A DNA stretch of 64,000 bases from Thermodesulfovibrionia bacterium (GTDB taxonomy: Bacteria; Nitrospirota; Thermodesulfovibrionia; UBA6902). How positions within the stretch are numbered: the first letter of the stretch is position 1; each line of letters begins with the position of its first letter. Positions 1 through 64,000 of this stretch are shown piece by piece. The notes under the pieces were generated by a model, which saw nothing but the letters and a program-made list of their open reading frames with translations, was not told where the DNA came from and did not search any database. The DNA lies in the NCBI GenBank assembly GCA_947259735.1, contig CAMYNN010000006.1, positions 4,998-68,997 of the forward strand, in the 5' to 3' direction. The position numbers and the translations under genes are program-made.

Positions 1-8088: not shown

Positions 8089-9705
8089 CTAAGCGCCCAC
8101 TATGTTTGCTTTCTTTTTCAGCAGTGCCGCCCGTTCACGGCGGAGTTGTTTTTTATTGACAGACTTAGTCCGGGACCTGGGTTTATTTACACGCGGCGTG
8201 TCGGACTCATTTTCACTTCTCCAGCCAACACGGTCGAGGAAGTCCTGATAGGTTCCTTCAAATAAAGTTACTTTTCCGTCATCAAAGACTATCAGACGCG
8301 TGGCCAGCGCGTGAAGCATCATTTCACTGTGAGTTACGATAATTACTGAGCCGTTGAAAGCATCTATGGCCTCAACCAGGGAATCATTGGATTCCATGTC
8401 AAGATGGTTTGTCGGCTCATCGAGCATGAGCATGTTGGAGGGGCTGACAAGCAGCTTGCCGAGCAGCACACGGCTCTTTTCCCCTCCGGAAAGCACACTG
8501 ATTTTTTTTAATGCATTATCCCCGGGAAACATCATAGTTCCGCATATTTTGCGGGTCTCACCGCGGCTGCCTTCAGGATGCACATCCATAATCTCTTCCT
8601 CAATGGTCTTGTGCAGGCTGAGGCGGTTTATGTTTGTCTGGCCAAAATAGGCCATCCGGAGCTGATTGTGATGATTGACGGTGCCGGTATTCTTTTTCAG
8701 TTCGTGTGCAAGCAGATTCAGCAGTGTCGTCTTTCCCTTGCCGTTTTTTCCGATAATGGCTATACGGTCCTTCTTTCCGACTGAAAAGGTCAATCCATCA
8801 ATCAAGGGAGGACTATCATTATCAAAAGAAAAAGACAGGTCATGAACTTCCATGAGCTGCTTCCCTGTAAAAGGCGCTGATTTGAACGCGAAATCAAGGT
8901 TCCTTATCTCTGTTAATTTTTCAAGGCGATCTTTTTTCTGCAAAGCCTTTACCCTCGACTGGACGGCTTTTGCCTTGGTTGCCTTTGCCCTGAACCTGTT
9001 TATAAATTCCTCTGTCTCTTTACGCTTTTTATCGTCGTTAACCCTGGTTTTTTCATGTATTTCTTCCTCCAGCAGCAATTGTTGATATACCTTCTCCGTC
9101 GGGCCGGCTTCTTTCCGCATATTACACCGGTGTATGGCCATAGTATGTGTTGTCACACTGTCCATAAAATCACGGTCGTGGGTGATAATGATGAGTTCTT
9201 TCTTCCAGCTGCATAAAAACTGAGTAAGCCAGCGGAGAGAGAGAATATCAAGATAGTTGGTGGGCTCATCAAGCAGGAGAAGATTAGGGTCGGAAACAAG
9301 CACCTTTGCAAGATTTAACCGGACCTGATATCCTCCTGATAAATCCAATGGATCGAGACTGAATTCTTCCATGGCAAACCCGAGCCCCATAAGGATAATT
9401 TCCGCTTTATATGTCTCATCAATGCCGTCCTCTGCGTCCTGTAGACTCAGGCATGCCTCCTTCAACACAGTGTTCCGGGAAAAGCTGATATGCTGTGACA
9501 AATGACCTATCTTATAGCCCTTTGGAATGCTGATGGCTCCTGAATCAGGGTGGTCCTGCCCCAGTATCATTTTAAAGAGAGTTGTTTTGCCGTGCCCGTT
9601 TCTGCCCACAAGGCCGACACGTTCCCCCGGATTAAGGATAAATCCTGCCTTCTCAAAAATGACCTGCCGGCCATAACATTTATCTAGGTTGTTTCCCTGA
9701 ATCAT
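8089..9705 (-). CDS. ABC-F family ATPase (tandem ABC domains; EttA/Uup/YheS-type translation factor)
   Basis: Two Walker A motifs (GRNGHGKTT, GKNGKGKTT), two signature LSGG motifs and a charged linker. No transmembrane domain. Confidence 0.85.
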   Translation of the reverse strand: MIQGNNLDKCYGRQVIFEKAGFILNPGERVGLVGRNGHGKTTLFKMILGQDHPDSGAISIPKGYKIGHLSQHISFSRNTVLKEACLSLQDAEDGIDETYKAEIILMGLGFAMEEFSLDPLDLSGGYQVRLNLAKVLVSDPNLLLLDEPTNYLDILSLRWLTQFLCSWKKELIIITHDRDFMDSVTTHTMAIHRCNMRKEAGPTEKVYQQLLLEEEIHEKTRVNDDKKRKETEEFINRFRAKATKAKAVQSRVKALQKKDRLEKLTEIRNLDFAFKSAPFTGKQLMEVHDLSFSFDNDSPPLIDGLTFSVGKKDRIAIIGKNGKGKTTLLNLLAHELKKNTGTVNHHNQLRMAYFGQTNINRLSLHKTIEEEIMDVHPEGSRGETRKICGTMMFPGDNALKKISVLSGGEKSRVLLGKLLVSPSNMLMLDEPTNHLDMESNDSLVEAIDAFNGSVIIVTHSEMMLHALATRLIVFDDGKVTLFEGTYQDFLDRVGWRSENESDTPRVNKPRSRTKSVNKKQLRRERAALLKKKANIVGA

Positions 9706-9706
9706 A

Positions 9707-9922
9707 TTATGAACCGGAAGATTCCTTATCGGGCACGTCGATGTCCAGGTTTGGTTTGGAGGTGATTTTTTTCAATCTTCCTGCCTTTTTTGACGTACCC
9801 CTATTCCCACCTTTGTTTGACGCACTCTTATTCCTTGCATGGATATCTGTCAATAACTCTGTGGAGCTCTCAAAAAACTGCTCAATTTTTTTGTCCAGTA
9901 AATGCGATTTCTTCTCTGACAT
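9707..9922 (-). CDS. Small basic hypothetical protein, translationally coupled to the ABC-F gene
   Basis: 71-aa ORF whose stop abuts the ABC-F start. No recognisable domain. Confidence 0.3.
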   Translation of the reverse strand: MSEKKSHLLDKKIEQFFESSTELLTDIHARNKSASNKGGNRGTSKKAGRLKKITSKPNLDIDVPDKESSGS

Positions 9923-10092
9923 TCTACTCCCTCACCTCTTTCTTTCAGAAAAACCCGTTATCATGTTGCGCTTTAGTAAATTAATAATCCGGACATCTGC
10001 GGTTTATTTCAAGCAGGTGAATATAATACACGGATTTGATAAAAAAAGAAAATGCAGGGCTGAAATTCAGGAAAGAATCTTTCTATCTATCG

Positions 10093-10602
10093 TCATATGA
10101 AGGTACTCACTTTTAGCGACTCCCGCCCCTCATCTTTTCTCAACGCAGCCCTTGAAGCCCTATCCACAAGCGTAAAAAGCCTGTCCATATCATCTTTCTG
10201 ATTCAATCCCTGATGTCCACGTACTTTGATGAATTTACAATTCAACTGATCGGTCACTCTGTAAAATTCCTGATACAGCTTATAATTATTAATGCGCCTG
10301 TTTTTCTTTGAGCGATAATTATTTTGCTCGAGCTGCACGCGTCTTCCCTGTAACCCCATGATATTTTGAGAATCCGTATACAAAATCACTCTCCTCCCTA
10401 TTGCCTGTATATCCTGGAACGCCCATAATAAAGTCTGTAATTCCAGTTTCGTTGAAGACGTATGCTCAAATCGCTTCACTTTCACGCGGGCCCTTAACGA
10501 ATCCAGTGAAAGTTTACCTTCAGTCACTGCGAGGTAAGCCCCGTATCCGATATTAGAATGAGCATTTACACTTCCATCTGTGAGCAGCACTATTTCATTC
10601 AT
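10093..10602 (-). CDS. rnhA: Ribonuclease HI
   Basis: RNase H fold catalytic residues in order: TDGS, (S)TKLELQ, YTDSQ, GHQG…DD. Confidence 0.65.
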   Translation of the reverse strand: MNEIVLLTDGSVNAHSNIGYGAYLAVTEGKLSLDSLRARVKVKRFEHTSSTKLELQTLLWAFQDIQAIGRRVILYTDSQNIMGLQGRRVQLEQNNYRSKKNRRINNYKLYQEFYRVTDQLNCKFIKVRGHQGLNQKDDMDRLFTLVDRASRAALRKDEGRESLKVSTFI

Positions 10603-10814
10603 AAATAGATGCCTTTCTTTCTATGTAACGTCAAACTTAAATTGTGCCGTTTTAACAATTATGAAACCCTCAAGACTTTCGCCGGTATGTCGTTATTTTT
10701 CCAAAGGTGTGAAAAATCGTTACTTCTCATAATGCTGCGGTATTAAATCTTTTATCCTGAAAGACGTGCATCTGCACGGCCTAATAATCTTTGGGCCGAG
10801 TAAAGCATAGTTTG

Positions 10815-11795
10815 TCAATTGCAAAGATTTGACCCTACGGATTTATTCCTCTTCTTCCTCCATGCTGGAGTTTTGCTGATTTCCTCCATGATTTTCCTGT
10901 AAGAAAGAAGTCTGGATTCAATGATATCAGCTGTTTGAGGGTCAGTACCCCCGCCATAAAAGGCGCACCCTTTACTTGATGATTCATGGCGGCAATTGCT
11001 GAACTGGCAGGTAAGAGATATTGGGAGAAGGTCTGGAAAGAAATGAATGAGCTCTTCCGGAAAAATATCATCCAGAGAAAATGACCGGATGCCTGGAGAA
11101 TCTATAATCCTGAATGTTCCACAATCAATCATATCTGCCCAGGTCGTGGAGTGGGTTCCTTTGCCGCTTTTTCCGATCTCGCTGCTTCTTAATATTACCT
11201 CCCTGTTGCTGAGGGAGGTGATCAACGTGCTCTTTCCTATACCCGATTGGCCAAGAATTATTGCCTGAGTGTTAACAAGTTTATTCTGGAGGTCCTTAAA
11301 AGACCCTCTTCCAAATCTGGATGGATTTTCCGGATGTATTGCAGAAACTTCGAAACATTCGATTCCGAGATTTTCAAATCTTCGCATCTCAAAATCAATA
11401 TCAAATTCATTTTGAAATTCATCCATCTTGTTAAAAACAACTATCGCGGGCACATCCCACTGAAAAGTTCTCGTGGTGAATCTGTCAATAACACCCTGCT
11501 TGTAAAGTGGTTTTGAAACACTCGTGGTAATAATTACGAGGTCACAATTTGCAGCTGTTATTCTCTTTTTCCTCTCACGAATAATCATTCGGAATATTTC
11601 ATTCCTTCGGTCAATGAGGTCTACAATTTGATATTCGTCGCCGCTTTTTTCTAAGAGAACTTTGTCGCCCGGCACGAGCTGATTGCTTTTTAAAACAGTC
11701 CTTTTCGCACAAGCTGAAACAGTTTTATTTTCGCTGTCAATTTTGCAAAGAAATTCTTTTTTATGCGCTTCGTAAATACAGGCCGGGATTTTCAC
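10815..11795 (-). CDS. rsgA: Ribosome small-subunit-dependent GTPase A (circularly permuted GTPase)
   Basis: Permuted motif order (NKMD … GQSGIGKST … DSPG) with a C-terminal Zn-finger (C..C.H…C). Confidence 0.8.
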   Translation of the reverse strand: MKIPACIYEAHKKEFLCKIDSENKTVSACAKRTVLKSNQLVPGDKVLLEKSGDEYQIVDLIDRRNEIFRMIIRERKKRITAANCDLVIITTSVSKPLYKQGVIDRFTTRTFQWDVPAIVVFNKMDEFQNEFDIDFEMRRFENLGIECFEVSAIHPENPSRFGRGSFKDLQNKLVNTQAIILGQSGIGKSTLITSLSNREVILRSSEIGKSGKGTHSTTWADMIDCGTFRIIDSPGIRSFSLDDIFPEELIHFFPDLLPISLTCQFSNCRHESSSKGCAFYGGGTDPQTADIIESRLLSYRKIMEEISKTPAWRKKRNKSVGSNLCN

Positions 11796-11805
11796 TGATC
11801 GACAC

Positions 11806-12540
11806 TCACGTTTTCGTCTCTGAGGATTTCTGGACCCATTCGTAGAACTTTGTCTTCAGAAGCGGCTTGTCCATCCAGGACTGGTCAGGTTCCGGATCCT
11901 GGATGACTTCTTCGACGGATTTGAGTCGTGGCATAGGCTTTGAACTTATGTGTCCTTTGCCCGTCACCCATCGAACTTCCCGGGCCTCCTGTATGCCGCA
12001 GACGATGAGGTTGGTCATCTGACAATCACCGAGGCAGTAGTCCATTACCTCCTGATGATTTCCTGCATGCCATTGCTTTGGTGCATCGGCACCGTCCATG
12101 AGTTTCTCCTGCGGGATGCCCATTCCTTCTGCAACTTTTCCCAGACCGACGGGGAAACCGGCCTGGTTGAAGAACTGGAACATGGGGTCGTAGCTCTTCA
12201 GGGCGATACGTGCGGCGAGGGCCGCGTCGTCAGCTTGACGGCCGATCCATTTCAGGTCGAAGCCCAGGCCATTCCACGCGCACACCATGAATCCTTTTTG
12301 CTGCATATCATCAAGATACTCAAGTAATTCATGAGCACGTTCCTGCGTCAGATTCAACGCGGGACGACCCTCTTCATCGACGGAATACCACATCCGCTCC
12401 TCACCGTTATGTATTGCCGTCGCCCCCACCGAAATATGAAACGGCGCATACTTCTCTATGTCTTCGTGCTTCGCGAGCTCGAAGACATCCGAGATCTCTA
12501 TGTCAAAGCTCAGTAACCTCATGTCCTGTCCTGGTCTCAT
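11806..12540 (-). CDS. DEDDh-type 3'-5' exonuclease-like protein
   Basis: Exo I motif LSFDIE, Exo II WNGLGFD and Exo III H-x4-D (HQEVMD). Family assignment is tentative. Confidence 0.4.
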   Translation of the reverse strand: MRPGQDMRLLSFDIEISDVFELAKHEDIEKYAPFHISVGATAIHNGEERMWYSVDEEGRPALNLTQERAHELLEYLDDMQQKGFMVCAWNGLGFDLKWIGRQADDAALAARIALKSYDPMFQFFNQAGFPVGLGKVAEGMGIPQEKLMDGADAPKQWHAGNHQEVMDYCLGDCQMTNLIVCGIQEAREVRWVTGKGHISSKPMPRLKSVEEVIQDPEPDQSWMDKPLLKTKFYEWVQKSSETKT

Positions 12541-12692
12541 AACTTATAGCAAGTTAAACTATAGTGTCTCTCTCTATCTCACGAAATATACATTATATAT
12601 AAAATATTTTACAAGATGAGTGGTCTCAGGTCTACATTCTTCAGAAATTACTGTAAAATGTAGATCTGACGCTGCCGATAGGCCTGAAATAG

Positions 12693-13349
12693 ATGAAAAC
12701 CAAATGCGATGAGTCCCATTGTCCCTTGTGCGGGAGTGAAGATTCAGATTTGTTCTTCAAGGATAAAAAAAGAATCTACGTGCGCTGTTTTAAATGTAAA
12801 CTGGTCTTTGTCCCCAGGCGCTACTGGCTGAACGCCGAAGATGAAAGGGCAACCTATGATTTACATGAAAACGATGCACAGGATCAGGGCTATTGCCAAT
12901 TTCTGTCTCGATTAACTACGCCGTTATTGGAAAAAATGGATTCAAAACAAAAGGGATTGGATTTTGGCTGCGGCCCGGGGCCGGCCCTGTCGGTCCTCTT
13001 AGAAGAACGGTGTCATCAGGTTGATCTCTATGACCCATTCTATTACAATGATCCTTTGGTGTTTAATAAAAATTATGATTTCATATGTGCCACTGAAGTA
13101 GTGGAACATCTGCACAATCCAAACAAGGAATTTGCAGCATTGTTCAAGATGTTAAAACGAGGCGGTTGGCTGGGTATTATGACGAAGATGGTGATTGATA
13201 AGCCCGCTTTCAGCCGATGGCGCTATATTCGTGATATGACGCATATTTGTTTTTATAGCAGGAGTACCTTTGAGTACCTCGCACAGCGCTTCAATGCCGA
13301 ACTCGACTTCGTTGCAAATGATGTGATATTGCTGAATAAGAAATACTAA
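12693..13349 (+). CDS. Class I SAM-dependent methyltransferase with an N-terminal Zn-ribbon
   Basis: CPLCGS…CFKC ribbon, then motif I LDFGCGPG and a type-11/12 MTase core. Confidence 0.7.
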
Positions 13350-13365
13350 GGACCAGGCAGAACTC

Positions 13366-13614
13366 ATGAGCGAACAACAACCCAATAACCCTCTGCACGG
13401 TGTGACCCTGGCGCAGATCATGAACAGCATGGTTGAGCACTATGGCTGGGACGAGTTGGGCAGGCGCATCAATATCCGGTGCTTCAACAGTGACCCCTCG
13501 GTGAAGTCCAGCCTCAAGTTCCTGCGAAAGACTCCCTGGGCAAGGAAGAAAGTCGAGGACTTGTACATCGCCACCCAAAGGGTCAGGCACCGACAAATGA
13601 CAAATGAAAAATAA
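13366..13614 (+). CDS. VF530/DUF2132-family small DNA-binding-like protein
   Basis: PLHGVTL…YGW…[12 protein letters not shown] signature recalled from the VF530 family. Confidence 0.45.
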
Positions 13615-13825
13615 ACATAACAAATGGGCGGTATCAGATCTACATTCTTCTGAAAGTATGTTCTGCGGGATTTCTGAGTAAAAAATGGACCGGGTTTTGG
13701 AGCAGGGCCCCATTTCCAATTCTATATCGTGTAAACATGTTACACTATTTGTCAATGCCCGTTCTTTTACACAGGACGGCTGAGAAGGAGACCGGCGAAG
13801 ACTGCCAGAAAAAAGGAGGACACAC

Positions 13826-14372
13826 CATAGCTAATAAAAGACGAGTATCACCCAGGAGGGTCATCGACAGGACCCGCATCAACAACGCAATCCGGCTGAT
13901 CAAAGCAAAAGAGATCCGCGTTGTTGACGAGGAAGGACAGATCGGCGTAATAGATATTGAATCGGCATTGAAGATCGCCAGAGAAAGGGAGCTGGATCTC
14001 GTGGAAATCAGCCCCCAGGCTGATCCGCCGGTATGTAAGATCATGGACTACCGGAAGTTCAAGTTCGAGCAGGCCAAGAAAGCGCGGAAGGCCAAGAAAC
14101 AACAGGCGACGGTCACACTAAAGGAAATCAGGATGCGACCTTCAATAGATACCCATGATTACGAGTTCAAGAAGCTTAATGCGAGGAAGTTCCTCGGTCA
14201 TGGCGATAAGGTGAAAGTGACCATGCGCTTTAGAGGTCGGGAATTCAGCCATAAGGAACTGGGGGCAGATGTTCTGAACAAGATGGCCTTAGAACTGGCA
14301 GATATCTCAAAAATAGAAACAAGGCCAAAAATGGACGGCCGGCAGATGATAATGATTCTCATCGCGTTATAA
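13826..14372 (+). CDS. infC: Translation initiation factor IF-3, with a non-canonical ATA start
   Basis: IF-3 N- and C-domain homology (…VRVVDEEGQ…DLVEISPQADPPVCKIMDY…FRGRE…). AGGAGG lies 7 nt upstream of ATA 13826. The ORF-track ATG at 13737 would add an atypical 30-aa extension. Confidence 0.8.
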
Positions 14373-14496
14373 CGTTCCGTCGCGGAATTCATATATAACT
14401 GCTGATTATGAATTACGAGAACGGATTGTTCTCTTTGAAGTCCCGGATCTCAAAAGCTGTTTTGACAATACAACACTCTTTTATCGTCCAAAGGGA

Positions 14497-14981
14497 TTGA
14501 TCTGTTGTAATGCCCCTCGAAGCAAGCGCAAAACTTCTCCCCTTCTCTCATTGTCTATTATTCGCGGAGTGCATACAATACTGGAGGGCGAGAATTTTAA
14601 ATTTGATGGTAAAACTGTTGAAGTCATAGAAGTTATGAGCTTCTACTGCCACACCTGCTACGACTTTGAGAAAGCCATTCCTGTAATTAAAGGGAATTTC
14701 CCCAAGAAGATCAAGTGGAAGACACTTCCTGTTTCTGGAGTGACCACGGCTCATCGAAACCCGGAGAAGAGTACTTTCCCGGGGAGGAAGGAGGAAAAGG
14801 CGAAGCAATGAAGAAGGGACTCTTCAGGGCACAAATGGTAGAGAAGAGAGACATTGGTGATGCAAATGTACTTGATGAGATAGCAGACAAGATAGGGCAT
14901 GGCGGTGATTTCAGTAAAAAACTCAGGGGGAGAGCGAAAGCTGAAGAGGCACAGATTATTCAACCGAAGGCGTATCAGTGA
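14497..14981 (+). pseudogene. Disrupted DsbA-like thiol:disulfide oxidoreductase (frameshifted and truncated)
   Basis: Frame A contains FYCHTCYDFEKAIP (the CxxC thioredoxin motif). Frame B (14715-14981) carries DsbA C-terminal-like …ALF…DIGD..VLDEIADKIG…AKAEEAQ. The two frames overlap and the end lacks the final beta-strands. Confidence 0.4.
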
Positions 14982-15069
14982 TGCTGAGATCGCCTTCGGT
15001 TTTTTTGTCAAACAATTAGATCAGAATCTTACATCATTTGACCGTTTCATAGAGTGGTATAATAGATAC

Positions 15070-15603
15070 ATGAAGAGAAATAAACTTTACATTCTATTCG
15101 TGTTTCTGATTATCAACGTGAGTGCCTGCTCCATGTTCAGTCCGAATCTGAAAAGAGAAGTTCTGAAAGATGACATGATACGTCCGGGCAACTACACGCT
15201 TATCCTCTACGGCGCCAGGTATGGTGAAGATCTGGAGACTATTGCCTTCCTTGATTATGAAGGGGATGATGTTGTGTTTGAGCCTTTTGCCCGTGCCGAT
15301 GATTACGAGATTAAATATCATGTAGGAGATGGGGAAGCATTAACGGAAGCCACGAAATTTATTAGCTGGTACCCCTCGTTTGTGAGTTCTCAGCTGAGCA
15401 GGATCACTGATCCTCAGGGCAGGGTGCTCGGTTATGAATTAAGGCCCCGTTATCTGCGCATTTTAACCTACGGGCATTCTGATGTGCTTCGTGTCCGCTA
15501 CTCATTGAAGGATAAAAAGGTGATCATTTATGTCAGCTTGAAGGAAGAAGTGGAAAGGGCGATCGATGGGAACGGGGCAGATGAGAGTGAATTCGAAAAA
15601 TAA
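15070..15603 (+). CDS. Hypothetical lipoprotein
   Basis: Internal ATG gives MKRNKLYILFVFLIINVSAC, i.e. a signal peptide plus lipobox Cys. No known domain. Confidence 0.45.
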   Translation: MKRNKLYILFVFLIINVSACSMFSPNLKREVLKDDMIRPGNYTLILYGARYGEDLETIAFLDYEGDDVVFEPFARADDYEIKYHVGDGEALTEATKFISWYPSFVSSQLSRITDPQGRVLGYELRPRYLRILTYGHSDVLRVRYSLKDKKVIIYVSLKEEVERAIDGNGADESEFEK

Positions 15604-15675
15604 CCAATGATTGATTGGATATTTTCTGATTTATGAATGGGGCAGGTAAAAAAGAGATATATGCTGCTCGCAGAC

Positions 15676-17088
15676 TCAGGTTCTGGGAAGAGGTCCTGAG
15701 GGATGCTTTTGTTGTGAATCCTTCCTGCTTGAAAGGTCTGTGATATGTTCGTGGATAGACCGTGCAGCGCGCTTGCCGGCGCCCATTGCACTGATTACCG
15801 TTGCAGCCCCTGTTGATATGTCTCCCCCTGCAAATATCCCCGGTATGTTCGTCCGGCCGCAGTCATCTGTGACTATATATCCGGCGCCCCATAATTTCAG
15901 CCCTTTTACGGAATTTACGAGTATCGGGTTCGACGCCTGCCCGATTGCCATTATTACCTGATCTACATCAAGGATGAATTCTTCTCCTGTACATTCAGGC
16001 TTTCTTCTGCCCGATGTGTCCGGTGCGCACAGCACCATCCTGTCGCACTTCATCCCCCTGACATGCCCTTTCTCGTCGCCGATTATTTCTTTTGGGTTTG
16101 TCAGGAACTTAAACTTAATCCCCTCCTCCCGGGCATGTTCTATTTCTTCAAGTCGTGCGGGCATTTCCGCCTCAGTTCTTCTGTACACGATATATACTTT
16201 TTTTGCGCCAAGCCTCTGGGCTGTCCTTGCCGCATCCATAGCTACATTTCCGCCTCCGATAACAGCTACTTTTTTTGCTTTTTTGACAGGAGTATCATAT
16301 TTAGGGAACTGGTCCGCCTTCATGAGGTTTACCCTGGTGAGAAACTCGGATGCGAAATACACATTGTTAAGGTTTTCTCCCGGTATACTCATGAATTTAG
16401 GGGTGCCGGCCCCGACTCCGACGAACACAGCTCTGAATCCCTCATGAAAGAGTTCATCAACTGTCTGGGTTCTTCCAATTACCCAGTTGAGTCTTATCTC
16501 TACTCCAAGGCTTTTTACAAACTCTATCTCTCTCTGGATTATTTTCTTGGGAAGCCGGAATTCGGGGATGCCGTACACGAGGACCCCTCCCGGCTCGTGA
16601 AGGGCTTCGAATATGGTTGCGACATATCCGAGCCTCGCCAGGTCCGCTGCCGCGGTCAGTCCAGCAGGGCCTGAACCTATTACGGCCACTTTGTGGCCAT
16701 TGGATTTTTCTACTTCGGCCGTTTCGGCAGTGCCTGTTTTGATTTCATAATCTGCCGCGAATCGTTCAAGAGCGCCGATAGCAATCGGCGATCCCTTTCT
16801 GAGAAGAACACAGCTGCCCTGACACTGGTTCTCCTGCGGACACACCCTGCCGCAGATGGCGGGAAGCATGTTGTATTTCCTCAATACTTTCAGCGCTCCC
16901 GGAAAGTCGGAATCTCGCAGGTAGGAGATAAATGCGGGAATATCAATTTCTACGGGACAGCCATGAATACACTTTGGTTTCTTGCATTGCAGACACCGTG
17001 ACGCTTCCTTTAAAGCCTGTTTTTCAGTCAGCCCGAGGGCCACTTCCTTGAAGTCTGCACTTCTTTTTTTCGGATCTCGTGTTCGCAT
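15676..17088 (-). CDS. nfnB: NADPH-dependent glutamate-synthase-beta-like FAD/NAD(P) oxidoreductase (NfnB/SudA/GltD family)
   Basis: N-terminal 2x[4Fe-4S] Cys cluster region, then two Rossmann GxGxxG motifs (VIGSGPAG, VIGGGNVAMD). It is paired with an NfnA-like gene. Confidence 0.8.
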   Translation of the reverse strand: MRTRDPKKRSADFKEVALGLTEKQALKEASRCLQCKKPKCIHGCPVEIDIPAFISYLRDSDFPGALKVLRKYNMLPAICGRVCPQENQCQGSCVLLRKGSPIAIGALERFAADYEIKTGTAETAEVEKSNGHKVAVIGSGPAGLTAAADLARLGYVATIFEALHEPGGVLVYGIPEFRLPKKIIQREIEFVKSLGVEIRLNWVIGRTQTVDELFHEGFRAVFVGVGAGTPKFMSIPGENLNNVYFASEFLTRVNLMKADQFPKYDTPVKKAKKVAVIGGGNVAMDAARTAQRLGAKKVYIVYRRTEAEMPARLEEIEHAREEGIKFKFLTNPKEIIGDEKGHVRGMKCDRMVLCAPDTSGRRKPECTGEEFILDVDQVIMAIGQASNPILVNSVKGLKLWGAGYIVTDDCGRTNIPGIFAGGDISTGAATVISAMGAGKRAARSIHEHITDLSSRKDSQQKHPSGPLPRT

Positions 17089-17132
17089 TAATTTTATCTG
17101 TAAGGGCAGGCTTAAAGTCTTCCCTTATCGGG

Positions 17133-17996
17133 CTACTTCCTGCAATTTCCTTTACATTCTTTCTTTTTATATGCCTTCATTGCTGCTGCTTCTTCTTCCC
17201 TGTAAAATCCCTGCCTGTTGGCAAGCTCATGAAAGTCCACTTCGTGGCCGTCGAACTCCGGACCTTCTATGCAGGCGAACTTTGTCCTGCCTCCCACGTG
17301 TACCCTGCAGGCCCCGCACATACCCGTACCCTCGACCATTACAGGGTTCAGGCTGACAAGAGTCCTGACCCCGAAGGGTTTAGTAAGATCCGAGACGGCC
17401 TGCATCATTCTGACCGGACCAACGGCTATTACAATTTTAACTTTTGCTGTTTCGAGAACCTCTTTCAGAGGTATGGTTACGATGCCTTTTCTCCCGGAGC
17501 TTCCATCATCGGTGACAAGCAATAGATCATTCGCGTGTTCTCTGAAATTTTTTTCCCAGACGATAAGCTCTTTTGATCTTGCACCCAGGACAACTGTTAC
17601 CCTGTTCCTCTTTCGTTTTAATGCTTTCAGTATGGGGAAAAGCGTTGCTGAGCCTATGCCTCCCCCGACGAGCACGCAGTGCCCGTATCGCTTTATTGGA
17701 GTGGCATGTCCCAGCGGTCCTGCAATATCCCTTATTGCATCACCCTTTTTGAGGGTGCCCATCTGTTCTGTAGTTTTCCCGATCTTCTGGAAGAGGAGTG
17801 TGATCGTTCCCTTTTCACCGTCGGACTCTGCAATGGTCAGAGGTATTCTTTCCCCTCTTTCATTTAAACGGAGGACAACGAAATTTCCCGCTTCAGCATG
17901 CCGGGCGATATAAGGCGCATCAACTATAATTGAGTCTACCTGGGGTGTTACGGTTTCCTTTTGTAATACTTTAAACATAGCGTTATTGAACTGCAT
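17133..17996 (-). CDS. nfnA: NfnA/SudB-like ferredoxin-NADP reductase-type subunit (FAD + [2Fe-2S])
   Basis: FNR-like fold with C-terminal CGACRVHVGGRTKFAC Cys cluster. Sits directly upstream of nfnB. Confidence 0.75.
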   Translation of the reverse strand: MQFNNAMFKVLQKETVTPQVDSIIVDAPYIARHAEAGNFVVLRLNERGERIPLTIAESDGEKGTITLLFQKIGKTTEQMGTLKKGDAIRDIAGPLGHATPIKRYGHCVLVGGGIGSATLFPILKALKRKRNRVTVVLGARSKELIVWEKNFREHANDLLLVTDDGSSGRKGIVTIPLKEVLETAKVKIVIAVGPVRMMQAVSDLTKPFGVRTLVSLNPVMVEGTGMCGACRVHVGGRTKFACIEGPEFDGHEVDFHELANRQGFYREEEAAAMKAYKKKECKGNCRK

Positions 17997-18356
17997 CGGG
18001 CAGGGACCTTATCGAAGAGAGGTGCCTGTCAGGAAAACTGGATGTCTGTCGAGGGCCCTCCGGGCTCAGCTTATTTAAATTCGAACAGTGTACACTTTTG
18101 ATTATCTTACTATAAAATACATTCGTAGTAAAATGGGGAAACTATAATTATAATTTTTTCTTGCTTTTTGATTGAATATGACGGAAAATAGTAGCACGTT
18201 AACGTAATTTTTTCTTGTAACCATTAAGCTGCAATCTGTGCTGAAGGCTTTAACATCATCATAGCTACGAGTTATGAACGAAAAAATATGTATATTCCTG
18301 CCTCGCACGATACCCCATCAATACAGTAACCTCAATGTATATTTATTCTATAGAAG

Positions 18357-18836
18357 GTGGATATAGGAATGGAGAAAAAATGCCGGAAAATTCTTGAGAA
18401 ATATTATAAAGAAGAAGGAAACGTCATCTCCATTCTGCAGGATATGCAGGAAGAATTTGGCTATATTCCTGATGATGCGGTGTACTGGTGTGCGAATGAA
18501 CTGAATATTCCTGCCAGTAATTTTTTTGGGGTTGCTACTTTTTATTCCCAGTTTCATCTGAAACCGAGAGGGAGGTATATCATAACGGCCTGTTGCGGGA
18601 CGGCATGCCACGTCAAGGGGGCTGATCCTATTATTCATCGCATGAGGGCCGATCTTGCCCTGGCAGAAGGTGAGACGACCACGTCGGATACCAATTTTAC
18701 ACTGGAAAGCGTAGCCTGTATCGGTGCATGCAGTATGGCCCCTGTTGTTAAAGTAAACAAGAGGATTTATGGAAATGTGACACCCGACAGAGCAACTGAA
18801 CTTATCGATGAATTCAACAACGAGAAGGGGAAGTAA
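18357..18836 (+). CDS. NuoE-like [2Fe-2S] thioredoxin-fold subunit of an NAD(P)-linked formate dehydrogenase/hydrogenase
   Basis: CCGTAC…CIGACSMAP motif typical of the NuoE/HoxE family. Confidence 0.85.
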   Translation: MDIGMEKKCRKILEKYYKEEGNVISILQDMQEEFGYIPDDAVYWCANELNIPASNFFGVATFYSQFHLKPRGRYIITACCGTACHVKGADPIIHRMRADLALAEGETTTSDTNFTLESVACIGACSMAPVVKVNKRIYGNVTPDRATELIDEFNNEKGK

Positions 18837-20634
18837 TGTGGCGGTAAAGAAGTCAGGGCAAAAATCTGCGCTAAAAAATCTGGAAATAAAAGTATGTGTC
18901 GGCACAGGCGGCCTCGCTGCCGGCAGCCAGGATGTTCTGGACAGGTTCGGGAAGCAGCTCAAGGCCCGGGGAATCAAAGCCGGCATCGCAAAGAAATGCA
19001 CTAAAAAAACGGGCTGCCGGGGGCTCTGTGCAAAGGACGTTCTGGTTGACGTTATCCGGAACGGCAAGAAATCAACCTATCAGTTTATCACAGTCGACAA
19101 GGTCAGCAGAATCATAAAAGAGCACGTTATGGAAGGCGTTCCTGTAAAAGACTGGCTTGTCGGTCCGGAATACGAGGCTTTTCACAGCAAGGGGACGAAG
19201 GTCCTTCTGAAGCAATGCGGAGAGATTGACCCTGAAGATATTGAGTCATATATAGAGTCAGGCGGGTACAGGGCAACGCTGAAGGCCCTGAAAATGAAGC
19301 CGGAGGCCGTTATAGATGTTATTAAAAAATCGGGTCTCCGCGGCAGGGGTGGAGCTGGATTTCCGACAGGCCAGAAGTGGGAGCTTTGCAGCAATGCTGA
19401 AGGGAGCCCCAAATACATTATATGTAATGCCGATGAAGGTGACCCCGGAGCATTTATGGACAGGTCCATTATTGAAGGGAACCCTCATTCTGTTTTGGAA
19501 GGATTGATCATCGGCGCCTATGCTTTCGGTGCATCCCGCGGTTATGTCTATATTCGCGCTGAATATCCTGTGGCCATTACCCGCCTGAAGCTTGCTATAA
19601 AAGAGGCAGAGAAAAAAGGCTTCCTGGGAAAAAACATATGCAAGCGAGGCTTTGACTTCGACATCCGGATCAAGGAGGGGGCCGGTGCATTTGTCTGCGG
19701 TGAAGAGACTGCTCTCATCGCCTCAATTGAAGGCGGACGCGGCATGCCACGTTCAAAGCCCCCTTTCCCGGTGTATCATGGACTGTGGGGGAAGCCAACG
19801 GTTGTCAATAATGTTGAAACGCTCTCAACGATTCCCCTGATCATCTTCAAGGGGGCCAAGTGGTTCTCTTCCATCGGCACGGAAACGAGCAAGGGAACCA
19901 AGGTCTTTGCCCTTACAGGAAAAATAAAAAACACAGGCCTGATCGAAGTGCCTATGGGAATTACTCTGAGAGAAATTATTTATGATATCGGCGGTGGATG
20001 CCCCGGGAACAGGGAATTTAAAGCTGTGCAGACAGGCGGTCCCTCAGGCGGCTGCATTCCTGCTTCCTATATTGATATGCCCGTAGATTACGAATCATTG
20101 CAGGAGATCGGATCCATGATGGGCTCTGGCGGAATGGTTGTCATGGACGATACGACCTGCATGGTCGACATGGCAAAGTTTTTCCTGGAATTTGCCCAGA
20201 ATGAGTCATGCGGCAAGTGCCTGCCCTGCCGGGTCGGCAATAAGCGACTCTTTGAGAGACTGAAGGATATTACGGAGGGAAAAGGCAGGGAAGGTGATAT
20301 CGAGTTCCTTCTGTCCCTTGGGGAAGACATAAAAATATCATCCCTCTGCGGACTTGGTCAAACATCCCCCAATCCTGTACTTTCTACTATTAAATACTTC
20401 AGAGATGAATACGAGGCGCATATACGGGAGCACCGGTGTCCGGCAGGAGTATGCCAGGCATTCAGGAAATATGTTGTCAATGCCGCTATTTGTAAAATGT
20501 GCGGAAAGTGCTTCAAAGAATGTCCGGCAGAGGCAATAACGTGGCAGAGAAAACAGCCGGCAATGATAAACAGAGACAAATGCATTCAATGCGGCACCTG
20601 TTATGATGTATGCCCGTTTCATGCAATACTATAA
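18808..20634 (+). CDS. NuoF-like NAD(P)H-binding FMN/[4Fe-4S] subunit with extra N-terminal and C-terminal Fe-S domains. The true start is probably GTG 18838.
   Basis: GRGGAGFPTGQKWE, CNADEGDPGAFMDR, and C-terminal 2x CxxCxxCxxxCP ferredoxin motifs. The ORF-track start overlaps the upstream gene by 29 nt. A GTG at 18838 follows an RBS-like GAAGGGGAAG. Confidence 0.85.
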   Translation: MNSTTRRGSNVAVKKSGQKSALKNLEIKVCVGTGGLAAGSQDVLDRFGKQLKARGIKAGIAKKCTKKTGCRGLCAKDVLVDVIRNGKKSTYQFITVDKVSRIIKEHVMEGVPVKDWLVGPEYEAFHSKGTKVLLKQCGEIDPEDIESYIESGGYRATLKALKMKPEAVIDVIKKSGLRGRGGAGFPTGQKWELCSNAEGSPKYIICNADEGDPGAFMDRSIIEGNPHSVLEGLIIGAYAFGASRGYVYIRAEYPVAITRLKLAIKEAEKKGFLGKNICKRGFDFDIRIKEGAGAFVCGEETALIASIEGGRGMPRSKPPFPVYHGLWGKPTVVNNVETLSTIPLIIFKGAKWFSSIGTETSKGTKVFALTGKIKNTGLIEVPMGITLREIIYDIGGGCPGNREFKAVQTGGPSGGCIPASYIDMPVDYESLQEIGSMMGSGGMVVMDDTTCMVDMAKFFLEFAQNESCGKCLPCRVGNKRLFERLKDITEGKGREGDIEFLLSLGEDIKISSLCGLGQTSPNPVLSTIKYFRDEYEAHIREHRCPAGVCQAFRKYVVNAAICKMCGKCFKECPAEAITWQRKQPAMINRDKCIQCGTCYDVCPFHAIL

Positions 20635-20739
20635 ATAAAGGGTCCCGGGGTTCAAGGGGCCGAGGGTTCAAGGGACAATAACCGTTCCTGAACCCAGCGG
20701 CACCTGGATCCAGTGAATCCTGATTTTTAGGAGGTTGTC

Positions 20740-23436
20740 TTGTCAAAAGACAAAATAAAAATAAAGATAAACGGTAAAAAGATATCGTGCAGTCAGGGAG
20801 ACACGATCCTTGAGGCTGCAAATAAAGCGGGGATTAAAATCCCCACGCTTTGTCACGATTACAGGCTTGAACCATACGGCTCATGCAGGTTTTGCAGTGT
20901 TGAGATCAGGGGAATGCAAAGGCTGCTTCCCGCCTGTACGACACCCGCCGCAGATAATATGGATATTTCCTCAGAAAGCGACACAGTCCAGAGGATAAGG
21001 AAGAGACTGGTGTCTCTCATGCTTTCCAATCACCCCAATGACTGCATGCGATGTGAAGCTGACGGTGACTGTTCACTGCAGGACCTTGCTTATGAATATG
21101 GTGTGGACGGCAGTGAATATGGAGGTGAGAAATGGGATCTGCCGATTCGGCAGGCAAATCCTTTTATAACCTACGAACCGAACAAATGCATTGTCTGCGG
21201 GAGGTGCGTAAGAATATGCAACGAAGTTGTGATGGCAGGGACCATAGATTTTACAGGCAGGGGATTCAATACTGTCCCTGATACGGCCTTCAGGACAGCG
21301 CGTACATTGTCAAACTGTGAATTTTGCGGCCAGTGCGTGTCTACCTGTCCTACGGGGGCGCTGACCGACAAAAAGGGAAGAGGCAAGGGCCGCGTTAAAG
21401 ACTTCAAAAAGGTCCGGACTACCTGTGGCTACTGCGGTACAGGCTGCAACTTCTTTTTAAATGTAAAAGATAATAAGGTTGTGAAGGTTACGTCCGATTA
21501 TAGCGGTCCGGTGAACAGGGGGAACCTGTGCATAAAGGGACGGTATGGGTATGATTTCATACATAGTCCTGACAGAATTACGAAGCCTCTCATCCGCAAG
21601 GGCAAAAAGTTTGTAGAGGTCTCATGGGATGACGCTCTTGATCTGGTTGCGAAGAAGTTCGGTGAAATATTAAAGAAACACGGCCCTGACTCGTGCGGTG
21701 CTTTTTCATCATCACGATGTACCAATGAAGAGAATTTCCTGCTCGCCAAATTTGTCAGAACGGTTTTCAAGACGAATAATGTCGATAACTGCGCTCGAGT
21801 CTGACACGCTCCGACTGTGGCCGGTCTGGCCACCAGCCTGGGAGCAGGTGCTGCAACTAATTCACTGGCCCAGATGCCTGAAATAGATACTCTCTTCCTG
21901 TTTGGTTCTAATCCTACGGAAGCCCATCCTATTGTCGCCATTTATCTGAAGAAGGCCCTGCGGAATGGTGCAAGGCTTATTGTTGGCGATCCTCGGCAGA
22001 CATGGATGGCAAAACGCGCCGATGTATGGCTCAACCTCCGCCCGGGCTCAAACATAGCACTTATAAACGGTCTCGTTCATGTGATACTAAAAAACGGGTG
22101 GGAGAACAAAGCGTTTATCAAGAAAAGGACCGAGGATTTTCAGGAGCTTAAAAAGCATGTAAAGAAATATGACCCTAAAACAGTCGAAAAACTTACCGGG
22201 GTTTCAAAAGATAAACTGACTGAAGCAGCCAGGCTGTATTCTCATGCGGACAAGGCAATGATCGTATACGGCCTTGGTGTTACAGAGCACAGGACGGGGA
22301 CAGAGAACGCAATGGCCATTGCTAACCTTGCCCTTGCCTGCGGTCACATTGGCAGACCTTCAACGGGTATCATGGCTTTGAGAGGGCAGAACAATGTCCA
22401 GGGGGCTTCCGATCTCGGACCCGCCCCGAACATACTCCCCGGATACCAGCCTGTTGTGAACCCCGATGTGCGGGAGAAATTCGAAAAGGCATGGGGTGTT
22501 CCCATTTCACCGAAAGTTGGACTCAAGTCTGTTGAAATGCTTGATCAGGCATGCGGCAGGACATTCAAGGGTCTCTATATTCTTGGAGAAGACCCCGCCC
22601 AGACCGATCCGAATTCCCACGAAGTCCGTCGGGCCCTGCAATCTCTCGATTTTCTCGTTGTTCAGGATATCTTCCATACAGAAACCACAAAATATGCCCA
22701 CGTTATTCTACCGGGCTCAAGCTTTGCTGAAAAGGACGGCACGTTCACAAACGGTGAACGAAGGGTGCAGCGTGTCAGAAAGGCCATTCGACCGCTGGCA
22801 GGAAAGGCGGACTGGCAGGTGATCTGTGAACTTGCTACCCGTATGGGCTATCCCATGAGCTATGCTCATCCGTCTGAAGTAATGGATGAAATTGCGAGTC
22901 TTACCCCGCAATATGGAGGTATAAGTTATGAACGTCTCGAAAAAGTGAGCCTCCAGTGGCCCTGTCCGACCAAGGACCATCCCGGGACAAAGACTCTGTA
23001 TACTGACCTGTTCTCGCGGCCGGGAGGCCTGGCAAAATTTATGGTCCTTGATCATAAGGGCTCGGGCGAAGTTCCGGACAGGGAATATCCTTTCGCGCTC
23101 ATAACCGGCCGTATCCGTGAACACTACAATAACGGTTCCATGTCCAGGAGGGTGGCCGGTATTATGGAACTTGTACCTGAAGAGCATGTCGAGATGAACC
23201 CGGAAGACGCAATGAAGTTGAAAATCAAGGACAATGACTGGTTGAAAGTGGCTTCACGAAGAGGCGTTATTAAAGTCAAGGCGAGAATTACAAAACGATC
23301 CCAAAAGGGAAACCTGTTTCTCACGTTTCACTTCCCGGAAGCCCTCTCGAATTTTCTTACCTCGGAGCACAGGGACCCCATAGCCGGTACGCCGGAATAC
23401 AAGTCCTGTGCAGTGCGGATAGACAAAGTGCAATAA
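20740..23436 (+). CDS. fdhA: Formate dehydrogenase catalytic (alpha) subunit, a selenocysteine-containing molybdopterin enzyme. Read-through of in-frame TGA at 21802-21804.
   Basis: The two ORF-track pieces (20740-21804 and 21817-23436) are in the same frame. The junction reads NVDNCARV-TGA-HAPTVAGLATSLGAGA, which is the conserved FDH active-site context where U or C sits. The N-terminus has 2Fe-2S and 4Fe-4S domains, and the remainder is the molybdopterin oxidoreductase domain. Confidence 0.85.
21805..21845 (+). ncRNA. Bacterial SECIS-like hairpin immediately 3' of the UGA codon
   Basis: GUGGCC-GGUCU-GGCCAC gives a perfect 6-bp stem with a GGUCU apical loop, 13 nt after UGA. The loop resembles the E. 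coli fdhF SECIS apex (GGUCUG). Confidence 0.5.
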
Positions 23437-23480
23437 TGCAAAAGTACAGAAGTGCCATAGCTCCCCGTTCGACAGGGGGC

Positions 23481-23972
23481 TTAATCGTCGAGGACCAAAT
23501 ATCGAATATACTCGTCAGTGGCATGTATTACTTTAATCTTGAAGTTCTTGAATTCAATTATGTCCGAATACCCCAGGTCATAGGTCAGTTCCCGGCTCAG
23601 TCTGGGGCTGTCAAATTTCCCCTCGTATTTTTTGTAGAAAATGTGAAGGGTGTTCTCTGTACGTCCATTATAAATCAGGACCTCTTTTGATTTGTCAGAT
23701 GTGGGGTAATCGGAGAACTGCCAGGAATCCAGTTCTGCCACCTGCCCCTCTCCGCTTTTGCTTCTCACATAGGTAATATATTCGGAAAGGACCATTGGAC
23801 GTCCTATACTTGCCTGCTCTTCAACGTTCAGCGTGTAGTTCTTTGAGTGGACCCTTTTCTTGGTTGTTAAATAGGAACAGTTCACAATGAGGAGCATGCA
23901 GAATGCTGAAATTAGAAATGCCTTTATTGCCATGAACCGGATTCCCCCATATTTCTCACTTCCCGTTGACAA
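23481..23972 (-). CDS. Hypothetical secreted protein or lipoprotein
   Basis: Internal Met gives MAIKAFLISAFCMLLIVNCS, a signal-peptide-like N-terminus. No known domain. Confidence 0.35.
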   Translation of the reverse strand: MSTGSEKYGGIRFMAIKAFLISAFCMLLIVNCSYLTTKKRVHSKNYTLNVEEQASIGRPMVLSEYITYVRSKSGEGQVAELDSWQFSDYPTSDKSKEVLIYNGRTENTLHIFYKKYEGKFDSPRLSRELTYDLGYSDIIEFKNFKIKVIHATDEYIRYLVLDD

Positions 23973-24333
23973 AACGAGAACTCAGTCTCTCATTTCTCAT
24001 TTCAAGTATATCAGAGTGCCGATCCATGTCAATCTTTCAAAGCGTGACTTCTCTGCTCAAATTGTTCATGAGTGTCAGCAGTAAAGCAGGTATGTCGAAA
24101 AAAAGAATTGTGAGCGGCTCCTGCAGAAGAGACTATAGAAACACTTTCTGTGGTGACCTGGAAGAAAGATGCCTTATTACACATGCCTCTCGCCGCATTC
24201 AATACTTTTTTGAGATATGCCTGCTTTGCTGCACCAATGCCGTGGGCCAGATAAAGTTTCAAGGGGCCCTTGTTCTTAACCAGCGTGCAGCTGCTCTTCA
24301 CATAACATGTAAAAAAAATGACGTACACAGATA

Positions 24334-25920
24334 TTACAGAACTTTTTCTTCTATCCCATATTTCTTTATTTTGTACCCTATCTGCCGTGGAGTGATGCCG
24401 AGAAGCCGGGCTGCCTTCGCCTGGACCCATCCTGTTTTTTCCAGTGCCTCTATGATATTTGATTTTTCGATTTCCCCCACACTGGCAGTCAATGAAGACG
24501 ACTGACTGCTGCTTTTGATGCGGCGGAGGCTGAGAGAAACAGGGAGGTCCGATGCAGTAAGGCGTTCTGCTCCGGACATAATTACCAGCCGTTCAATGGT
24601 GTTTTCAAGCTCCCTCACATTACCGGGCCAGTTGTAACTGAGGAAAACCTGAAGAGCGCTTTTATCAAGGTGAACGGACCGGTTATTCTCAGAGTTAAAT
24701 TTTTTCAGAAAATAATCGATAAGAACCAGGGTGTCTTCTCCTCTCTCACGGAGGGGGGGGAGGAACAGAGGTATTACATTCAGGCGGTAATAGAGGTCCT
24801 CCCTGAATTTCCCGTGCGAGACAAAACTTTCAAGGTTCCTGCTCGTTGCCGCAACGATTCTGACATCAACTTTCATGTTCTTTTCGCTGCCGACACGCTC
24901 GAATTCCCTTTCCTGAAGGACACGGAGTATTTTCGGCTGGAGGGTTATGGGGAGGTCCCCTACTTCATCAAGGAAAATGGTCCCCTTGTGTGCGAGTTCG
25001 AATTTGCCCTTCCGCGATGCAATCGCCCCTGTGAAAGCTCCTTTCTCATGCCCGAACAGCTCTGATTCAAGGAGCCCCTCAGGGATGGATGCACAATTGA
25101 ATTTAATGAAGGGCCCTTTGCTTCTCGGGCTCATATAGTGAATTGCCTTTGCGATCAGCTCCTTCCCGGTCCCGCTCTCACCTCGTAGAAGTACTGTTGC
25201 CTTCGTGGGGGCAACGCGGTGGACAGCCTCAAACACCTCCTGCATCCTTGACGAATCGCCGATCACGTTATCGATACTGTATTTGCCCTTCAGTTCCCGT
25301 TTTAAGATTTCTTTCTCTTTTTCGACTTCTTCATAACTTTCCCATAGCTTGACAAACTGGGCTATCAATGACGCGACAATTTTCAGGACCCTGAGGTCAT
25401 CATCAACGCTGCCCTGTTTTGTTGAATAGATCCTGTCAACGCTGAGCACTCCAAGCGCCTCATTTTTAAGCATAATCGGGATGCAAAGGAAAGATATCCC
25501 GTCTTTTTCCGGACGTGATCCTGTTCTATTCAGAAACAACGGTTCCTGTCCGATATTGGGAATAACCATGGGTATCCTCTTTTCCAGTACCCTGCCGACG
25601 ATGCCTTCTCCAATTCGATATTTTCCTTTTTCGATATTATGTTTTGTAAGACCGTGAGCGGCTACAATACGGAGTTCTCCGGAGTTCTGATCAAGAAGAA
25701 ACACGCATCCCCTCTGCATTTCGAGAAGACTCCCGAGGGTTGACATCACTGAAAGAAGGTTTTTTTCGAGGGCAAAGGAGGTAGTCAGTACTTTGCTCAC
25801 TTCAAGGATCGCAGTAAGCTCCCTGTTTTTCCTGATTGTCAGTTCTGCTTTCTTCCCGCTATCTTTCCCGCTTTTCATAGGGTCCACCTGTTTTGTTGAC
25901 CAGTTTATTTCATGGTACAT
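24334..25920 (-). CDS. Sigma-54-dependent transcriptional activator with N-terminal GAF sensor domain (FhlA-like architecture)
   Basis: GAF region, then AAA+ sigma-54 interaction domain ([26 protein letters not shown]), then C-terminal Fis-type HTH. Confidence 0.85.
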
Positions 25921-26373
25921 GTAAGGTATGTCAATAGGAACGCAAAAGAATATGTAATAGTAACATCAGGTTAAGGCAGATATCAATACGACGGTATACC
26001 TGTACGTCATTGGTTCGCATATGAAATGAAAATGATTCCATATAGAGTGGCATTCCTTCCGCAATTGTTTATTTCGTCTGTGAAGGAGTATAATAAAAGC
26101 TGAAATGCAGTCATCTACGTTTGTAGTTTTTTCGACGAAGCATGCCAATGAATCGGTTGAGAAAGGTCAAATTATCAGGAAAAACAGCTAATGGCTTTTA
26201 TTGCCGGTTCATGATTCGCTTGACATAGCGCTGTATATTTCTTAAATTAATACTAGTATAAATAATGCGTATGTATGCACCCATATGTTCAGTATTCCCT
26301 GTCCCGATTCAGGTCCTGGATAAACTATATGGATTTTTTTCAATGTGTAAATATAATTAACGGAGTTTTTTAA

Positions 26374-28788
26374 ATGGCAAAAGGTTGTTGTGATACAGGA
26401 AGAGATGACAGAATTAAGAAGTACAATCTTGCAGACTGGCAGATACTCAATCCCGATATCAAGGCTTTCAGTCCCGACGATATTTTATTTGCTCCCCCGT
26501 ACATCAGGAAGCGTAAAAAAGGAATAAATCTGCTGATAGATCCCAAATCCCCTAACTGGATCAGCATAAATAATACGGGAGCTGAAATTATCAAACTGTG
26601 CGATGGCAGGCATACATTGTCGGAAATTCAGGATTCCATATGTAATAAATACGGTCTGACAAACAGGAAGAAAGTCAAAGAAGAGATTTCCCAGTTTATC
26701 AGTGCAGTGGGGTTACTTGAATTTGTATCCGATACGGAATATAACAGGCCGGAATATAAAGGAAGAAGCAGCGCGATTGCTCCCCGTAAACTGGATGAAC
26801 TCTGGCTTTATTATACGATGGCATGCAATCTGCGGTGCAAGCATTGTCTTGTAGATGCAGGAAAGGTCCTGAAAAAGGAATTAACGAACGACGAGTTCAA
26901 AAAGGTTGTGGACGAGGCAATAAAACTTGGCGTCAAGAGGTTCTATATTACCGGTGGGGAACCTTTTATCAGGGCAGGTATTTTTGACCTTATTCACTAC
27001 ATCACCAAAACGAAGAGGCGTGACCTTATTGTTCTTACAAATGCGACTCTTTTCGACGATGAAAAGATAGCTGCACTCAAAAAGGTCATGAGCCCGAAAC
27101 TTCTGGTGCAGGTGAGCCTGGAGGGACCGACTGCCGAAATCCATGATAAACTGCGTGGCAAAGGAAGCTTTGACAAGACGGTGGATGGCATTCAGAGGCT
27201 TATGGGCATAGGAATTACACCCATTGTTTCGACGGCCATAAGCAAACTGAATGAAAAAGATATTGCAAAGACCTCCCGGTTTCTTTCAAAGCTTGGTATT
27301 CAGGAACATAATGTGCTCTGGATGCATGCGAAGGGACGGGGTGCCGATAATTTAAATGAATTATATGTGCCTTCGGAAAATATAGCAAAGGCCATGAAAA
27401 AGGTGAAGAAGGAATACAAGGAGCAGGAAGTTATTTTTGATAATGTGGAGTCCTTGAAAGTCCGGGTGAGAACCAAGAGGGGAAGGAAAAATGACCTTTG
27501 CAATAATTGTTTTGAAAAGATCTGCGTTAATTCTGATGGACATATATACCCCTGTGCCTCACTGAATGGAGACAAAAATTTTGATGCAGGTTCGGTGCGC
27601 AAAAAGTCTTTAAAGGATATATGGTTGAATTCAAAGGTTATGGACAGGGGGAGGGAAAACAGTGTACAGGACAAAGCGGAGTGCCGGGAGTGTTATCTAG
27701 AATACTTTTGCGGCGGCGGATGCACTTCCCATAGCTATTATGCATCTGAAGTGGATAGGGGGAAAGGTTCCATAACTGCAGTCGATCCGTACTGTTCAAC
27801 GTACAAGTCAATGTTTGAGGACATCATCTGGGAACTTGCTTCCGAGGGGGTGGCCCCGCAGAACGGCAAAGGCTACATGGCTCCCCTTGTTTATAATGCA
27901 ATGGATTCGAAACTCCCCGGGCATCTTGGCGCCGGAATTGAATCTATTGATAAAAACTTTGAAGTGGGATGCTACCATTGTTCCTGCGTCCTTTCCGTTG
28001 ATGTTGAGGATGATGAGGAAGTGTGCAAGCCTGAAATCAAGGGGCATGTTACGAAGACAGTAAAGAAGAAATTCTCAAAAGCCGCGTATAATCCTGTTGC
28101 TGACTATTACTGTCCCACGGGATATAATCCGAAGGACCTTTCCCATATCCCGAATGAAGTGCTTGATGTATCCTATGGATGCGGAAATCCTGCTGCACTT
28201 GCAGATATCAAAAAGGGTGAGACGATTGTTGACCTCGGCGCAGGAGGCGGTATTGACTGTTTTATTGCTGCAAAAAAACTGGGCAGGAAAGGCAAAGTCA
28301 TAGGCATCGACATGACCGATGAAATGCTGGAGAAGGCCCGGGAGAGTGCGAAAATCGTTGCAAAAGCCCTGGGTTACGATGTAGTTGAATTCAGGACCGG
28401 TAACATCATGGAACTCCCCGTTGACAGCGATTCTGTTGACCTTGTCATATCAAACTGTGTTATCAACCTTACAGAAGACAAAGCTAAAGTACTGGATGAA
28501 ATATATCGAATATTAAAACCGGGTGGACGGTTTATCATTTCAGACATCGTTTCCGACAAACCTGTCCCGGGATATTTAAAAAGAGACAAGGAGTTATGGA
28601 ACGCGTGCCTTTCGGGAGCACTGACGGACAGGCAGTTTACAGAAGTTGCCCAAAACGCGGGATTCTCGGGTGTTGAATTGACAAATAACTATCTTTATAA
28701 AAAGGTGGAATTTATCGAGTTTTATTCAATTACCCTGAAGGGCAGCAAACCCCGGAAAGTCACTTGCGGGGCCTGTGCCTGTAGCTAG
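26374..28788 (+). CDS. Tri-domain fusion: PqqD-like RRE + radical SAM/SPASM maturase + ArsM-like SAM-dependent methyltransferase
   Basis: Residues ~20-110 are PqqD-like (…WISINNTGAEIIKLCDGRHTLSEIQ…ISQFISAVGLLEF). The CNLRCKHC CxxxCxxC motif follows. SPASM cysteines are present (CNNCFEKICVNSDGHIYPC…CRECYLEYFCGGGC). The C-terminal ~220 aa has the ArsM hallmarks YGCGNP, VDLGAGGGIDCF, ISNCVINL, ACLSGA and a Cys-rich CGACACS tail. Confidence 0.8.
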   Translation: MAKGCCDTGRDDRIKKYNLADWQILNPDIKAFSPDDILFAPPYIRKRKKGINLLIDPKSPNWISINNTGAEIIKLCDGRHTLSEIQDSICNKYGLTNRKKVKEEISQFISAVGLLEFVSDTEYNRPEYKGRSSAIAPRKLDELWLYYTMACNLRCKHCLVDAGKVLKKELTNDEFKKVVDEAIKLGVKRFYITGGEPFIRAGIFDLIHYITKTKRRDLIVLTNATLFDDEKIAALKKVMSPKLLVQVSLEGPTAEIHDKLRGKGSFDKTVDGIQRLMGIGITPIVSTAISKLNEKDIAKTSRFLSKLGIQEHNVLWMHAKGRGADNLNELYVPSENIAKAMKKVKKEYKEQEVIFDNVESLKVRVRTKRGRKNDLCNNCFEKICVNSDGHIYPCASLNGDKNFDAGSVRKKSLKDIWLNSKVMDRGRENSVQDKAECRECYLEYFCGGGCTSHSYYASEVDRGKGSITAVDPYCSTYKSMFEDIIWELASEGVAPQNGKGYMAPLVYNAMDSKLPGHLGAGIESIDKNFEVGCYHCSCVLSVDVEDDEEVCKPEIKGHVTKTVKKKFSKAAYNPVADYYCPTGYNPKDLSHIPNEVLDVSYGCGNPAALADIKKGETIVDLGAGGGIDCFIAAKKLGRKGKVIGIDMTDEMLEKARESAKIVAKALGYDVVEFRTGNIMELPVDSDSVDLVISNCVINLTEDKAKVLDEIYRILKPGGRFIISDIVSDKPVPGYLKRDKELWNACLSGALTDRQFTEVAQNAGFSGVELTNNYLYKKVEFIEFYSITLKGSKPRKVTCGACACS

Positions 28789-28827
28789 GCGGTATTAAAA
28801 TATGAATAAGAAACGAGGTAGGAATTT

Positions 28828-30312
28828 ATGAGAGTCAGCTTAGTAAATGCTCAGGTTTTAGACGGCAATAATGTTGTACCCCCTCTGGGACTGATGTACA
28901 TTGCAGCAGTTTTGGAAAAGGCGGGCCACAAGGTCCAGATATTTGATTCCGACCCTGAATACCAGGACACCATGATGCAGGAAATCAAGGATTTCAACCC
29001 TGATCTGATCGGGTTGAGTTTTTTAACGGTGGCCTATCAAAGGGCATTCAATCTTGCGAAGGCCCTGAAGAAAGAACTTCCCGATGTGACCTATTGTGCC
29101 GGCGGAGTACATCCAACGGTAAAGCCGAAAGAAACATTGACGGAATTTGACGTTGACTTTGTCGTTGTGGGAGAAGGGGAAGCCACGATTGTTGAAGCCT
29201 GTGAAAAGCTGGAGAAAAAAGAAGGAGTTGACGGTGTGAACGGAGTTATGTTCCGTAAGGATGGAGAAATTGTAACTACGCCTCCTCGGGAAATGATTAA
29301 AGACCTGGACTCCATTCCTTTTCCTGCGCGGCACTTGATTGATATGGCGCCATACCTCATGCCACCTGGAATTATCAGGGGGTATGCAGAAAAGAACCAG
29401 ACGACTATTGTTACAAGCAGGGGCTGTCCCTTTAAATGTATTTACTGCGGCAGTCATAATATCTTCGGAAGAAGGACCAGAAGGCGTTCTGTAAAAAATG
29501 TTGTTGATGAAGTAGAACATCTGCATAAAAACTTCGATATAAAGGGAGTCTACTATTGTGATGATACATTTACCCTCAGCTCCAAGTGGGTAAAAGAATA
29601 CTGTCATGAATTAAAGAAGAGAAATCTGAATGTCAAGTGGGCATGCCAGTCAAGGGTCGACCAGACAGACCCTGAGCTCATGAAGCTGATGAAAGAATCA
29701 GGGCTTGTGCAGCTTGATTTTGGCGTTGAAAGCGGTTCTGAAAAAATACTGAAAGTGCTGGGCAAGGGCGGTGCAGGTGACAGGACTTCACAGATAAAGA
29801 AATCCTTTAAACTGTGCAAGGAGCTTGATATCAGGACCCTTGCAACATTTATTATCGGCAATCCCGAAGAGACAAAAGATGACATAGACCAGAGTTTCCA
29901 GGTGGCAAAGGAAATCAATGCTGACTACACGGCATTCTATTTTCTCACCCCTTACCCGGGAACTGACATATATGACATGGCTATAGAAAACGGATGGCTT
30001 GACCCGAACCTGCCTTTCTCCGAGATCTGGGCACACAGGCAGCCGGAGCTCCCTTTAATGGCTATTACCTTTGGAAAGGAAGAGCTCAGAGATATCCGCA
30101 GACATCTGCAGAACCAGTTTTTTACAAGGAATTATCTCAGGAGTTCGGGGAATATCAGTTTCTACTCAATACTGATCAGCATAATCTTCAAGCATCCCGG
30201 GGTAATCCTGGACTGTCTGGGTAAATTTATCAGGACCCGCAGGATAGACTATATTGTAGAGACCCTCAACGCGGAGTACTGGCGGATGAAAAAGTACGAA
30301 GGCGCCGGATAA
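28828..30312 (+). CDS. B12-binding-domain radical SAM protein (class B rSAM, putative methyltransferase)
   Basis: N-terminal cobalamin-binding Rossmann region, then GCPFKCIYC radical SAM motif. Starts 40 nt after the fusion gene. Confidence 0.8.
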   Translation: MRVSLVNAQVLDGNNVVPPLGLMYIAAVLEKAGHKVQIFDSDPEYQDTMMQEIKDFNPDLIGLSFLTVAYQRAFNLAKALKKELPDVTYCAGGVHPTVKPKETLTEFDVDFVVVGEGEATIVEACEKLEKKEGVDGVNGVMFRKDGEIVTTPPREMIKDLDSIPFPARHLIDMAPYLMPPGIIRGYAEKNQTTIVTSRGCPFKCIYCGSHNIFGRRTRRRSVKNVVDEVEHLHKNFDIKGVYYCDDTFTLSSKWVKEYCHELKKRNLNVKWACQSRVDQTDPELMKLMKESGLVQLDFGVESGSEKILKVLGKGGAGDRTSQIKKSFKLCKELDIRTLATFIIGNPEETKDDIDQSFQVAKEINADYTAFYFLTPYPGTDIYDMAIENGWLDPNLPFSEIWAHRQPELPLMAITFGKEELRDIRRHLQNQFFTRNYLRSSGNISFYSILISIIFKHPGVILDCLGKFIRTRRIDYIVETLNAEYWRMKKYEGAG

Positions 30313-30332
30313 GGAACAATTCAAGAAACAAA

Positions 30333-30372
30333 AAAAAGGAGCGTTGCCAGGCAACGCTCCTTTTTTTTGTTT
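30333..30372 (+). terminator. Rho-independent terminator
   Basis: AAAAAAAAGGAGCGTTGCC-AGGCAACGCTCCTTTTTTTT is a perfect 11-bp stem followed by a T-run. Confidence 0.8.
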
Positions 30373-30577
30373 CTCCATACTTACTTTATTAAGCACGTCA
30401 ACGGGTTATAATAAAATATTAAAATGGTTACCCACTTGCTGATTTTGACTCCATGTTCAGGGTTTCAAGAAACTTCACTTCTCCCTATCTTCTTGGCCTC
30501 TCTTCCCCGCACTGACGGCTACTGTTAGGGGATCATGCAAATCATACTGTGCAGCATATGAAAAGATCTGAGACTCT

Positions 30578-32995
30578 ATGAGAAAAAATACACTATTCTC
30601 TATTACACTCATTATCGCTATAATGACTGGTCCGACGAAATTCTCTTTTGCGGTTCCTGCAGCCCCGGGTCTATTCGACTTGAGGCAGCCCGACAGCACT
30701 GTTTTCAGAGCACAGCAGCAGGGTGATGAGTGGAACAACAGGGTTGAGACCGCACATGGCTATACTGTGAAAAAACACATTGATGGATACTGGAAATATA
30801 TCTCCCGTTTTGAAAGAGACATCCCCCGTTTCAGCAACGTTCATGCTGACAATAACCCTCCTGCAGGAATTGCCAGGCATCTTCGTCCGGGCATTTTAAC
30901 GAATCCCCGTGAAGGGAGGGATTTGCACCCTGACGGCGCTCCATCCTCTTCTTCATCAGGATTAAAGAGCACCTCTTCTGTTTCAGGAGCGGCTGCTCCG
31001 ACAGGAACATTTAACGGGGCGGTTCTGTTTATTCTGGCAGAGTTCAATGACAGGTCCGGTGTATATACGGAAACGGATTTCGGAATACTTATTTCGAACA
31101 ATATCAATGATTATTTTGACAAGGCATCCTACGGCAGTGTTAATCTGTTTTCGGCCAGTGAAACTTCTGGAACAGCTGATAATGGTGTTGTTGGATGGGT
31201 AAATGTGGGAGGTGATCACCCCGATACGGGAAGTGCCACGGGGACGAAGAACAGGCGCTTGGCCAGGGATGCCATTATTGCCGCTGACCCCTTTATTAAT
31301 TATGCCTCCTATGATTCCGACAGTGACGGGTACGTTGATGCCGATGAACTGGCCGTTGTTGTAATTGTTGCCGGATTTGAGAGGGCATACAGCGCTTCCT
31401 ATACGCCAAGTGTCTGGGGTCATAAGTGGTCTCTTGGCTGGGGCGGAGTGAATGCACCTCGCGTTGACGGGGTGCGTGTCGGCCATGACCACGGCGGTAC
31501 GGGTGGCTATGCTCAGTTTGGAGAAATACACCGGAGCAATGCTTTGAACCAGCATCAGGCAACCATGGGGATTATGGTGCATGAACTGGGGCATCTCATT
31601 TTCGGACTTCCTGACTTGTACGATACCGACGGGTCCTCAGAAGGTATTGGTGTTTTTGGAATCATGGGCTCAGGCAGCTGGGGGAGGGCGTTATCGGATC
31701 CCTATTCCGGAGAGACGCCGGTATTGCCTTCAGCCTGGACTCGATACGATCGTGGCTGGTCAAGCGCATCTGTTTTTTCGGGCTATGCGGCGGTCACAGC
31801 CGCCGGAGCATTATCAGCGACGGGATCAAACTCAGCGTACAAACTTCTTACGTCACTTTCAAATGAATATTTTATTGTAGAAAACAGACAGCCTGTGGGA
31901 TATGACCGGGGTCTGGAAGTTCAGTTGGGAGCCGGATTTGGCGGCCTGGCTATCTGGCATATAGATGAAGACACAATTTCAAGCAAAATAAGCACAAACT
32001 CAGTTAACACAAGTGAATGTTACCCCGGCGGCCCGTCCTGTGATCCCAATCATTACGGCGTAGCCATTGTCCAGGCAGACAATCAATGGCACCTTGAGAA
32101 AGACTCAAACAGGGGCCAGGCCGTGGATTTGTGGAATTCGGGCAATAAAACGAGCTTCGATTCAGTTTCTGCTCCGAATAGTGATCTGTACAGTGGTGCT
32201 CAGAGCTATGTAAGCGTAACGAATATAAGTGCGGCAGGAACGACAATGACTGCTGCATTCAATGCCTATTTACTGGAAATCAACAGGACGGGATCAGGCA
32301 GCGGTACGGTGACGTCCAGTCCTGCCGGGCTCGACTGTGGAAGTAACTGTTTAGAGTATTACGAAAGCGGGACCGTTGTCGTACTGACGGCAACAGCCGG
32401 CGCGGAGTCAGTTTTTGCAGGGTGGAGTGGAGATCCTGACTGCTCTGATGGCTCCGTTGAAATGAGTGACGACAGGACGTGCACAGCAACCTTTGATGTA
32501 CTGCAATATCAGTTAAATACCGATGTAAGTCCTGCCGGCAGTGGGACCATAAGTCCTGACTGTTCATCTGGTTGCCTGTATGACAGCGGCACAATAGTCA
32601 CGTTAACTGCGACAGAGAGCGGCGGCTATTTTTTTGATGCCTGGTCAAACTGTGATTCTCCGTCAGGTAATGTCTGCACAGAGACAATGGATGAAAGCAT
32701 TACCATTACGTCCGGGTTTCTGGGATGCTTTGAGCCTGTCCGGATTGATTACACGACACCAGTGTATTTCAAGACTCTCCAGGCTGCCTATATTGCAGCT
32801 GTTGACGGGGACGTTATCCAGACCCGGGGCGTATCTTTTGTTGGAGACCTGAATGTAAACCGTCAAATATCGGTTACTCTTAATGGTGGATATAATTGCG
32901 ATTATTCAGCTGTTACGGGAACATCCGGCTTTAATGCCACGATGACCGTTGGTGAGGGAACAATTACGATCGGAGAATACATTTTCGGGAACTAG
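30578..32995 (+). CDS. Secreted M6-like (HExxH) zinc metalloprotease with C-terminal InlB-type B-repeat domains
   Basis: Signal peptide, HELGH zinc motif in a large catalytic domain, and repeated GSGTVTS…GLDCGS.C…Y.SGT.V.LTA…F.GWSG modules. High Gly/Ser/Thr content. Confidence 0.65.
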   Translation: MRKNTLFSITLIIAIMTGPTKFSFAVPAAPGLFDLRQPDSTVFRAQQQGDEWNNRVETAHGYTVKKHIDGYWKYISRFERDIPRFSNVHADNNPPAGIARHLRPGILTNPREGRDLHPDGAPSSSSSGLKSTSSVSGAAAPTGTFNGAVLFILAEFNDRSGVYTETDFGILISNNINDYFDKASYGSVNLFSASETSGTADNGVVGWVNVGGDHPDTGSATGTKNRRLARDAIIAADPFINYASYDSDSDGYVDADELAVVVIVAGFERAYSASYTPSVWGHKWSLGWGGVNAPRVDGVRVGHDHGGTGGYAQFGEIHRSNALNQHQATMGIMVHELGHLIFGLPDLYDTDGSSEGIGVFGIMGSGSWGRALSDPYSGETPVLPSAWTRYDRGWSSASVFSGYAAVTAAGALSATGSNSAYKLLTSLSNEYFIVENRQPVGYDRGLEVQLGAGFGGLAIWHIDEDTISSKISTNSVNTSECYPGGPSCDPNHYGVAIVQADNQWHLEKDSNRGQAVDLWNSGNKTSFDSVSAPNSDLYSGAQSYVSVTNISAAGTTMTAAFNAYLLEINRTGSGSGTVTSSPAGLDCGSNCLEYYESGTVVVLTATAGAESVFAGWSGDPDCSDGSVEMSDDRTCTATFDVLQYQLNTDVSPAGSGTISPDCSSGCLYDSGTIVTLTATESGGYFFDAWSNCDSPSGNVCTETMDESITITSGFLGCFEPVRIDYTTPVYFKTLQAAYIAAVDGDVIQTRGVSFVGDLNVNRQISVTLNGGYNCDYSAVTGTSGFNATMTVGEGTITIGEYIFGN

Positions 32996-33037
32996 GAGTA
33001 TGGTTCTCCCCGCCGTCTGACCTTCCCTGCGTCCGGT

Positions 33038-33874
33038 CTAAAACCCCTGCACAGGAGTCGGAGTAAAGGTCAAAATGAAAATTACGAGTGACACCCAGCC
33101 CATAAACTTTCTTTTTCTGTCAAGCTGAATGTGGGGAAAGACAACTGGTGGATGTCTGTACCCGAGAATGATCATCAATATGGCCCATATTAACCAGCCC
33201 GGCCAGAAAATAATGCCAAGAACTACTAAAACAGGTAGAGTTCCTTTCGAAATCCACGCATGCTTTTCACCGAAGAGTGCGTAAATAATATGCCCGCCGT
33301 CAAGTTGACCGATGGGAAGTAGATTCAATGATGTGACTAAAAGCCCGATCCATCCGGCGAAAGCAACGGGATGGAGTATTACGTCATATGATTCAGGATC
33401 AACATTCAATACAATTGTAGAGAGAAAGTTGAACAATAGTGAACTCCCGAAGGCAAGACCTTCCTGCAGTTCGCCTGCAGGCCTTACCTCTGACATGTGC
33501 AGGCCTGCAACACAGGCAATGACGGCAATTATGAATCCGCCAATCGGTCCTGACGCGCCGATGTCGATAAGAGATCTCCTGTCCGGTATTGGCGGCTTCA
33601 TTTTTATAACTGCTCCGAAGGTCCCGATTATTGAAGGGGCGGGAATGAAGTATGGAAGTGTTGCGGATACATGATGTTTTCGTGATGCCAGATAATGAGA
33701 CATTTCATGGGTGAGAAGAATAAAAAGCAGGGTTAATGAGAAAGGCAGTCCGAGATAAATTTTTTCAGGTTCTTCCCATGGGATAATTCCGTTAAGCAGT
33801 GCACCGGCACTCATTGTGGTCAAAAAAGTCAGAACAAAAAGCAGAATGTGTATGCGGGTCAGTTTATGAGGCAT
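33038..33874 (-). CDS. Site-2 protease family (M50) intramembrane metalloprotease
   Basis: HEMSH in TM2, LDGG motif (IGQLDGGHI), multi-TM topology. Confidence 0.7.
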   Translation of the reverse strand: MPHKLTRIHILLFVLTFLTTMSAGALLNGIIPWEEPEKIYLGLPFSLTLLFILLTHEMSHYLASRKHHVSATLPYFIPAPSIIGTFGAVIKMKPPIPDRRSLIDIGASGPIGGFIIAVIACVAGLHMSEVRPAGELQEGLAFGSSLLFNFLSTIVLNVDPESYDVILHPVAFAGWIGLLVTSLNLLPIGQLDGGHIIYALFGEKHAWISKGTLPVLVVLGIIFWPGWLIWAILMIILGYRHPPVVFPHIQLDRKRKFMGWVSLVIFILTFTPTPVQGF

Positions 33875-34349
33875 CGTATTTTTTCTGGTATTTCGTTGCC
33901 AGGGGTTGAATTATAAAATAGCTTATCACTGCGGATATGGTACCTATGAGAAATGAGCCCACAAAAAAGGACTTTATAAGAGGCATCAATTCCTTGACAA
34001 GAAGAATGAAATTGTCCAGGTCTGTCAGCTTAGTCATGACACCAGTAAGGCTTACACTTCCCCAGTCCACTTCAGGCAAAACCTGTTTTATCCCCATCAG
34101 TTTTGCGCCGGTCCAGACACAGAAAGAGGAGATGGGGACAATTGTCCACGGGTTATTAACGCTGACCCCTACGACTGCAACCAGCTTGTTTAAGCGAAGA
34201 ATCCAGGCCAGAAACAGGGCGAGAATATAATGAAGGCCCAGCAAAGGAGAGATCCCCATGAAAACTCCCATGGCAAATGCAAGGGCGATGCGCTGGGGCG
34301 TGTCTTTTACATTGAAGATGCTTCTGAATGTATCTTTAAAGTAAGCCAT
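33864..34349 (-). CDS. DUF2062-family membrane protein
   Basis: Small polytopic protein. Overlaps the M50 protease start by 11 nt, suggesting co-transcription. Confidence 0.45.
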   Translation of the reverse strand: MAYFKDTFRSIFNVKDTPQRIALAFAMGVFMGISPLLGLHYILALFLAWILRLNKLVAVVGVSVNNPWTIVPISSFCVWTGAKLMGIKQVLPEVDWGSVSLTGVMTKLTDLDNFILLVKELMPLIKSFFVGSFLIGTISAVISYFIIQPLATKYQKKYDAS

Positions 34350-34404
34350 TATTTTAAAAAGAGTCCCAATGGTCGAGGGTTCCAGGGGGCAAGGAAAAAC
34401 ATAA

Positions 34405-34500
34405 TATAAACATCGCTCGAGTCCCTGAATCTCGAAGCGAGTCTACGCGAAGTCGGTACGACTCGATTCCGAGAGTCGCTCCGACCCTGACTCCCTGGAG
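34405..34500. repeat. About 50-bp intergenic repeat element, copy 1 (second copy at 35585-35650)
   Basis: Shared core GAATCTCGAA(G/A)C(G/A)AGTCTACGCGAA plus TCG…CGACC. The two copies flank thiL on both sides. Confidence 0.5.
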
Positions 34501-34504
34501 CCTG

Positions 34505-35461
34505 TTACTTAAAGTGTTCATAGCCTTCTGCCTGAAAGGGCGTTTTCTTTCCGTCGGCATCGATTATGTATCGGCCTTTTTTTATTATTTCTCCAATTCT
34601 GTGTGCAGCGGTTCTGTAACCGGGCGGTGCTGTGAAAAGAAGGACATAATCTTCACCGCCTTCTAGAGCAGATTTAAAGGGATCTTGCCCAAGCTTTTTT
34701 GCCATAGTAAGAAGTTCTCTTGACAGGGGGATTCTCTCCTTGTATATCATGGCCCCAACTCTACTCTTCTCACATAGATGGCTCAAGTCAATGAGAAGCC
34801 CGTCGCTGACATCTATCATAGATGTTGCATTTTTTGTACTTTTTAGCGGTGCTGGAAGAGGCATTAAATGTTTCCTGATGAGCTTCAGGCGGTCAGTGGC
34901 CGGTGAAAACCTGTGTACTTTTCTCCGTGATCTTTTTAAAAGGGCCAGTCCCATTGCTGAATCGCCCGTTGTGTCAGCTAAATAGATTCCATCACCTGCT
35001 TTTGCCCCCGAGCGCATCACCGCTTTTTTTGTATGCCCGATCACTGTTCCACTGAGAATGAGTCCTGTTACGGAAGTGCAGGTGTCTCCGCCAATAACTG
35101 TTACATTAAACTTTGCAGCGAGTTTGTTTATTCCAGAGTACATTTCATCAATCTGTCCGGAATCGATGCCCTTTGGAATACCGAGGCTTATGAGAAAATA
35201 TTTTGGGCCTCCCCCCATTGCGAGTATATCACTGATGTTTACAGCGAGGAACTTATACCCGAGTTGAAAGAATGTTGTAAATGAAAGATCAAAGTGCACT
35301 CCTTCAAGCATCATGTCGGAAGTTATCAGTGCATTCTCACCCGGAATATGAACGACGGCGGCGTCATCACCGATGCCGGCAAGAACTCCCGGAGAAAGGC
35401 GGGGACATCGTTTCTGCAGTTTTTTTATTAAGCCGAATTCACCTAATTCTGAAAGTTTCAT
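34505..35461 (-). CDS. thiL: Thiamine-monophosphate kinase
   Basis: AIR-synthase-related PurM-like fold motifs (GDDAAV, the N-terminal …GEFGLI…). Confidence 0.8.
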   Translation of the reverse strand: MKLSELGEFGLIKKLQKRCPRLSPGVLAGIGDDAAVVHIPGENALITSDMMLEGVHFDLSFTTFFQLGYKFLAVNISDILAMGGGPKYFLISLGIPKGIDSGQIDEMYSGINKLAAKFNVTVIGGDTCTSVTGLILSGTVIGHTKKAVMRSGAKAGDGIYLADTTGDSAMGLALLKRSRRKVHRFSPATDRLKLIRKHLMPLPAPLKSTKNATSMIDVSDGLLIDLSHLCEKSRVGAMIYKERIPLSRELLTMAKKLGQDPFKSALEGGEDYVLLFTAPPGYRTAAHRIGEIIKKGRYIIDADGKKTPFQAEGYEHFK

Positions 35462-35584
35462 ATAGCTGTTAATATTGAAAATCGAGGGGCTGAGGAGAAA
35501 ATAACCTGTAAAATTAAATTTATGAAAAGACGTTATTGAATAATCTTTATGCTGATAGTGCTATGCCGGTTATTTTGCGATCTT

Positions 35585-35650
35585 TCCAGACCCCTCGAAT
35601 CTCGAAACAAGTCTACGCGAAAATTCGCTTCGACCTGTCCCGATTTTGAG
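35585..35650. repeat. About 50-bp intergenic repeat element, copy 2
   Basis: See 34405-34500. Located between the thiL start and the lon stop. Confidence 0.5.
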
Positions 35651-35709
35651 CAGGATTTGACCGGCGATTTTATATCTCATTGCCCCGCACTGGCGCTCTG
35701 TAACACAAA

Positions 35710-38289
35710 CTACTTCCTTCTTTTGCTCTTCCCGGCGGTCTTTTTAAGGCTCTTTTTTACTGTCTTTGAGCCAGTCTTCGCGACTTTTCTTTTGACCTTT
35801 TTTGTGACAGTCTTTTTCGCTGCCTTCCCGGCAGGCTTCTTCACACTCTTTTTTACAGTTTTCGAACCGGTTTTCGCGACTTTCCTCCCGGCTTTCTTTG
35901 TGACGGTCTTTTTTGCTGCCTTCCCCGGGGTCTTCCTGCCGGCTATCTTCAGGGCGTTCTTCAATACTTCGTCCATTGTCTCCACCGGGATGAACGTCAT
36001 ATCTTTCTTGATATATTTGGGAATATCCTCAAGGTCTTTTTCATTCCTCTTGGGGATAATGACCTTGTTTATACCCATCCTCCTTGCAGCGAGGGTCTTT
36101 TCTTTTAACCCGCCGATTGGCAGTACGCTTCCCCGGAGAGTAACTTCGCCTGTCATCGCAATGCTTTTATAAACAGCCTTGCCTGTAAACACAGAGGCAA
36201 TCGCTGTAGCCATGGTGATACCTGCCGAGGGGCCGTCTTTCGGGATGGCACCGGCCGGGACATGTATGTGAATGTCATTATCGGAAAACATGGTATTGTT
36301 AATGCCGAGGGTTTTTGCCCTTGATCGAATGTAACTCAACGCAGCATGGGCTGACTCTTTCATGACGTCTCCGAGCTGCCCCGTGAGAGTCAGGCTGCCT
36401 TTCCCTTTCATGATCGTTGCTTCGATGTATATAATGTCCCCGCCTGTTTCTGTCCAGGCGAGTCCCGTTGAAAGACCGACCTCATCTTTCTTGATTTCTT
36501 CTTCGGGAAGGTACTTTGGCACGCCAAGATATTTTGAAAGGTTTGCCGAGGAAATGACGTATTTTTTGACTTTCCCTTCTGCAATTTTTCTCGCGACCTT
36601 CCGGCAGAGGTTGGCGATTTCCCGTTCAAGGTTTCTTACTCCTGCCTCACCTGTGTAATGAGTGATTACCTGCAGAAGTGCGCTCTCATTGATCTTTATG
36701 TTTGCGTCTGTAATGCCATGTTCCTCTAACTGTTTCGGGATTAAATAGTTTCTCGCTATCCCCACTTTTTCTTCCGCCGTATACCCGGAGAGGTAGAGCA
36801 CTTCCATCCTGTCTCTTAAGGGACCCGGAATGGGGTCCATCAGGTTTGCTGTCGTTATAAACATTACGTTGCTTAAATCATAGGGGACTCCGAGATAGTG
36901 GTCTGCAAAGGAGAAATTCTGCTCGGGATCCAGCACCTCAAGTAATGCAGATGCAGGATCACCTCTGAAATCCATGCCAATTTTGTCAACTTCATCGAGC
37001 ATGAAAACAGGGTTGTTTTTCCCCGCTGTCTTTATGCCCTGAATAACGCGGCCGGGCATAGCGCCCACATAGGTTCTCCTGTGACCCCTTATCTCGGCTT
37101 CATCTCTCATTCCTCCGAGGGACATCCTGTAAAATTCCCGTCCGAGTGCTCTTGCGATGGACTTCCCCAAAGATGTTTTACCCACTCCGGGCGGCCCCAC
37201 AAAGCAGAGGATGGGCCCTTTCATTTTGTCCTTCAGTTTTCTTACTCCAAGGTATTCAAGTATTCTTTCCTTGATTTTTTCGAGGTCGTAGTGGTCTTCA
37301 TCGAGAATCTTTTTGGCTCTCTTTATATCCAGGTTGTCCTTTGTGCTCTTTGCCCAGGGGATTTCAACAAGCCAGTCTATGTATGTACGTATTGTCCCCG
37401 CCTCGGCGCTGTCCTGATGCATTTTCTCGAGGCGGTTGATCTGTTTAAAGGCTTCTTTTTCTACCTTCTCCGGCATTTTCGCTTCTTCTATTTTCTTCCG
37501 CAGATCCAGTATTTCCTCGGTCTTCTCATCTATTTCACCGAGCTCTTTCTGTATGGCCTTTAACTGCTCACGCAGAAAGTATTCCCGCTGTGTCTTGTCT
37601 ATTTCGCCTTTGACATCGGACTGTATTTTTTGCTGGACCAGCAGCAGGTCGACTTCCCTGTTGAGAATTTCACTGATCTTTTTAAGCCTGATAATGGGGT
37701 CTGTTTCTTCAAGCAGTTCCTGGGCCTGCTCAGCCTTTAATCCGAGGTTTGATGCCACCAGGTCAGCAAGCCTTCCCGGTTCCTCTATATTTTCAATCAA
37801 AACTATAATATCGGGAAGGAATGATTTGCCCAGAGCAAGGGATTTGTCAACCAGTTCTTTTACATTGCGCATAAGCGCTTCTATTTCGAGAGACATCTCG
37901 GTCTGTTCCTGGTCAAGTACCTTTTCGATTTCTCCAATATAGTAAGGGTCTTCCTGATTGTATTTGAGAATCCTGGCTTTCGAAAGTCCCTGTACAAGAA
38001 TTTTCAAACGGCCATCGGGCAGTTTCAGCATTCTAAGAATTGTCCCTACGGTCCCTACGGTGTAAAGGTCATCTTTGGCAGGCGATTCAACATTCACATC
38101 CTTTTGAGAGACGAGCAGTATCAGTTTATTACTGTCCACTGCATTTTCAATTGCCTTAATTGATACATCTCTTCCCACAAATAGAGGGAGTATCATATAT
38201 GGGAAAATGACAACATCTCTTACAGGAAGAATTGGCAGGGCCGACGGGATTTCTATTTCTCGCTCTTCCTTTATGTCAAATTCTGTCAT
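35710..38289 (-). CDS. lon: ATP-dependent Lon protease with a ~75-aa C-terminal Lys/Ala-rich histone H1-like tandem-repeat extension
   Basis: Lon N-domain, AAA+ (GPPGVGKTS) and S16 protease (…[10 protein letters not shown]…) domains. The tail reads [32 protein letters not shown] twice, encoded by a ~96-bp DNA tandem repeat (35716-35910). Confidence 0.9.
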
Positions 38290-38572
38290 TCTATCTCCTT
38301 TTCAGAATTAATTTCTTCTTCAGTAATGTTGAGAATCCTCAATAAATTAAAAACATAGACTGAAAATCAATCATATTGTACCATGGAATCTGAGTTATTG
38401 AAAGAGGACAAGAAAAAAAGGAAAAAACTTTGATGCAACTCTATTAAGAGCCGTTTATTTGGAACGCAGGATCAAATGAAACTGCTATAAATACTGAAAA
38501 AAAGTCCCGATTATTGAATGCAGGGATAGAAGGCAATTCCTGAAAGAGAGGACGATTCACATCCCCTGTACA

Positions 38573-39436
38573 TTACAGAATTGAACTTTTGATAAATTCT
38601 TTTAAATCCCCGCCGATATCTTCTCTATCCAGCGCATATTTTAGAATTGCCTTGAGATAATTAAACGGATCTCCTGTTGTGAGCCATTCTCCATCTTCAA
38701 CTTCTCTGGCCAGAAACGTTCCTCCCCCCCTGACATAGGTACGAATAGCATCAACAATCCACAGTTCATCTCCTTTTCCGAGAGGAGTGCTCTTTAGAAT
38801 ATCAACAATGTCCTGATTTAAAATCATGCGGCCAAAATCAGCCAACTGCGACGGAGCATCTTCTACTGCAGGTTTCTCTATTATATCCTCTATCTCCATG
38901 GTGCCTTCCCGTAATTTGACAATTCCGTAACGGTCTACTTCCTCTTTCGGCACTTTCTGCACACCGATCATCAGGTTTCCGTCACGATCATAATCATCAA
39001 CCATCTGTTTTGCAAAGGGGACACGGGATTTTACAAGGTCATCGCCCCATATATAAACAAATGTTTCTCCTTCTACAAGACTTGCCGCTGATAATACGGG
39101 AGTTCCGTTTCCGTAGGGGCCTTTTTGCCGTATGTAAATGAAATTGGCCATATCAGCCACTTTTTTTACCTCTTTCAGCTTTTCCGTTTTCCCCGCTTTT
39201 TCCAGTTCATTGGCCAGAGCCCAGTTATGATCAAAGTGGTCTTCCAGTGGTTTTTTATCCCACTTCGTTACCAGGATCACATCTTCTATACCGGCTTCCA
39301 CCAGTTCTTCCACAACCAGTTGAATTATCGGTTTGTCCACAATCGGGAGCATTTCCTTCGGCATCGTCTTCGTGGCTGGTAAAAATCTTGTGCCCGACCC
39401 GGCTACTGCAATAACTGCTTTCTTTATTTTAGACAT
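38573..39436 (-). CDS. galU: UTP--glucose-1-phosphate uridylyltransferase
   Basis: N-terminal AVIAVAGSGTRFLPATK nucleotidyltransferase motif plus GalU family conservation. Confidence 0.85.
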   Translation of the reverse strand: MSKIKKAVIAVAGSGTRFLPATKTMPKEMLPIVDKPIIQLVVEELVEAGIEDVILVTKWDKKPLEDHFDHNWALANELEKAGKTEKLKEVKKVADMANFIYIRQKGPYGNGTPVLSAASLVEGETFVYIWGDDLVKSRVPFAKQMVDDYDRDGNLMIGVQKVPKEEVDRYGIVKLREGTMEIEDIIEKPAVEDAPSQLADFGRMILNQDIVDILKSTPLGKGDELWIVDAIRTYVRGGGTFLAREVEDGEWLTTGDPFNYLKAILKYALDREDIGGDLKEFIKSSIL

Positions 39437-39733
39437 ACGGCGTGGACCCCCTTTAATCTATGTGTTCGAATTTCATGTTTATGACAGAAATTTCCCCCGG
39501 CTGATCACGTACAACAGAAAAGGGATGTTCATACTACAGACACTGTAGTTCTTTTATTTTAAAAGAGAACTGCAGATTATGCAATATTTCCGTGCAGATT
39601 TGACAAGAATCCTGAATAGACCGGCGTCACTCCGTCTGTCACTCAAAAGGGAGGTCCCGGAAACATATTACTGGCATGAGTTAATTGACAAAAAGAGTAC
39701 AATCCCTTACATTGTAATAGTTTTAGTATACTT

Positions 39734-40171
39734 TTGAGGAGGCTTATAATAATGAAAAGCAGGGTGAAACTGGTTGAGGGTATGCAGTTTGTCGCGAGCG
39801 CAGAGTCAGGACACGCCGTTGTCATGGATGGGCCGGCTTCGGTCGGGGGGAATAATACGGGGTCAAAGCCTTCGGAACTGCTGCTTATGGCATTTGGCGG
39901 GTGCTCGGGAATGGATGTTATTTCAATACTGAGAAAGAAGAAACAGGATATTGTGAATTTTGAAATGAATGTAACCGGTGAGACAGCAGAAAAACATCCC
40001 CGTTTTTTTACGGACATTCATATTGAATATGTCCTTACGGGAAGAAACATTTCTGAAGAAGCGGTAAAAAGGGCAATTGAGCTGTCAATTGACAGATATT
40101 GTATGGTTGGGACAACCATCGGCAAAGGTGCAAACATAACCCACTCATACCGGATAATCCAGAGCGATTAA
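39734..40171 (+). CDS. OsmC/Ohr-family peroxiredoxin-like protein
   Basis: OsmC fold with the two conserved Cys (GGCSGMD … DRYCMV). Confidence 0.7.
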   Translation: MRRLIIMKSRVKLVEGMQFVASAESGHAVVMDGPASVGGNNTGSKPSELLLMAFGGCSGMDVISILRKKKQDIVNFEMNVTGETAEKHPRFFTDIHIEYVLTGRNISEEAVKRAIELSIDRYCMVGTTIGKGANITHSYRIIQSD

Positions 40172-40224
40172 GTGATTGGGTCCTCGCGGGCTTCGATTTT
40201 CCTCTGTGGTGTGTTAATTAGTGA

Positions 40225-40701
40225 ATGATGCCTACTCCAATTAATTCATTGCTGAAAAAAATACAACATGCAATAGCAACGCTCGGATTTGTCGGATACC
40301 TGCCCCATGCACCCGGGACGTTCGGTTCAGCCGCAGGTTTTCTTTTCGTACTGATCATAAAACCCGAAGATTTCACTCTCCTGATAATAATCGCTTTTTT
40401 ATTTATTCTGGGAACGGCTGCTTCACAGAGTACGGAAAAACTTCTCGGAAAAGACAGCGGACATATTGTGATTGATGAGTTGTGCGGATATTTGATTTCA
40501 GTTCTGTTTGTACCGAAATCCTTCGGCTTTCTCCTTGCAGCCTTCTTATTGTTCAGGGTATTTGACATTTTCAAGCCTCCACCGATACGGTCAATTGAAA
40601 GGGGCCTGCCAGGAGGTGCGGGGATTATGCTGGATGATGTCCTTGCAGGAATGTACGCAAATGTGTCCCTGCAATTATTGAAATTCCTGTTTGTTCATTA
40701 A
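40225..40701 (+). CDS. pgpA: Phosphatidylglycerophosphatase A
   Basis: PgpA family signature (…GTFGSAAG…ID E…). Confidence 0.75.
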   Translation: MMPTPINSLLKKIQHAIATLGFVGYLPHAPGTFGSAAGFLFVLIIKPEDFTLLIIIAFLFILGTAASQSTEKLLGKDSGHIVIDELCGYLISVLFVPKSFGFLLAAFLLFRVFDIFKPPPIRSIERGLPGGAGIMLDDVLAGMYANVSLQLLKFLFVH

Positions 40702-40841
40702 TGAGAAAAATTCAGCCCTTTGCGTTTTGGTCAGAGACATTCGGGATTGCTGCCGGGAATCCGGGATTTTTGATTTAAGGCTATGGTATCCTAGTCTGAC
40801 TATCACGGGCAGGGTGATTTTTCTTAAGAATACACTGGACC

Positions 40842-41408
40842 TTGAGAAGTTTTATTGCCATAAAATTGCCTGAAACTGTTCAATCTTCCCTTGCTGAACT
40901 TCAGCTGGAACTGAAAAGTACGGGTGCACATATCAGGTGGGTAAAGCCTGAGAATATTCATCTTACATTGAAATTTCTCGGTGATACTGAAGAGAAAGCG
41001 GTCGATAGAATTATATCAGCATTACAGGGGACATGTAATACATTTGAGCCTTTTCGTCTTGAACTGAGAGGCGTTGGCCTTTTTCCGGGTGTTCGGTCAC
41101 CGAGAATAATCTGGGCGGGTGTGAGCTGCGGACCGGCTCTCACAAGCATCCAGAGTGATGTTGAAAAGGAGCTTTCTTTATTGGGATTTGAGAAAGAGAA
41201 CCGGAAGTTTATACCCCATCTGACCCTTGGCAGGTTTAAGTCTTCCCGGGGCCAAAAAACGATACAGAAAAAAGTAGATCACCTCAGAGACAGCTCCTGT
41301 GGGTTCGTGGATGTCACGTCTGTTTCCCTGATAAAAAGTGAACTCAGTCCAGCAGGCTCCAGGTACACGAGAATTGCAGAAATCCCATTGAATGGACCAG
41401 GCGTATAA
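40842..41408 (+). CDS. thpR: RNA 2',3'-cyclic phosphodiesterase (2H phosphoesterase, LigT/ThpR), TTG start
   Basis: Two H-x-T-x motifs (HLTLKF, HLTLGR). Confidence 0.75.
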   Translation: MRSFIAIKLPETVQSSLAELQLELKSTGAHIRWVKPENIHLTLKFLGDTEEKAVDRIISALQGTCNTFEPFRLELRGVGLFPGVRSPRIIWAGVSCGPALTSIQSDVEKELSLLGFEKENRKFIPHLTLGRFKSSRGQKTIQKKVDHLRDSSCGFVDVTSVSLIKSELSPAGSRYTRIAEIPLNGPGV

Positions 41409-41465
41409 ACTAATAAGAAGTGAAAGCGTATTTTTTATATATTTGACAACGAATTATGGATTTTC

Positions 41466-41480
41466 ATGAGTAGTACTCAT
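41466..41480. promoter_or_regulatory. Perfect palindrome ATGAGTA-G-TACTCAT overlapping the -10 region of a TTGACA-N17 promoter upstream of recA. Candidate LexA/SOS operator.
   Basis: TTGACA at 41443-41448, and the palindrome starts 17 nt later. It is positioned as a repressor operator would be. No known LexA consensus is matched exactly. Confidence 0.35.
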
Positions 41481-41537
41481 TGTAATCAGCCTTACAGAAT
41501 TTAAAACGGGGATCATATAAATTTAGGAGGAAACATT

Positions 41538-42533
41538 ATGTCAGACAAAGATCGTACGAAAGCACTGGAGGTCGCAATAACGCAGATAGAGAAGCAGTTC
41601 GGCAAGGGGGCCATCATGAGGCTTGGCTCTGAAGGTGTTGTCGAGGTGCCTGCCATTTCGACTGGCTCTATCGGCCTGGATGCGGCACTGGGTATCGGTG
41701 GTTTCCCGCGAGGCAGGGTTGTTGAGATCTATGGTCCTGAATCTTCGGGAAAAACGACTCTTGCCCTCAGTGCTATTGCCCAGGCGCAGAAAGCAGGCGG
41801 GACAGCGGCCTTTATCGATGCGGAGCATGCCCTTGATGTATCCTATGCCGAGAAACTTGGAGTGAACGTCAGCGACCTCCTTATCAGCCAGCCTGACACC
41901 GGCGAACAGGGACTGGAAGTCACCGAAACGCTTGTTCGGAGCGGAGCCCTTGACATTATTGTAATTGACTCAGTTGCAGCCCTTGTTCCCCGGGCTGAGA
42001 TTGAGGGTGACATGGGCGACAGTCTGCCCGGCCTTCAGGCACGGCTCATGAGCCAGGCACTGAGAAAGCTCACTTCGGCGATTGCAAAGGGGCAGGCAAC
42101 GGTGATGTTTATTAACCAGATAAGGATGAAGATAGGAGTCATGTTCGGGAACCCTGAAACAACCACGGGAGGAAATGCACTGAAGTTCTATTCGTCGGTA
42201 CGGCTTGATATCAGGAGAATTGAACAGCTGAAAACTTCCCAGGAAGCGGTCGGGAACAGAGTAAGGGTCAAGGTAGTCAAAAATAAGGTCGCGCCTCCCT
42301 TTAAGCAGGCCGAGTTTGACATATACTTTAATGAAGGAATATCGCGGGCCGGTGAGCTTATCGATATCGGAATAGAGAAAAAAATAGTGGAACGGGCAGG
42401 CGCGTGGTATTCATACAACGGGAACAAAATTGGCCAGGGGAGAGAAAATACAAGGCAATACCTAAAGTCGAACCCTGAAATGGCCGATGAAATTGAAGCA
42501 AGGGTACTTGAGGAATATAATTTCAAAAGGTGA
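41538..42533 (+). CDS. recA: Recombinase A
   Basis: Canonical RecA ([10 protein letters not shown]1/L2 loops). RBS AGGAGG upstream. Confidence 0.95.
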
Positions 42534-42536
42534 GAA

Positions 42537-43700
42537 ATGTTAGTAGAGATCGACGGGATACTGAAAAAAGCCGTTCAAAAAGGCGCATCTGATATTCATA
42601 TTAAAGCAGGCAGTTATCCGATTATCAGGATAAACGGAGAGCTGTCTGAAATGCGAAATGAAATAAAGGTTACCCCGGAAGATACATCCAATATTGCCAT
42701 GAGCGTTCTCATGGAGTCGCAATGGGAAGAGTTCAGCAAAAGCAACGACATTGATATTGCATACGGTGTTGCCGGGCTCGGACGGTTCAGGTGCAACTGT
42801 TACATGCAGAGAGGGACTGTCGGTTTAGTGTTCAGGTTTATTCCCACTGTTATTCCTGACATCGAAGAGTTGAGCCTGCCTGTGGTCCTGAAGAAGGTGG
42901 CCATGGAGCCAAGAGGGCTTGTTCTAGTAACAGGGACAACGGGGAGCGGTAAATCGACCACCCTTGCATCGATGATTGATTATATTAACTTAAACAAGTC
43001 TGTAAATATTATCACTATCGAAGACCCTGTTGAATTTCTGCACAAGGACAAAAAAAGCATAGTCAGCCAGAGAGAAGTAGGCACTGATACAGAAACATTT
43101 TCCAAGGCGCTGCGGGCAGCACTGAGACAGGACCCCGACGTAATTCTCGTCGGTGAAATGCGTGATTTTGAAACTATCAAGACAGCCCTTGACGCTGCGG
43201 AGACAGGGCATCTTGTGGTAAGTACATTGCACACTATCGATGCTGTTGAAACGATTAACAGGATTGTGTCAGTATTCCCTCCCTACCAGCACCACCAGGT
43301 GAGGGCGCAGCTTGCGTCTGTCCTGAGAGCAACCATATCGATGAGGCTCGTTCCGCAGGCGGAGAATAAAGGAATGGTACCTGCGGTGGAAGTACTTATA
43401 GCGACCGCTACAATAAGGGCCTGCATTGAAGACCCTGACAAGACGAAACTTATTCGTGATTACATAGCGGAAGGAACCAGTCAATACGGAATGCAGACAT
43501 TCGACCAGTCTCTCTTCGGTCTTTTCCAGAAAGACCTTATCACGTACGAGGAGGCGGTGAGCAGGGCGACGAACCCTGATGATTTTGCCCTCAGAGTAAA
43601 AGGGATAACGTCAACGAGAGATGTCTGGGGGGCAGGCGGTGATATTTCAAAAGACTCTGAAGACGAAAAGGGCCCGGAGATTGAAAGGTTCTCGGAGTGA
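42537..43700 (+). CDS. pilT: PilT-family type IV pilus retraction ATPase
   Basis: Walker A GTTGSGKST, Asp box, His box (…TLHT…) and a PilT-specific C-terminus. Starts 4 nt after the recA stop. Confidence 0.85.
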   Translation: MLVEIDGILKKAVQKGASDIHIKAGSYPIIRINGELSEMRNEIKVTPEDTSNIAMSVLMESQWEEFSKSNDIDIAYGVAGLGRFRCNCYMQRGTVGLVFRFIPTVIPDIEELSLPVVLKKVAMEPRGLVLVTGTTGSGKSTTLASMIDYINLNKSVNIITIEDPVEFLHKDKKSIVSQREVGTDTETFSKALRAALRQDPDVILVGEMRDFETIKTALDAAETGHLVVSTLHTIDAVETINRIVSVFPPYQHHQVRAQLASVLRATISMRLVPQAENKGMVPAVEVLIATATIRACIEDPDKTKLIRDYIAEGTSQYGMQTFDQSLFGLFQKDLITYEEAVSRATNPDDFALRVKGITSTRDVWGAGGDISKDSEDEKGPEIERFSE

Positions 43701-44139
43701 CGCAAAAACCTATGCACTGAGGCTTCTCGGCTACCGCGCAAGAAGCAGAAAAGAGATGCTCGAACGGCTCAGGGGAAAAGGCTTTGAGAGCGATCAGATC
43801 AATACAGTAATCACATCCCTTGAAGATACCGGGCTCTTAAACGATAAAGTACTTTCCTCAGATCTCTTCCGATACGCCATAGAACGAAAATCCCTCGGCC
43901 GGCAGGGCATCAGAATGTTCCTTGCCAAACGGGGCATCGAAAAGGACCTCATTGAAAGCACTCTGTCAACCCATACGGATGAAGGGGATGAAAAGGCCGC
44001 TCTCGAATTTGCGGAAAGAAAACTGAAGACCCTGAAAAAACACCCTGACGATGTAGTGAAAAGAAGGCTCTGGGGGATGCTCCAGCGCAGGGGTTTTTCA
44101 GTGGGAGTGATCAGAAAGGTTATTGGGTTAGTAATATAG
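43621..44139 (+). CDS. recX: RecA regulator RecX. Start is uncertain and overlaps the pilT 3' end.
   Basis: Three-helical-repeat RecX signature (…YALRLLGYRARSRKEM…). The ORF-track ATG lies 80 nt inside pilT. Alternative GTG/TTG starts exist at ~43639 and ~43680. Confidence 0.65.
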   Translation: MSGGQAVIFQKTLKTKRARRLKGSRSDAKTYALRLLGYRARSRKEMLERLRGKGFESDQINTVITSLEDTGLLNDKVLSSDLFRYAIERKSLGRQGIRMFLAKRGIEKDLIESTLSTHTDEGDEKAALEFAERKLKTLKKHPDDVVKRRLWGMLQRRGFSVGVIRKVIGLVI

Positions 44140-44161
44140 GATATTCTGCTCTATCTGCATT

Positions 44162-44767
44162 TTAAACTGACTGGTCTGATGCGGGTGCTGTCTCTGCGTA
44201 TTTCTCAAGAAAGGATACTATGGATTCAACATTCTCCAGGTTCTTGCCGTAATCTACAATTGTTGTCCACGAGCTTGGCCAGCTGGATACTTTTATTTCA
44301 GTACTCTCATCGCTGACCCTGTCTATGGCGTAAGAGATTGTGTCTCCCCAGGTCTTCCAGTTAACCGACGATTTTGCGATAATTATTCCCCGGGGAAGAT
44401 CTTTTTCCTGCGCAGTGCATCCCTTGACTGCACTCAGCGATTTCATGCACATATCGAATGTGCTGTCATAGGAGAGGGGCAGTCTGAGTTGACGCTCATG
44501 GCATGTCTCCAGTGTCTCTTTCGTGGCTTTTCCTGCAACTGCCGTTACGGCACGGCTGTGGAGAAAGCCTAATATGAAATACATGAGAAATCCGAAGAGC
44601 ATTCCGGCTGCCAGACCGCTTTTCAGTCCTACGGAAAAACCATAGAGGATTGAATAGAGTATTCCCGTGAATATGGCGAAGGGAATTCCATTTACGAGAA
44701 AGATCTTTACATTTCTGTTCATATCCTTATTCTTCGGCTTAATAGTCTTTATGCTGAAAAGGGGCAT
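44162..44767 (-). CDS. Hypothetical membrane protein (N-terminal TM helices plus soluble C-domain)
   Basis: Hydrophobic N-terminal third. No recognisable domain. Confidence 0.35.
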   Translation of the reverse strand: MPLFSIKTIKPKNKDMNRNVKIFLVNGIPFAIFTGILYSILYGFSVGLKSGLAAGMLFGFLMYFILGFLHSRAVTAVAGKATKETLETCHERQLRLPLSYDSTFDMCMKSLSAVKGCTAQEKDLPRGIIIAKSSVNWKTWGDTISYAIDRVSDESTEIKVSSWPSSWTTIVDYGKNLENVESIVSFLEKYAETAPASDQSV

Positions 44768-44812
44768 CGGAACCAGCGTGAAGTTATCCTGAATCCCATT
44801 CGTGATGCAATC

Positions 44813-45298
44813 TCAGATAGTTGTGCAGGCGTCATTTGAATAATCACTTTCACTTCCGGACAAGTCATATGCGGTAACAGCAAAACACCATGAGCCGGGC
44901 GACAGTTTACCAATTGATGCAGTTGTTGCGGAGCCTACATTTATAGAGTAGTTGTAACGGACGTCATCGCTTTTACCGTAGTATACGATAAATCCCCCGA
45001 GGTCAGTTAATGAGGACCCATCGGCATTGGTTGCCGGTGGATACCATGATATGCTTACAGATCCGCTGTAGACCGGAGTCGAATCTTCTTTACGCAATTG
45101 TTTTTTTTGGATGGTATTACTTTTTTTTACGCGCGCTTTGCCTGTACTGTGCCCACTTCCTCCACCTCCGCAACCAATAGCTGTCATGGCAAGTAAAAGA
45201 ACAGCACCAATCGTGAGAATTCCTTTTGCCCTCGGCTTTGTATTCGACGTCTTAATGAGCCAGTCTCCTGAATCCCCATATAAATTTTCGCAAGCCAA
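44813..45298 (-). CDS. Lipoprotein with a fibronectin type III-like domain
   Basis: …LLLAMTAIGCGGGGSG lipobox. The C-terminus, …VSISWYPP…YYG…Y.Y.I.V…A.D..G.ES, is FN3-like. Confidence 0.4.
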   Translation of the reverse strand: MACENLYGDSGDWLIKTSNTKPRAKGILTIGAVLLLAMTAIGCGGGGSGHSTGKARVKKSNTIQKKQLRKEDSTPVYSGSVSISWYPPATNADGSSLTDLGGFIVYYGKSDDVRYNYSINVGSATTASIGKLSPGSWCFAVTAYDLSGSESDYSNDACTTI

Positions 45299-45457
45299 CG
45301 CACGTAATGTACCACAAAGGTTATTCTCTATTCAACTACTTCAATTGAATTGCAGGTTATCACAAGAGACTGCGGGTATTTTCTATGTGCATCCAATGGG
45401 TTGTATGGTAAAGACCCCCTGAGCCATCATGGTGAGTGTCCTGCATAGGGAGGAAGA

Positions 45458-46987
45458 TTACCCATCGTTCATCGCAAAGAAAGGAGCGTGGTTGGACGTA
45501 AATATGGGAGGGTTTCTCCTGAGTATTTCCGAGACAGCACTCTGCTTCCTGAATTCATCCTGGAGAAACTTCCGTACCTCGCCTCTGTGCCATCCTCCGG
45601 GATGTGTGAACCCCGAATAGAGAGACAGGTCTCCCTCATAGAAACTGATCGTCTCATAGTCATTTATTCCCGGTCCTGAAAGGGGCATGTTAAATAGTGC
45701 AAGATTCAGAAACCCGATTTCATTTTGATGTCTCACCACGAACTCAAGGGTGTTCCGTGCATTCTGCAACGTCTCCGGCGGTGTTCCGAACAGCAGATAA
45801 ATGTACGTGGCAATGCCTGCCCTTTTGAGTGTTTTTAAAACGAGAGATGCCCTTTCGAGGCTGATCCCTTTTTCCATACTGTCAAGAACTCCCTGGTCCC
45901 CTGATTCAAGGCCGAGCTTCAGCATCACACATCCTGATTCCTTAAGGGCCATGCAAAAATCGATATCGGTCAGAAGGCTGTTTATCCTCGCAAAGCCATA
46001 CCATGGAACTCCGGGAGGGCTGTCAGCCAGACGCTTGAGAAGCGCGGTGCTGACGGCGTTGTCCAGAAGGTGAAGAAGTTCCGGCCTTGTTGTACTTATG
46101 AGCGAGCCAAGGTCATCTATTACTTTGTCAACAGGCTTTGGAGCATAGGGGTTATCTTCGGCCCGCTCCGGGCAGAAAGAACATCTGTTCCAGTAGCATC
46201 CGCTTGAAGCACTGTAGGGAAGAATAAATCCGGGAGAAATATAATCATTGAGGGGCAATGAGTCGTAAGCGGGCATGAATATTTTTTTTTCAGGCATGTT
46301 AATCCCCATCACAGAAAGAAGCGGTTCTTCCCCCGGTCCGGACACAAGCAGATCAATAAGTCCTGTAAAGGGATTCCCCCATGTCGGTCTTTTCGTCCAG
46401 GACGTAACAAGCCCTCCGCCGAGGATAATTTTTATCTCCGGAAAGTTTTGACGCACGAAACCGATCATTGCAAAGGTGCAGAGCGCCTGGCTCAGGTAAT
46501 TCATTGAGAAGCCGATGTGCGAGAGGCTCCTTTCCTGTATCAATGAAAGCAGGCGCTCCGAAAAAAAGGAATAAAAAGGATTCATTTCCGGTTTTTCAGA
46601 GGCCCTGATAAGATCGGCACTTCTTAAGGGGGAAAGCTCGTGGTGCCTGTAATTGGCGAGCCCTGGTGTTGTGCCGCGGGTGGCGGACTTTTCAAGTGCC
46701 CGGTTCAGGTCAATGACGGCCCGTTTGTAGCGGTCGATATTCTGATAGGTGCTCCAGCCTTTCAGTGAGCGGTAATTCTTGGACGCGTTGCGAAAAGCAC
46801 GGTCAGTCCACCTGTCGGAGGGAGAGGAAGTCAGCCGCTGGGCATTCCCTGTCATGTAGAGAAGGGACTCTATGTTTGCATCCAGAATAGTGCAGTCTAT
46901 TCCGTGACCTTTCAGTGCACCTGCAAGTTGTGCAATACCGGCCGGGGGCTCAGAGGGCTTTGCAACGGGGGGGTAAACTAGTATCAT
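45458..46987 (-). CDS. B12-binding-domain radical SAM protein
   Basis: N-terminal cobalamin-binding fold, then SGCYWNRCSFC radical SAM motif. Confidence 0.75.
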   Translation of the reverse strand: MILVYPPVAKPSEPPAGIAQLAGALKGHGIDCTILDANIESLLYMTGNAQRLTSSPSDRWTDRAFRNASKNYRSLKGWSTYQNIDRYKRAVIDLNRALEKSATRGTTPGLANYRHHELSPLRSADLIRASEKPEMNPFYSFFSERLLSLIQERSLSHIGFSMNYLSQALCTFAMIGFVRQNFPEIKIILGGGLVTSWTKRPTWGNPFTGLIDLLVSGPGEEPLLSVMGINMPEKKIFMPAYDSLPLNDYISPGFILPYSASSGCYWNRCSFCPERAEDNPYAPKPVDKVIDDLGSLISTTRPELLHLLDNAVSTALLKRLADSPPGVPWYGFARINSLLTDIDFCMALKESGCVMLKLGLESGDQGVLDSMEKGISLERASLVLKTLKRAGIATYIYLLFGTPPETLQNARNTLEFVVRHQNEIGFLNLALFNMPLSGPGINDYETISFYEGDLSLYSGFTHPGGWHRGEVRKFLQDEFRKQSAVSEILRRNPPIFTSNHAPFFAMNDG

Positions 46988-47510
46988 ACATTATCAGGCA
47001 TGTTTAAATGATCTATCCAGACGCAGGGAGTAATATGTGTCTCCTGCCATACTTTATCCTCTCTGCGCTTAACCGAAGTTTTTCTTTCTCTTCCTGTTTC
47101 TTATCAAAAACTGTCTTCCCTTATTTTCTCAACAGGCTTTTATTATATGTTATATATGTATGACTATCAAAGTCGCAACATAGGGAATAACTTTATACTC
47201 TGTTGGATAAAGGGGGCATACATTTGAAGCTTATTGTAAAAAGAATTTATCTATTTGTAAATTTGCTTGTCGTGACAGTACACAGAATTGTCAATTGATA
47301 CATGTGCAAAGTCACACCATTATCATGCCTCATCAGAAATCACTTTCAATGAGTCTCGTGTAACACCTTGTAATAAAAACCTAAAAGATCTCATCCCCTC
47401 TCTTCCCTTTCTTGGCATGTGTATTGCGTATGCATATTGTAACGCAAAGTACAATATGCACTCGCTTTACCGGTTTTTTTATGAATATGCATTTAAGGAG
47501 GGGGGAGAAT

Positions 47511-48113
47511 ATGAAGAATAATTTTTTCTTGTTTTCATGCATAATTGTAATCCTTGTGGGCCTTGCATCTTTTGGTCATGCCACGGTGACGATTGCGGAG
47601 TTTTTCGATCCAGCAACGCAGGAAGGTTTCTATGATGTGAGTGTTGACAACGACTTTGTTGTTGCATTTGCCGTGGGAAACGATACAGCCACCGACAGCG
47701 ATACAGAAAGGTCCGGTTGGGATTCGAGCGAGGTTGAAAAGGATGAGTGGAATAGCACAATTGCTCTAATCGGTTTGCCATCGGCTGCATCGTTTGAGAA
47801 TATCTTCGGGGCAGGAGTCGAACAGGCAGTTGCTTATTGGGACAATGGGCTGGCGAACTTTTTTAGTCCAAAGGCCAGCAATCCTATAGGACCGACGGAG
47901 TCAGACAACCGTTTCGCATGGTTGGGATCAGTGCCGGCATCCAATTTTGTAGTGTTCACGAGTGACGAGAACGGTAACGTTGATCCGGATCCTGAAAATG
48001 TTATTCTTGGCACCACTACTGTTGTCCCTGAGCCAGTCAGTACAACCCTGTTTATTGTAGGAGGAGCAACGCTGGGATTCAGACGCTTCTGGAGGAAGAA
48101 AAGAAATAGTTAA
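47511..48113 (+). CDS. PEP-CTERM sorting-domain protein (secreted, exosortase substrate)
   Basis: Signal peptide MKNNFFLFSCIIVILVGLASFGHA. C-terminal VPEP-VSTTLFIVGGATLGF-RRFWRKKR (PEP motif + TM + basic tail). Start moved to ATG 47511, which follows an AAGGAGGGGGGA RBS. Confidence 0.75.
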   Translation: MKNNFFLFSCIIVILVGLASFGHATVTIAEFFDPATQEGFYDVSVDNDFVVAFAVGNDTATDSDTERSGWDSSEVEKDEWNSTIALIGLPSAASFENIFGAGVEQAVAYWDNGLANFFSPKASNPIGPTESDNRFAWLGSVPASNFVVFTSDENGNVDPDPENVILGTTTVVPEPVSTTLFIVGGATLGFRRFWRKKRNS

Positions 48114-48137
48114 TCGACATAAGAGAGCATTTTTTTA

Positions 48138-48172
48138 AAAGAGACCTGGAATTTTCAGGTCTCTTTTTTTTG
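48138..48172 (+). terminator. Rho-independent terminator
   Basis: AAAAGAGACCTG-GAATTTT-CAGGTCTCTTTTTTTT. Confidence 0.7.
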
Positions 48173-48377
48173 TGTACTTTCCATCTTCTGAATTATATCG
48201 GTCTCAATATGAATCAATATATCTAAGATGCCGCGTTCATTGCTTTTTATGAGTTTGATAAGCGCGTTCCTCATTTCTCAAGTTTGATGTCTTAAACACC
48301 GAATAAGTATATAAAATGTATTCTTCCATTATTTGCGGGATTTGGAGGAATGATTTCTGTAAAAGAAAGGCGCAGAC

Positions 48378-48782
48378 ATGGAACGAAGGTCTTTTCACCG
48401 GTATCCGATTCAGCTCGATGTTAAGCTGAAGAAACCTGACGGGACAACTTCCGTAATAGACGGGAAAGTCGTTGATGTTTCATCCAGTGGTCTCGGGATT
48501 ATCGTGAGTGAAAAACTGCAACCGGGCGCGGAAATTACCATTGAGTGGCAGAATCCTCCATTTTATTGTGATGGAGAGGCTCTTGCAATAGGTGCGATAG
48601 TAAATATTGTGAAACCGGAAGAAGGAAGTGATCAGTTTAAGCTGGGCATTGAGTTCTCAGCCTCAGATTCAGAATTGACCCAGAGTCTGCTGAATTGGAT
48701 TCAGATGCAGGCAAGTATGAAGAAGAGGGCGGAATCTGTTCGCAAGCAGTTTACAAGTCAGAAAAGGCGCATTAAGTTTTAG
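48378..48782 (+). CDS. PilZ-domain (c-di-GMP-binding) protein
   Basis: RxxxR (RRSFHRYP) and D-x-S-x-x-G (DVSSSGLG) motifs. Confidence 0.65.
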   Translation: MERRSFHRYPIQLDVKLKKPDGTTSVIDGKVVDVSSSGLGIIVSEKLQPGAEITIEWQNPPFYCDGEALAIGAIVNIVKPEEGSDQFKLGIEFSASDSELTQSLLNWIQMQASMKKRAESVRKQFTSQKRRIKF

Positions 48783-48825
48783 TGCTTCAGCTGCTCAGCC
48801 CGTGGCAGTGGGCGAAATAGTGTGA

Positions 48826-49017
48826 CTATTCATCAGTTTCTTGAGTCGTGCCGTCAGAGGGTTCCAGTTCAGAATTCGTTGACTCAACTTCATCGGAATC
48901 CTGTGAAGGATTCTTTATGCCCTTTAGGCGTTTTAATCTTTTCTCTTCCTGTTTTTTCTGTCGCTGCAGTTCTTTTTTTCGCTTATTGCTGCTGTACATA
49001 CCGGAACGCTTTGCCAT
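48826..49017 (-). CDS. Small hypothetical protein with a Lys/Arg-rich N-half and acidic C-half
   Basis: 63-aa ORF with an AGGAAAGGA RBS. No known domain. Confidence 0.3.
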   Translation of the reverse strand: MAKRSGMYSSNKRKKELQRQKKQEEKRLKRLKGIKNPSQDSDEVESTNSELEPSDGTTQETDE

Positions 49018-49061
49018 AATTTCCTTTCCTGATTAAATTTTTCCAATAAACCTGCTGTAAT

Positions 49062-49421
49062 TCATGAAAATTTTATCTGAATGTCGTATTCAATGTCTGA
49101 GTGGTCATTGGGAGGCTGGTCACTTTCACACGTAAGCTCCCCTGTTGCAGTTTCTTTGTGGTTTCTGATCATCCCGTTTATAACATGAGATAAGTCGAAC
49201 CCGCCATCATCACAGTCCCTGCTCAAGCAGTCAATCTTGAAAAAAGCGTAGCTGCCGGGAGAGAAGTTAATAATCCGGTGTATAGGTTTTGCTATTCCCC
49301 TCTGGTTATACATCATGTCGATAACGATACTTTCAACTTCCGGGTAATGCTTGGACATAAAGCCTGCGTCAAGCTTTTCCTGGATTTTTTCCATTCTTGC
49401 ATGGTTGCTTCTGTTATACAT
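49062..49421 (-). CDS. Hypothetical protein
   Basis: 119-aa ORF between cspA and the small basic ORF. Unrecognised. Confidence 0.35.
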   Translation of the reverse strand: MYNRSNHARMEKIQEKLDAGFMSKHYPEVESIVIDMMYNQRGIAKPIHRIINFSPGSYAFFKIDCLSRDCDDGGFDLSHVINGMIRNHKETATGELTCESDQPPNDHSDIEYDIQIKFS

Positions 49422-49473
49422 CTTTCTCCTTAATGAAAAGACCCCCTCCTTCAGAGGGGACCTTTTACGCTAA

Positions 49474-49674
49474 TTACAGTTTAGAAACATTGATAGCCTT
49501 AAGGCCTTTCATGCCATCTTCCGTATCATAGCTGACTGCATCACCTTCGGCAAGAGATTTGTACCCGTCGCCCATAATGGATGTGTGATGTACAAATGCT
49601 TCACTTCCGTCTTCATTCGTAATAAAGCCAAAGCCTTTGCTGTCATTAAACCATTTCACAGTTCCCTGATTCAT
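49474..49674 (-). CDS. Cold-shock protein (CspA family)
   Basis: [15 protein letters not shown]1 and VHHTSI RNP2 motifs. Confidence 0.9.
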
Positions 49675-50003
49675 GTCTTGTACCTCCTTCTCTGATAATT
49701 TAAATCCCAGAAGGTTTCAACAATTAAAAAAAGCCACAAAGATCAAGAATCTTCGCGGCCTCATCAACTACAAAAACTTCTAAAACTCTGACTAAGAATA
49801 GCATTTCCCTACACAATGCGTCAAGGAGAAAGTGGAAATTATTCAGTGTATTGAACACTTGCGTGCGGTCCTTCGCATTCCCATATTATTTTCTATCTGA
49901 TCCTAAAGTTCTCATGAATTAATGTCGAATATATTGAACAGGAAATAAAGAGCACCATTAATAAAGATGGAGAGAGTTATTCACATCTCTTTAAAGGGAA
50001 AAG

Positions 50004-50666
50004 ATGATTGTACTGTCTGATGTAACAAAAAATTTCGATAAAAAGAGAGTCTTTCATGATGTTTGCCTGATAATAAAAAAAGGTGAACTGGTGTTCCTGA
50101 CGGGGCCAAGCGGTGCGGGGAAGACCACTATGCTGAAACTTGTTTACTGCTTTGAACGACCTGATAGCGGGAAGGTATTTGTTGATGATGTGGAAGTCAG
50201 CACACTAAAACAGAAGAACATTCCTCAATTAAGACGGGACATCGGCATCGTATTTCAGGATTTCAGGCTGTTCTCCGATAAAACTGTTTATGATAATGTG
50301 GCTGTGGCACTGCAATTTAATGGCATGCACCCCCAGAAAACCAGAGGATATGTAAATGAAATACTGGAAAAAGTAGGATTGCTCAAGACGGCAAAGTACT
50401 TCCCCCAGTATCTGTCAGGTGGCGAACAGCAGAGAATAGTTATTGCGAGAGCAATGGTAACGAAACCAAAAGTAATTCTTGCTGATGAACCAACAGGCAA
50501 CCTTGATGAAGCCAATGCTGAATCAATAATGTATCTCCTGAATGAGATAAGCGAGAAAGGGACTACCGTACTTATCGCAACCCATAATAAAGATATCTAT
50601 CAGGGATCCGGGCACAGAGTGCTGCACCTGGAAAATTCTATTATTGAAAGGGACTATATAGGGTGA
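50004..50666 (+). CDS. ftsE: Cell-division ABC transporter ATP-binding protein
   Basis: ABC ATPase of ~220 aa directly upstream of the ftsX permease. Confidence 0.85.
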   Translation: MIVLSDVTKNFDKKRVFHDVCLIIKKGELVFLTGPSGAGKTTMLKLVYCFERPDSGKVFVDDVEVSTLKQKNIPQLRRDIGIVFQDFRLFSDKTVYDNVAVALQFNGMHPQKTRGYVNEILEKVGLLKTAKYFPQYLSGGEQQRIVIARAMVTKPKVILADEPTGNLDEANAESIMYLLNEISEKGTTVLIATHNKDIYQGSGHRVLHLENSIIERDYIG

Positions 50667-51547
50667 AAATTCTCAGATATTCAATAAAGACTGCGCTTAA
50701 AAGTATCTGGGTTGAAAAATGGTTTAATCTTCTTGCCATTTTCGCCATCAGTATAGGGTTGTTTATTCTCTGCGCATTTGGCATGTTCACATATAATATG
50801 GATTTTGCCATTCAACGGTGGTCGAAAAGCTTCGGAGTAATTGTGTATCTGAGTGACGGTATAAGCGCCGAGGAAGAAAGCATATTAGGGAAAATGTTTC
50901 AGCACGACCCCGATGTTGTAAAGGTGAAACATATATCAAAGGAGCAGGCCCTTGAGGATGTACGGGAGGCATTAGGCTCAAATTCCGTGATTCTTGATTT
51001 CCTGAAGCTTAATCCACTTCCTTCTTCCTTTGAGCTTAAGCTGAAAAGTGACCGGTTACAATCCTCCTATGTCAAAAGTAAAGCTGCACAAATAGAAAAG
51101 ATGAATGGAGTTCAGGAAGTGCAATATGGAGAGAAATGGCTGTCATCTCTGAATACTGCTACAAAAATAATGAAAGTTGTGGCCATCTTTTTCGGGGCTG
51201 TTATATTGATTGCAGTGACATTTATAACGTACAGCATAATTAAGATCTTCTTTCACAGAAGGAAAGATGATATTGAAACACTTAAATTGCTTGGTGCTCC
51301 AAGAAGATTTATCAGACTCCCTTTATTATTTGAAGGTATGTTTATGGGATCTGTCGGCGGGGCTATCAGTTCACTTGCCTTATTTATAATTTATTCAATT
51401 GTATATTCAAAAGTTGCCGAATATATTCCTTCTATCAGGCTGGTAATAACTTCATTGCCGCTCGCTCTCTATGCCGCCATTCCACTGGGTGGGATGTTAA
51501 TGAGCCTCATGGGGAGTTTTATTGCTGTCGGCAGAATCAGGTATTAA
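50663..51547 (+). CDS. ftsX: Cell-division ABC transporter permease
   Basis: 4-TM FtsX topology with a large periplasmic loop. Overlaps ftsE by 4 nt. Confidence 0.8.
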   Translation: MKILRYSIKTALKSIWVEKWFNLLAIFAISIGLFILCAFGMFTYNMDFAIQRWSKSFGVIVYLSDGISAEEESILGKMFQHDPDVVKVKHISKEQALEDVREALGSNSVILDFLKLNPLPSSFELKLKSDRLQSSYVKSKAAQIEKMNGVQEVQYGEKWLSSLNTATKIMKVVAIFFGAVILIAVTFITYSIIKIFFHRRKDDIETLKLLGAPRRFIRLPLLFEGMFMGSVGGAISSLALFIIYSIVYSKVAEYIPSIRLVITSLPLALYAAIPLGGMLMSLMGSFIAVGRIRY

Positions 51548-52766
51548 ATTGTTTGTAATCAGGCAAAGCACAAAAAAAAAACGTTTCAATATAATTAAAT
51601 ATATTTCGCTATTTAATATTGTTTTCCTGCTGGCCTTCGGCCTTATTTTTTTCCTAAGCAAATCTGACTGTTCCGCTTCTAATTCAGAAAAAAAACTCCA
51701 GGAAATCCAGGACAAACTTAAATCAAAGCTGGACGCATTAAAGGAAACGAGCTATAAAGAAAAATCCGTAACGAAAAAGCTGGATGAAATTAATAAGAAT
51801 ATCGGAAAAAAAGAGAGAGAACTCGATCAGTACAGCACGAAGATAGAACAAACACAGTCGGAGATTCAATCCCTTACTGACCAGGTCGATGTGATCTCCG
51901 GCAAGTTAAAGGGGAACATTGAATACTTAGAGGAAATCGTCGTAGCTTTTTATAAAAAACAATATGACAGCAACGCTCTTGTCCTTTTGTCGGCGAGTGA
52001 TTATCAGGACCTCATACAGAAATTGAAATATACAAGCCTGATTGCACATTATGACGGGAATGTAATAAATCAATATGGTGATGAAATAAAACGGATGAAT
52101 GAGAAAAAGCAGAGACTGGAGGCATTGCAGAAAGAGCGCAGCTCTTCAATAAATAATGCAAAGAAACGGAAAATAGTATTGCAGAAAGAAAGTCAGAAAA
52201 AAGACAAGCTCCTTGCCAGTTTAAAGGCAAAACGGAATGAGCATGAGAAGAATATTAAAGAGCTTGAGAATTCATCACAAAAAGTCCTGGCCATGCTAAA
52301 GAATATTAAATCGCAAAGCCTTCCACAATCAATTGTTGGTAAAGGGTTTAAGACATTAAAAGGGCTCCTTCCCTGGCCCGTTGACGGGAAAATCCTGATC
52401 CCCTATGGAGAAAACAAGAAAGTTGAGTCCGGGACATCAGTGTTTAAGAGTGGCATTGAAATCAAGGCACAACCGGAAGACATAGTAGAAGCGGTAGCAG
52501 GAGGGCGGGTGGTATATGCCGATGAATTTAAGGGATACGGTAAATTAGTAATAATTGACCATGGCAATGGGTATCATAGTCTTTACGGGAACCTTTCAGG
52601 GATTTCTCTTGAAAAAGGCAATATTGTCCTTAAAGGCTTTGAAGTAGGCAATGTACTCACATCAAAAATTCTTAATATTCCAACTTTGTATTTTGAGATT
52701 AGACACAGAGGCAAACCAGTTAATCCTATGGACTGGCTAAGCAGACAAATCAAGAATAAAGCATAA
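51522..52766 (+). CDS. EnvC-like murein hydrolase activator (coiled-coil + LytM/M23 domain)
   Basis: Long coiled-coil. C-terminal M23 fold with a degenerate active site typical of EnvC. Follows ftsEX. Confidence 0.7.
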   Translation: MLSAESGIKLFVIRQSTKKKRFNIIKYISLFNIVFLLAFGLIFFLSKSDCSASNSEKKLQEIQDKLKSKLDALKETSYKEKSVTKKLDEINKNIGKKERELDQYSTKIEQTQSEIQSLTDQVDVISGKLKGNIEYLEEIVVAFYKKQYDSNALVLLSASDYQDLIQKLKYTSLIAHYDGNVINQYGDEIKRMNEKKQRLEALQKERSSSINNAKKRKIVLQKESQKKDKLLASLKAKRNEHEKNIKELENSSQKVLAMLKNIKSQSLPQSIVGKGFKTLKGLLPWPVDGKILIPYGENKKVESGTSVFKSGIEIKAQPEDIVEAVAGGRVVYADEFKGYGKLVIIDHGNGYHSLYGNLSGISLEKGNIVLKGFEVGNVLTSKILNIPTLYFEIRHRGKPVNPMDWLSRQIKNKA

Positions 52767-53007
52767 CCCAACCCAGAGTACGTCCCAATTTCGACATGCT
52801 TCCCCCTTTCCTTTTGAGAAGAGAGCTCTGATTATTACAGGTCGAATATGAAAACGGGGACATGAGAGCCACTGCTCAAGGCAGATGAACAGGCCATGCA
52901 GTCCGAAATCGGGAAATGGATACCCAAAATTATCTACATAAAACTGATATAATACGGTATATTATTTACCTGAATCATATCACTTTACGAGACACATTCA
53001 CGACGCA

Positions 53008-55638
53008 ATGGAAAGTAAAAAGATACGACAGTTATTCCTCGATTTCTTTAAGGAGAAGGGGCACGAGATCCTCCCAAGCTCAAACCTTTTACCCAAAGAT
53101 GATCCGACACTTCTGTTTACCAATGCAGGCATGGTTCAGTTTAAATCCATTTTCCTCGGTGAGGAGGACAGTCCGCAGAAGAGGGCTGTCACTGTCCAGA
53201 AATGTCTCAGGGCAGGCGGGAAACACAATGATCTTGAAAATGTGGGCAGGACTGCACGGCACCACACTTTTTTTGAGATGCTCGGAAACTTTTCCTTCGG
53301 AGATTATTTCAAAAAAGAAGCAACCGAGTGGGCCTGGGAATTTCTTACCGAACGGGTAAAGCTTCCTGCTGATAAACTTTTAATTACAGTCTATGAAAAA
53401 GATGATGAGGCAGCTGAAATATGGGAAAAACATGTCGGTATTTCTCCGGAAAAGATATTCAGACTCGGTGAGAAAGACAATTTCTGGCAGATGGGTGATA
53501 CCGGGCCATGCGGGCCATGCTCGGAGATACATATAGATCAGGGACCTGAGGCGGGCTGCGGGAAGCCGGACTGTCAGGTAGGATGTGACTGCGACCGGTA
53601 CCTTGAGATATGGAATCTTGTGTTCATGCAGTACAACAGGGATTCAGCGGGTGAGCTGACTCCGCTGCCGAAGCCGAGCATTGACACCGGAATGGGGCTT
53701 GAAAGGCTCTCTGCTGTGCTCCAGGGCAAAATGAATAATTTTGATACCGATCTGTTTACGCCGATATTTAAATATGTAGAAGACATTTCGGGAAAGAAAT
53801 ACGGATCCAATCCAGAGGTAGATATCTCCATGCGCGTTATCGCTGACCATATCAGGACAGCAGCATTTGTTTTGTCCGAAGGCCTGACTCCATCCAATGA
53901 GGGCAGGGGATATGTCTTGAGGAGGATCATCAGGAGGGCTGCCCGGCACGGCTTCATGCTTGGCATAAAGAAACCATTTCTTTACGAAGTGCTTGATCCT
54001 GTGTATGACATGATGTCAGGCCCCTATCCTGAACTGATCGAAGATACAGAAAACAGCCGGAAAATACTTCGGTTAGAAGAAGAAAGGTTTGCCCACACCC
54101 TTACATCGGGTATGGCTATACTGGATGAGCTTGTGGATAAAATAAAATCTTTGGGGAAAGATACTATCCCCGGTTCTGAACTCTTTAAATTATATGATAC
54201 CTATGGCTTTCCCCTGGACCTTGCCCAGGATATTGCGGAAGACAGCAGCCTGAAAGTGGACCATAGGGGATTCAATGAGGAGATGGAACTTCAGAAGTCA
54301 CGGGCGAGGGCTTCCTGGGTGGGGGCAGAGGCAGAAATTCCTGAAGTATACAGGAAGGTGAAAGAGATGTTCCCCCCAACAGAATTTCTCGGGTATGAAA
54401 CGATGCAGGCAGACTGTATGGTGAACGGGTTGATAAAAGATGGTTCACTTGTTGAAGAAGTGACTGAGGGAGAAGAAGTGGAAATTGTTCTCGACCGGAG
54501 CCCTTTCTATGGTGAGTCGGGCGGGCAGGTCGGCGATGCGGGAGTTATGAAATCGGGCGGCCTTCGGGTTGAAGTACAGAATTCAAAAAAAATGAATGAC
54601 ATACTGATCCACGCCGGTATTGTTAAAAAAGGTGTTCTCAGAAGAGGTATTGCTGTTCATGTCTCTGTAGAAGAGGAAAGACGGCAGTCCATTATGCGGA
54701 ACCACACGGCGACACACCTTCTTCACGCAGCATTAAAAGCAGTTCTCGGAGATCATATTAAGCAGGCCGGCTCACTCGTTGCTGAAGACAGGCTCAGGTT
54801 TGACTTCACTCATTTCTTTGCGATGGATGAGCGGGAGATAAAGGAAGTCGAAGATATTGTGAACAGGAACATAATCGATAATGTGCCGGTTCAGGTGTCG
54901 GAAACGTCTCTTGACGAGGCAATTAACAGTGGAGTGACAGCGCTTTTTGGGGAGAAATATGGCCACGAAGTAAGAGTTGTACGGGCCGGTGAATTCTCTG
55001 CAGAACTCTGCGGCGGTACTCACTGTCATGCGACAGGAGATATCGGACCCTTCCGGATAATATCGGAAAGCAGTGCGGCGTCGGGTATCAGGCGCATCGA
55101 GGCACTTACCGGTTTTGCTTCTCTTGATTTTAACAGGAAGAGGGAGTCGGAACTGAAGAAAACGGCCGGGCTTCTCAAGGTGGCTGAATTAAAGGTTCTG
55201 GATAAAGTGTCAAAAATTATTGGTGACGTGAAAGAGCAGGAAAAGGAACTGAACAAGTTTAAGCAGAAGAGGGTCGCCGGAAACATTGATGATATCCTGA
55301 AGAGTACTGTGGAAATAGATACAGTAAATGTGCTTGCCCATAAAATTGACGGCCTGGACATGAAATCATTAAGGGACCTTGTTGACAAACTGAAGGACAG
55401 GATCGGTTCCGGTGTTATAGTCCTCGGTTCTGTACTCGACGGGCAGGCCTACTATGTCTCTTCAGTAACAAAGGACAATATTCCCCGCTTTCATGCAGGA
55501 GACCTGTTGAAGAAGGTTACCGGCGGAAAAGGAGGAGGCAGGCCGGACATGGCCCAGGGCGGAACGAAGGACATTGCGGGAATGGAGGAGGCACTGTCTT
55601 CATTGTCTGATATAATTAAAAATATAGATGAGAGTTAA
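53008..55638 (+). CDS. alaS: Alanine--tRNA ligase
   Basis: Class II aaRS motifs, editing domain (HTATHLLH), C-terminal DHHA1. Confidence 0.95.
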   Translation: MESKKIRQLFLDFFKEKGHEILPSSNLLPKDDPTLLFTNAGMVQFKSIFLGEEDSPQKRAVTVQKCLRAGGKHNDLENVGRTARHHTFFEMLGNFSFGDYFKKEATEWAWEFLTERVKLPADKLLITVYEKDDEAAEIWEKHVGISPEKIFRLGEKDNFWQMGDTGPCGPCSEIHIDQGPEAGCGKPDCQVGCDCDRYLEIWNLVFMQYNRDSAGELTPLPKPSIDTGMGLERLSAVLQGKMNNFDTDLFTPIFKYVEDISGKKYGSNPEVDISMRVIADHIRTAAFVLSEGLTPSNEGRGYVLRRIIRRAARHGFMLGIKKPFLYEVLDPVYDMMSGPYPELIEDTENSRKILRLEEERFAHTLTSGMAILDELVDKIKSLGKDTIPGSELFKLYDTYGFPLDLAQDIAEDSSLKVDHRGFNEEMELQKSRARASWVGAEAEIPEVYRKVKEMFPPTEFLGYETMQADCMVNGLIKDGSLVEEVTEGEEVEIVLDRSPFYGESGGQVGDAGVMKSGGLRVEVQNSKKMNDILIHAGIVKKGVLRRGIAVHVSVEEERRQSIMRNHTATHLLHAALKAVLGDHIKQAGSLVAEDRLRFDFTHFFAMDEREIKEVEDIVNRNIIDNVPVQVSETSLDEAINSGVTALFGEKYGHEVRVVRAGEFSAELCGGTHCHATGDIGPFRIISESSAASGIRRIEALTGFASLDFNRKRESELKKTAGLLKVAELKVLDKVSKIIGDVKEQEKELNKFKQKRVAGNIDDILKSTVEIDTVNVLAHKIDGLDMKSLRDLVDKLKDRIGSGVIVLGSVLDGQAYYVSSVTKDNIPRFHAGDLLKKVTGGKGGGRPDMAQGGTKDIAGMEEALSSLSDIIKNIDES

Positions 55639-55640
55639 AA

Positions 55641-55720
55641 GTTAAGAGTGAAAAGTTGAAAGTGATAGTTTTGATTTCTTTTTCCCTTTAACTCTTAACT
55701 CTTAATTTTTAACTCCAAAG
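55641..55720 (+). terminator. Hairpin terminator after alaS (GTTAAGAGT … ACTCTTAAC inverted repeats)
   Basis: Inverted repeats AAGTTAAGAGTGAAAAGTTGAAAG / CTTTAACTCTTAACTCTTAA followed by a T-rich run. Confidence 0.5.
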
Positions 55721-55728
55721 GGGGTATT

Positions 55729-56052
55729 ATGACAATAAATGAATTAGTCCACAGGGCATTAATGGCAGGAATTGGCATCCCTGAGAAGCTGAATGAACTT
55801 GTCGATGATCTCGTTCAAAAGGGAGAGTTGAGTGAAAGTCAGGGGGCCAAACTCGTAAAAGAGTGCTCGGACAAGGTAAGTAAATCAGGAGAGGACATTA
55901 CAAAGGGTATCACAGAGACCGTAAACAAAGCCCTCGAGAAAATGAACATCCCCACGGCGGATGAGATTGAAAAGCTGAATAAAAAAGTGACCAGTCTTGC
56001 CGCGCGAGTGAAAAAACTTGAAGAGGCTTCCTCGTCCGGGAAGAATGATTGA
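55729..56052 (+). CDS. Phasin-family / PHA-granule-associated-like small helical protein
   Basis: ~107-aa all-helical protein with an ELV…L…KG…S…EG.KLV pattern. Commonly found upstream of ubiB/ABC1 kinase genes. Confidence 0.4.
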   Translation: MTINELVHRALMAGIGIPEKLNELVDDLVQKGELSESQGAKLVKECSDKVSKSGEDITKGITETVNKALEKMNIPTADEIEKLNKKVTSLAARVKKLEEASSSGKND

Positions 56053-56114
56053 TGGCCGTGCAGTTCCGCTGCATGCAATGACAGATTGAGAAGAGCACTG
56101 TTTTATAATTAAGA

Positions 56115-57821
56115 ATGCCCATTTCAAGCCTTTTACGATACTGGTATACGTACAAGAACATTAACCGGGTAAGACAGATTGTCAATGTCTTCTTAAAACA
56201 CGGTTTCGGCCAGTTCATCCAGCAGGTAAATCTGACCCGCTTCATCCCCCTCAGGAAACGGCTCAAAATATTCAGCCGGTGGCATGAGTATGAGCGGTAT
56301 ACAATTGCCGAAAGGCTCAGGATGGCATTCAGTGAGCTTGGCCCCTCTTTCATAAAGCTTGCACAGATACTTTCTTCACGACCTGACCTTATAACCCCGG
56401 CATACGCAGAGGAGTTCAAAAAGCTCCAGGACAAGGTCCCTCCTTTCCCCCCGGCTCAGGCACGTCAGATTGTTGAGGCCGAATTTAACATATCCATAGA
56501 GGACACATTTAAAGAATTTGAAAATTTACCTTTAGCTGCAGCGTCAATTGCACAGGTCCATAGCGCACTTCTCAAAACGGGGGAAAAGGTAATTGTAAAA
56601 GTACAGCGGCCTGATATAGGCGACATTATAGAAACAGATATTGCTATCCTGGGTGCCATATCCCGGCTGATGCTGAAATATCTTCCGGAAAGCCGGCTCT
56701 TTGATCCGGAGGGGATTGTGGATGAATTTGCACGGTCTGTAAAAAAAGAACTGGATTTTATTGCAGAGGCAAAGCATGCCCAGCGGTTCAAAAGGAACTT
56801 TGCCGGCAATGAAAATATCTGTATCCCCGATATCTATTCTGAACTACTGTCAGGAAAGGTCATTGTCATGGAGCGCCTTGAGGGAGTGAGGATAGATGAT
56901 ATCAAAGGGATAGACGCTCTCGGATTTGATAAAGCTCAAATTGCCAGGACAGGAGTGGATGCCTATTTCAAGATGATCTTTGAAGACGGATTTTTTCATG
57001 CAGACCCTCACCCCGGGAATCTGTTTGTTTTGTCTGACGGCAGGATAGGGCTTATGGATTTCGGGATCGTGGGTCTTCTTACGCCCGATATGAAGGAGAG
57101 CATTGCCAGTGCCTTTCTCGCTGTTCTCCATAAAGACTTTGACCGGCTTGTCGATCAGTACATAGAACTGGGACTCGTTTCAGATGGTATTGATCTCGAT
57201 GTATTCAAGAGGGAATTCAGGACCGATCTCATGTACCTGCTGGAGCCGCTCTATGACATGACCATCGCTGAACTGAATTTCCCTGAATATCTTGAGGCAC
57301 TCACCCAGCTGGTACTCAAGCACGGACTGAAAGTGCCTTCAGAGCTCATCCTGATGAATAAGACAATTATGATCCTGGACAATATCGGCAGACAGCTCGA
57401 TCCCCGGTTTAACGCTGCAACAGCGGCAGAGCCCTATGCAGCTGATCTGGTTAAAAACAGGTACAGTCCCCAGAGGGTCCTGGACAAGGCGAGAAATAAT
57501 GTCTCCGAAATCAGCGATGCCCTGCTTGATACGCCGAAGCAGATGAACCGGCTTTTAAGAAAAACACTTCGGAATGAAGTGAGTTTCAGAATCGACCCTG
57601 TGGGCATGGAGAAGCTTATTGTGGATATTGACCGCTCAAGCAACCGCATTGCCTTCAGCCTTATTGTGGCGTCCATTATTGTGGGGTCATCGCTCCTGAT
57701 ACAATCTGATATCGGCGGCAGGATCTTCGGTCTTCCTACAATTGGAGCTATCGGATTTCTGGTTGCCATAGTGCTTGGAATAAGACTTCTTTTATCTATT
57801 TTAAAATCTGGTAAATTATAA
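56115..57821 (+). CDS. ubiB: ABC1/UbiB-family atypical kinase
   Basis: ABC1 motifs (…AAASIAQVH…, catalytic HADPHPGN, DFG). C-terminal TM helices. Confidence 0.85.
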   Translation: MPISSLLRYWYTYKNINRVRQIVNVFLKHGFGQFIQQVNLTRFIPLRKRLKIFSRWHEYERYTIAERLRMAFSELGPSFIKLAQILSSRPDLITPAYAEEFKKLQDKVPPFPPAQARQIVEAEFNISIEDTFKEFENLPLAAASIAQVHSALLKTGEKVIVKVQRPDIGDIIETDIAILGAISRLMLKYLPESRLFDPEGIVDEFARSVKKELDFIAEAKHAQRFKRNFAGNENICIPDIYSELLSGKVIVMERLEGVRIDDIKGIDALGFDKAQIARTGVDAYFKMIFEDGFFHADPHPGNLFVLSDGRIGLMDFGIVGLLTPDMKESIASAFLAVLHKDFDRLVDQYIELGLVSDGIDLDVFKREFRTDLMYLLEPLYDMTIAELNFPEYLEALTQLVLKHGLKVPSELILMNKTIMILDNIGRQLDPRFNAATAAEPYAADLVKNRYSPQRVLDKARNNVSEISDALLDTPKQMNRLLRKTLRNEVSFRIDPVGMEKLIVDIDRSSNRIAFSLIVASIIVGSSLLIQSDIGGRIFGLPTIGAIGFLVAIVLGIRLLLSILKSGKL

Positions 57822-57871
57822 AATGTTCTGCATCATGCAGAGACAAAGAACATTGGCCGGGAGGGAAGGAA

Positions 57872-58309
57872 ATGACACTGGATGAACTGAAGCAATACTG
57901 TGACGGAGAATTTCAAAACATCGACAAAGTAGTGAATGAACTGAATGTGCTTTATAGTAAGGAAAAACAGGTATATACCATAGCCGAACAGGCTTCTTTA
58001 GCTACCTTTATGATGAACGCATACAGCGGAATGGAAAACGTCCTGAAACAAATGCTCCTCTATGACAAGCTGGATATTGAAGATTCTCCGGGATGGCATG
58101 AAAAGGTGCTGAAAAAATCGGGAGAGATTGGAATTCTTCCGCCGGAACTGTTTCACCTCTTGTCCAAGTACCTGTCATTCAGAAACTACTTTATTTATTC
58201 ATACGTCTTTACCATTCAGTGGGATGATATGAAGCCCCTGGTAGAGGGGATGAAAGATGTTGTTGCACAGGTCAAGACTGAAGTTAATGAGTATTTTCAG
58301 ACAATTTGA
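57872..58309 (+). CDS. HEPN/HepT-like (DUF86-like) protein with a degenerate Rx4-(H to Y)-xY motif
   Basis: ~145-aa helical protein. FRNYFIYSY lies where HepT carries R-x4-H-x-Y. Overlaps the next gene by 4 nt. Confidence 0.3.
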   Translation: MTLDELKQYCDGEFQNIDKVVNELNVLYSKEKQVYTIAEQASLATFMMNAYSGMENVLKQMLLYDKLDIEDSPGWHEKVLKKSGEIGILPPELFHLLSKYLSFRNYFIYSYVFTIQWDDMKPLVEGMKDVVAQVKTEVNEYFQTI

Positions 58310-58899
58310 AGAAAACTATGCCTGGAACTGACACTGAAAACATAATTATTATTGATGATATTGAGGTGGACATAGCATCTCTGTATTCGATCAAACACCG
58401 GTGCGTTCCCGGTAAATGCAGTAAGAATAAGTGCTGCTGTTCAAAATATGATATCTGCATTGATGAGGTGGAGATGAAGCGGATAGTCGGTTATCTGCCG
58501 GAAGCCGTGAAGTTTGTACCTCATCTTGATGACGGGTCGGGATTTGAGAACATCTTCGAAGAAGAGGAGCCGGGTTTATTCATCATAGATGCAGAGGAAG
58601 ATGGCCTGTGCCTCTTCGCTTACCCAGATGAGGAGGAAAAAATATTCTGTTCCCTCCACTCAACGGCACTGGAACTGCAGCTTCATCCGCACAAAGTAAA
58701 GCCCCGTTCATGCATTACCTGGCCCTTAGCTGTCACAGACGATGCGCCTATGCAGCTTTCTATAGCTGAGGATGCTTTCAGCTTTCCCTGTAATATCCGC
58801 AGGGAAAAGAGTTTATCACTGGATCCGGATATTGCACAGATTGTTAAAGATGTATTTGGTGAGCAGTTTTTGATGAAGCTTGAAAAATCCGACCGGTAA
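58306..58899 (+). CDS. Cys-rich hypothetical protein (DUF3109-like)
   Basis: CVPGKCSKNKCCCSKYDIC cluster. No catalytic family recognised. Confidence 0.3.
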   Translation: MKKTMPGTDTENIIIIDDIEVDIASLYSIKHRCVPGKCSKNKCCCSKYDICIDEVEMKRIVGYLPEAVKFVPHLDDGSGFENIFEEEEPGLFIIDAEEDGLCLFAYPDEEEKIFCSLHSTALELQLHPHKVKPRSCITWPLAVTDDAPMQLSIAEDAFSFPCNIRREKSLSLDPDIAQIVKDVFGEQFLMKLEKSDR

Positions 58900-59130
58900 G
58901 ATATTCCAGCTATTCCAGGAAGTGCAATGAGAAAAAAGCAGGTATTGCTCAATCAGATAATTAACTCGATAAATTACAGAAATATTATTTGTATGGCTTT
59001 GAATAATAATGTGCGCGCTCAGATTGGTTCATACTGCGTCTAAGGTACCTGCCGGCAGGCAGGTCGAAAATTATCTACTTTCACAATACCTGCTTTTTTC
59101 GGGTTGTTGAAAGAGATCTTCTTCGGAAAC

Positions 59131-60360
59131 TTAAAGCCTGAATATTTCCGGCTTGATCCATAAAATCAGTATTGTTCCAATGAGACAGAAACTCGAGCTT
59201 GTCAGAAGAGCATTCTGAGTTCCAATATAGTGTGCCAGCGTCCCGACAGTGAAATTCCCGAGTGGCGCCATGCCGAGAAACATTGTGGTGAAAAACCCCA
59301 TGACTCTTCCCCTCAGTTCATCAGGGACGGAAAGTTGAATTAAATTATTTGCAGTGACAATCTGATTTAACGCCCCCACTCCTGCGAGAAAGAGCATCCC
59401 GTAGGAGAGCCATACGATTTTTGAAATTGAAAACGCCAGGAGGGCCGTTGAAAATACCAGTCCTCCCCATGCCATTACAATCCCCTTTCTCGATACATTG
59501 CCTTTGAGCGCAAGCCCTACAGCTCCTGTAAATGCACCGGCCCCCGCGCACCCCATTAATATGCCGAGGCCAGTGGCCCCTGTTTTCAGAATATCACGGG
59601 CATAGACGGGAAGAAATGATATATAGGGAAAGCCAAAAAAACTCATGATGCCGACCAGTATGAGGAGGGTAGAGACGGTAGGGTCTGCCCTGACATAGCG
59701 GATACCCTCTCTGAATGATTTCCTGATTCCTGATTTTGGCGATGAATCTTCAATGTTCTTTATGCGCATTCTGAGAAGTGCCGCAATTATGGCGACAAAG
59801 CTCAAAGTGTTTAAGAAGAAGCAGGTCGCCAGCCCGACGGAGCCCATGAGAAATCCTGCAATTGCCGGCCCGAGCATCCGTGCGCTATGAAATACGATAG
59901 AATTGAGAGCAATGCCGTTGAGCAGGTCTTCTTTTCCGACCAGTTCAATGATAAAAGACTGCCGGGTCGGTATTTCTATGGCATGCACCGTTCCGATACA
60001 GAATGCGAGAATAAGCACATGCCAGACAGTGACGACTCCTGTTGCCACCAAAAGGGCGAGTATCAGGGCGAGAAACATTAAGATAATATGGGCATTCAGA
60101 ATAATTTTTCTTTTGGGAAACCTGTCAGCCATAACTCCACCGGCCATGGTGAACATGAGAATGGGCGCTGATGCTGCCGTGCCGGCAAGGCCAAGGAAAA
60201 AGGGCGATCCCGTCAGTTCGTACACGAGCCAGCCCTGGGCGGCCTGATGCATCCAGGTCCCGGTCAGTGATATGAGCTGGCCGAACCAGAATAACCTGAA
60301 ATTCCTGTGCCTGAGAGCTGTAAAGGGCTTATATAAATTCATAGATAGTAATGATACCAT
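59131..60360 (-). CDS. MFS transporter
   Basis: 12-TM MFS topology with the conserved loop 2-3 motif. Confidence 0.8.
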   Translation of the reverse strand: MVSLLSMNLYKPFTALRHRNFRLFWFGQLISLTGTWMHQAAQGWLVYELTGSPFFLGLAGTAASAPILMFTMAGGVMADRFPKRKIILNAHIILMFLALILALLVATGVVTVWHVLILAFCIGTVHAIEIPTRQSFIIELVGKEDLLNGIALNSIVFHSARMLGPAIAGFLMGSVGLATCFFLNTLSFVAIIAALLRMRIKNIEDSSPKSGIRKSFREGIRYVRADPTVSTLLILVGIMSFFGFPYISFLPVYARDILKTGATGLGILMGCAGAGAFTGAVGLALKGNVSRKGIVMAWGGLVFSTALLAFSISKIVWLSYGMLFLAGVGALNQIVTANNLIQLSVPDELRGRVMGFFTTMFLGMAPLGNFTVGTLAHYIGTQNALLTSSSFCLIGTILILWIKPEIFRL

Positions 60361-60433
60361 ACTCCCGGAGGGTTCAATGATTCGAAGATTCTCAGGGAAC
60401 GAGCGTGAACAACAAGTCTTTTATTCATACTAA

Positions 60434-61405
60434 ATGAGTCCCGGGGGACGTGGTCCTTTGAATCCTTTGTGTTTTTATTGTGGTATAATTCTATCCGTGA
60501 CAGCGATCAGGAATGTAATCATTGCAGCAGTCATCTGCCTGGGAATGGGTCTTCAGGCCTGCCAGAATCCTGCCCCGCGCACTGATAAGAAACTCAGAGT
60601 CCTTACCACCATTGCTCCTCTGTACAGCTTTACGAAGAATGTAGCGGGAGACACGGCGCATGTTGAAAACCTTCTCCCATCCGGTGCCGGGCCCCATGAG
60701 TATTCATTCAGTCCCGCCGATGTCAGAAAAGCAGCGAAAGCCGATCTTCTCGTTAAGAATGGAGTAAACCTTGAGTCATGGATGCAGAAACTGACAACCG
60801 CTGCTGAAGAGGTGAGAGCATCTTCAGGTTTGGAAAAGGGAGATCTCTATATTGTTGATACCAGTGAAGGAGTGGAGATTCTTGGCATGGATCCCCATAT
60901 ATGGCTGTCCCCAAAGAATGCAGTTCTGCAGGTAAACAATATTAAAGATGCCCTCATAATGGTTGATCCTGATAACAGTGAACTCTATAGACGGAATGCC
61001 GAAGGATACATTCAGCGGCTCAATAAGCTTGATAGAGAAATAAGAGATGAAATCAGCAGCTGGAAAATGAGGCAGTTTATCTCATTTCATTCTGCATTTC
61101 AATATTTTGCCGGAGACTACGGACTTGAGCAGGTTGCGGTCATTCAGCAGACTCCCGAAACAGAGCCATCTCCCCGTCACATTGCCCATGTAATAGAAAC
61201 AGTCAGGTCAAAGGGGATACCTTCAATATTTACTGAGCCGGGCACTTCTCATAAGATCGTGACCTCACTTGCGGAGGACTTGAAATTAAAGGTGTACAGC
61301 CTTGATACCCTGGAGACGGGCCTGCTTTCCGGTGAGTGGTATGAAGAGAAGATGAGAGAAAACATGGCAGTCTTGAAAAGGGCATTAAACCGAGGTGCTG
61401 AATGA
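60434..61405 (+). CDS. znuA: Zn/Mn ABC transporter substrate-binding protein
   Basis: Cluster A-I SBP fold with His/Asp metal ligands. Signal peptide. Confidence 0.75.
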   Translation: MSPGGRGPLNPLCFYCGIILSVTAIRNVIIAAVICLGMGLQACQNPAPRTDKKLRVLTTIAPLYSFTKNVAGDTAHVENLLPSGAGPHEYSFSPADVRKAAKADLLVKNGVNLESWMQKLTTAAEEVRASSGLEKGDLYIVDTSEGVEILGMDPHIWLSPKNAVLQVNNIKDALIMVDPDNSELYRRNAEGYIQRLNKLDREIRDEISSWKMRQFISFHSAFQYFAGDYGLEQVAVIQQTPETEPSPRHIAHVIETVRSKGIPSIFTEPGTSHKIVTSLAEDLKLKVYSLDTLETGLLSGEWYEEKMRENMAVLKRALNRGAE

Positions 61406-62154
61406 TTGCGCTGAGTGTTGAGAATCTTTGTGTAACCGCTGATAATCGCCATCTTTTGGAAAACATTACATTTACCATAGAAGAGGGCAGGATCGTAGCG
61501 ATTATCGGGCCTAACGGTGCAGGGAAAACTACGTTAATAAAGGCCATCCTCGGACTTGTCCCATATGAAACAGGGGCAGTCTCAATGTTCGGGCAGCCAT
61601 TCAAACATTCCAATTCTCATGTGAAAGTCGGGTACGTACCTCAGAGGCTTGAGTTTGACAGGACATTCCCGCTTACGGTGTCGGAGCTGCTGCGATTTAC
61701 CGTACCGCCTGTATATTCATTTCCCTTCTATAAAGGAAAAGAAGAAGTGAAACATATTGACAGGCTGCTCAAGACTGTGGGAGCGCTGGATTTAAAGGAC
61801 AGGACCGTTGGCAGCCTGTCCGGCGGGGAGCTCCAGAGAATTATGATTGCCAAGGCAATTGTGAATGAACCGAAGATCCTCTTTCTTGACGAGCCGGCCT
61901 CGGGCGTGGACATTGAGGGACAGGAACGGTTTCATGATCTGGTCAGACGCCTGAACAGGGAAAAGGGCCTGACAGTGCTGCTCATCTCCCATGATCTGAA
62001 TGTGGTGTACCGGTTTGCTGATGATGTCCTCTGCCTGAACCGGAGACTGGTGTGCAGCGGGAGGCCCGAGGAGGCACTGACCGATGATGTCATAAAGAGT
62101 GTGTACGGGGAGATGATGGGGGCATATATCCATAGTTGTCATGACCATGATTAG
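61402..62154 (+). CDS. znuC: Zn/Mn ABC transporter ATP-binding protein
   Basis: Walker A GPNGAGKTT, LSGGE signature. Confidence 0.85.
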   Translation: MIALSVENLCVTADNRHLLENITFTIEEGRIVAIIGPNGAGKTTLIKAILGLVPYETGAVSMFGQPFKHSNSHVKVGYVPQRLEFDRTFPLTVSELLRFTVPPVYSFPFYKGKEEVKHIDRLLKTVGALDLKDRTVGSLSGGELQRIMIAKAIVNEPKILFLDEPASGVDIEGQERFHDLVRRLNREKGLTVLLISHDLNVVYRFADDVLCLNRRLVCSGRPEEALTDDVIKSVYGEMMGAYIHSCHDHD

Positions 62155-62953
62155 CGAATTTTTATCCTATCCCTTTATGCAGAGAGCATTGCTGGCTTCA
62201 GTGATGGTGGGCGTTTTATGTCCTTTTGTCGGTAATTTTGTGGTACTGCGAAGGATGTCCTTTTTTTCTGATGCCATATCCCATTCAGCCTTTGCAGGTA
62301 TTGCTGTCGGTGCGCTGCTCGGAGTCGATCTTTCAATTTCATCTTTAGCGGTAGCCCTTATCATCGCACTGGTGATTGCATTTCTCTCTGAGAAGACAAC
62401 ATTGTCGCATGACACAGTCATTGGTGTCGCTTTTTCCGGTGCTATTGCGGTGGGGATGCTTATTATGGGCATGCTGAAAGGATACAGGGCAGATCTGTTT
62501 ACTTTTCTCTTTGGCGACATCCTTGCAATAACCAACAGTGACCTTTTGATGATTCTTTCTGTTTCCATTCTGACCATTGTGACATTCCTGGCATTATTGA
62601 AACCCTTTCTCCAGATAACCTTCAACAGGGACCTTGCGCAGGTAGAGGGGATTCATGTCCGTTTCTTTGAATACCTGCTTTTTATAATGATTGCAATTGT
62701 AATCACTGTGAGCCTGAAAATTATCGGCATTATTCTCGTTACATCCCTCATGATAGTCCCTGCTGCATCTGCCAAGAACCTTGCGTCCAGCATGCTGCGG
62801 CTGTTTGTTTTATCAAGCCTTTTTGGTGTAGTGTCGGGGATCGCCGGCCTTTTCGTCTCCATTTATCTTGATACATCATCAGGCCCTACCATTGTTCTTG
62901 TGAGTGTAGGGATATTTTTTCTGACTATGCTGAAGCGGACAGGAACGAAATGA
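62141..62953 (+). CDS. znuB: Zn/Mn ABC transporter permease
   Basis: ABC-3 family permease, 8 TM. Confidence 0.8.
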   Translation: MTMISEFLSYPFMQRALLASVMVGVLCPFVGNFVVLRRMSFFSDAISHSAFAGIAVGALLGVDLSISSLAVALIIALVIAFLSEKTTLSHDTVIGVAFSGAIAVGMLIMGMLKGYRADLFTFLFGDILAITNSDLLMILSVSILTIVTFLALLKPFLQITFNRDLAQVEGIHVRFFEYLLFIMIAIVITVSLKIIGIILVTSLMIVPAASAKNLASSMLRLFVLSSLFGVVSGIAGLFVSIYLDTSSGPTIVLVSVGIFFLTMLKRTGTK

Positions 62954-62979
62954 AAATATCGTTGAAGGAGGAGAAATTC

Positions 62980-64000
62980 TGTGAAATATATGATTATTGG
63001 CAGCGGTGTTGCCGGGACAACAGCAGCAGTGAATATCAGGAAGCTTGACGACAGCGGTGAAATAACTGTTCTCTCAGATGAAAAGATCCCTTTTTACAGC
63101 CGTATCCGGTTAATTGAATATCTTGCGAAAGAGGCGGACAGGGAAGACATCATTATACACAGGAATGACTGGTATGAAAAAAACAATATACAGCTCCTGC
63201 TGGATACCAGCGTTGCCGGGATAGAATCTGATAGGCGTCAGATTATTACGTCCTCTGGTGCCAGACTTGAGTATGACAGACTTCTTGTTGCATCAGGCGG
63301 CGTTTCTTTTGTCCCGCCTATTCCGGGGAGTGAAAAAGAGGGAGTATTTACGTTACGGACAGTCCTGGATGCTGATGAAATAATCTCATATGCTGAAGGA
63401 AAGAAGAAGGTGATCCTTATTGGCGGCGGTGTGCTCGGCCTCGAGGCAGGCAACAGCCTGAGGAAAACCGGTCATGAAGTGACAGTTGTTGAATTCTTCC
63501 CCCGTCTCCTCCCGAGACAGATGGACCCCGCAGGTGCGGAAATATTAAAGACTCAGATGGAGAGCATGGGATTTGCTTTTTACCTTGGGGCCGCAACAAA
63601 GGAAATCCCTGGAGATGACAGGGCATCGGGAATAGTGCTCGAAGACGGAACGAACATTGAAGGTGATGTCATCATTATTTCAGCCGGGGTAAGGCCTCGG
63701 GCAGGGCTGGCCAAAAATGTCGGACTTACCATAAATAAAGGTGTTGCTGTGAACGACAGGATGGAGTCGGAAATAAAAGACATTTATGCTGCAGGTGATT
63801 TAATAGAGCACCGGGACCGGTTTTACGGTATATGGCCTGCCGCGGCGGAGCAGGGCAGGGTGGCCGGGATCAACATGGCGGGCGGTGATGCCCTGTACGA
63901 AGGGACCACAATGTCGAATGTTCTCAAAGTTGTCGGCATTGACCTTGCTGCTGCGGGGGACATAGATGCTGACGGGAAGTGCGATACTATTGTGTATAAA
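62980..64000 (+). CDS. FAD-dependent pyridine nucleotide-disulfide oxidoreductase (rubredoxin-reductase/NADH-oxidase type), 3' partial
   Basis: GTG start after an AAGGAGGAG RBS. Two Rossmann GxGxxG motifs (IIGSGVAGTTAA, LIGGGVLGLEAG). Runs off the window end. Confidence 0.7.

Follow-up and report, generated by a model that had tools for sequence, protein, structure and literature searches.

A locus in Thermodesulfovibrionia that joins, in one polypeptide, a domain resembling RiPP recognition elements, a radical SAM/SPASM enzyme and an arsenite methyltransferase raises the question of what it makes: a modified peptide, an organoarsenical or something else again. The window analyzed here is a stretch of 64,000 nucleotides from a Thermodesulfovibrionia contig, and the fusion gene lies at 26374-28788 on its forward strand, where it encodes an 804 AA protein in which a PqqD/RRE-like domain is followed by a radical SAM core, SPASM and an ArsM-type methyltransferase domain. 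Counting only Pfam matches above the gathering score, these are PqqD (PF05402; AA 54-110, 35.7 bits, cut-off 23.4), Radical_SAM (PF04055; AA 147-304, 91.7 bits), SPASM (PF13186; AA 376-441, 36.0 bits) and Methyltransf_31 (AA 612-763, 124.9 bits). The AlphaFold2 model (mean pLDDT 83, pTM 0.77) matches the folds of ArsM and of the RiPP maturases SkfB and SuiB. Judged from sequence, chance cannot account for the strong HMM scores or for the conservation of the protein across hundreds of relatives.

Within Thermodesulfovibrionia, over 120 protein clusters contain the full-length fusion, with 63-87% identity, and its homologs were also placed in 80 genome loci: 37 from Thermodesulfovibrionia and 43 from a distant clade (~40% identity) whose fusions come from Scalindua, Elusimicrobia, Nitrospinota, Acidobacteria and archaea. 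The tri-domain fusion of these anaerobes is thus widely conserved, and an assembly artefact, which the original prediction had named among the outcomes that would count against it, is excluded; the RRE-like and methyltransferase domains, whose loss was another such outcome, are both intact, and the homologs are not unfused anSME-type maturases beside sulfatases, which was the third. The coordinates and motifs given there for the fusion, its downstream partner, an activator and a protease are all correct. Its remark that these modules had not been seen joined needs qualifying, since the architecture is abundant in public databases, though under generic names only; a literature search found no description of the fusion enzyme.

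At the N-terminus, AA 1-30 (26374-26463, forward strand, as are all parts of this gene) form an extension with a vicinal Cys pair, MAKGCC...R..R...Y....W, that is confined to the Thermodesulfovibrionia clade. M1, A2, C5, C6, R10, R13, Y17 and W22 are invariant there (alignment A1), C5 and C6 being matched in just 2% of the relatives with ~40% identity, and the segment has low pLDDT in the model. At AA 37-114 (26482-26715) comes the winged-helix domain that resembles PqqD and RiPP recognition elements, modeled as three or four β-strands and then three helices; its P60 and W62 are invariant across all architectures. The radical SAM core (AA 142-330; 26797-27363) has its CX3CX2C motif in the form CNLRCKHC, with C151, C155 and C158 100% conserved in both clades, and the SPASM domain (AA 372-478; 27487-27807) has the full 7-Cys pattern (C379, C394, C437, C440, C446, C450 and C474 in the translation), which is invariant in the Thermodesulfovibrionia clade (A1) and partly degenerate in the distant one. 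A further motif, V-G-C-Y-H-C-S-C-V-L, lies at AA 531-540 (27964-27993). Its Cys pair, C536/C538, closes the radical SAM module in every architecture; standalone homologs of the module end just beyond the motif, which is also retained in TusA-fused, reverse-order and ArsM-fused versions (alignment A3), and C538 is invariant (alignment A2).

The ArsM-type As(III) SAM methyltransferase domain occupies AA 556-792 (28039-28749). Its motifs in the translation are YGCGNP (C603), DLGAGGG, SNCVINL (C695) and ACLSGA (C745). Alignment pairs these three cysteines with those of YGCG, SNCV and ECLGGA in the ArsM of the alga Cyanidioschyzon merolae (CmArsM; Cys72, Cys174 and Cys224). C603, C695 and C745, together with C580, are 100% conserved in both clades. 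The domain is 35-38% identical to the solved ArsM structures 5evj, 4fr0 and 6cx6, with an rmsd of 2.2-2.9 Å, and in NCBIfam the C-terminal part is matched best by PRK11873, the arsenite methyltransferase subfamily, with 251 bits over AA 574-776. By these measures it looks canonical, which favors an organoarsenical function. Against this, the score falls narrowly below the whole-protein cut-off of 263 bits, and the usual ArsM C-terminal domain is absent in the window's clade. A natural ArsS-ArsM fusion, P0294, whose ArsS part passes TIGR04167 (379 bits against 300), has an ArsM domain that reaches 229 bits on PRK11873, about equal to the window fusion, so that a sub-threshold score is normal in a fused domain. 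The protein ends in a Cys-rich tail, TCGACACS in the translation (28759-28785); the tails of relatives are Cys-rich yet variable (A1).

The same radical SAM module and ArsM also occur in reverse order, in P0252 and P0257, and their being joined in both orders argues for an obligatory functional coupling. The module, or the module-ArsM pair, is also found fused to TusA and to a DUF5714 domain that is similar to MbdU, a metal-binding selenoprotein. Both are carriers of thiophilic atoms, which favors an organoarsenical product, though the TusA-fused homologs also give a hint, in the opposite direction, that the ancestral chemistry may concern sulfur.

Directly downstream, starting 39 nt past the fusion stop codon and preceded by a GAGGT ribosome-binding site, is a gene (28828-30312, forward strand) for a 494 AA B12-binding-domain radical SAM enzyme (PF02310, 92.7 bits; PF04055, 87.2 bits; core motif CPFKCIYC). 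It is a genuine conserved partner, as had been proposed, being found immediately 3' of the fusion in 29 of the 37 Thermodesulfovibrionia loci with 74-88% identity. With its N-terminal B12-binding and radical SAM domains it resembles the class B (cobalamin-dependent) enzymes BchE, HpnJ and the PhpK-type P-methyltransferases, but it stays far under the cut-off of every NCBIfam equivalog (BchE, 224 versus 481; HpnJ, 213 versus 578). Its nearest solved structure is AprD4. The nearest paralogs, at 65-67% identity, lie beside aminotransferase and ketoacyl-synthase genes; these unrelated contexts count against an organoarsenical function. The two-gene operon is closed, again as proposed, by a strong intrinsic terminator (30322-30375, forward strand), a perfect, bidirectional-looking hairpin of -36 kcal/mol (z = -10 versus shuffles) flanked by A8 and T8. 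At the other end, a consensus scan gave a weak candidate for a sigma-70-like promoter at 26220-26248 on the forward strand (TTGACA, 17 nt, TAAATT); relatives have TTGTGA, 17-18 nt and TATAAT at the equivalent position.

The larger regulated biosynthetic locus that had been envisaged keeps its B12 partner but loses its protease. The 805 AA M6-type protein encoded at 30578-32995 on the same strand, with a signal-peptide-like N-terminus and HELGH, does pass the M6-domain model TIGR03296 (147 bits versus 110.8), but nearly all relatives examined lack its gene, as does a contig with 99% identity, and it is an unrelated insertion. The divergent sigma-54 activator is present as described, on the reverse strand at 24334-25920, 453 nt from the fusion; it is of the NifA family (584 bits on NCBIfam NifA, cut-off 529; Pfam GAF, Sigma54_activat and HTH_8). 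It is adjacent and divergent in only 12-13 of the 37 related loci, about a third, and neither a conserved -24/-12 promoter between it and the fusion nor a conserved upstream activator sequence (UAS) was found. It is a lineage-specific neighbor, with a putative link to the operon only. Its start may lie 14 codons later, as called in the 99%-identical contig.

Could the operon nevertheless be a RiPP-like system, modifying a peptide or protein with its precursor gene outside the locus? The PqqD-like domain would then dock the peptide, the radical SAM/SPASM unit would cross-link or otherwise modify it, the ArsM-like domain would methylate a Cys or Sec side chain, or install and methylate arsenic on the peptide, and the B12 enzyme would C-methylate it. 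We regard this as rather unlikely, though two features of the N-terminal half favor it and count against an organoarsenical. The conserved PqqD/RRE-like domain, above its gathering score and with an RRE-like fold in the model, is the mark of a peptide substrate in known radical SAM/SPASM enzymes, and the closest solved relatives of this half, CteB, SkfB and SuiB, are RiPP maturases whose whole architecture is matched by the N-terminal 450 AA (the PDB sequence match to CteB, 5wgg, begins at AA 49, and the SuiB fold match spans 473-485 columns). Sactisynthase-type maturases with a fused RRE (CteB, SkfB, AlbA and SuiB) have RRE, radical SAM and SPASM in identical order, the full 7-Cys SPASM in common and likeness in sequence and fold over about 400-480 residues. 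The top NCBIfam radical SAM match is the sactipeptide maturase family StsB, RiPP tailoring often involves B12-type radical SAM C-methyltransferases, and ApyD is among the matches of the partner, at 184 bits. All maturase family scores are, however, far under their cut-offs (StsB, 161 bits versus 625; AlbA, 109 versus 850), and the fusion differs from these enzymes in its ArsM domain, its conserved HCxCVL motif and the lack of a neighboring precursor. No conserved small ORF was found within about 8 kb in the 80 loci of both clades, and this absence favors the organoarsenical reading. The two short ORFs put forward as precursors, of 31 AA (26268-26360) and 29 AA (26106-26195), both exist, but they are present in the window only and conserved nowhere else, and the second lies upstream of the likely promoter. 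Every arsenic-binding Cys is kept, needlessly for a peptide methyltransferase, and the protease is outside the locus.

The organoarsenical option, which had been offered alongside the RiPP one, gains support from the neighborhoods of the relatives with ~40% identity. TIGR04282 is present in 11 of the 43 distant loci and TIGR04283 in four tested ones, at 226-245 bits against a cut-off of 182; NCBI names both families as glycosyltransferases of arsenosugar biosynthesis. A PHO4/PiT oxyanion transporter is found in 14 of the 43, and DUF547, VTT and MerA-like genes occur there as they do alongside ArsS cassettes, while ArsS-like radical SAM genes are absent from about 8 kb around the distant-clade fusions. 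Neither arsenic-resistance genes nor TIGR04282 or TIGR04283 were found in the window or the regions of its own clade that were examined, so the arsenic context is borrowed from relatives that are ~40% identical.

Two known systems bear on this option. The ArsS and ArsM arsenosugar pathway (TIGR04167, NF038099; accessory families TIGR04282 and TIGR04283, both above cut-off beside the distant relatives) likewise couples a radical SAM enzyme to ArsM, at times by fusion, as in P0294. ArsS, however, is of the DUF3641 type, whereas the fusion module belongs to the SPASM enzymes, carries a PqqD-like N-domain and has no TIGR04167 or PF12345 match in the NCBIfam and Pfam searches; the window's clade also differs in having a B12-type radical SAM partner and no glycosyltransferases, and in the missing C-terminal domain of its ArsM part. 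In arsinothricin biosynthesis, ArsL makes the C-As bond on Cys-held As(III), for which its As(III)-binding C-terminal Cys motif is needed, and ArsM then methylates the product (bioRxiv 10.1101/2024.02.01.577332). The fusion module likewise ends in a Cys pair, and by comparison with the RCCLKC tail of ArsL (NF040542) we infer that C536/C538 is a candidate metalloid binder, which would favor an organoarsenical. ArsL also has the layout of the partner, a B12 domain plus radical SAM, and its model aligns weakly with AA 19-355 of the partner, which at 67 bits versus a cut-off of 450, and without the C-terminal cysteines, differs from it; the RCCLKC tail and an arsQ-like permease are absent, and the fused module is a SPASM enzyme.

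A system that detoxifies or traffics metalloids or chalcogens, and is not biosynthetic, is an unlikely alternative; here the ArsM domain would just volatilize As(III), Se, Te or Sb by methylation, and the radical SAM module would carry out, for example, sulfur or selenium insertion or the anoxic cleavage of C-As bonds in methylarsenicals. The canonical ArsM cysteines fit such a role, and ArsM-family enzymes methylate Se, Te and Sb too, which counts against the organoarsenical reading. Close homologs of the module carry TusA sulfur-carrier domains in place of ArsM, some relatives have MerA-like, TlpA-like and MerTP-like genes nearby, and Thermodesulfovibrionia were dominant in a high-arsenic aquifer well (bioRxiv 10.1101/2024.10.03.616553). 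Plain ArsM, however, needs no radical SAM partner, the fusion in both orders with tightly linked glycosyltransferases and B12 radical SAM gene points to the assembly of a larger molecule, and arsR, acr3 and arsC adjoin the fusion in none of the contexts examined. A metalloid-independent small-molecule or lipid pathway, in which a cofactor or lipid would be methylated, on a thiol or another nucleophile, by a recruited ArsM-like domain and the carbon skeleton built or rearranged by the two radical SAM enzymes, is very unlikely: the top family matches of the partner (BchE, HpnJ, a lipid-biosynthesis B12 radical SAM family), the aminotransferase and ketoacyl-synthase genes beside its paralogs and the frequent membrane proteins (VTT, DUF547, GT2) near the distant clade are consistent with it, but four As(III)-binding cysteines and extra Cys pairs that stay invariant over about 60% sequence divergence are hard to explain without a thiophilic substrate, and PiT transporters and arsenosugar-named glycosyltransferase families lie nearby.

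The best explanation from sequence, to which we assign a probability of roughly one half, is that the fusion and its B12-type partner form an operon for an anaerobic pathway to an organoarsenical or other metalloid-carbon compound, and not a RiPP locus. As(III) would be held by cysteine thiolates, supplied by the ArsM domain (four), by the HCxC motif (two) and perhaps by the CC pair at the N-terminus, and the ArsM domain would methylate the thiolate-held arsenic with SAM. The radical SAM module would cleave a second SAM and make another C-As bond. For this, the 5'-deoxyadenosyl radical could add to arsenic, as in ArsS, or a radical formed on a substrate could couple with the arsenic on the thiolates. 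The B12-type enzyme would then tailor the carbon part by methylation or rearrangement, taking in the Thermodesulfovibrionia clade the place of the distant clade's glycosyltransferases; with the tailoring enzyme exchanged in this way, the product is probably unlike the classical arsenosugars. In our reading, the fusion would add a third, previously undescribed type to the radical SAM enzymes of organoarsenical biosynthesis.

The open reading frame at 26374-28788 (+) is uninterrupted and encodes an 804 aa protein in which four Pfam domains are found above their gathering scores: PqqD (PF05402) at AA 54-110, with 35.7 bits against a gathering score of 23.4; Radical_SAM at AA 147-304; SPASM at AA 376-441; and the class I methyltransferase domain Methyltransf_31 at AA 612-763, with 124.9 bits. 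The translation also contains CNLRCKHC, a full 7-Cys SPASM, YGCGNP, DLGAGGG (AA 620-626), SNCVINL, ACLSGA and a Cys-rich tail, so that the tri-domain fusion of the original prediction is borne out with all of its motifs. Both the CX3CX2C core and the 7-Cys SPASM of a radical SAM/SPASM RiPP maturase are thus present. The AlphaFold2 model, for which 33 sequences served as input, is a confident one (mean pLDDT 83, pTM 0.77). In it the PqqD-like domain, a predicted RiPP recognition element (RRE), has the order beta-beta-beta-alpha-alpha-alpha with pLDDT >90, and the fold matches of the N-terminal part are the RiPP maturases SkfB and SuiB, along with anSME, ChlB and PqqE; a sequence match to CteB (5wgg) covers AA 49-457, which takes in the RRE, the core and the SPASM. 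In every architecture detected, the radical SAM module ends in V-x-x-(Y/F)-H-C-x-C-V-L, the cysteines of which are C536 and C538 in the window protein.

More than 120 clusters with 100% coverage, 65-99% identity and the same domain set came out of a search of 5.8 billion proteins, those with a named source being labelled Nitrospirae or Thermodesulfovibrionia, and when one genome per species was scanned, 80 loci were obtained. Clade A (L001-L037), which includes the window, is made up of Thermodesulfovibrionia/Nitrospirota at 63-85% identity; clade B (L038-L080) has homologues of full length at 37-43% identity, their sources being anammox bacteria (Scalindua among them), Elusimicrobia, Nitrospinota, Acidobacteria, Wallbacteria, Dadabacteria and archaea. 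A protein search seeded with one of the Scalindua sequences yielded 879 clusters at E <= 1e-30, the best 120 of which all have radical SAM and methyltransferase domains, and HMMER, run exhaustively over 1.8 billion representatives, detected the full architecture in several dozen 50%-identity clusters. An assembly artefact, in which case the fusion should be absent from related genomes, is ruled out by these full-length homologues in both the protein searches and the genome loci.

Among the representatives, the same modules are also found in other arrangements. The order is reversed in P0252 and P0257, with ArsM N-terminal and the radical SAM/SPASM module C-terminal, while P0294 is a bona fide ArsS-ArsM fusion, matching both TIGR04167 (379 bits) and PF12345. 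P0251, P0267 and P0275 have the fusion plus an added DUF5714 domain resembling the metal-binding selenoprotein MbdU; in P0266 and P0277 the PqqD-radical SAM-SPASM module is joined to TusA sulfur-carrier domains, and in P0249, P0255, P0285 and P0286 it stands alone. These architectures point the same way as the arsenosugar-type context of clade B described below, and the comparison argues for an obligatory coupling of the two modules.

The C-terminal third of the window protein has the class I SAM-binding fold and GxGxG motif of ArsM, the latter as DLGAGGG. Its best NCBIfam match is PRK11873, the arsenite methyltransferase subfamily, with 251 bits over AA 574-776 as compared with a whole-protein cut-off of 263; the ArsM domain of the genuine ArsS-ArsM fusion P0294 scores 229 bits on this model, and the remaining NCBIfam ArsM models lie far below their cut-offs on the fusion protein. 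Structure comparison matches this part of the model to the solved ArsM/AS3MT structures 4fr0, 6cx6, 5evj and 8xt7, at 33-38% identity and 2.2-3.1 A. C603, C695 and C745 correspond in the alignment to YGCG, SNCV and ECLGGA of Cyanidioschyzon merolae ArsM (CmArsM), and C580 sits where ArsM has its first Cys(-Cys) motif; the conserved cysteines of CmArsM are Cys44, 72, 174 and 224. All four cysteines of the fusion are 100% conserved in 41 diverse sequences and invariant across both clades. The four ArsM cysteines have been described as the motif by which ArsM binds As(III) (bioRxiv 10.1101/2024.02.01.577332). The ArsM C-terminal domain is absent from the window protein, the chain of which stops about 12 residues past the methyltransferase core; clade B, at about 40% identity, keeps this extra domain of some 90 residues.

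Directly downstream, at 28828-30312 (+), lies a gene for a 494 aa protein with the predicted layout of a cobalamin-binding (class B) radical SAM enzyme (PF02310, 92.7 bits; PF04055, 87.2 bits). It starts 39 nt after the fusion gene, with a GAGGT ribosome-binding site in front, and is followed at 30322-30375 by a terminator consisting of a perfect hairpin and a T8 tract (-36 kcal/mol, z = -10); the B12-radical SAM gene and strong terminator that had been claimed here are thus both confirmed. When the neighbours in all 80 loci were compared by tblastn and de novo clustering, this gene was found directly downstream of the fusion in 29 of the 37 clade A loci, most of the others being truncated contigs, and at 74-88% identity it is conserved within clade A even better than the fusion itself. 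It is the true partner of the fusion. Paralogues of the partner with 65-67% identity are seen in two further loci, L082 (5254-9952) and L084 (1-9954), in arrays of two to four B12 radical SAM genes beside a class III aminotransferase and a protein of about 670 aa with no Pfam match, as well as a ketoacyl synthase in L082; these arrays possibly represent a lipid-related pathway of Nitrospirota. The window has a second radical SAM gene at 45458-46987 (-), which lies in unrelated surroundings some 15 kb downstream and encodes 509 aa with a faint B12-binding-domain match.

The other flanking genes are less constant. The divergent activator gene at 24334-25920 (-) has the GAF, AAA+ sigma-54 and HTH architecture that had been attributed to it and passes the NCBI equivalog cut-off for NifA (TIGR01817, 584 bits against 529); it adjoins the fusion in this divergent manner in clade A only, in some 12-13 loci, with no nif genes nearby in the context examined. 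The sigma-54 control that its presence had suggested found no support: no -24/-12 element (GG-N10-GC) is conserved among the 13 regulator-carrying loci, four of which have none at all, and the NifA upstream activator sequence TGT-N10-ACA is absent from the window's intergenic region between activator and fusion. The sigma-54 promoter scan gave, in the window, TGGCATTCCTTCCGCA 326 nt upstream of the fusion start. The conserved blocks between the two genes resemble sigma-70 promoters, one per gene. One, TTGATA-18 nt-TA(C/G)TAT, lies before the regulator gene at window position 25957-25986 (-) and at homologous positions in L001, L002, L018 and L037, and looks like a putative sigma-70 promoter of the regulator; a second, TTGTGAATTTT...TGTATAAT, precedes the fusion gene of relatives by about 110-150 nt. 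No Rfam match to a cobalamin or SAM riboswitch was detected in the 5' leader, the only signal being hairpin-like noise at the terminator.

The genes upstream of the regulator, at 18357-23436 (+), form an operon that resembles a formate dehydrogenase, with NADH-dehydrogenase 51K-like, 2Fe-2S thioredoxin-like, iron-sulfur and molybdopterin oxidoreductase members; its adjacency to the fusion is not conserved in other genomes. On the other side, the gene at 30578-32995 (+) does encode an M6-domain protein with signal peptide and HExxH (147 bits versus 110.8), as the original prediction had it, but its membership in the conserved locus was not upheld. On the 99%-identical contig CAMYJE010000030.1, the B12 gene is followed directly by an M50 protease gene with no M6 gene between them; nucleotide identity to this contig is 99.2% as far as 30312, precisely where the B12 stop codon lies, nil over 30313-32929, 75% over 32930-33951 and 98.5% beyond. 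Because identity breaks at the B12 stop and the gene is absent from that contig, the M6 protease is placed in a strain-variable segment (30313-33951) outside the system; as a leader peptidase it is rejected, only partial matches to it being present, in 2 of the 80 loci. The M50 protease gene of the window, at 33038-33874 (-), is a 75%-identical allele of that in CAMYJE010000030.1, with the M6 gene as an insertion.

The fusions of clade B have a recurrent gene neighbourhood. Over its 43 loci, a PHO4/PiT oxyanion transporter is encoded in 14, often 38 nt upstream (3 clade A loci have it too, accompanied by a PhoU_div gene), and TIGR04282, named "arsenosugar biosynthesis glycosyltransferase" by NCBI, in 11 (192 bits versus 134); TIGR04283, a second such family, was found in all 4 loci tested (226-245 bits versus 182). 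A cellulose-synthase-like GT2 is present in 10, DUF3179 in 9, DUF547 and a VTT/DedA-like protein in 8 each, and a MerA-like flavoprotein and TlpA in 5 each. At least one of PiT, TIGR04282, a small GT2 family (including the TIGR04283 members), DUF547, VTT and the MerA-like protein occurs in 26 of the 43, and an ArsS-like radical SAM gene is found within about 8 kb in none of them. Since those neighbours are there without an ArsS gene, the clade B fusion holds the place that ArsS and ArsM occupy in known arsenosugar cassettes. In the Elusimicrobia relative L077, the stretch at 951-5496 encodes a MerTP-like transporter, an HvfC-like protein and BufB, a bufferin-type MNIO maturase (360 bits); the arsenosugar-type cassette with the fusion gene lies a few kb downstream of them. 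The TIGR04282 and TIGR04283 glycosyltransferases are absent from the window and from the clade A contexts examined, and the parts of the window annotated by way of the 99%-identical contig, about 16-39 kb and 41-62 kb, contain no arsenic-resistance genes.

The explanation that we favour, with a probability of roughly 0.5, is that the pair carries out organoarsenical biosynthesis of the radical SAM plus ArsM type, with a product differing from the classical arsenosugars. As(III) would be held on cysteine thiolates and methylated there by the ArsM domain; the radical SAM module would form a further C-As bond, either through ArsS-like addition of an adenosyl radical or through a substrate radical that couples to the arsenic held on the enzyme, and the B12 enzyme may then tailor the carbon part. 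A clade A product unlike classical arsenosugars is expected because the clades differ in five respects: clade A lacks the glycosyltransferases and the ArsM C-terminal domain, its SPASM is complete while that of clade B is partly degenerate, an invariant N-terminal MAKxCC extension is unique to it, and it has the B12 partner.

To our knowledge, only two radical SAM enzymes, ArsS and ArsL, make carbon-arsenic bonds. ArsS adds an adenosyl group in arsenosugar synthesis and ArsL a 3-amino-3-carboxypropyl group in arsinothricin synthesis. The fusion system would work like the ArsS/ArsM and ArsL/ArsM systems, but belongs to neither of these radical SAM families. ArsS joins its radical SAM core to a DUF3641 Cys/Sec-rich domain, whereas the fusion has no PF12345 or TIGR04167 match. 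The C-terminal RCCLKC of ArsL, which binds As(III) and is needed for C-As bond formation (bioRxiv 10.1101/2024.02.01.577332), is missing from the fusion system, which scores far below the ArsL cut-off. The partner was likewise rejected as an ArsL, with 67 bits on NF040542 against a cut-off of 450 and a C-terminus that has neither RCCLKC nor any cysteine. There is no dedicated NCBIfam or Pfam model for the fusion, its homologues bear generic names such as "methyltransferase domain-containing protein", "PqqD family peptide modification chaperone" and "Radical-SAM methyltransferase", and a full-text literature search found no paper describing it; the fusion and its B12 partner are real and undescribed.

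Of the two functions originally offered, the organoarsenical one is favoured over a RiPP pathway, for which neither a precursor nor a score above any family cut-off was found. Short ORFs were clustered in three ways, using all those of 12-120 aa around the pair in 38 loci, all those of 60-100 aa in clade B, and all intergenic ones of 15-90 aa in the 80 loci, and no conserved precursor peptide gene came out of any of these. The families recovered were either shadows cast by conserved coding regions, antisense or out of frame, or were confined to at most 4 closely related loci, one of the latter being a translated conserved -10 promoter box. The 31-aa and 29-aa ORFs that had been put forward as precursors have no counterpart in any other locus; the latter lies upstream of the likely operon promoter. 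The fusion looks like a sactisynthase, but it lacks the precursor and falls short of every maturase family cut-off, those named being StsB (161 versus 625), AlbA (109 versus 850) and PapB (93 versus 340). A peptide substrate encoded elsewhere, to which both the conservation of the PqqD-like domain and the resemblance of the fold to maturases would point, is graded as unlikely. A role in detoxification or trafficking, or in sulfur or selenium chemistry, is suggested by the TusA-fused homologues and is also rather doubtful. A lipid or cofactor pathway independent of metalloids seems improbable, though the partner has family affinities to BchE, HpnJ and a lipid B12 radical SAM family and its 65-67% paralogues lie in arrays with an aminotransferase and a ketoacyl synthase.

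There is also a slim chance of something categorically new, in which a ribosomal peptide or protein receives arsenic or another thiophilic metalloid. The peptide docked by the PqqD-like domain would be encoded elsewhere or be the conserved N-terminal tail of the enzyme itself; the SPASM module would make a C-As bond in sactionine-like fashion, with thiolate-bound As(III) replacing the cysteine sulfur, and the fused ArsM domain would then methylate the arsenic. If true, this product would represent the first RiPP or post-translational modification to contain arsenic.

Under the favoured organoarsenical reading, the fusion family would be a third, evolutionarily independent type of C-As radical SAM enzyme, built on a peptide-maturase (SPASM/RRE) scaffold and hard-wired to its own methyltransferase. 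The HCxCVL motif and the TusA, ArsM and DUF5714 partners suggest a general design in which the radical SAM module acts on an atom from a fused cysteine-based carrier. Metagenomic surveys that count arsM as "arsenic methylation/volatilisation" presumably include these fusion genes, the function of which is probably different. The family is widespread in strictly anaerobic lineages -- subsurface and groundwater Thermodesulfovibrionia, marine anammox Scalindua, Elusimicrobia and archaea -- and the gene pair is a concrete candidate for the origin of complex organoarsenicals under anoxia.
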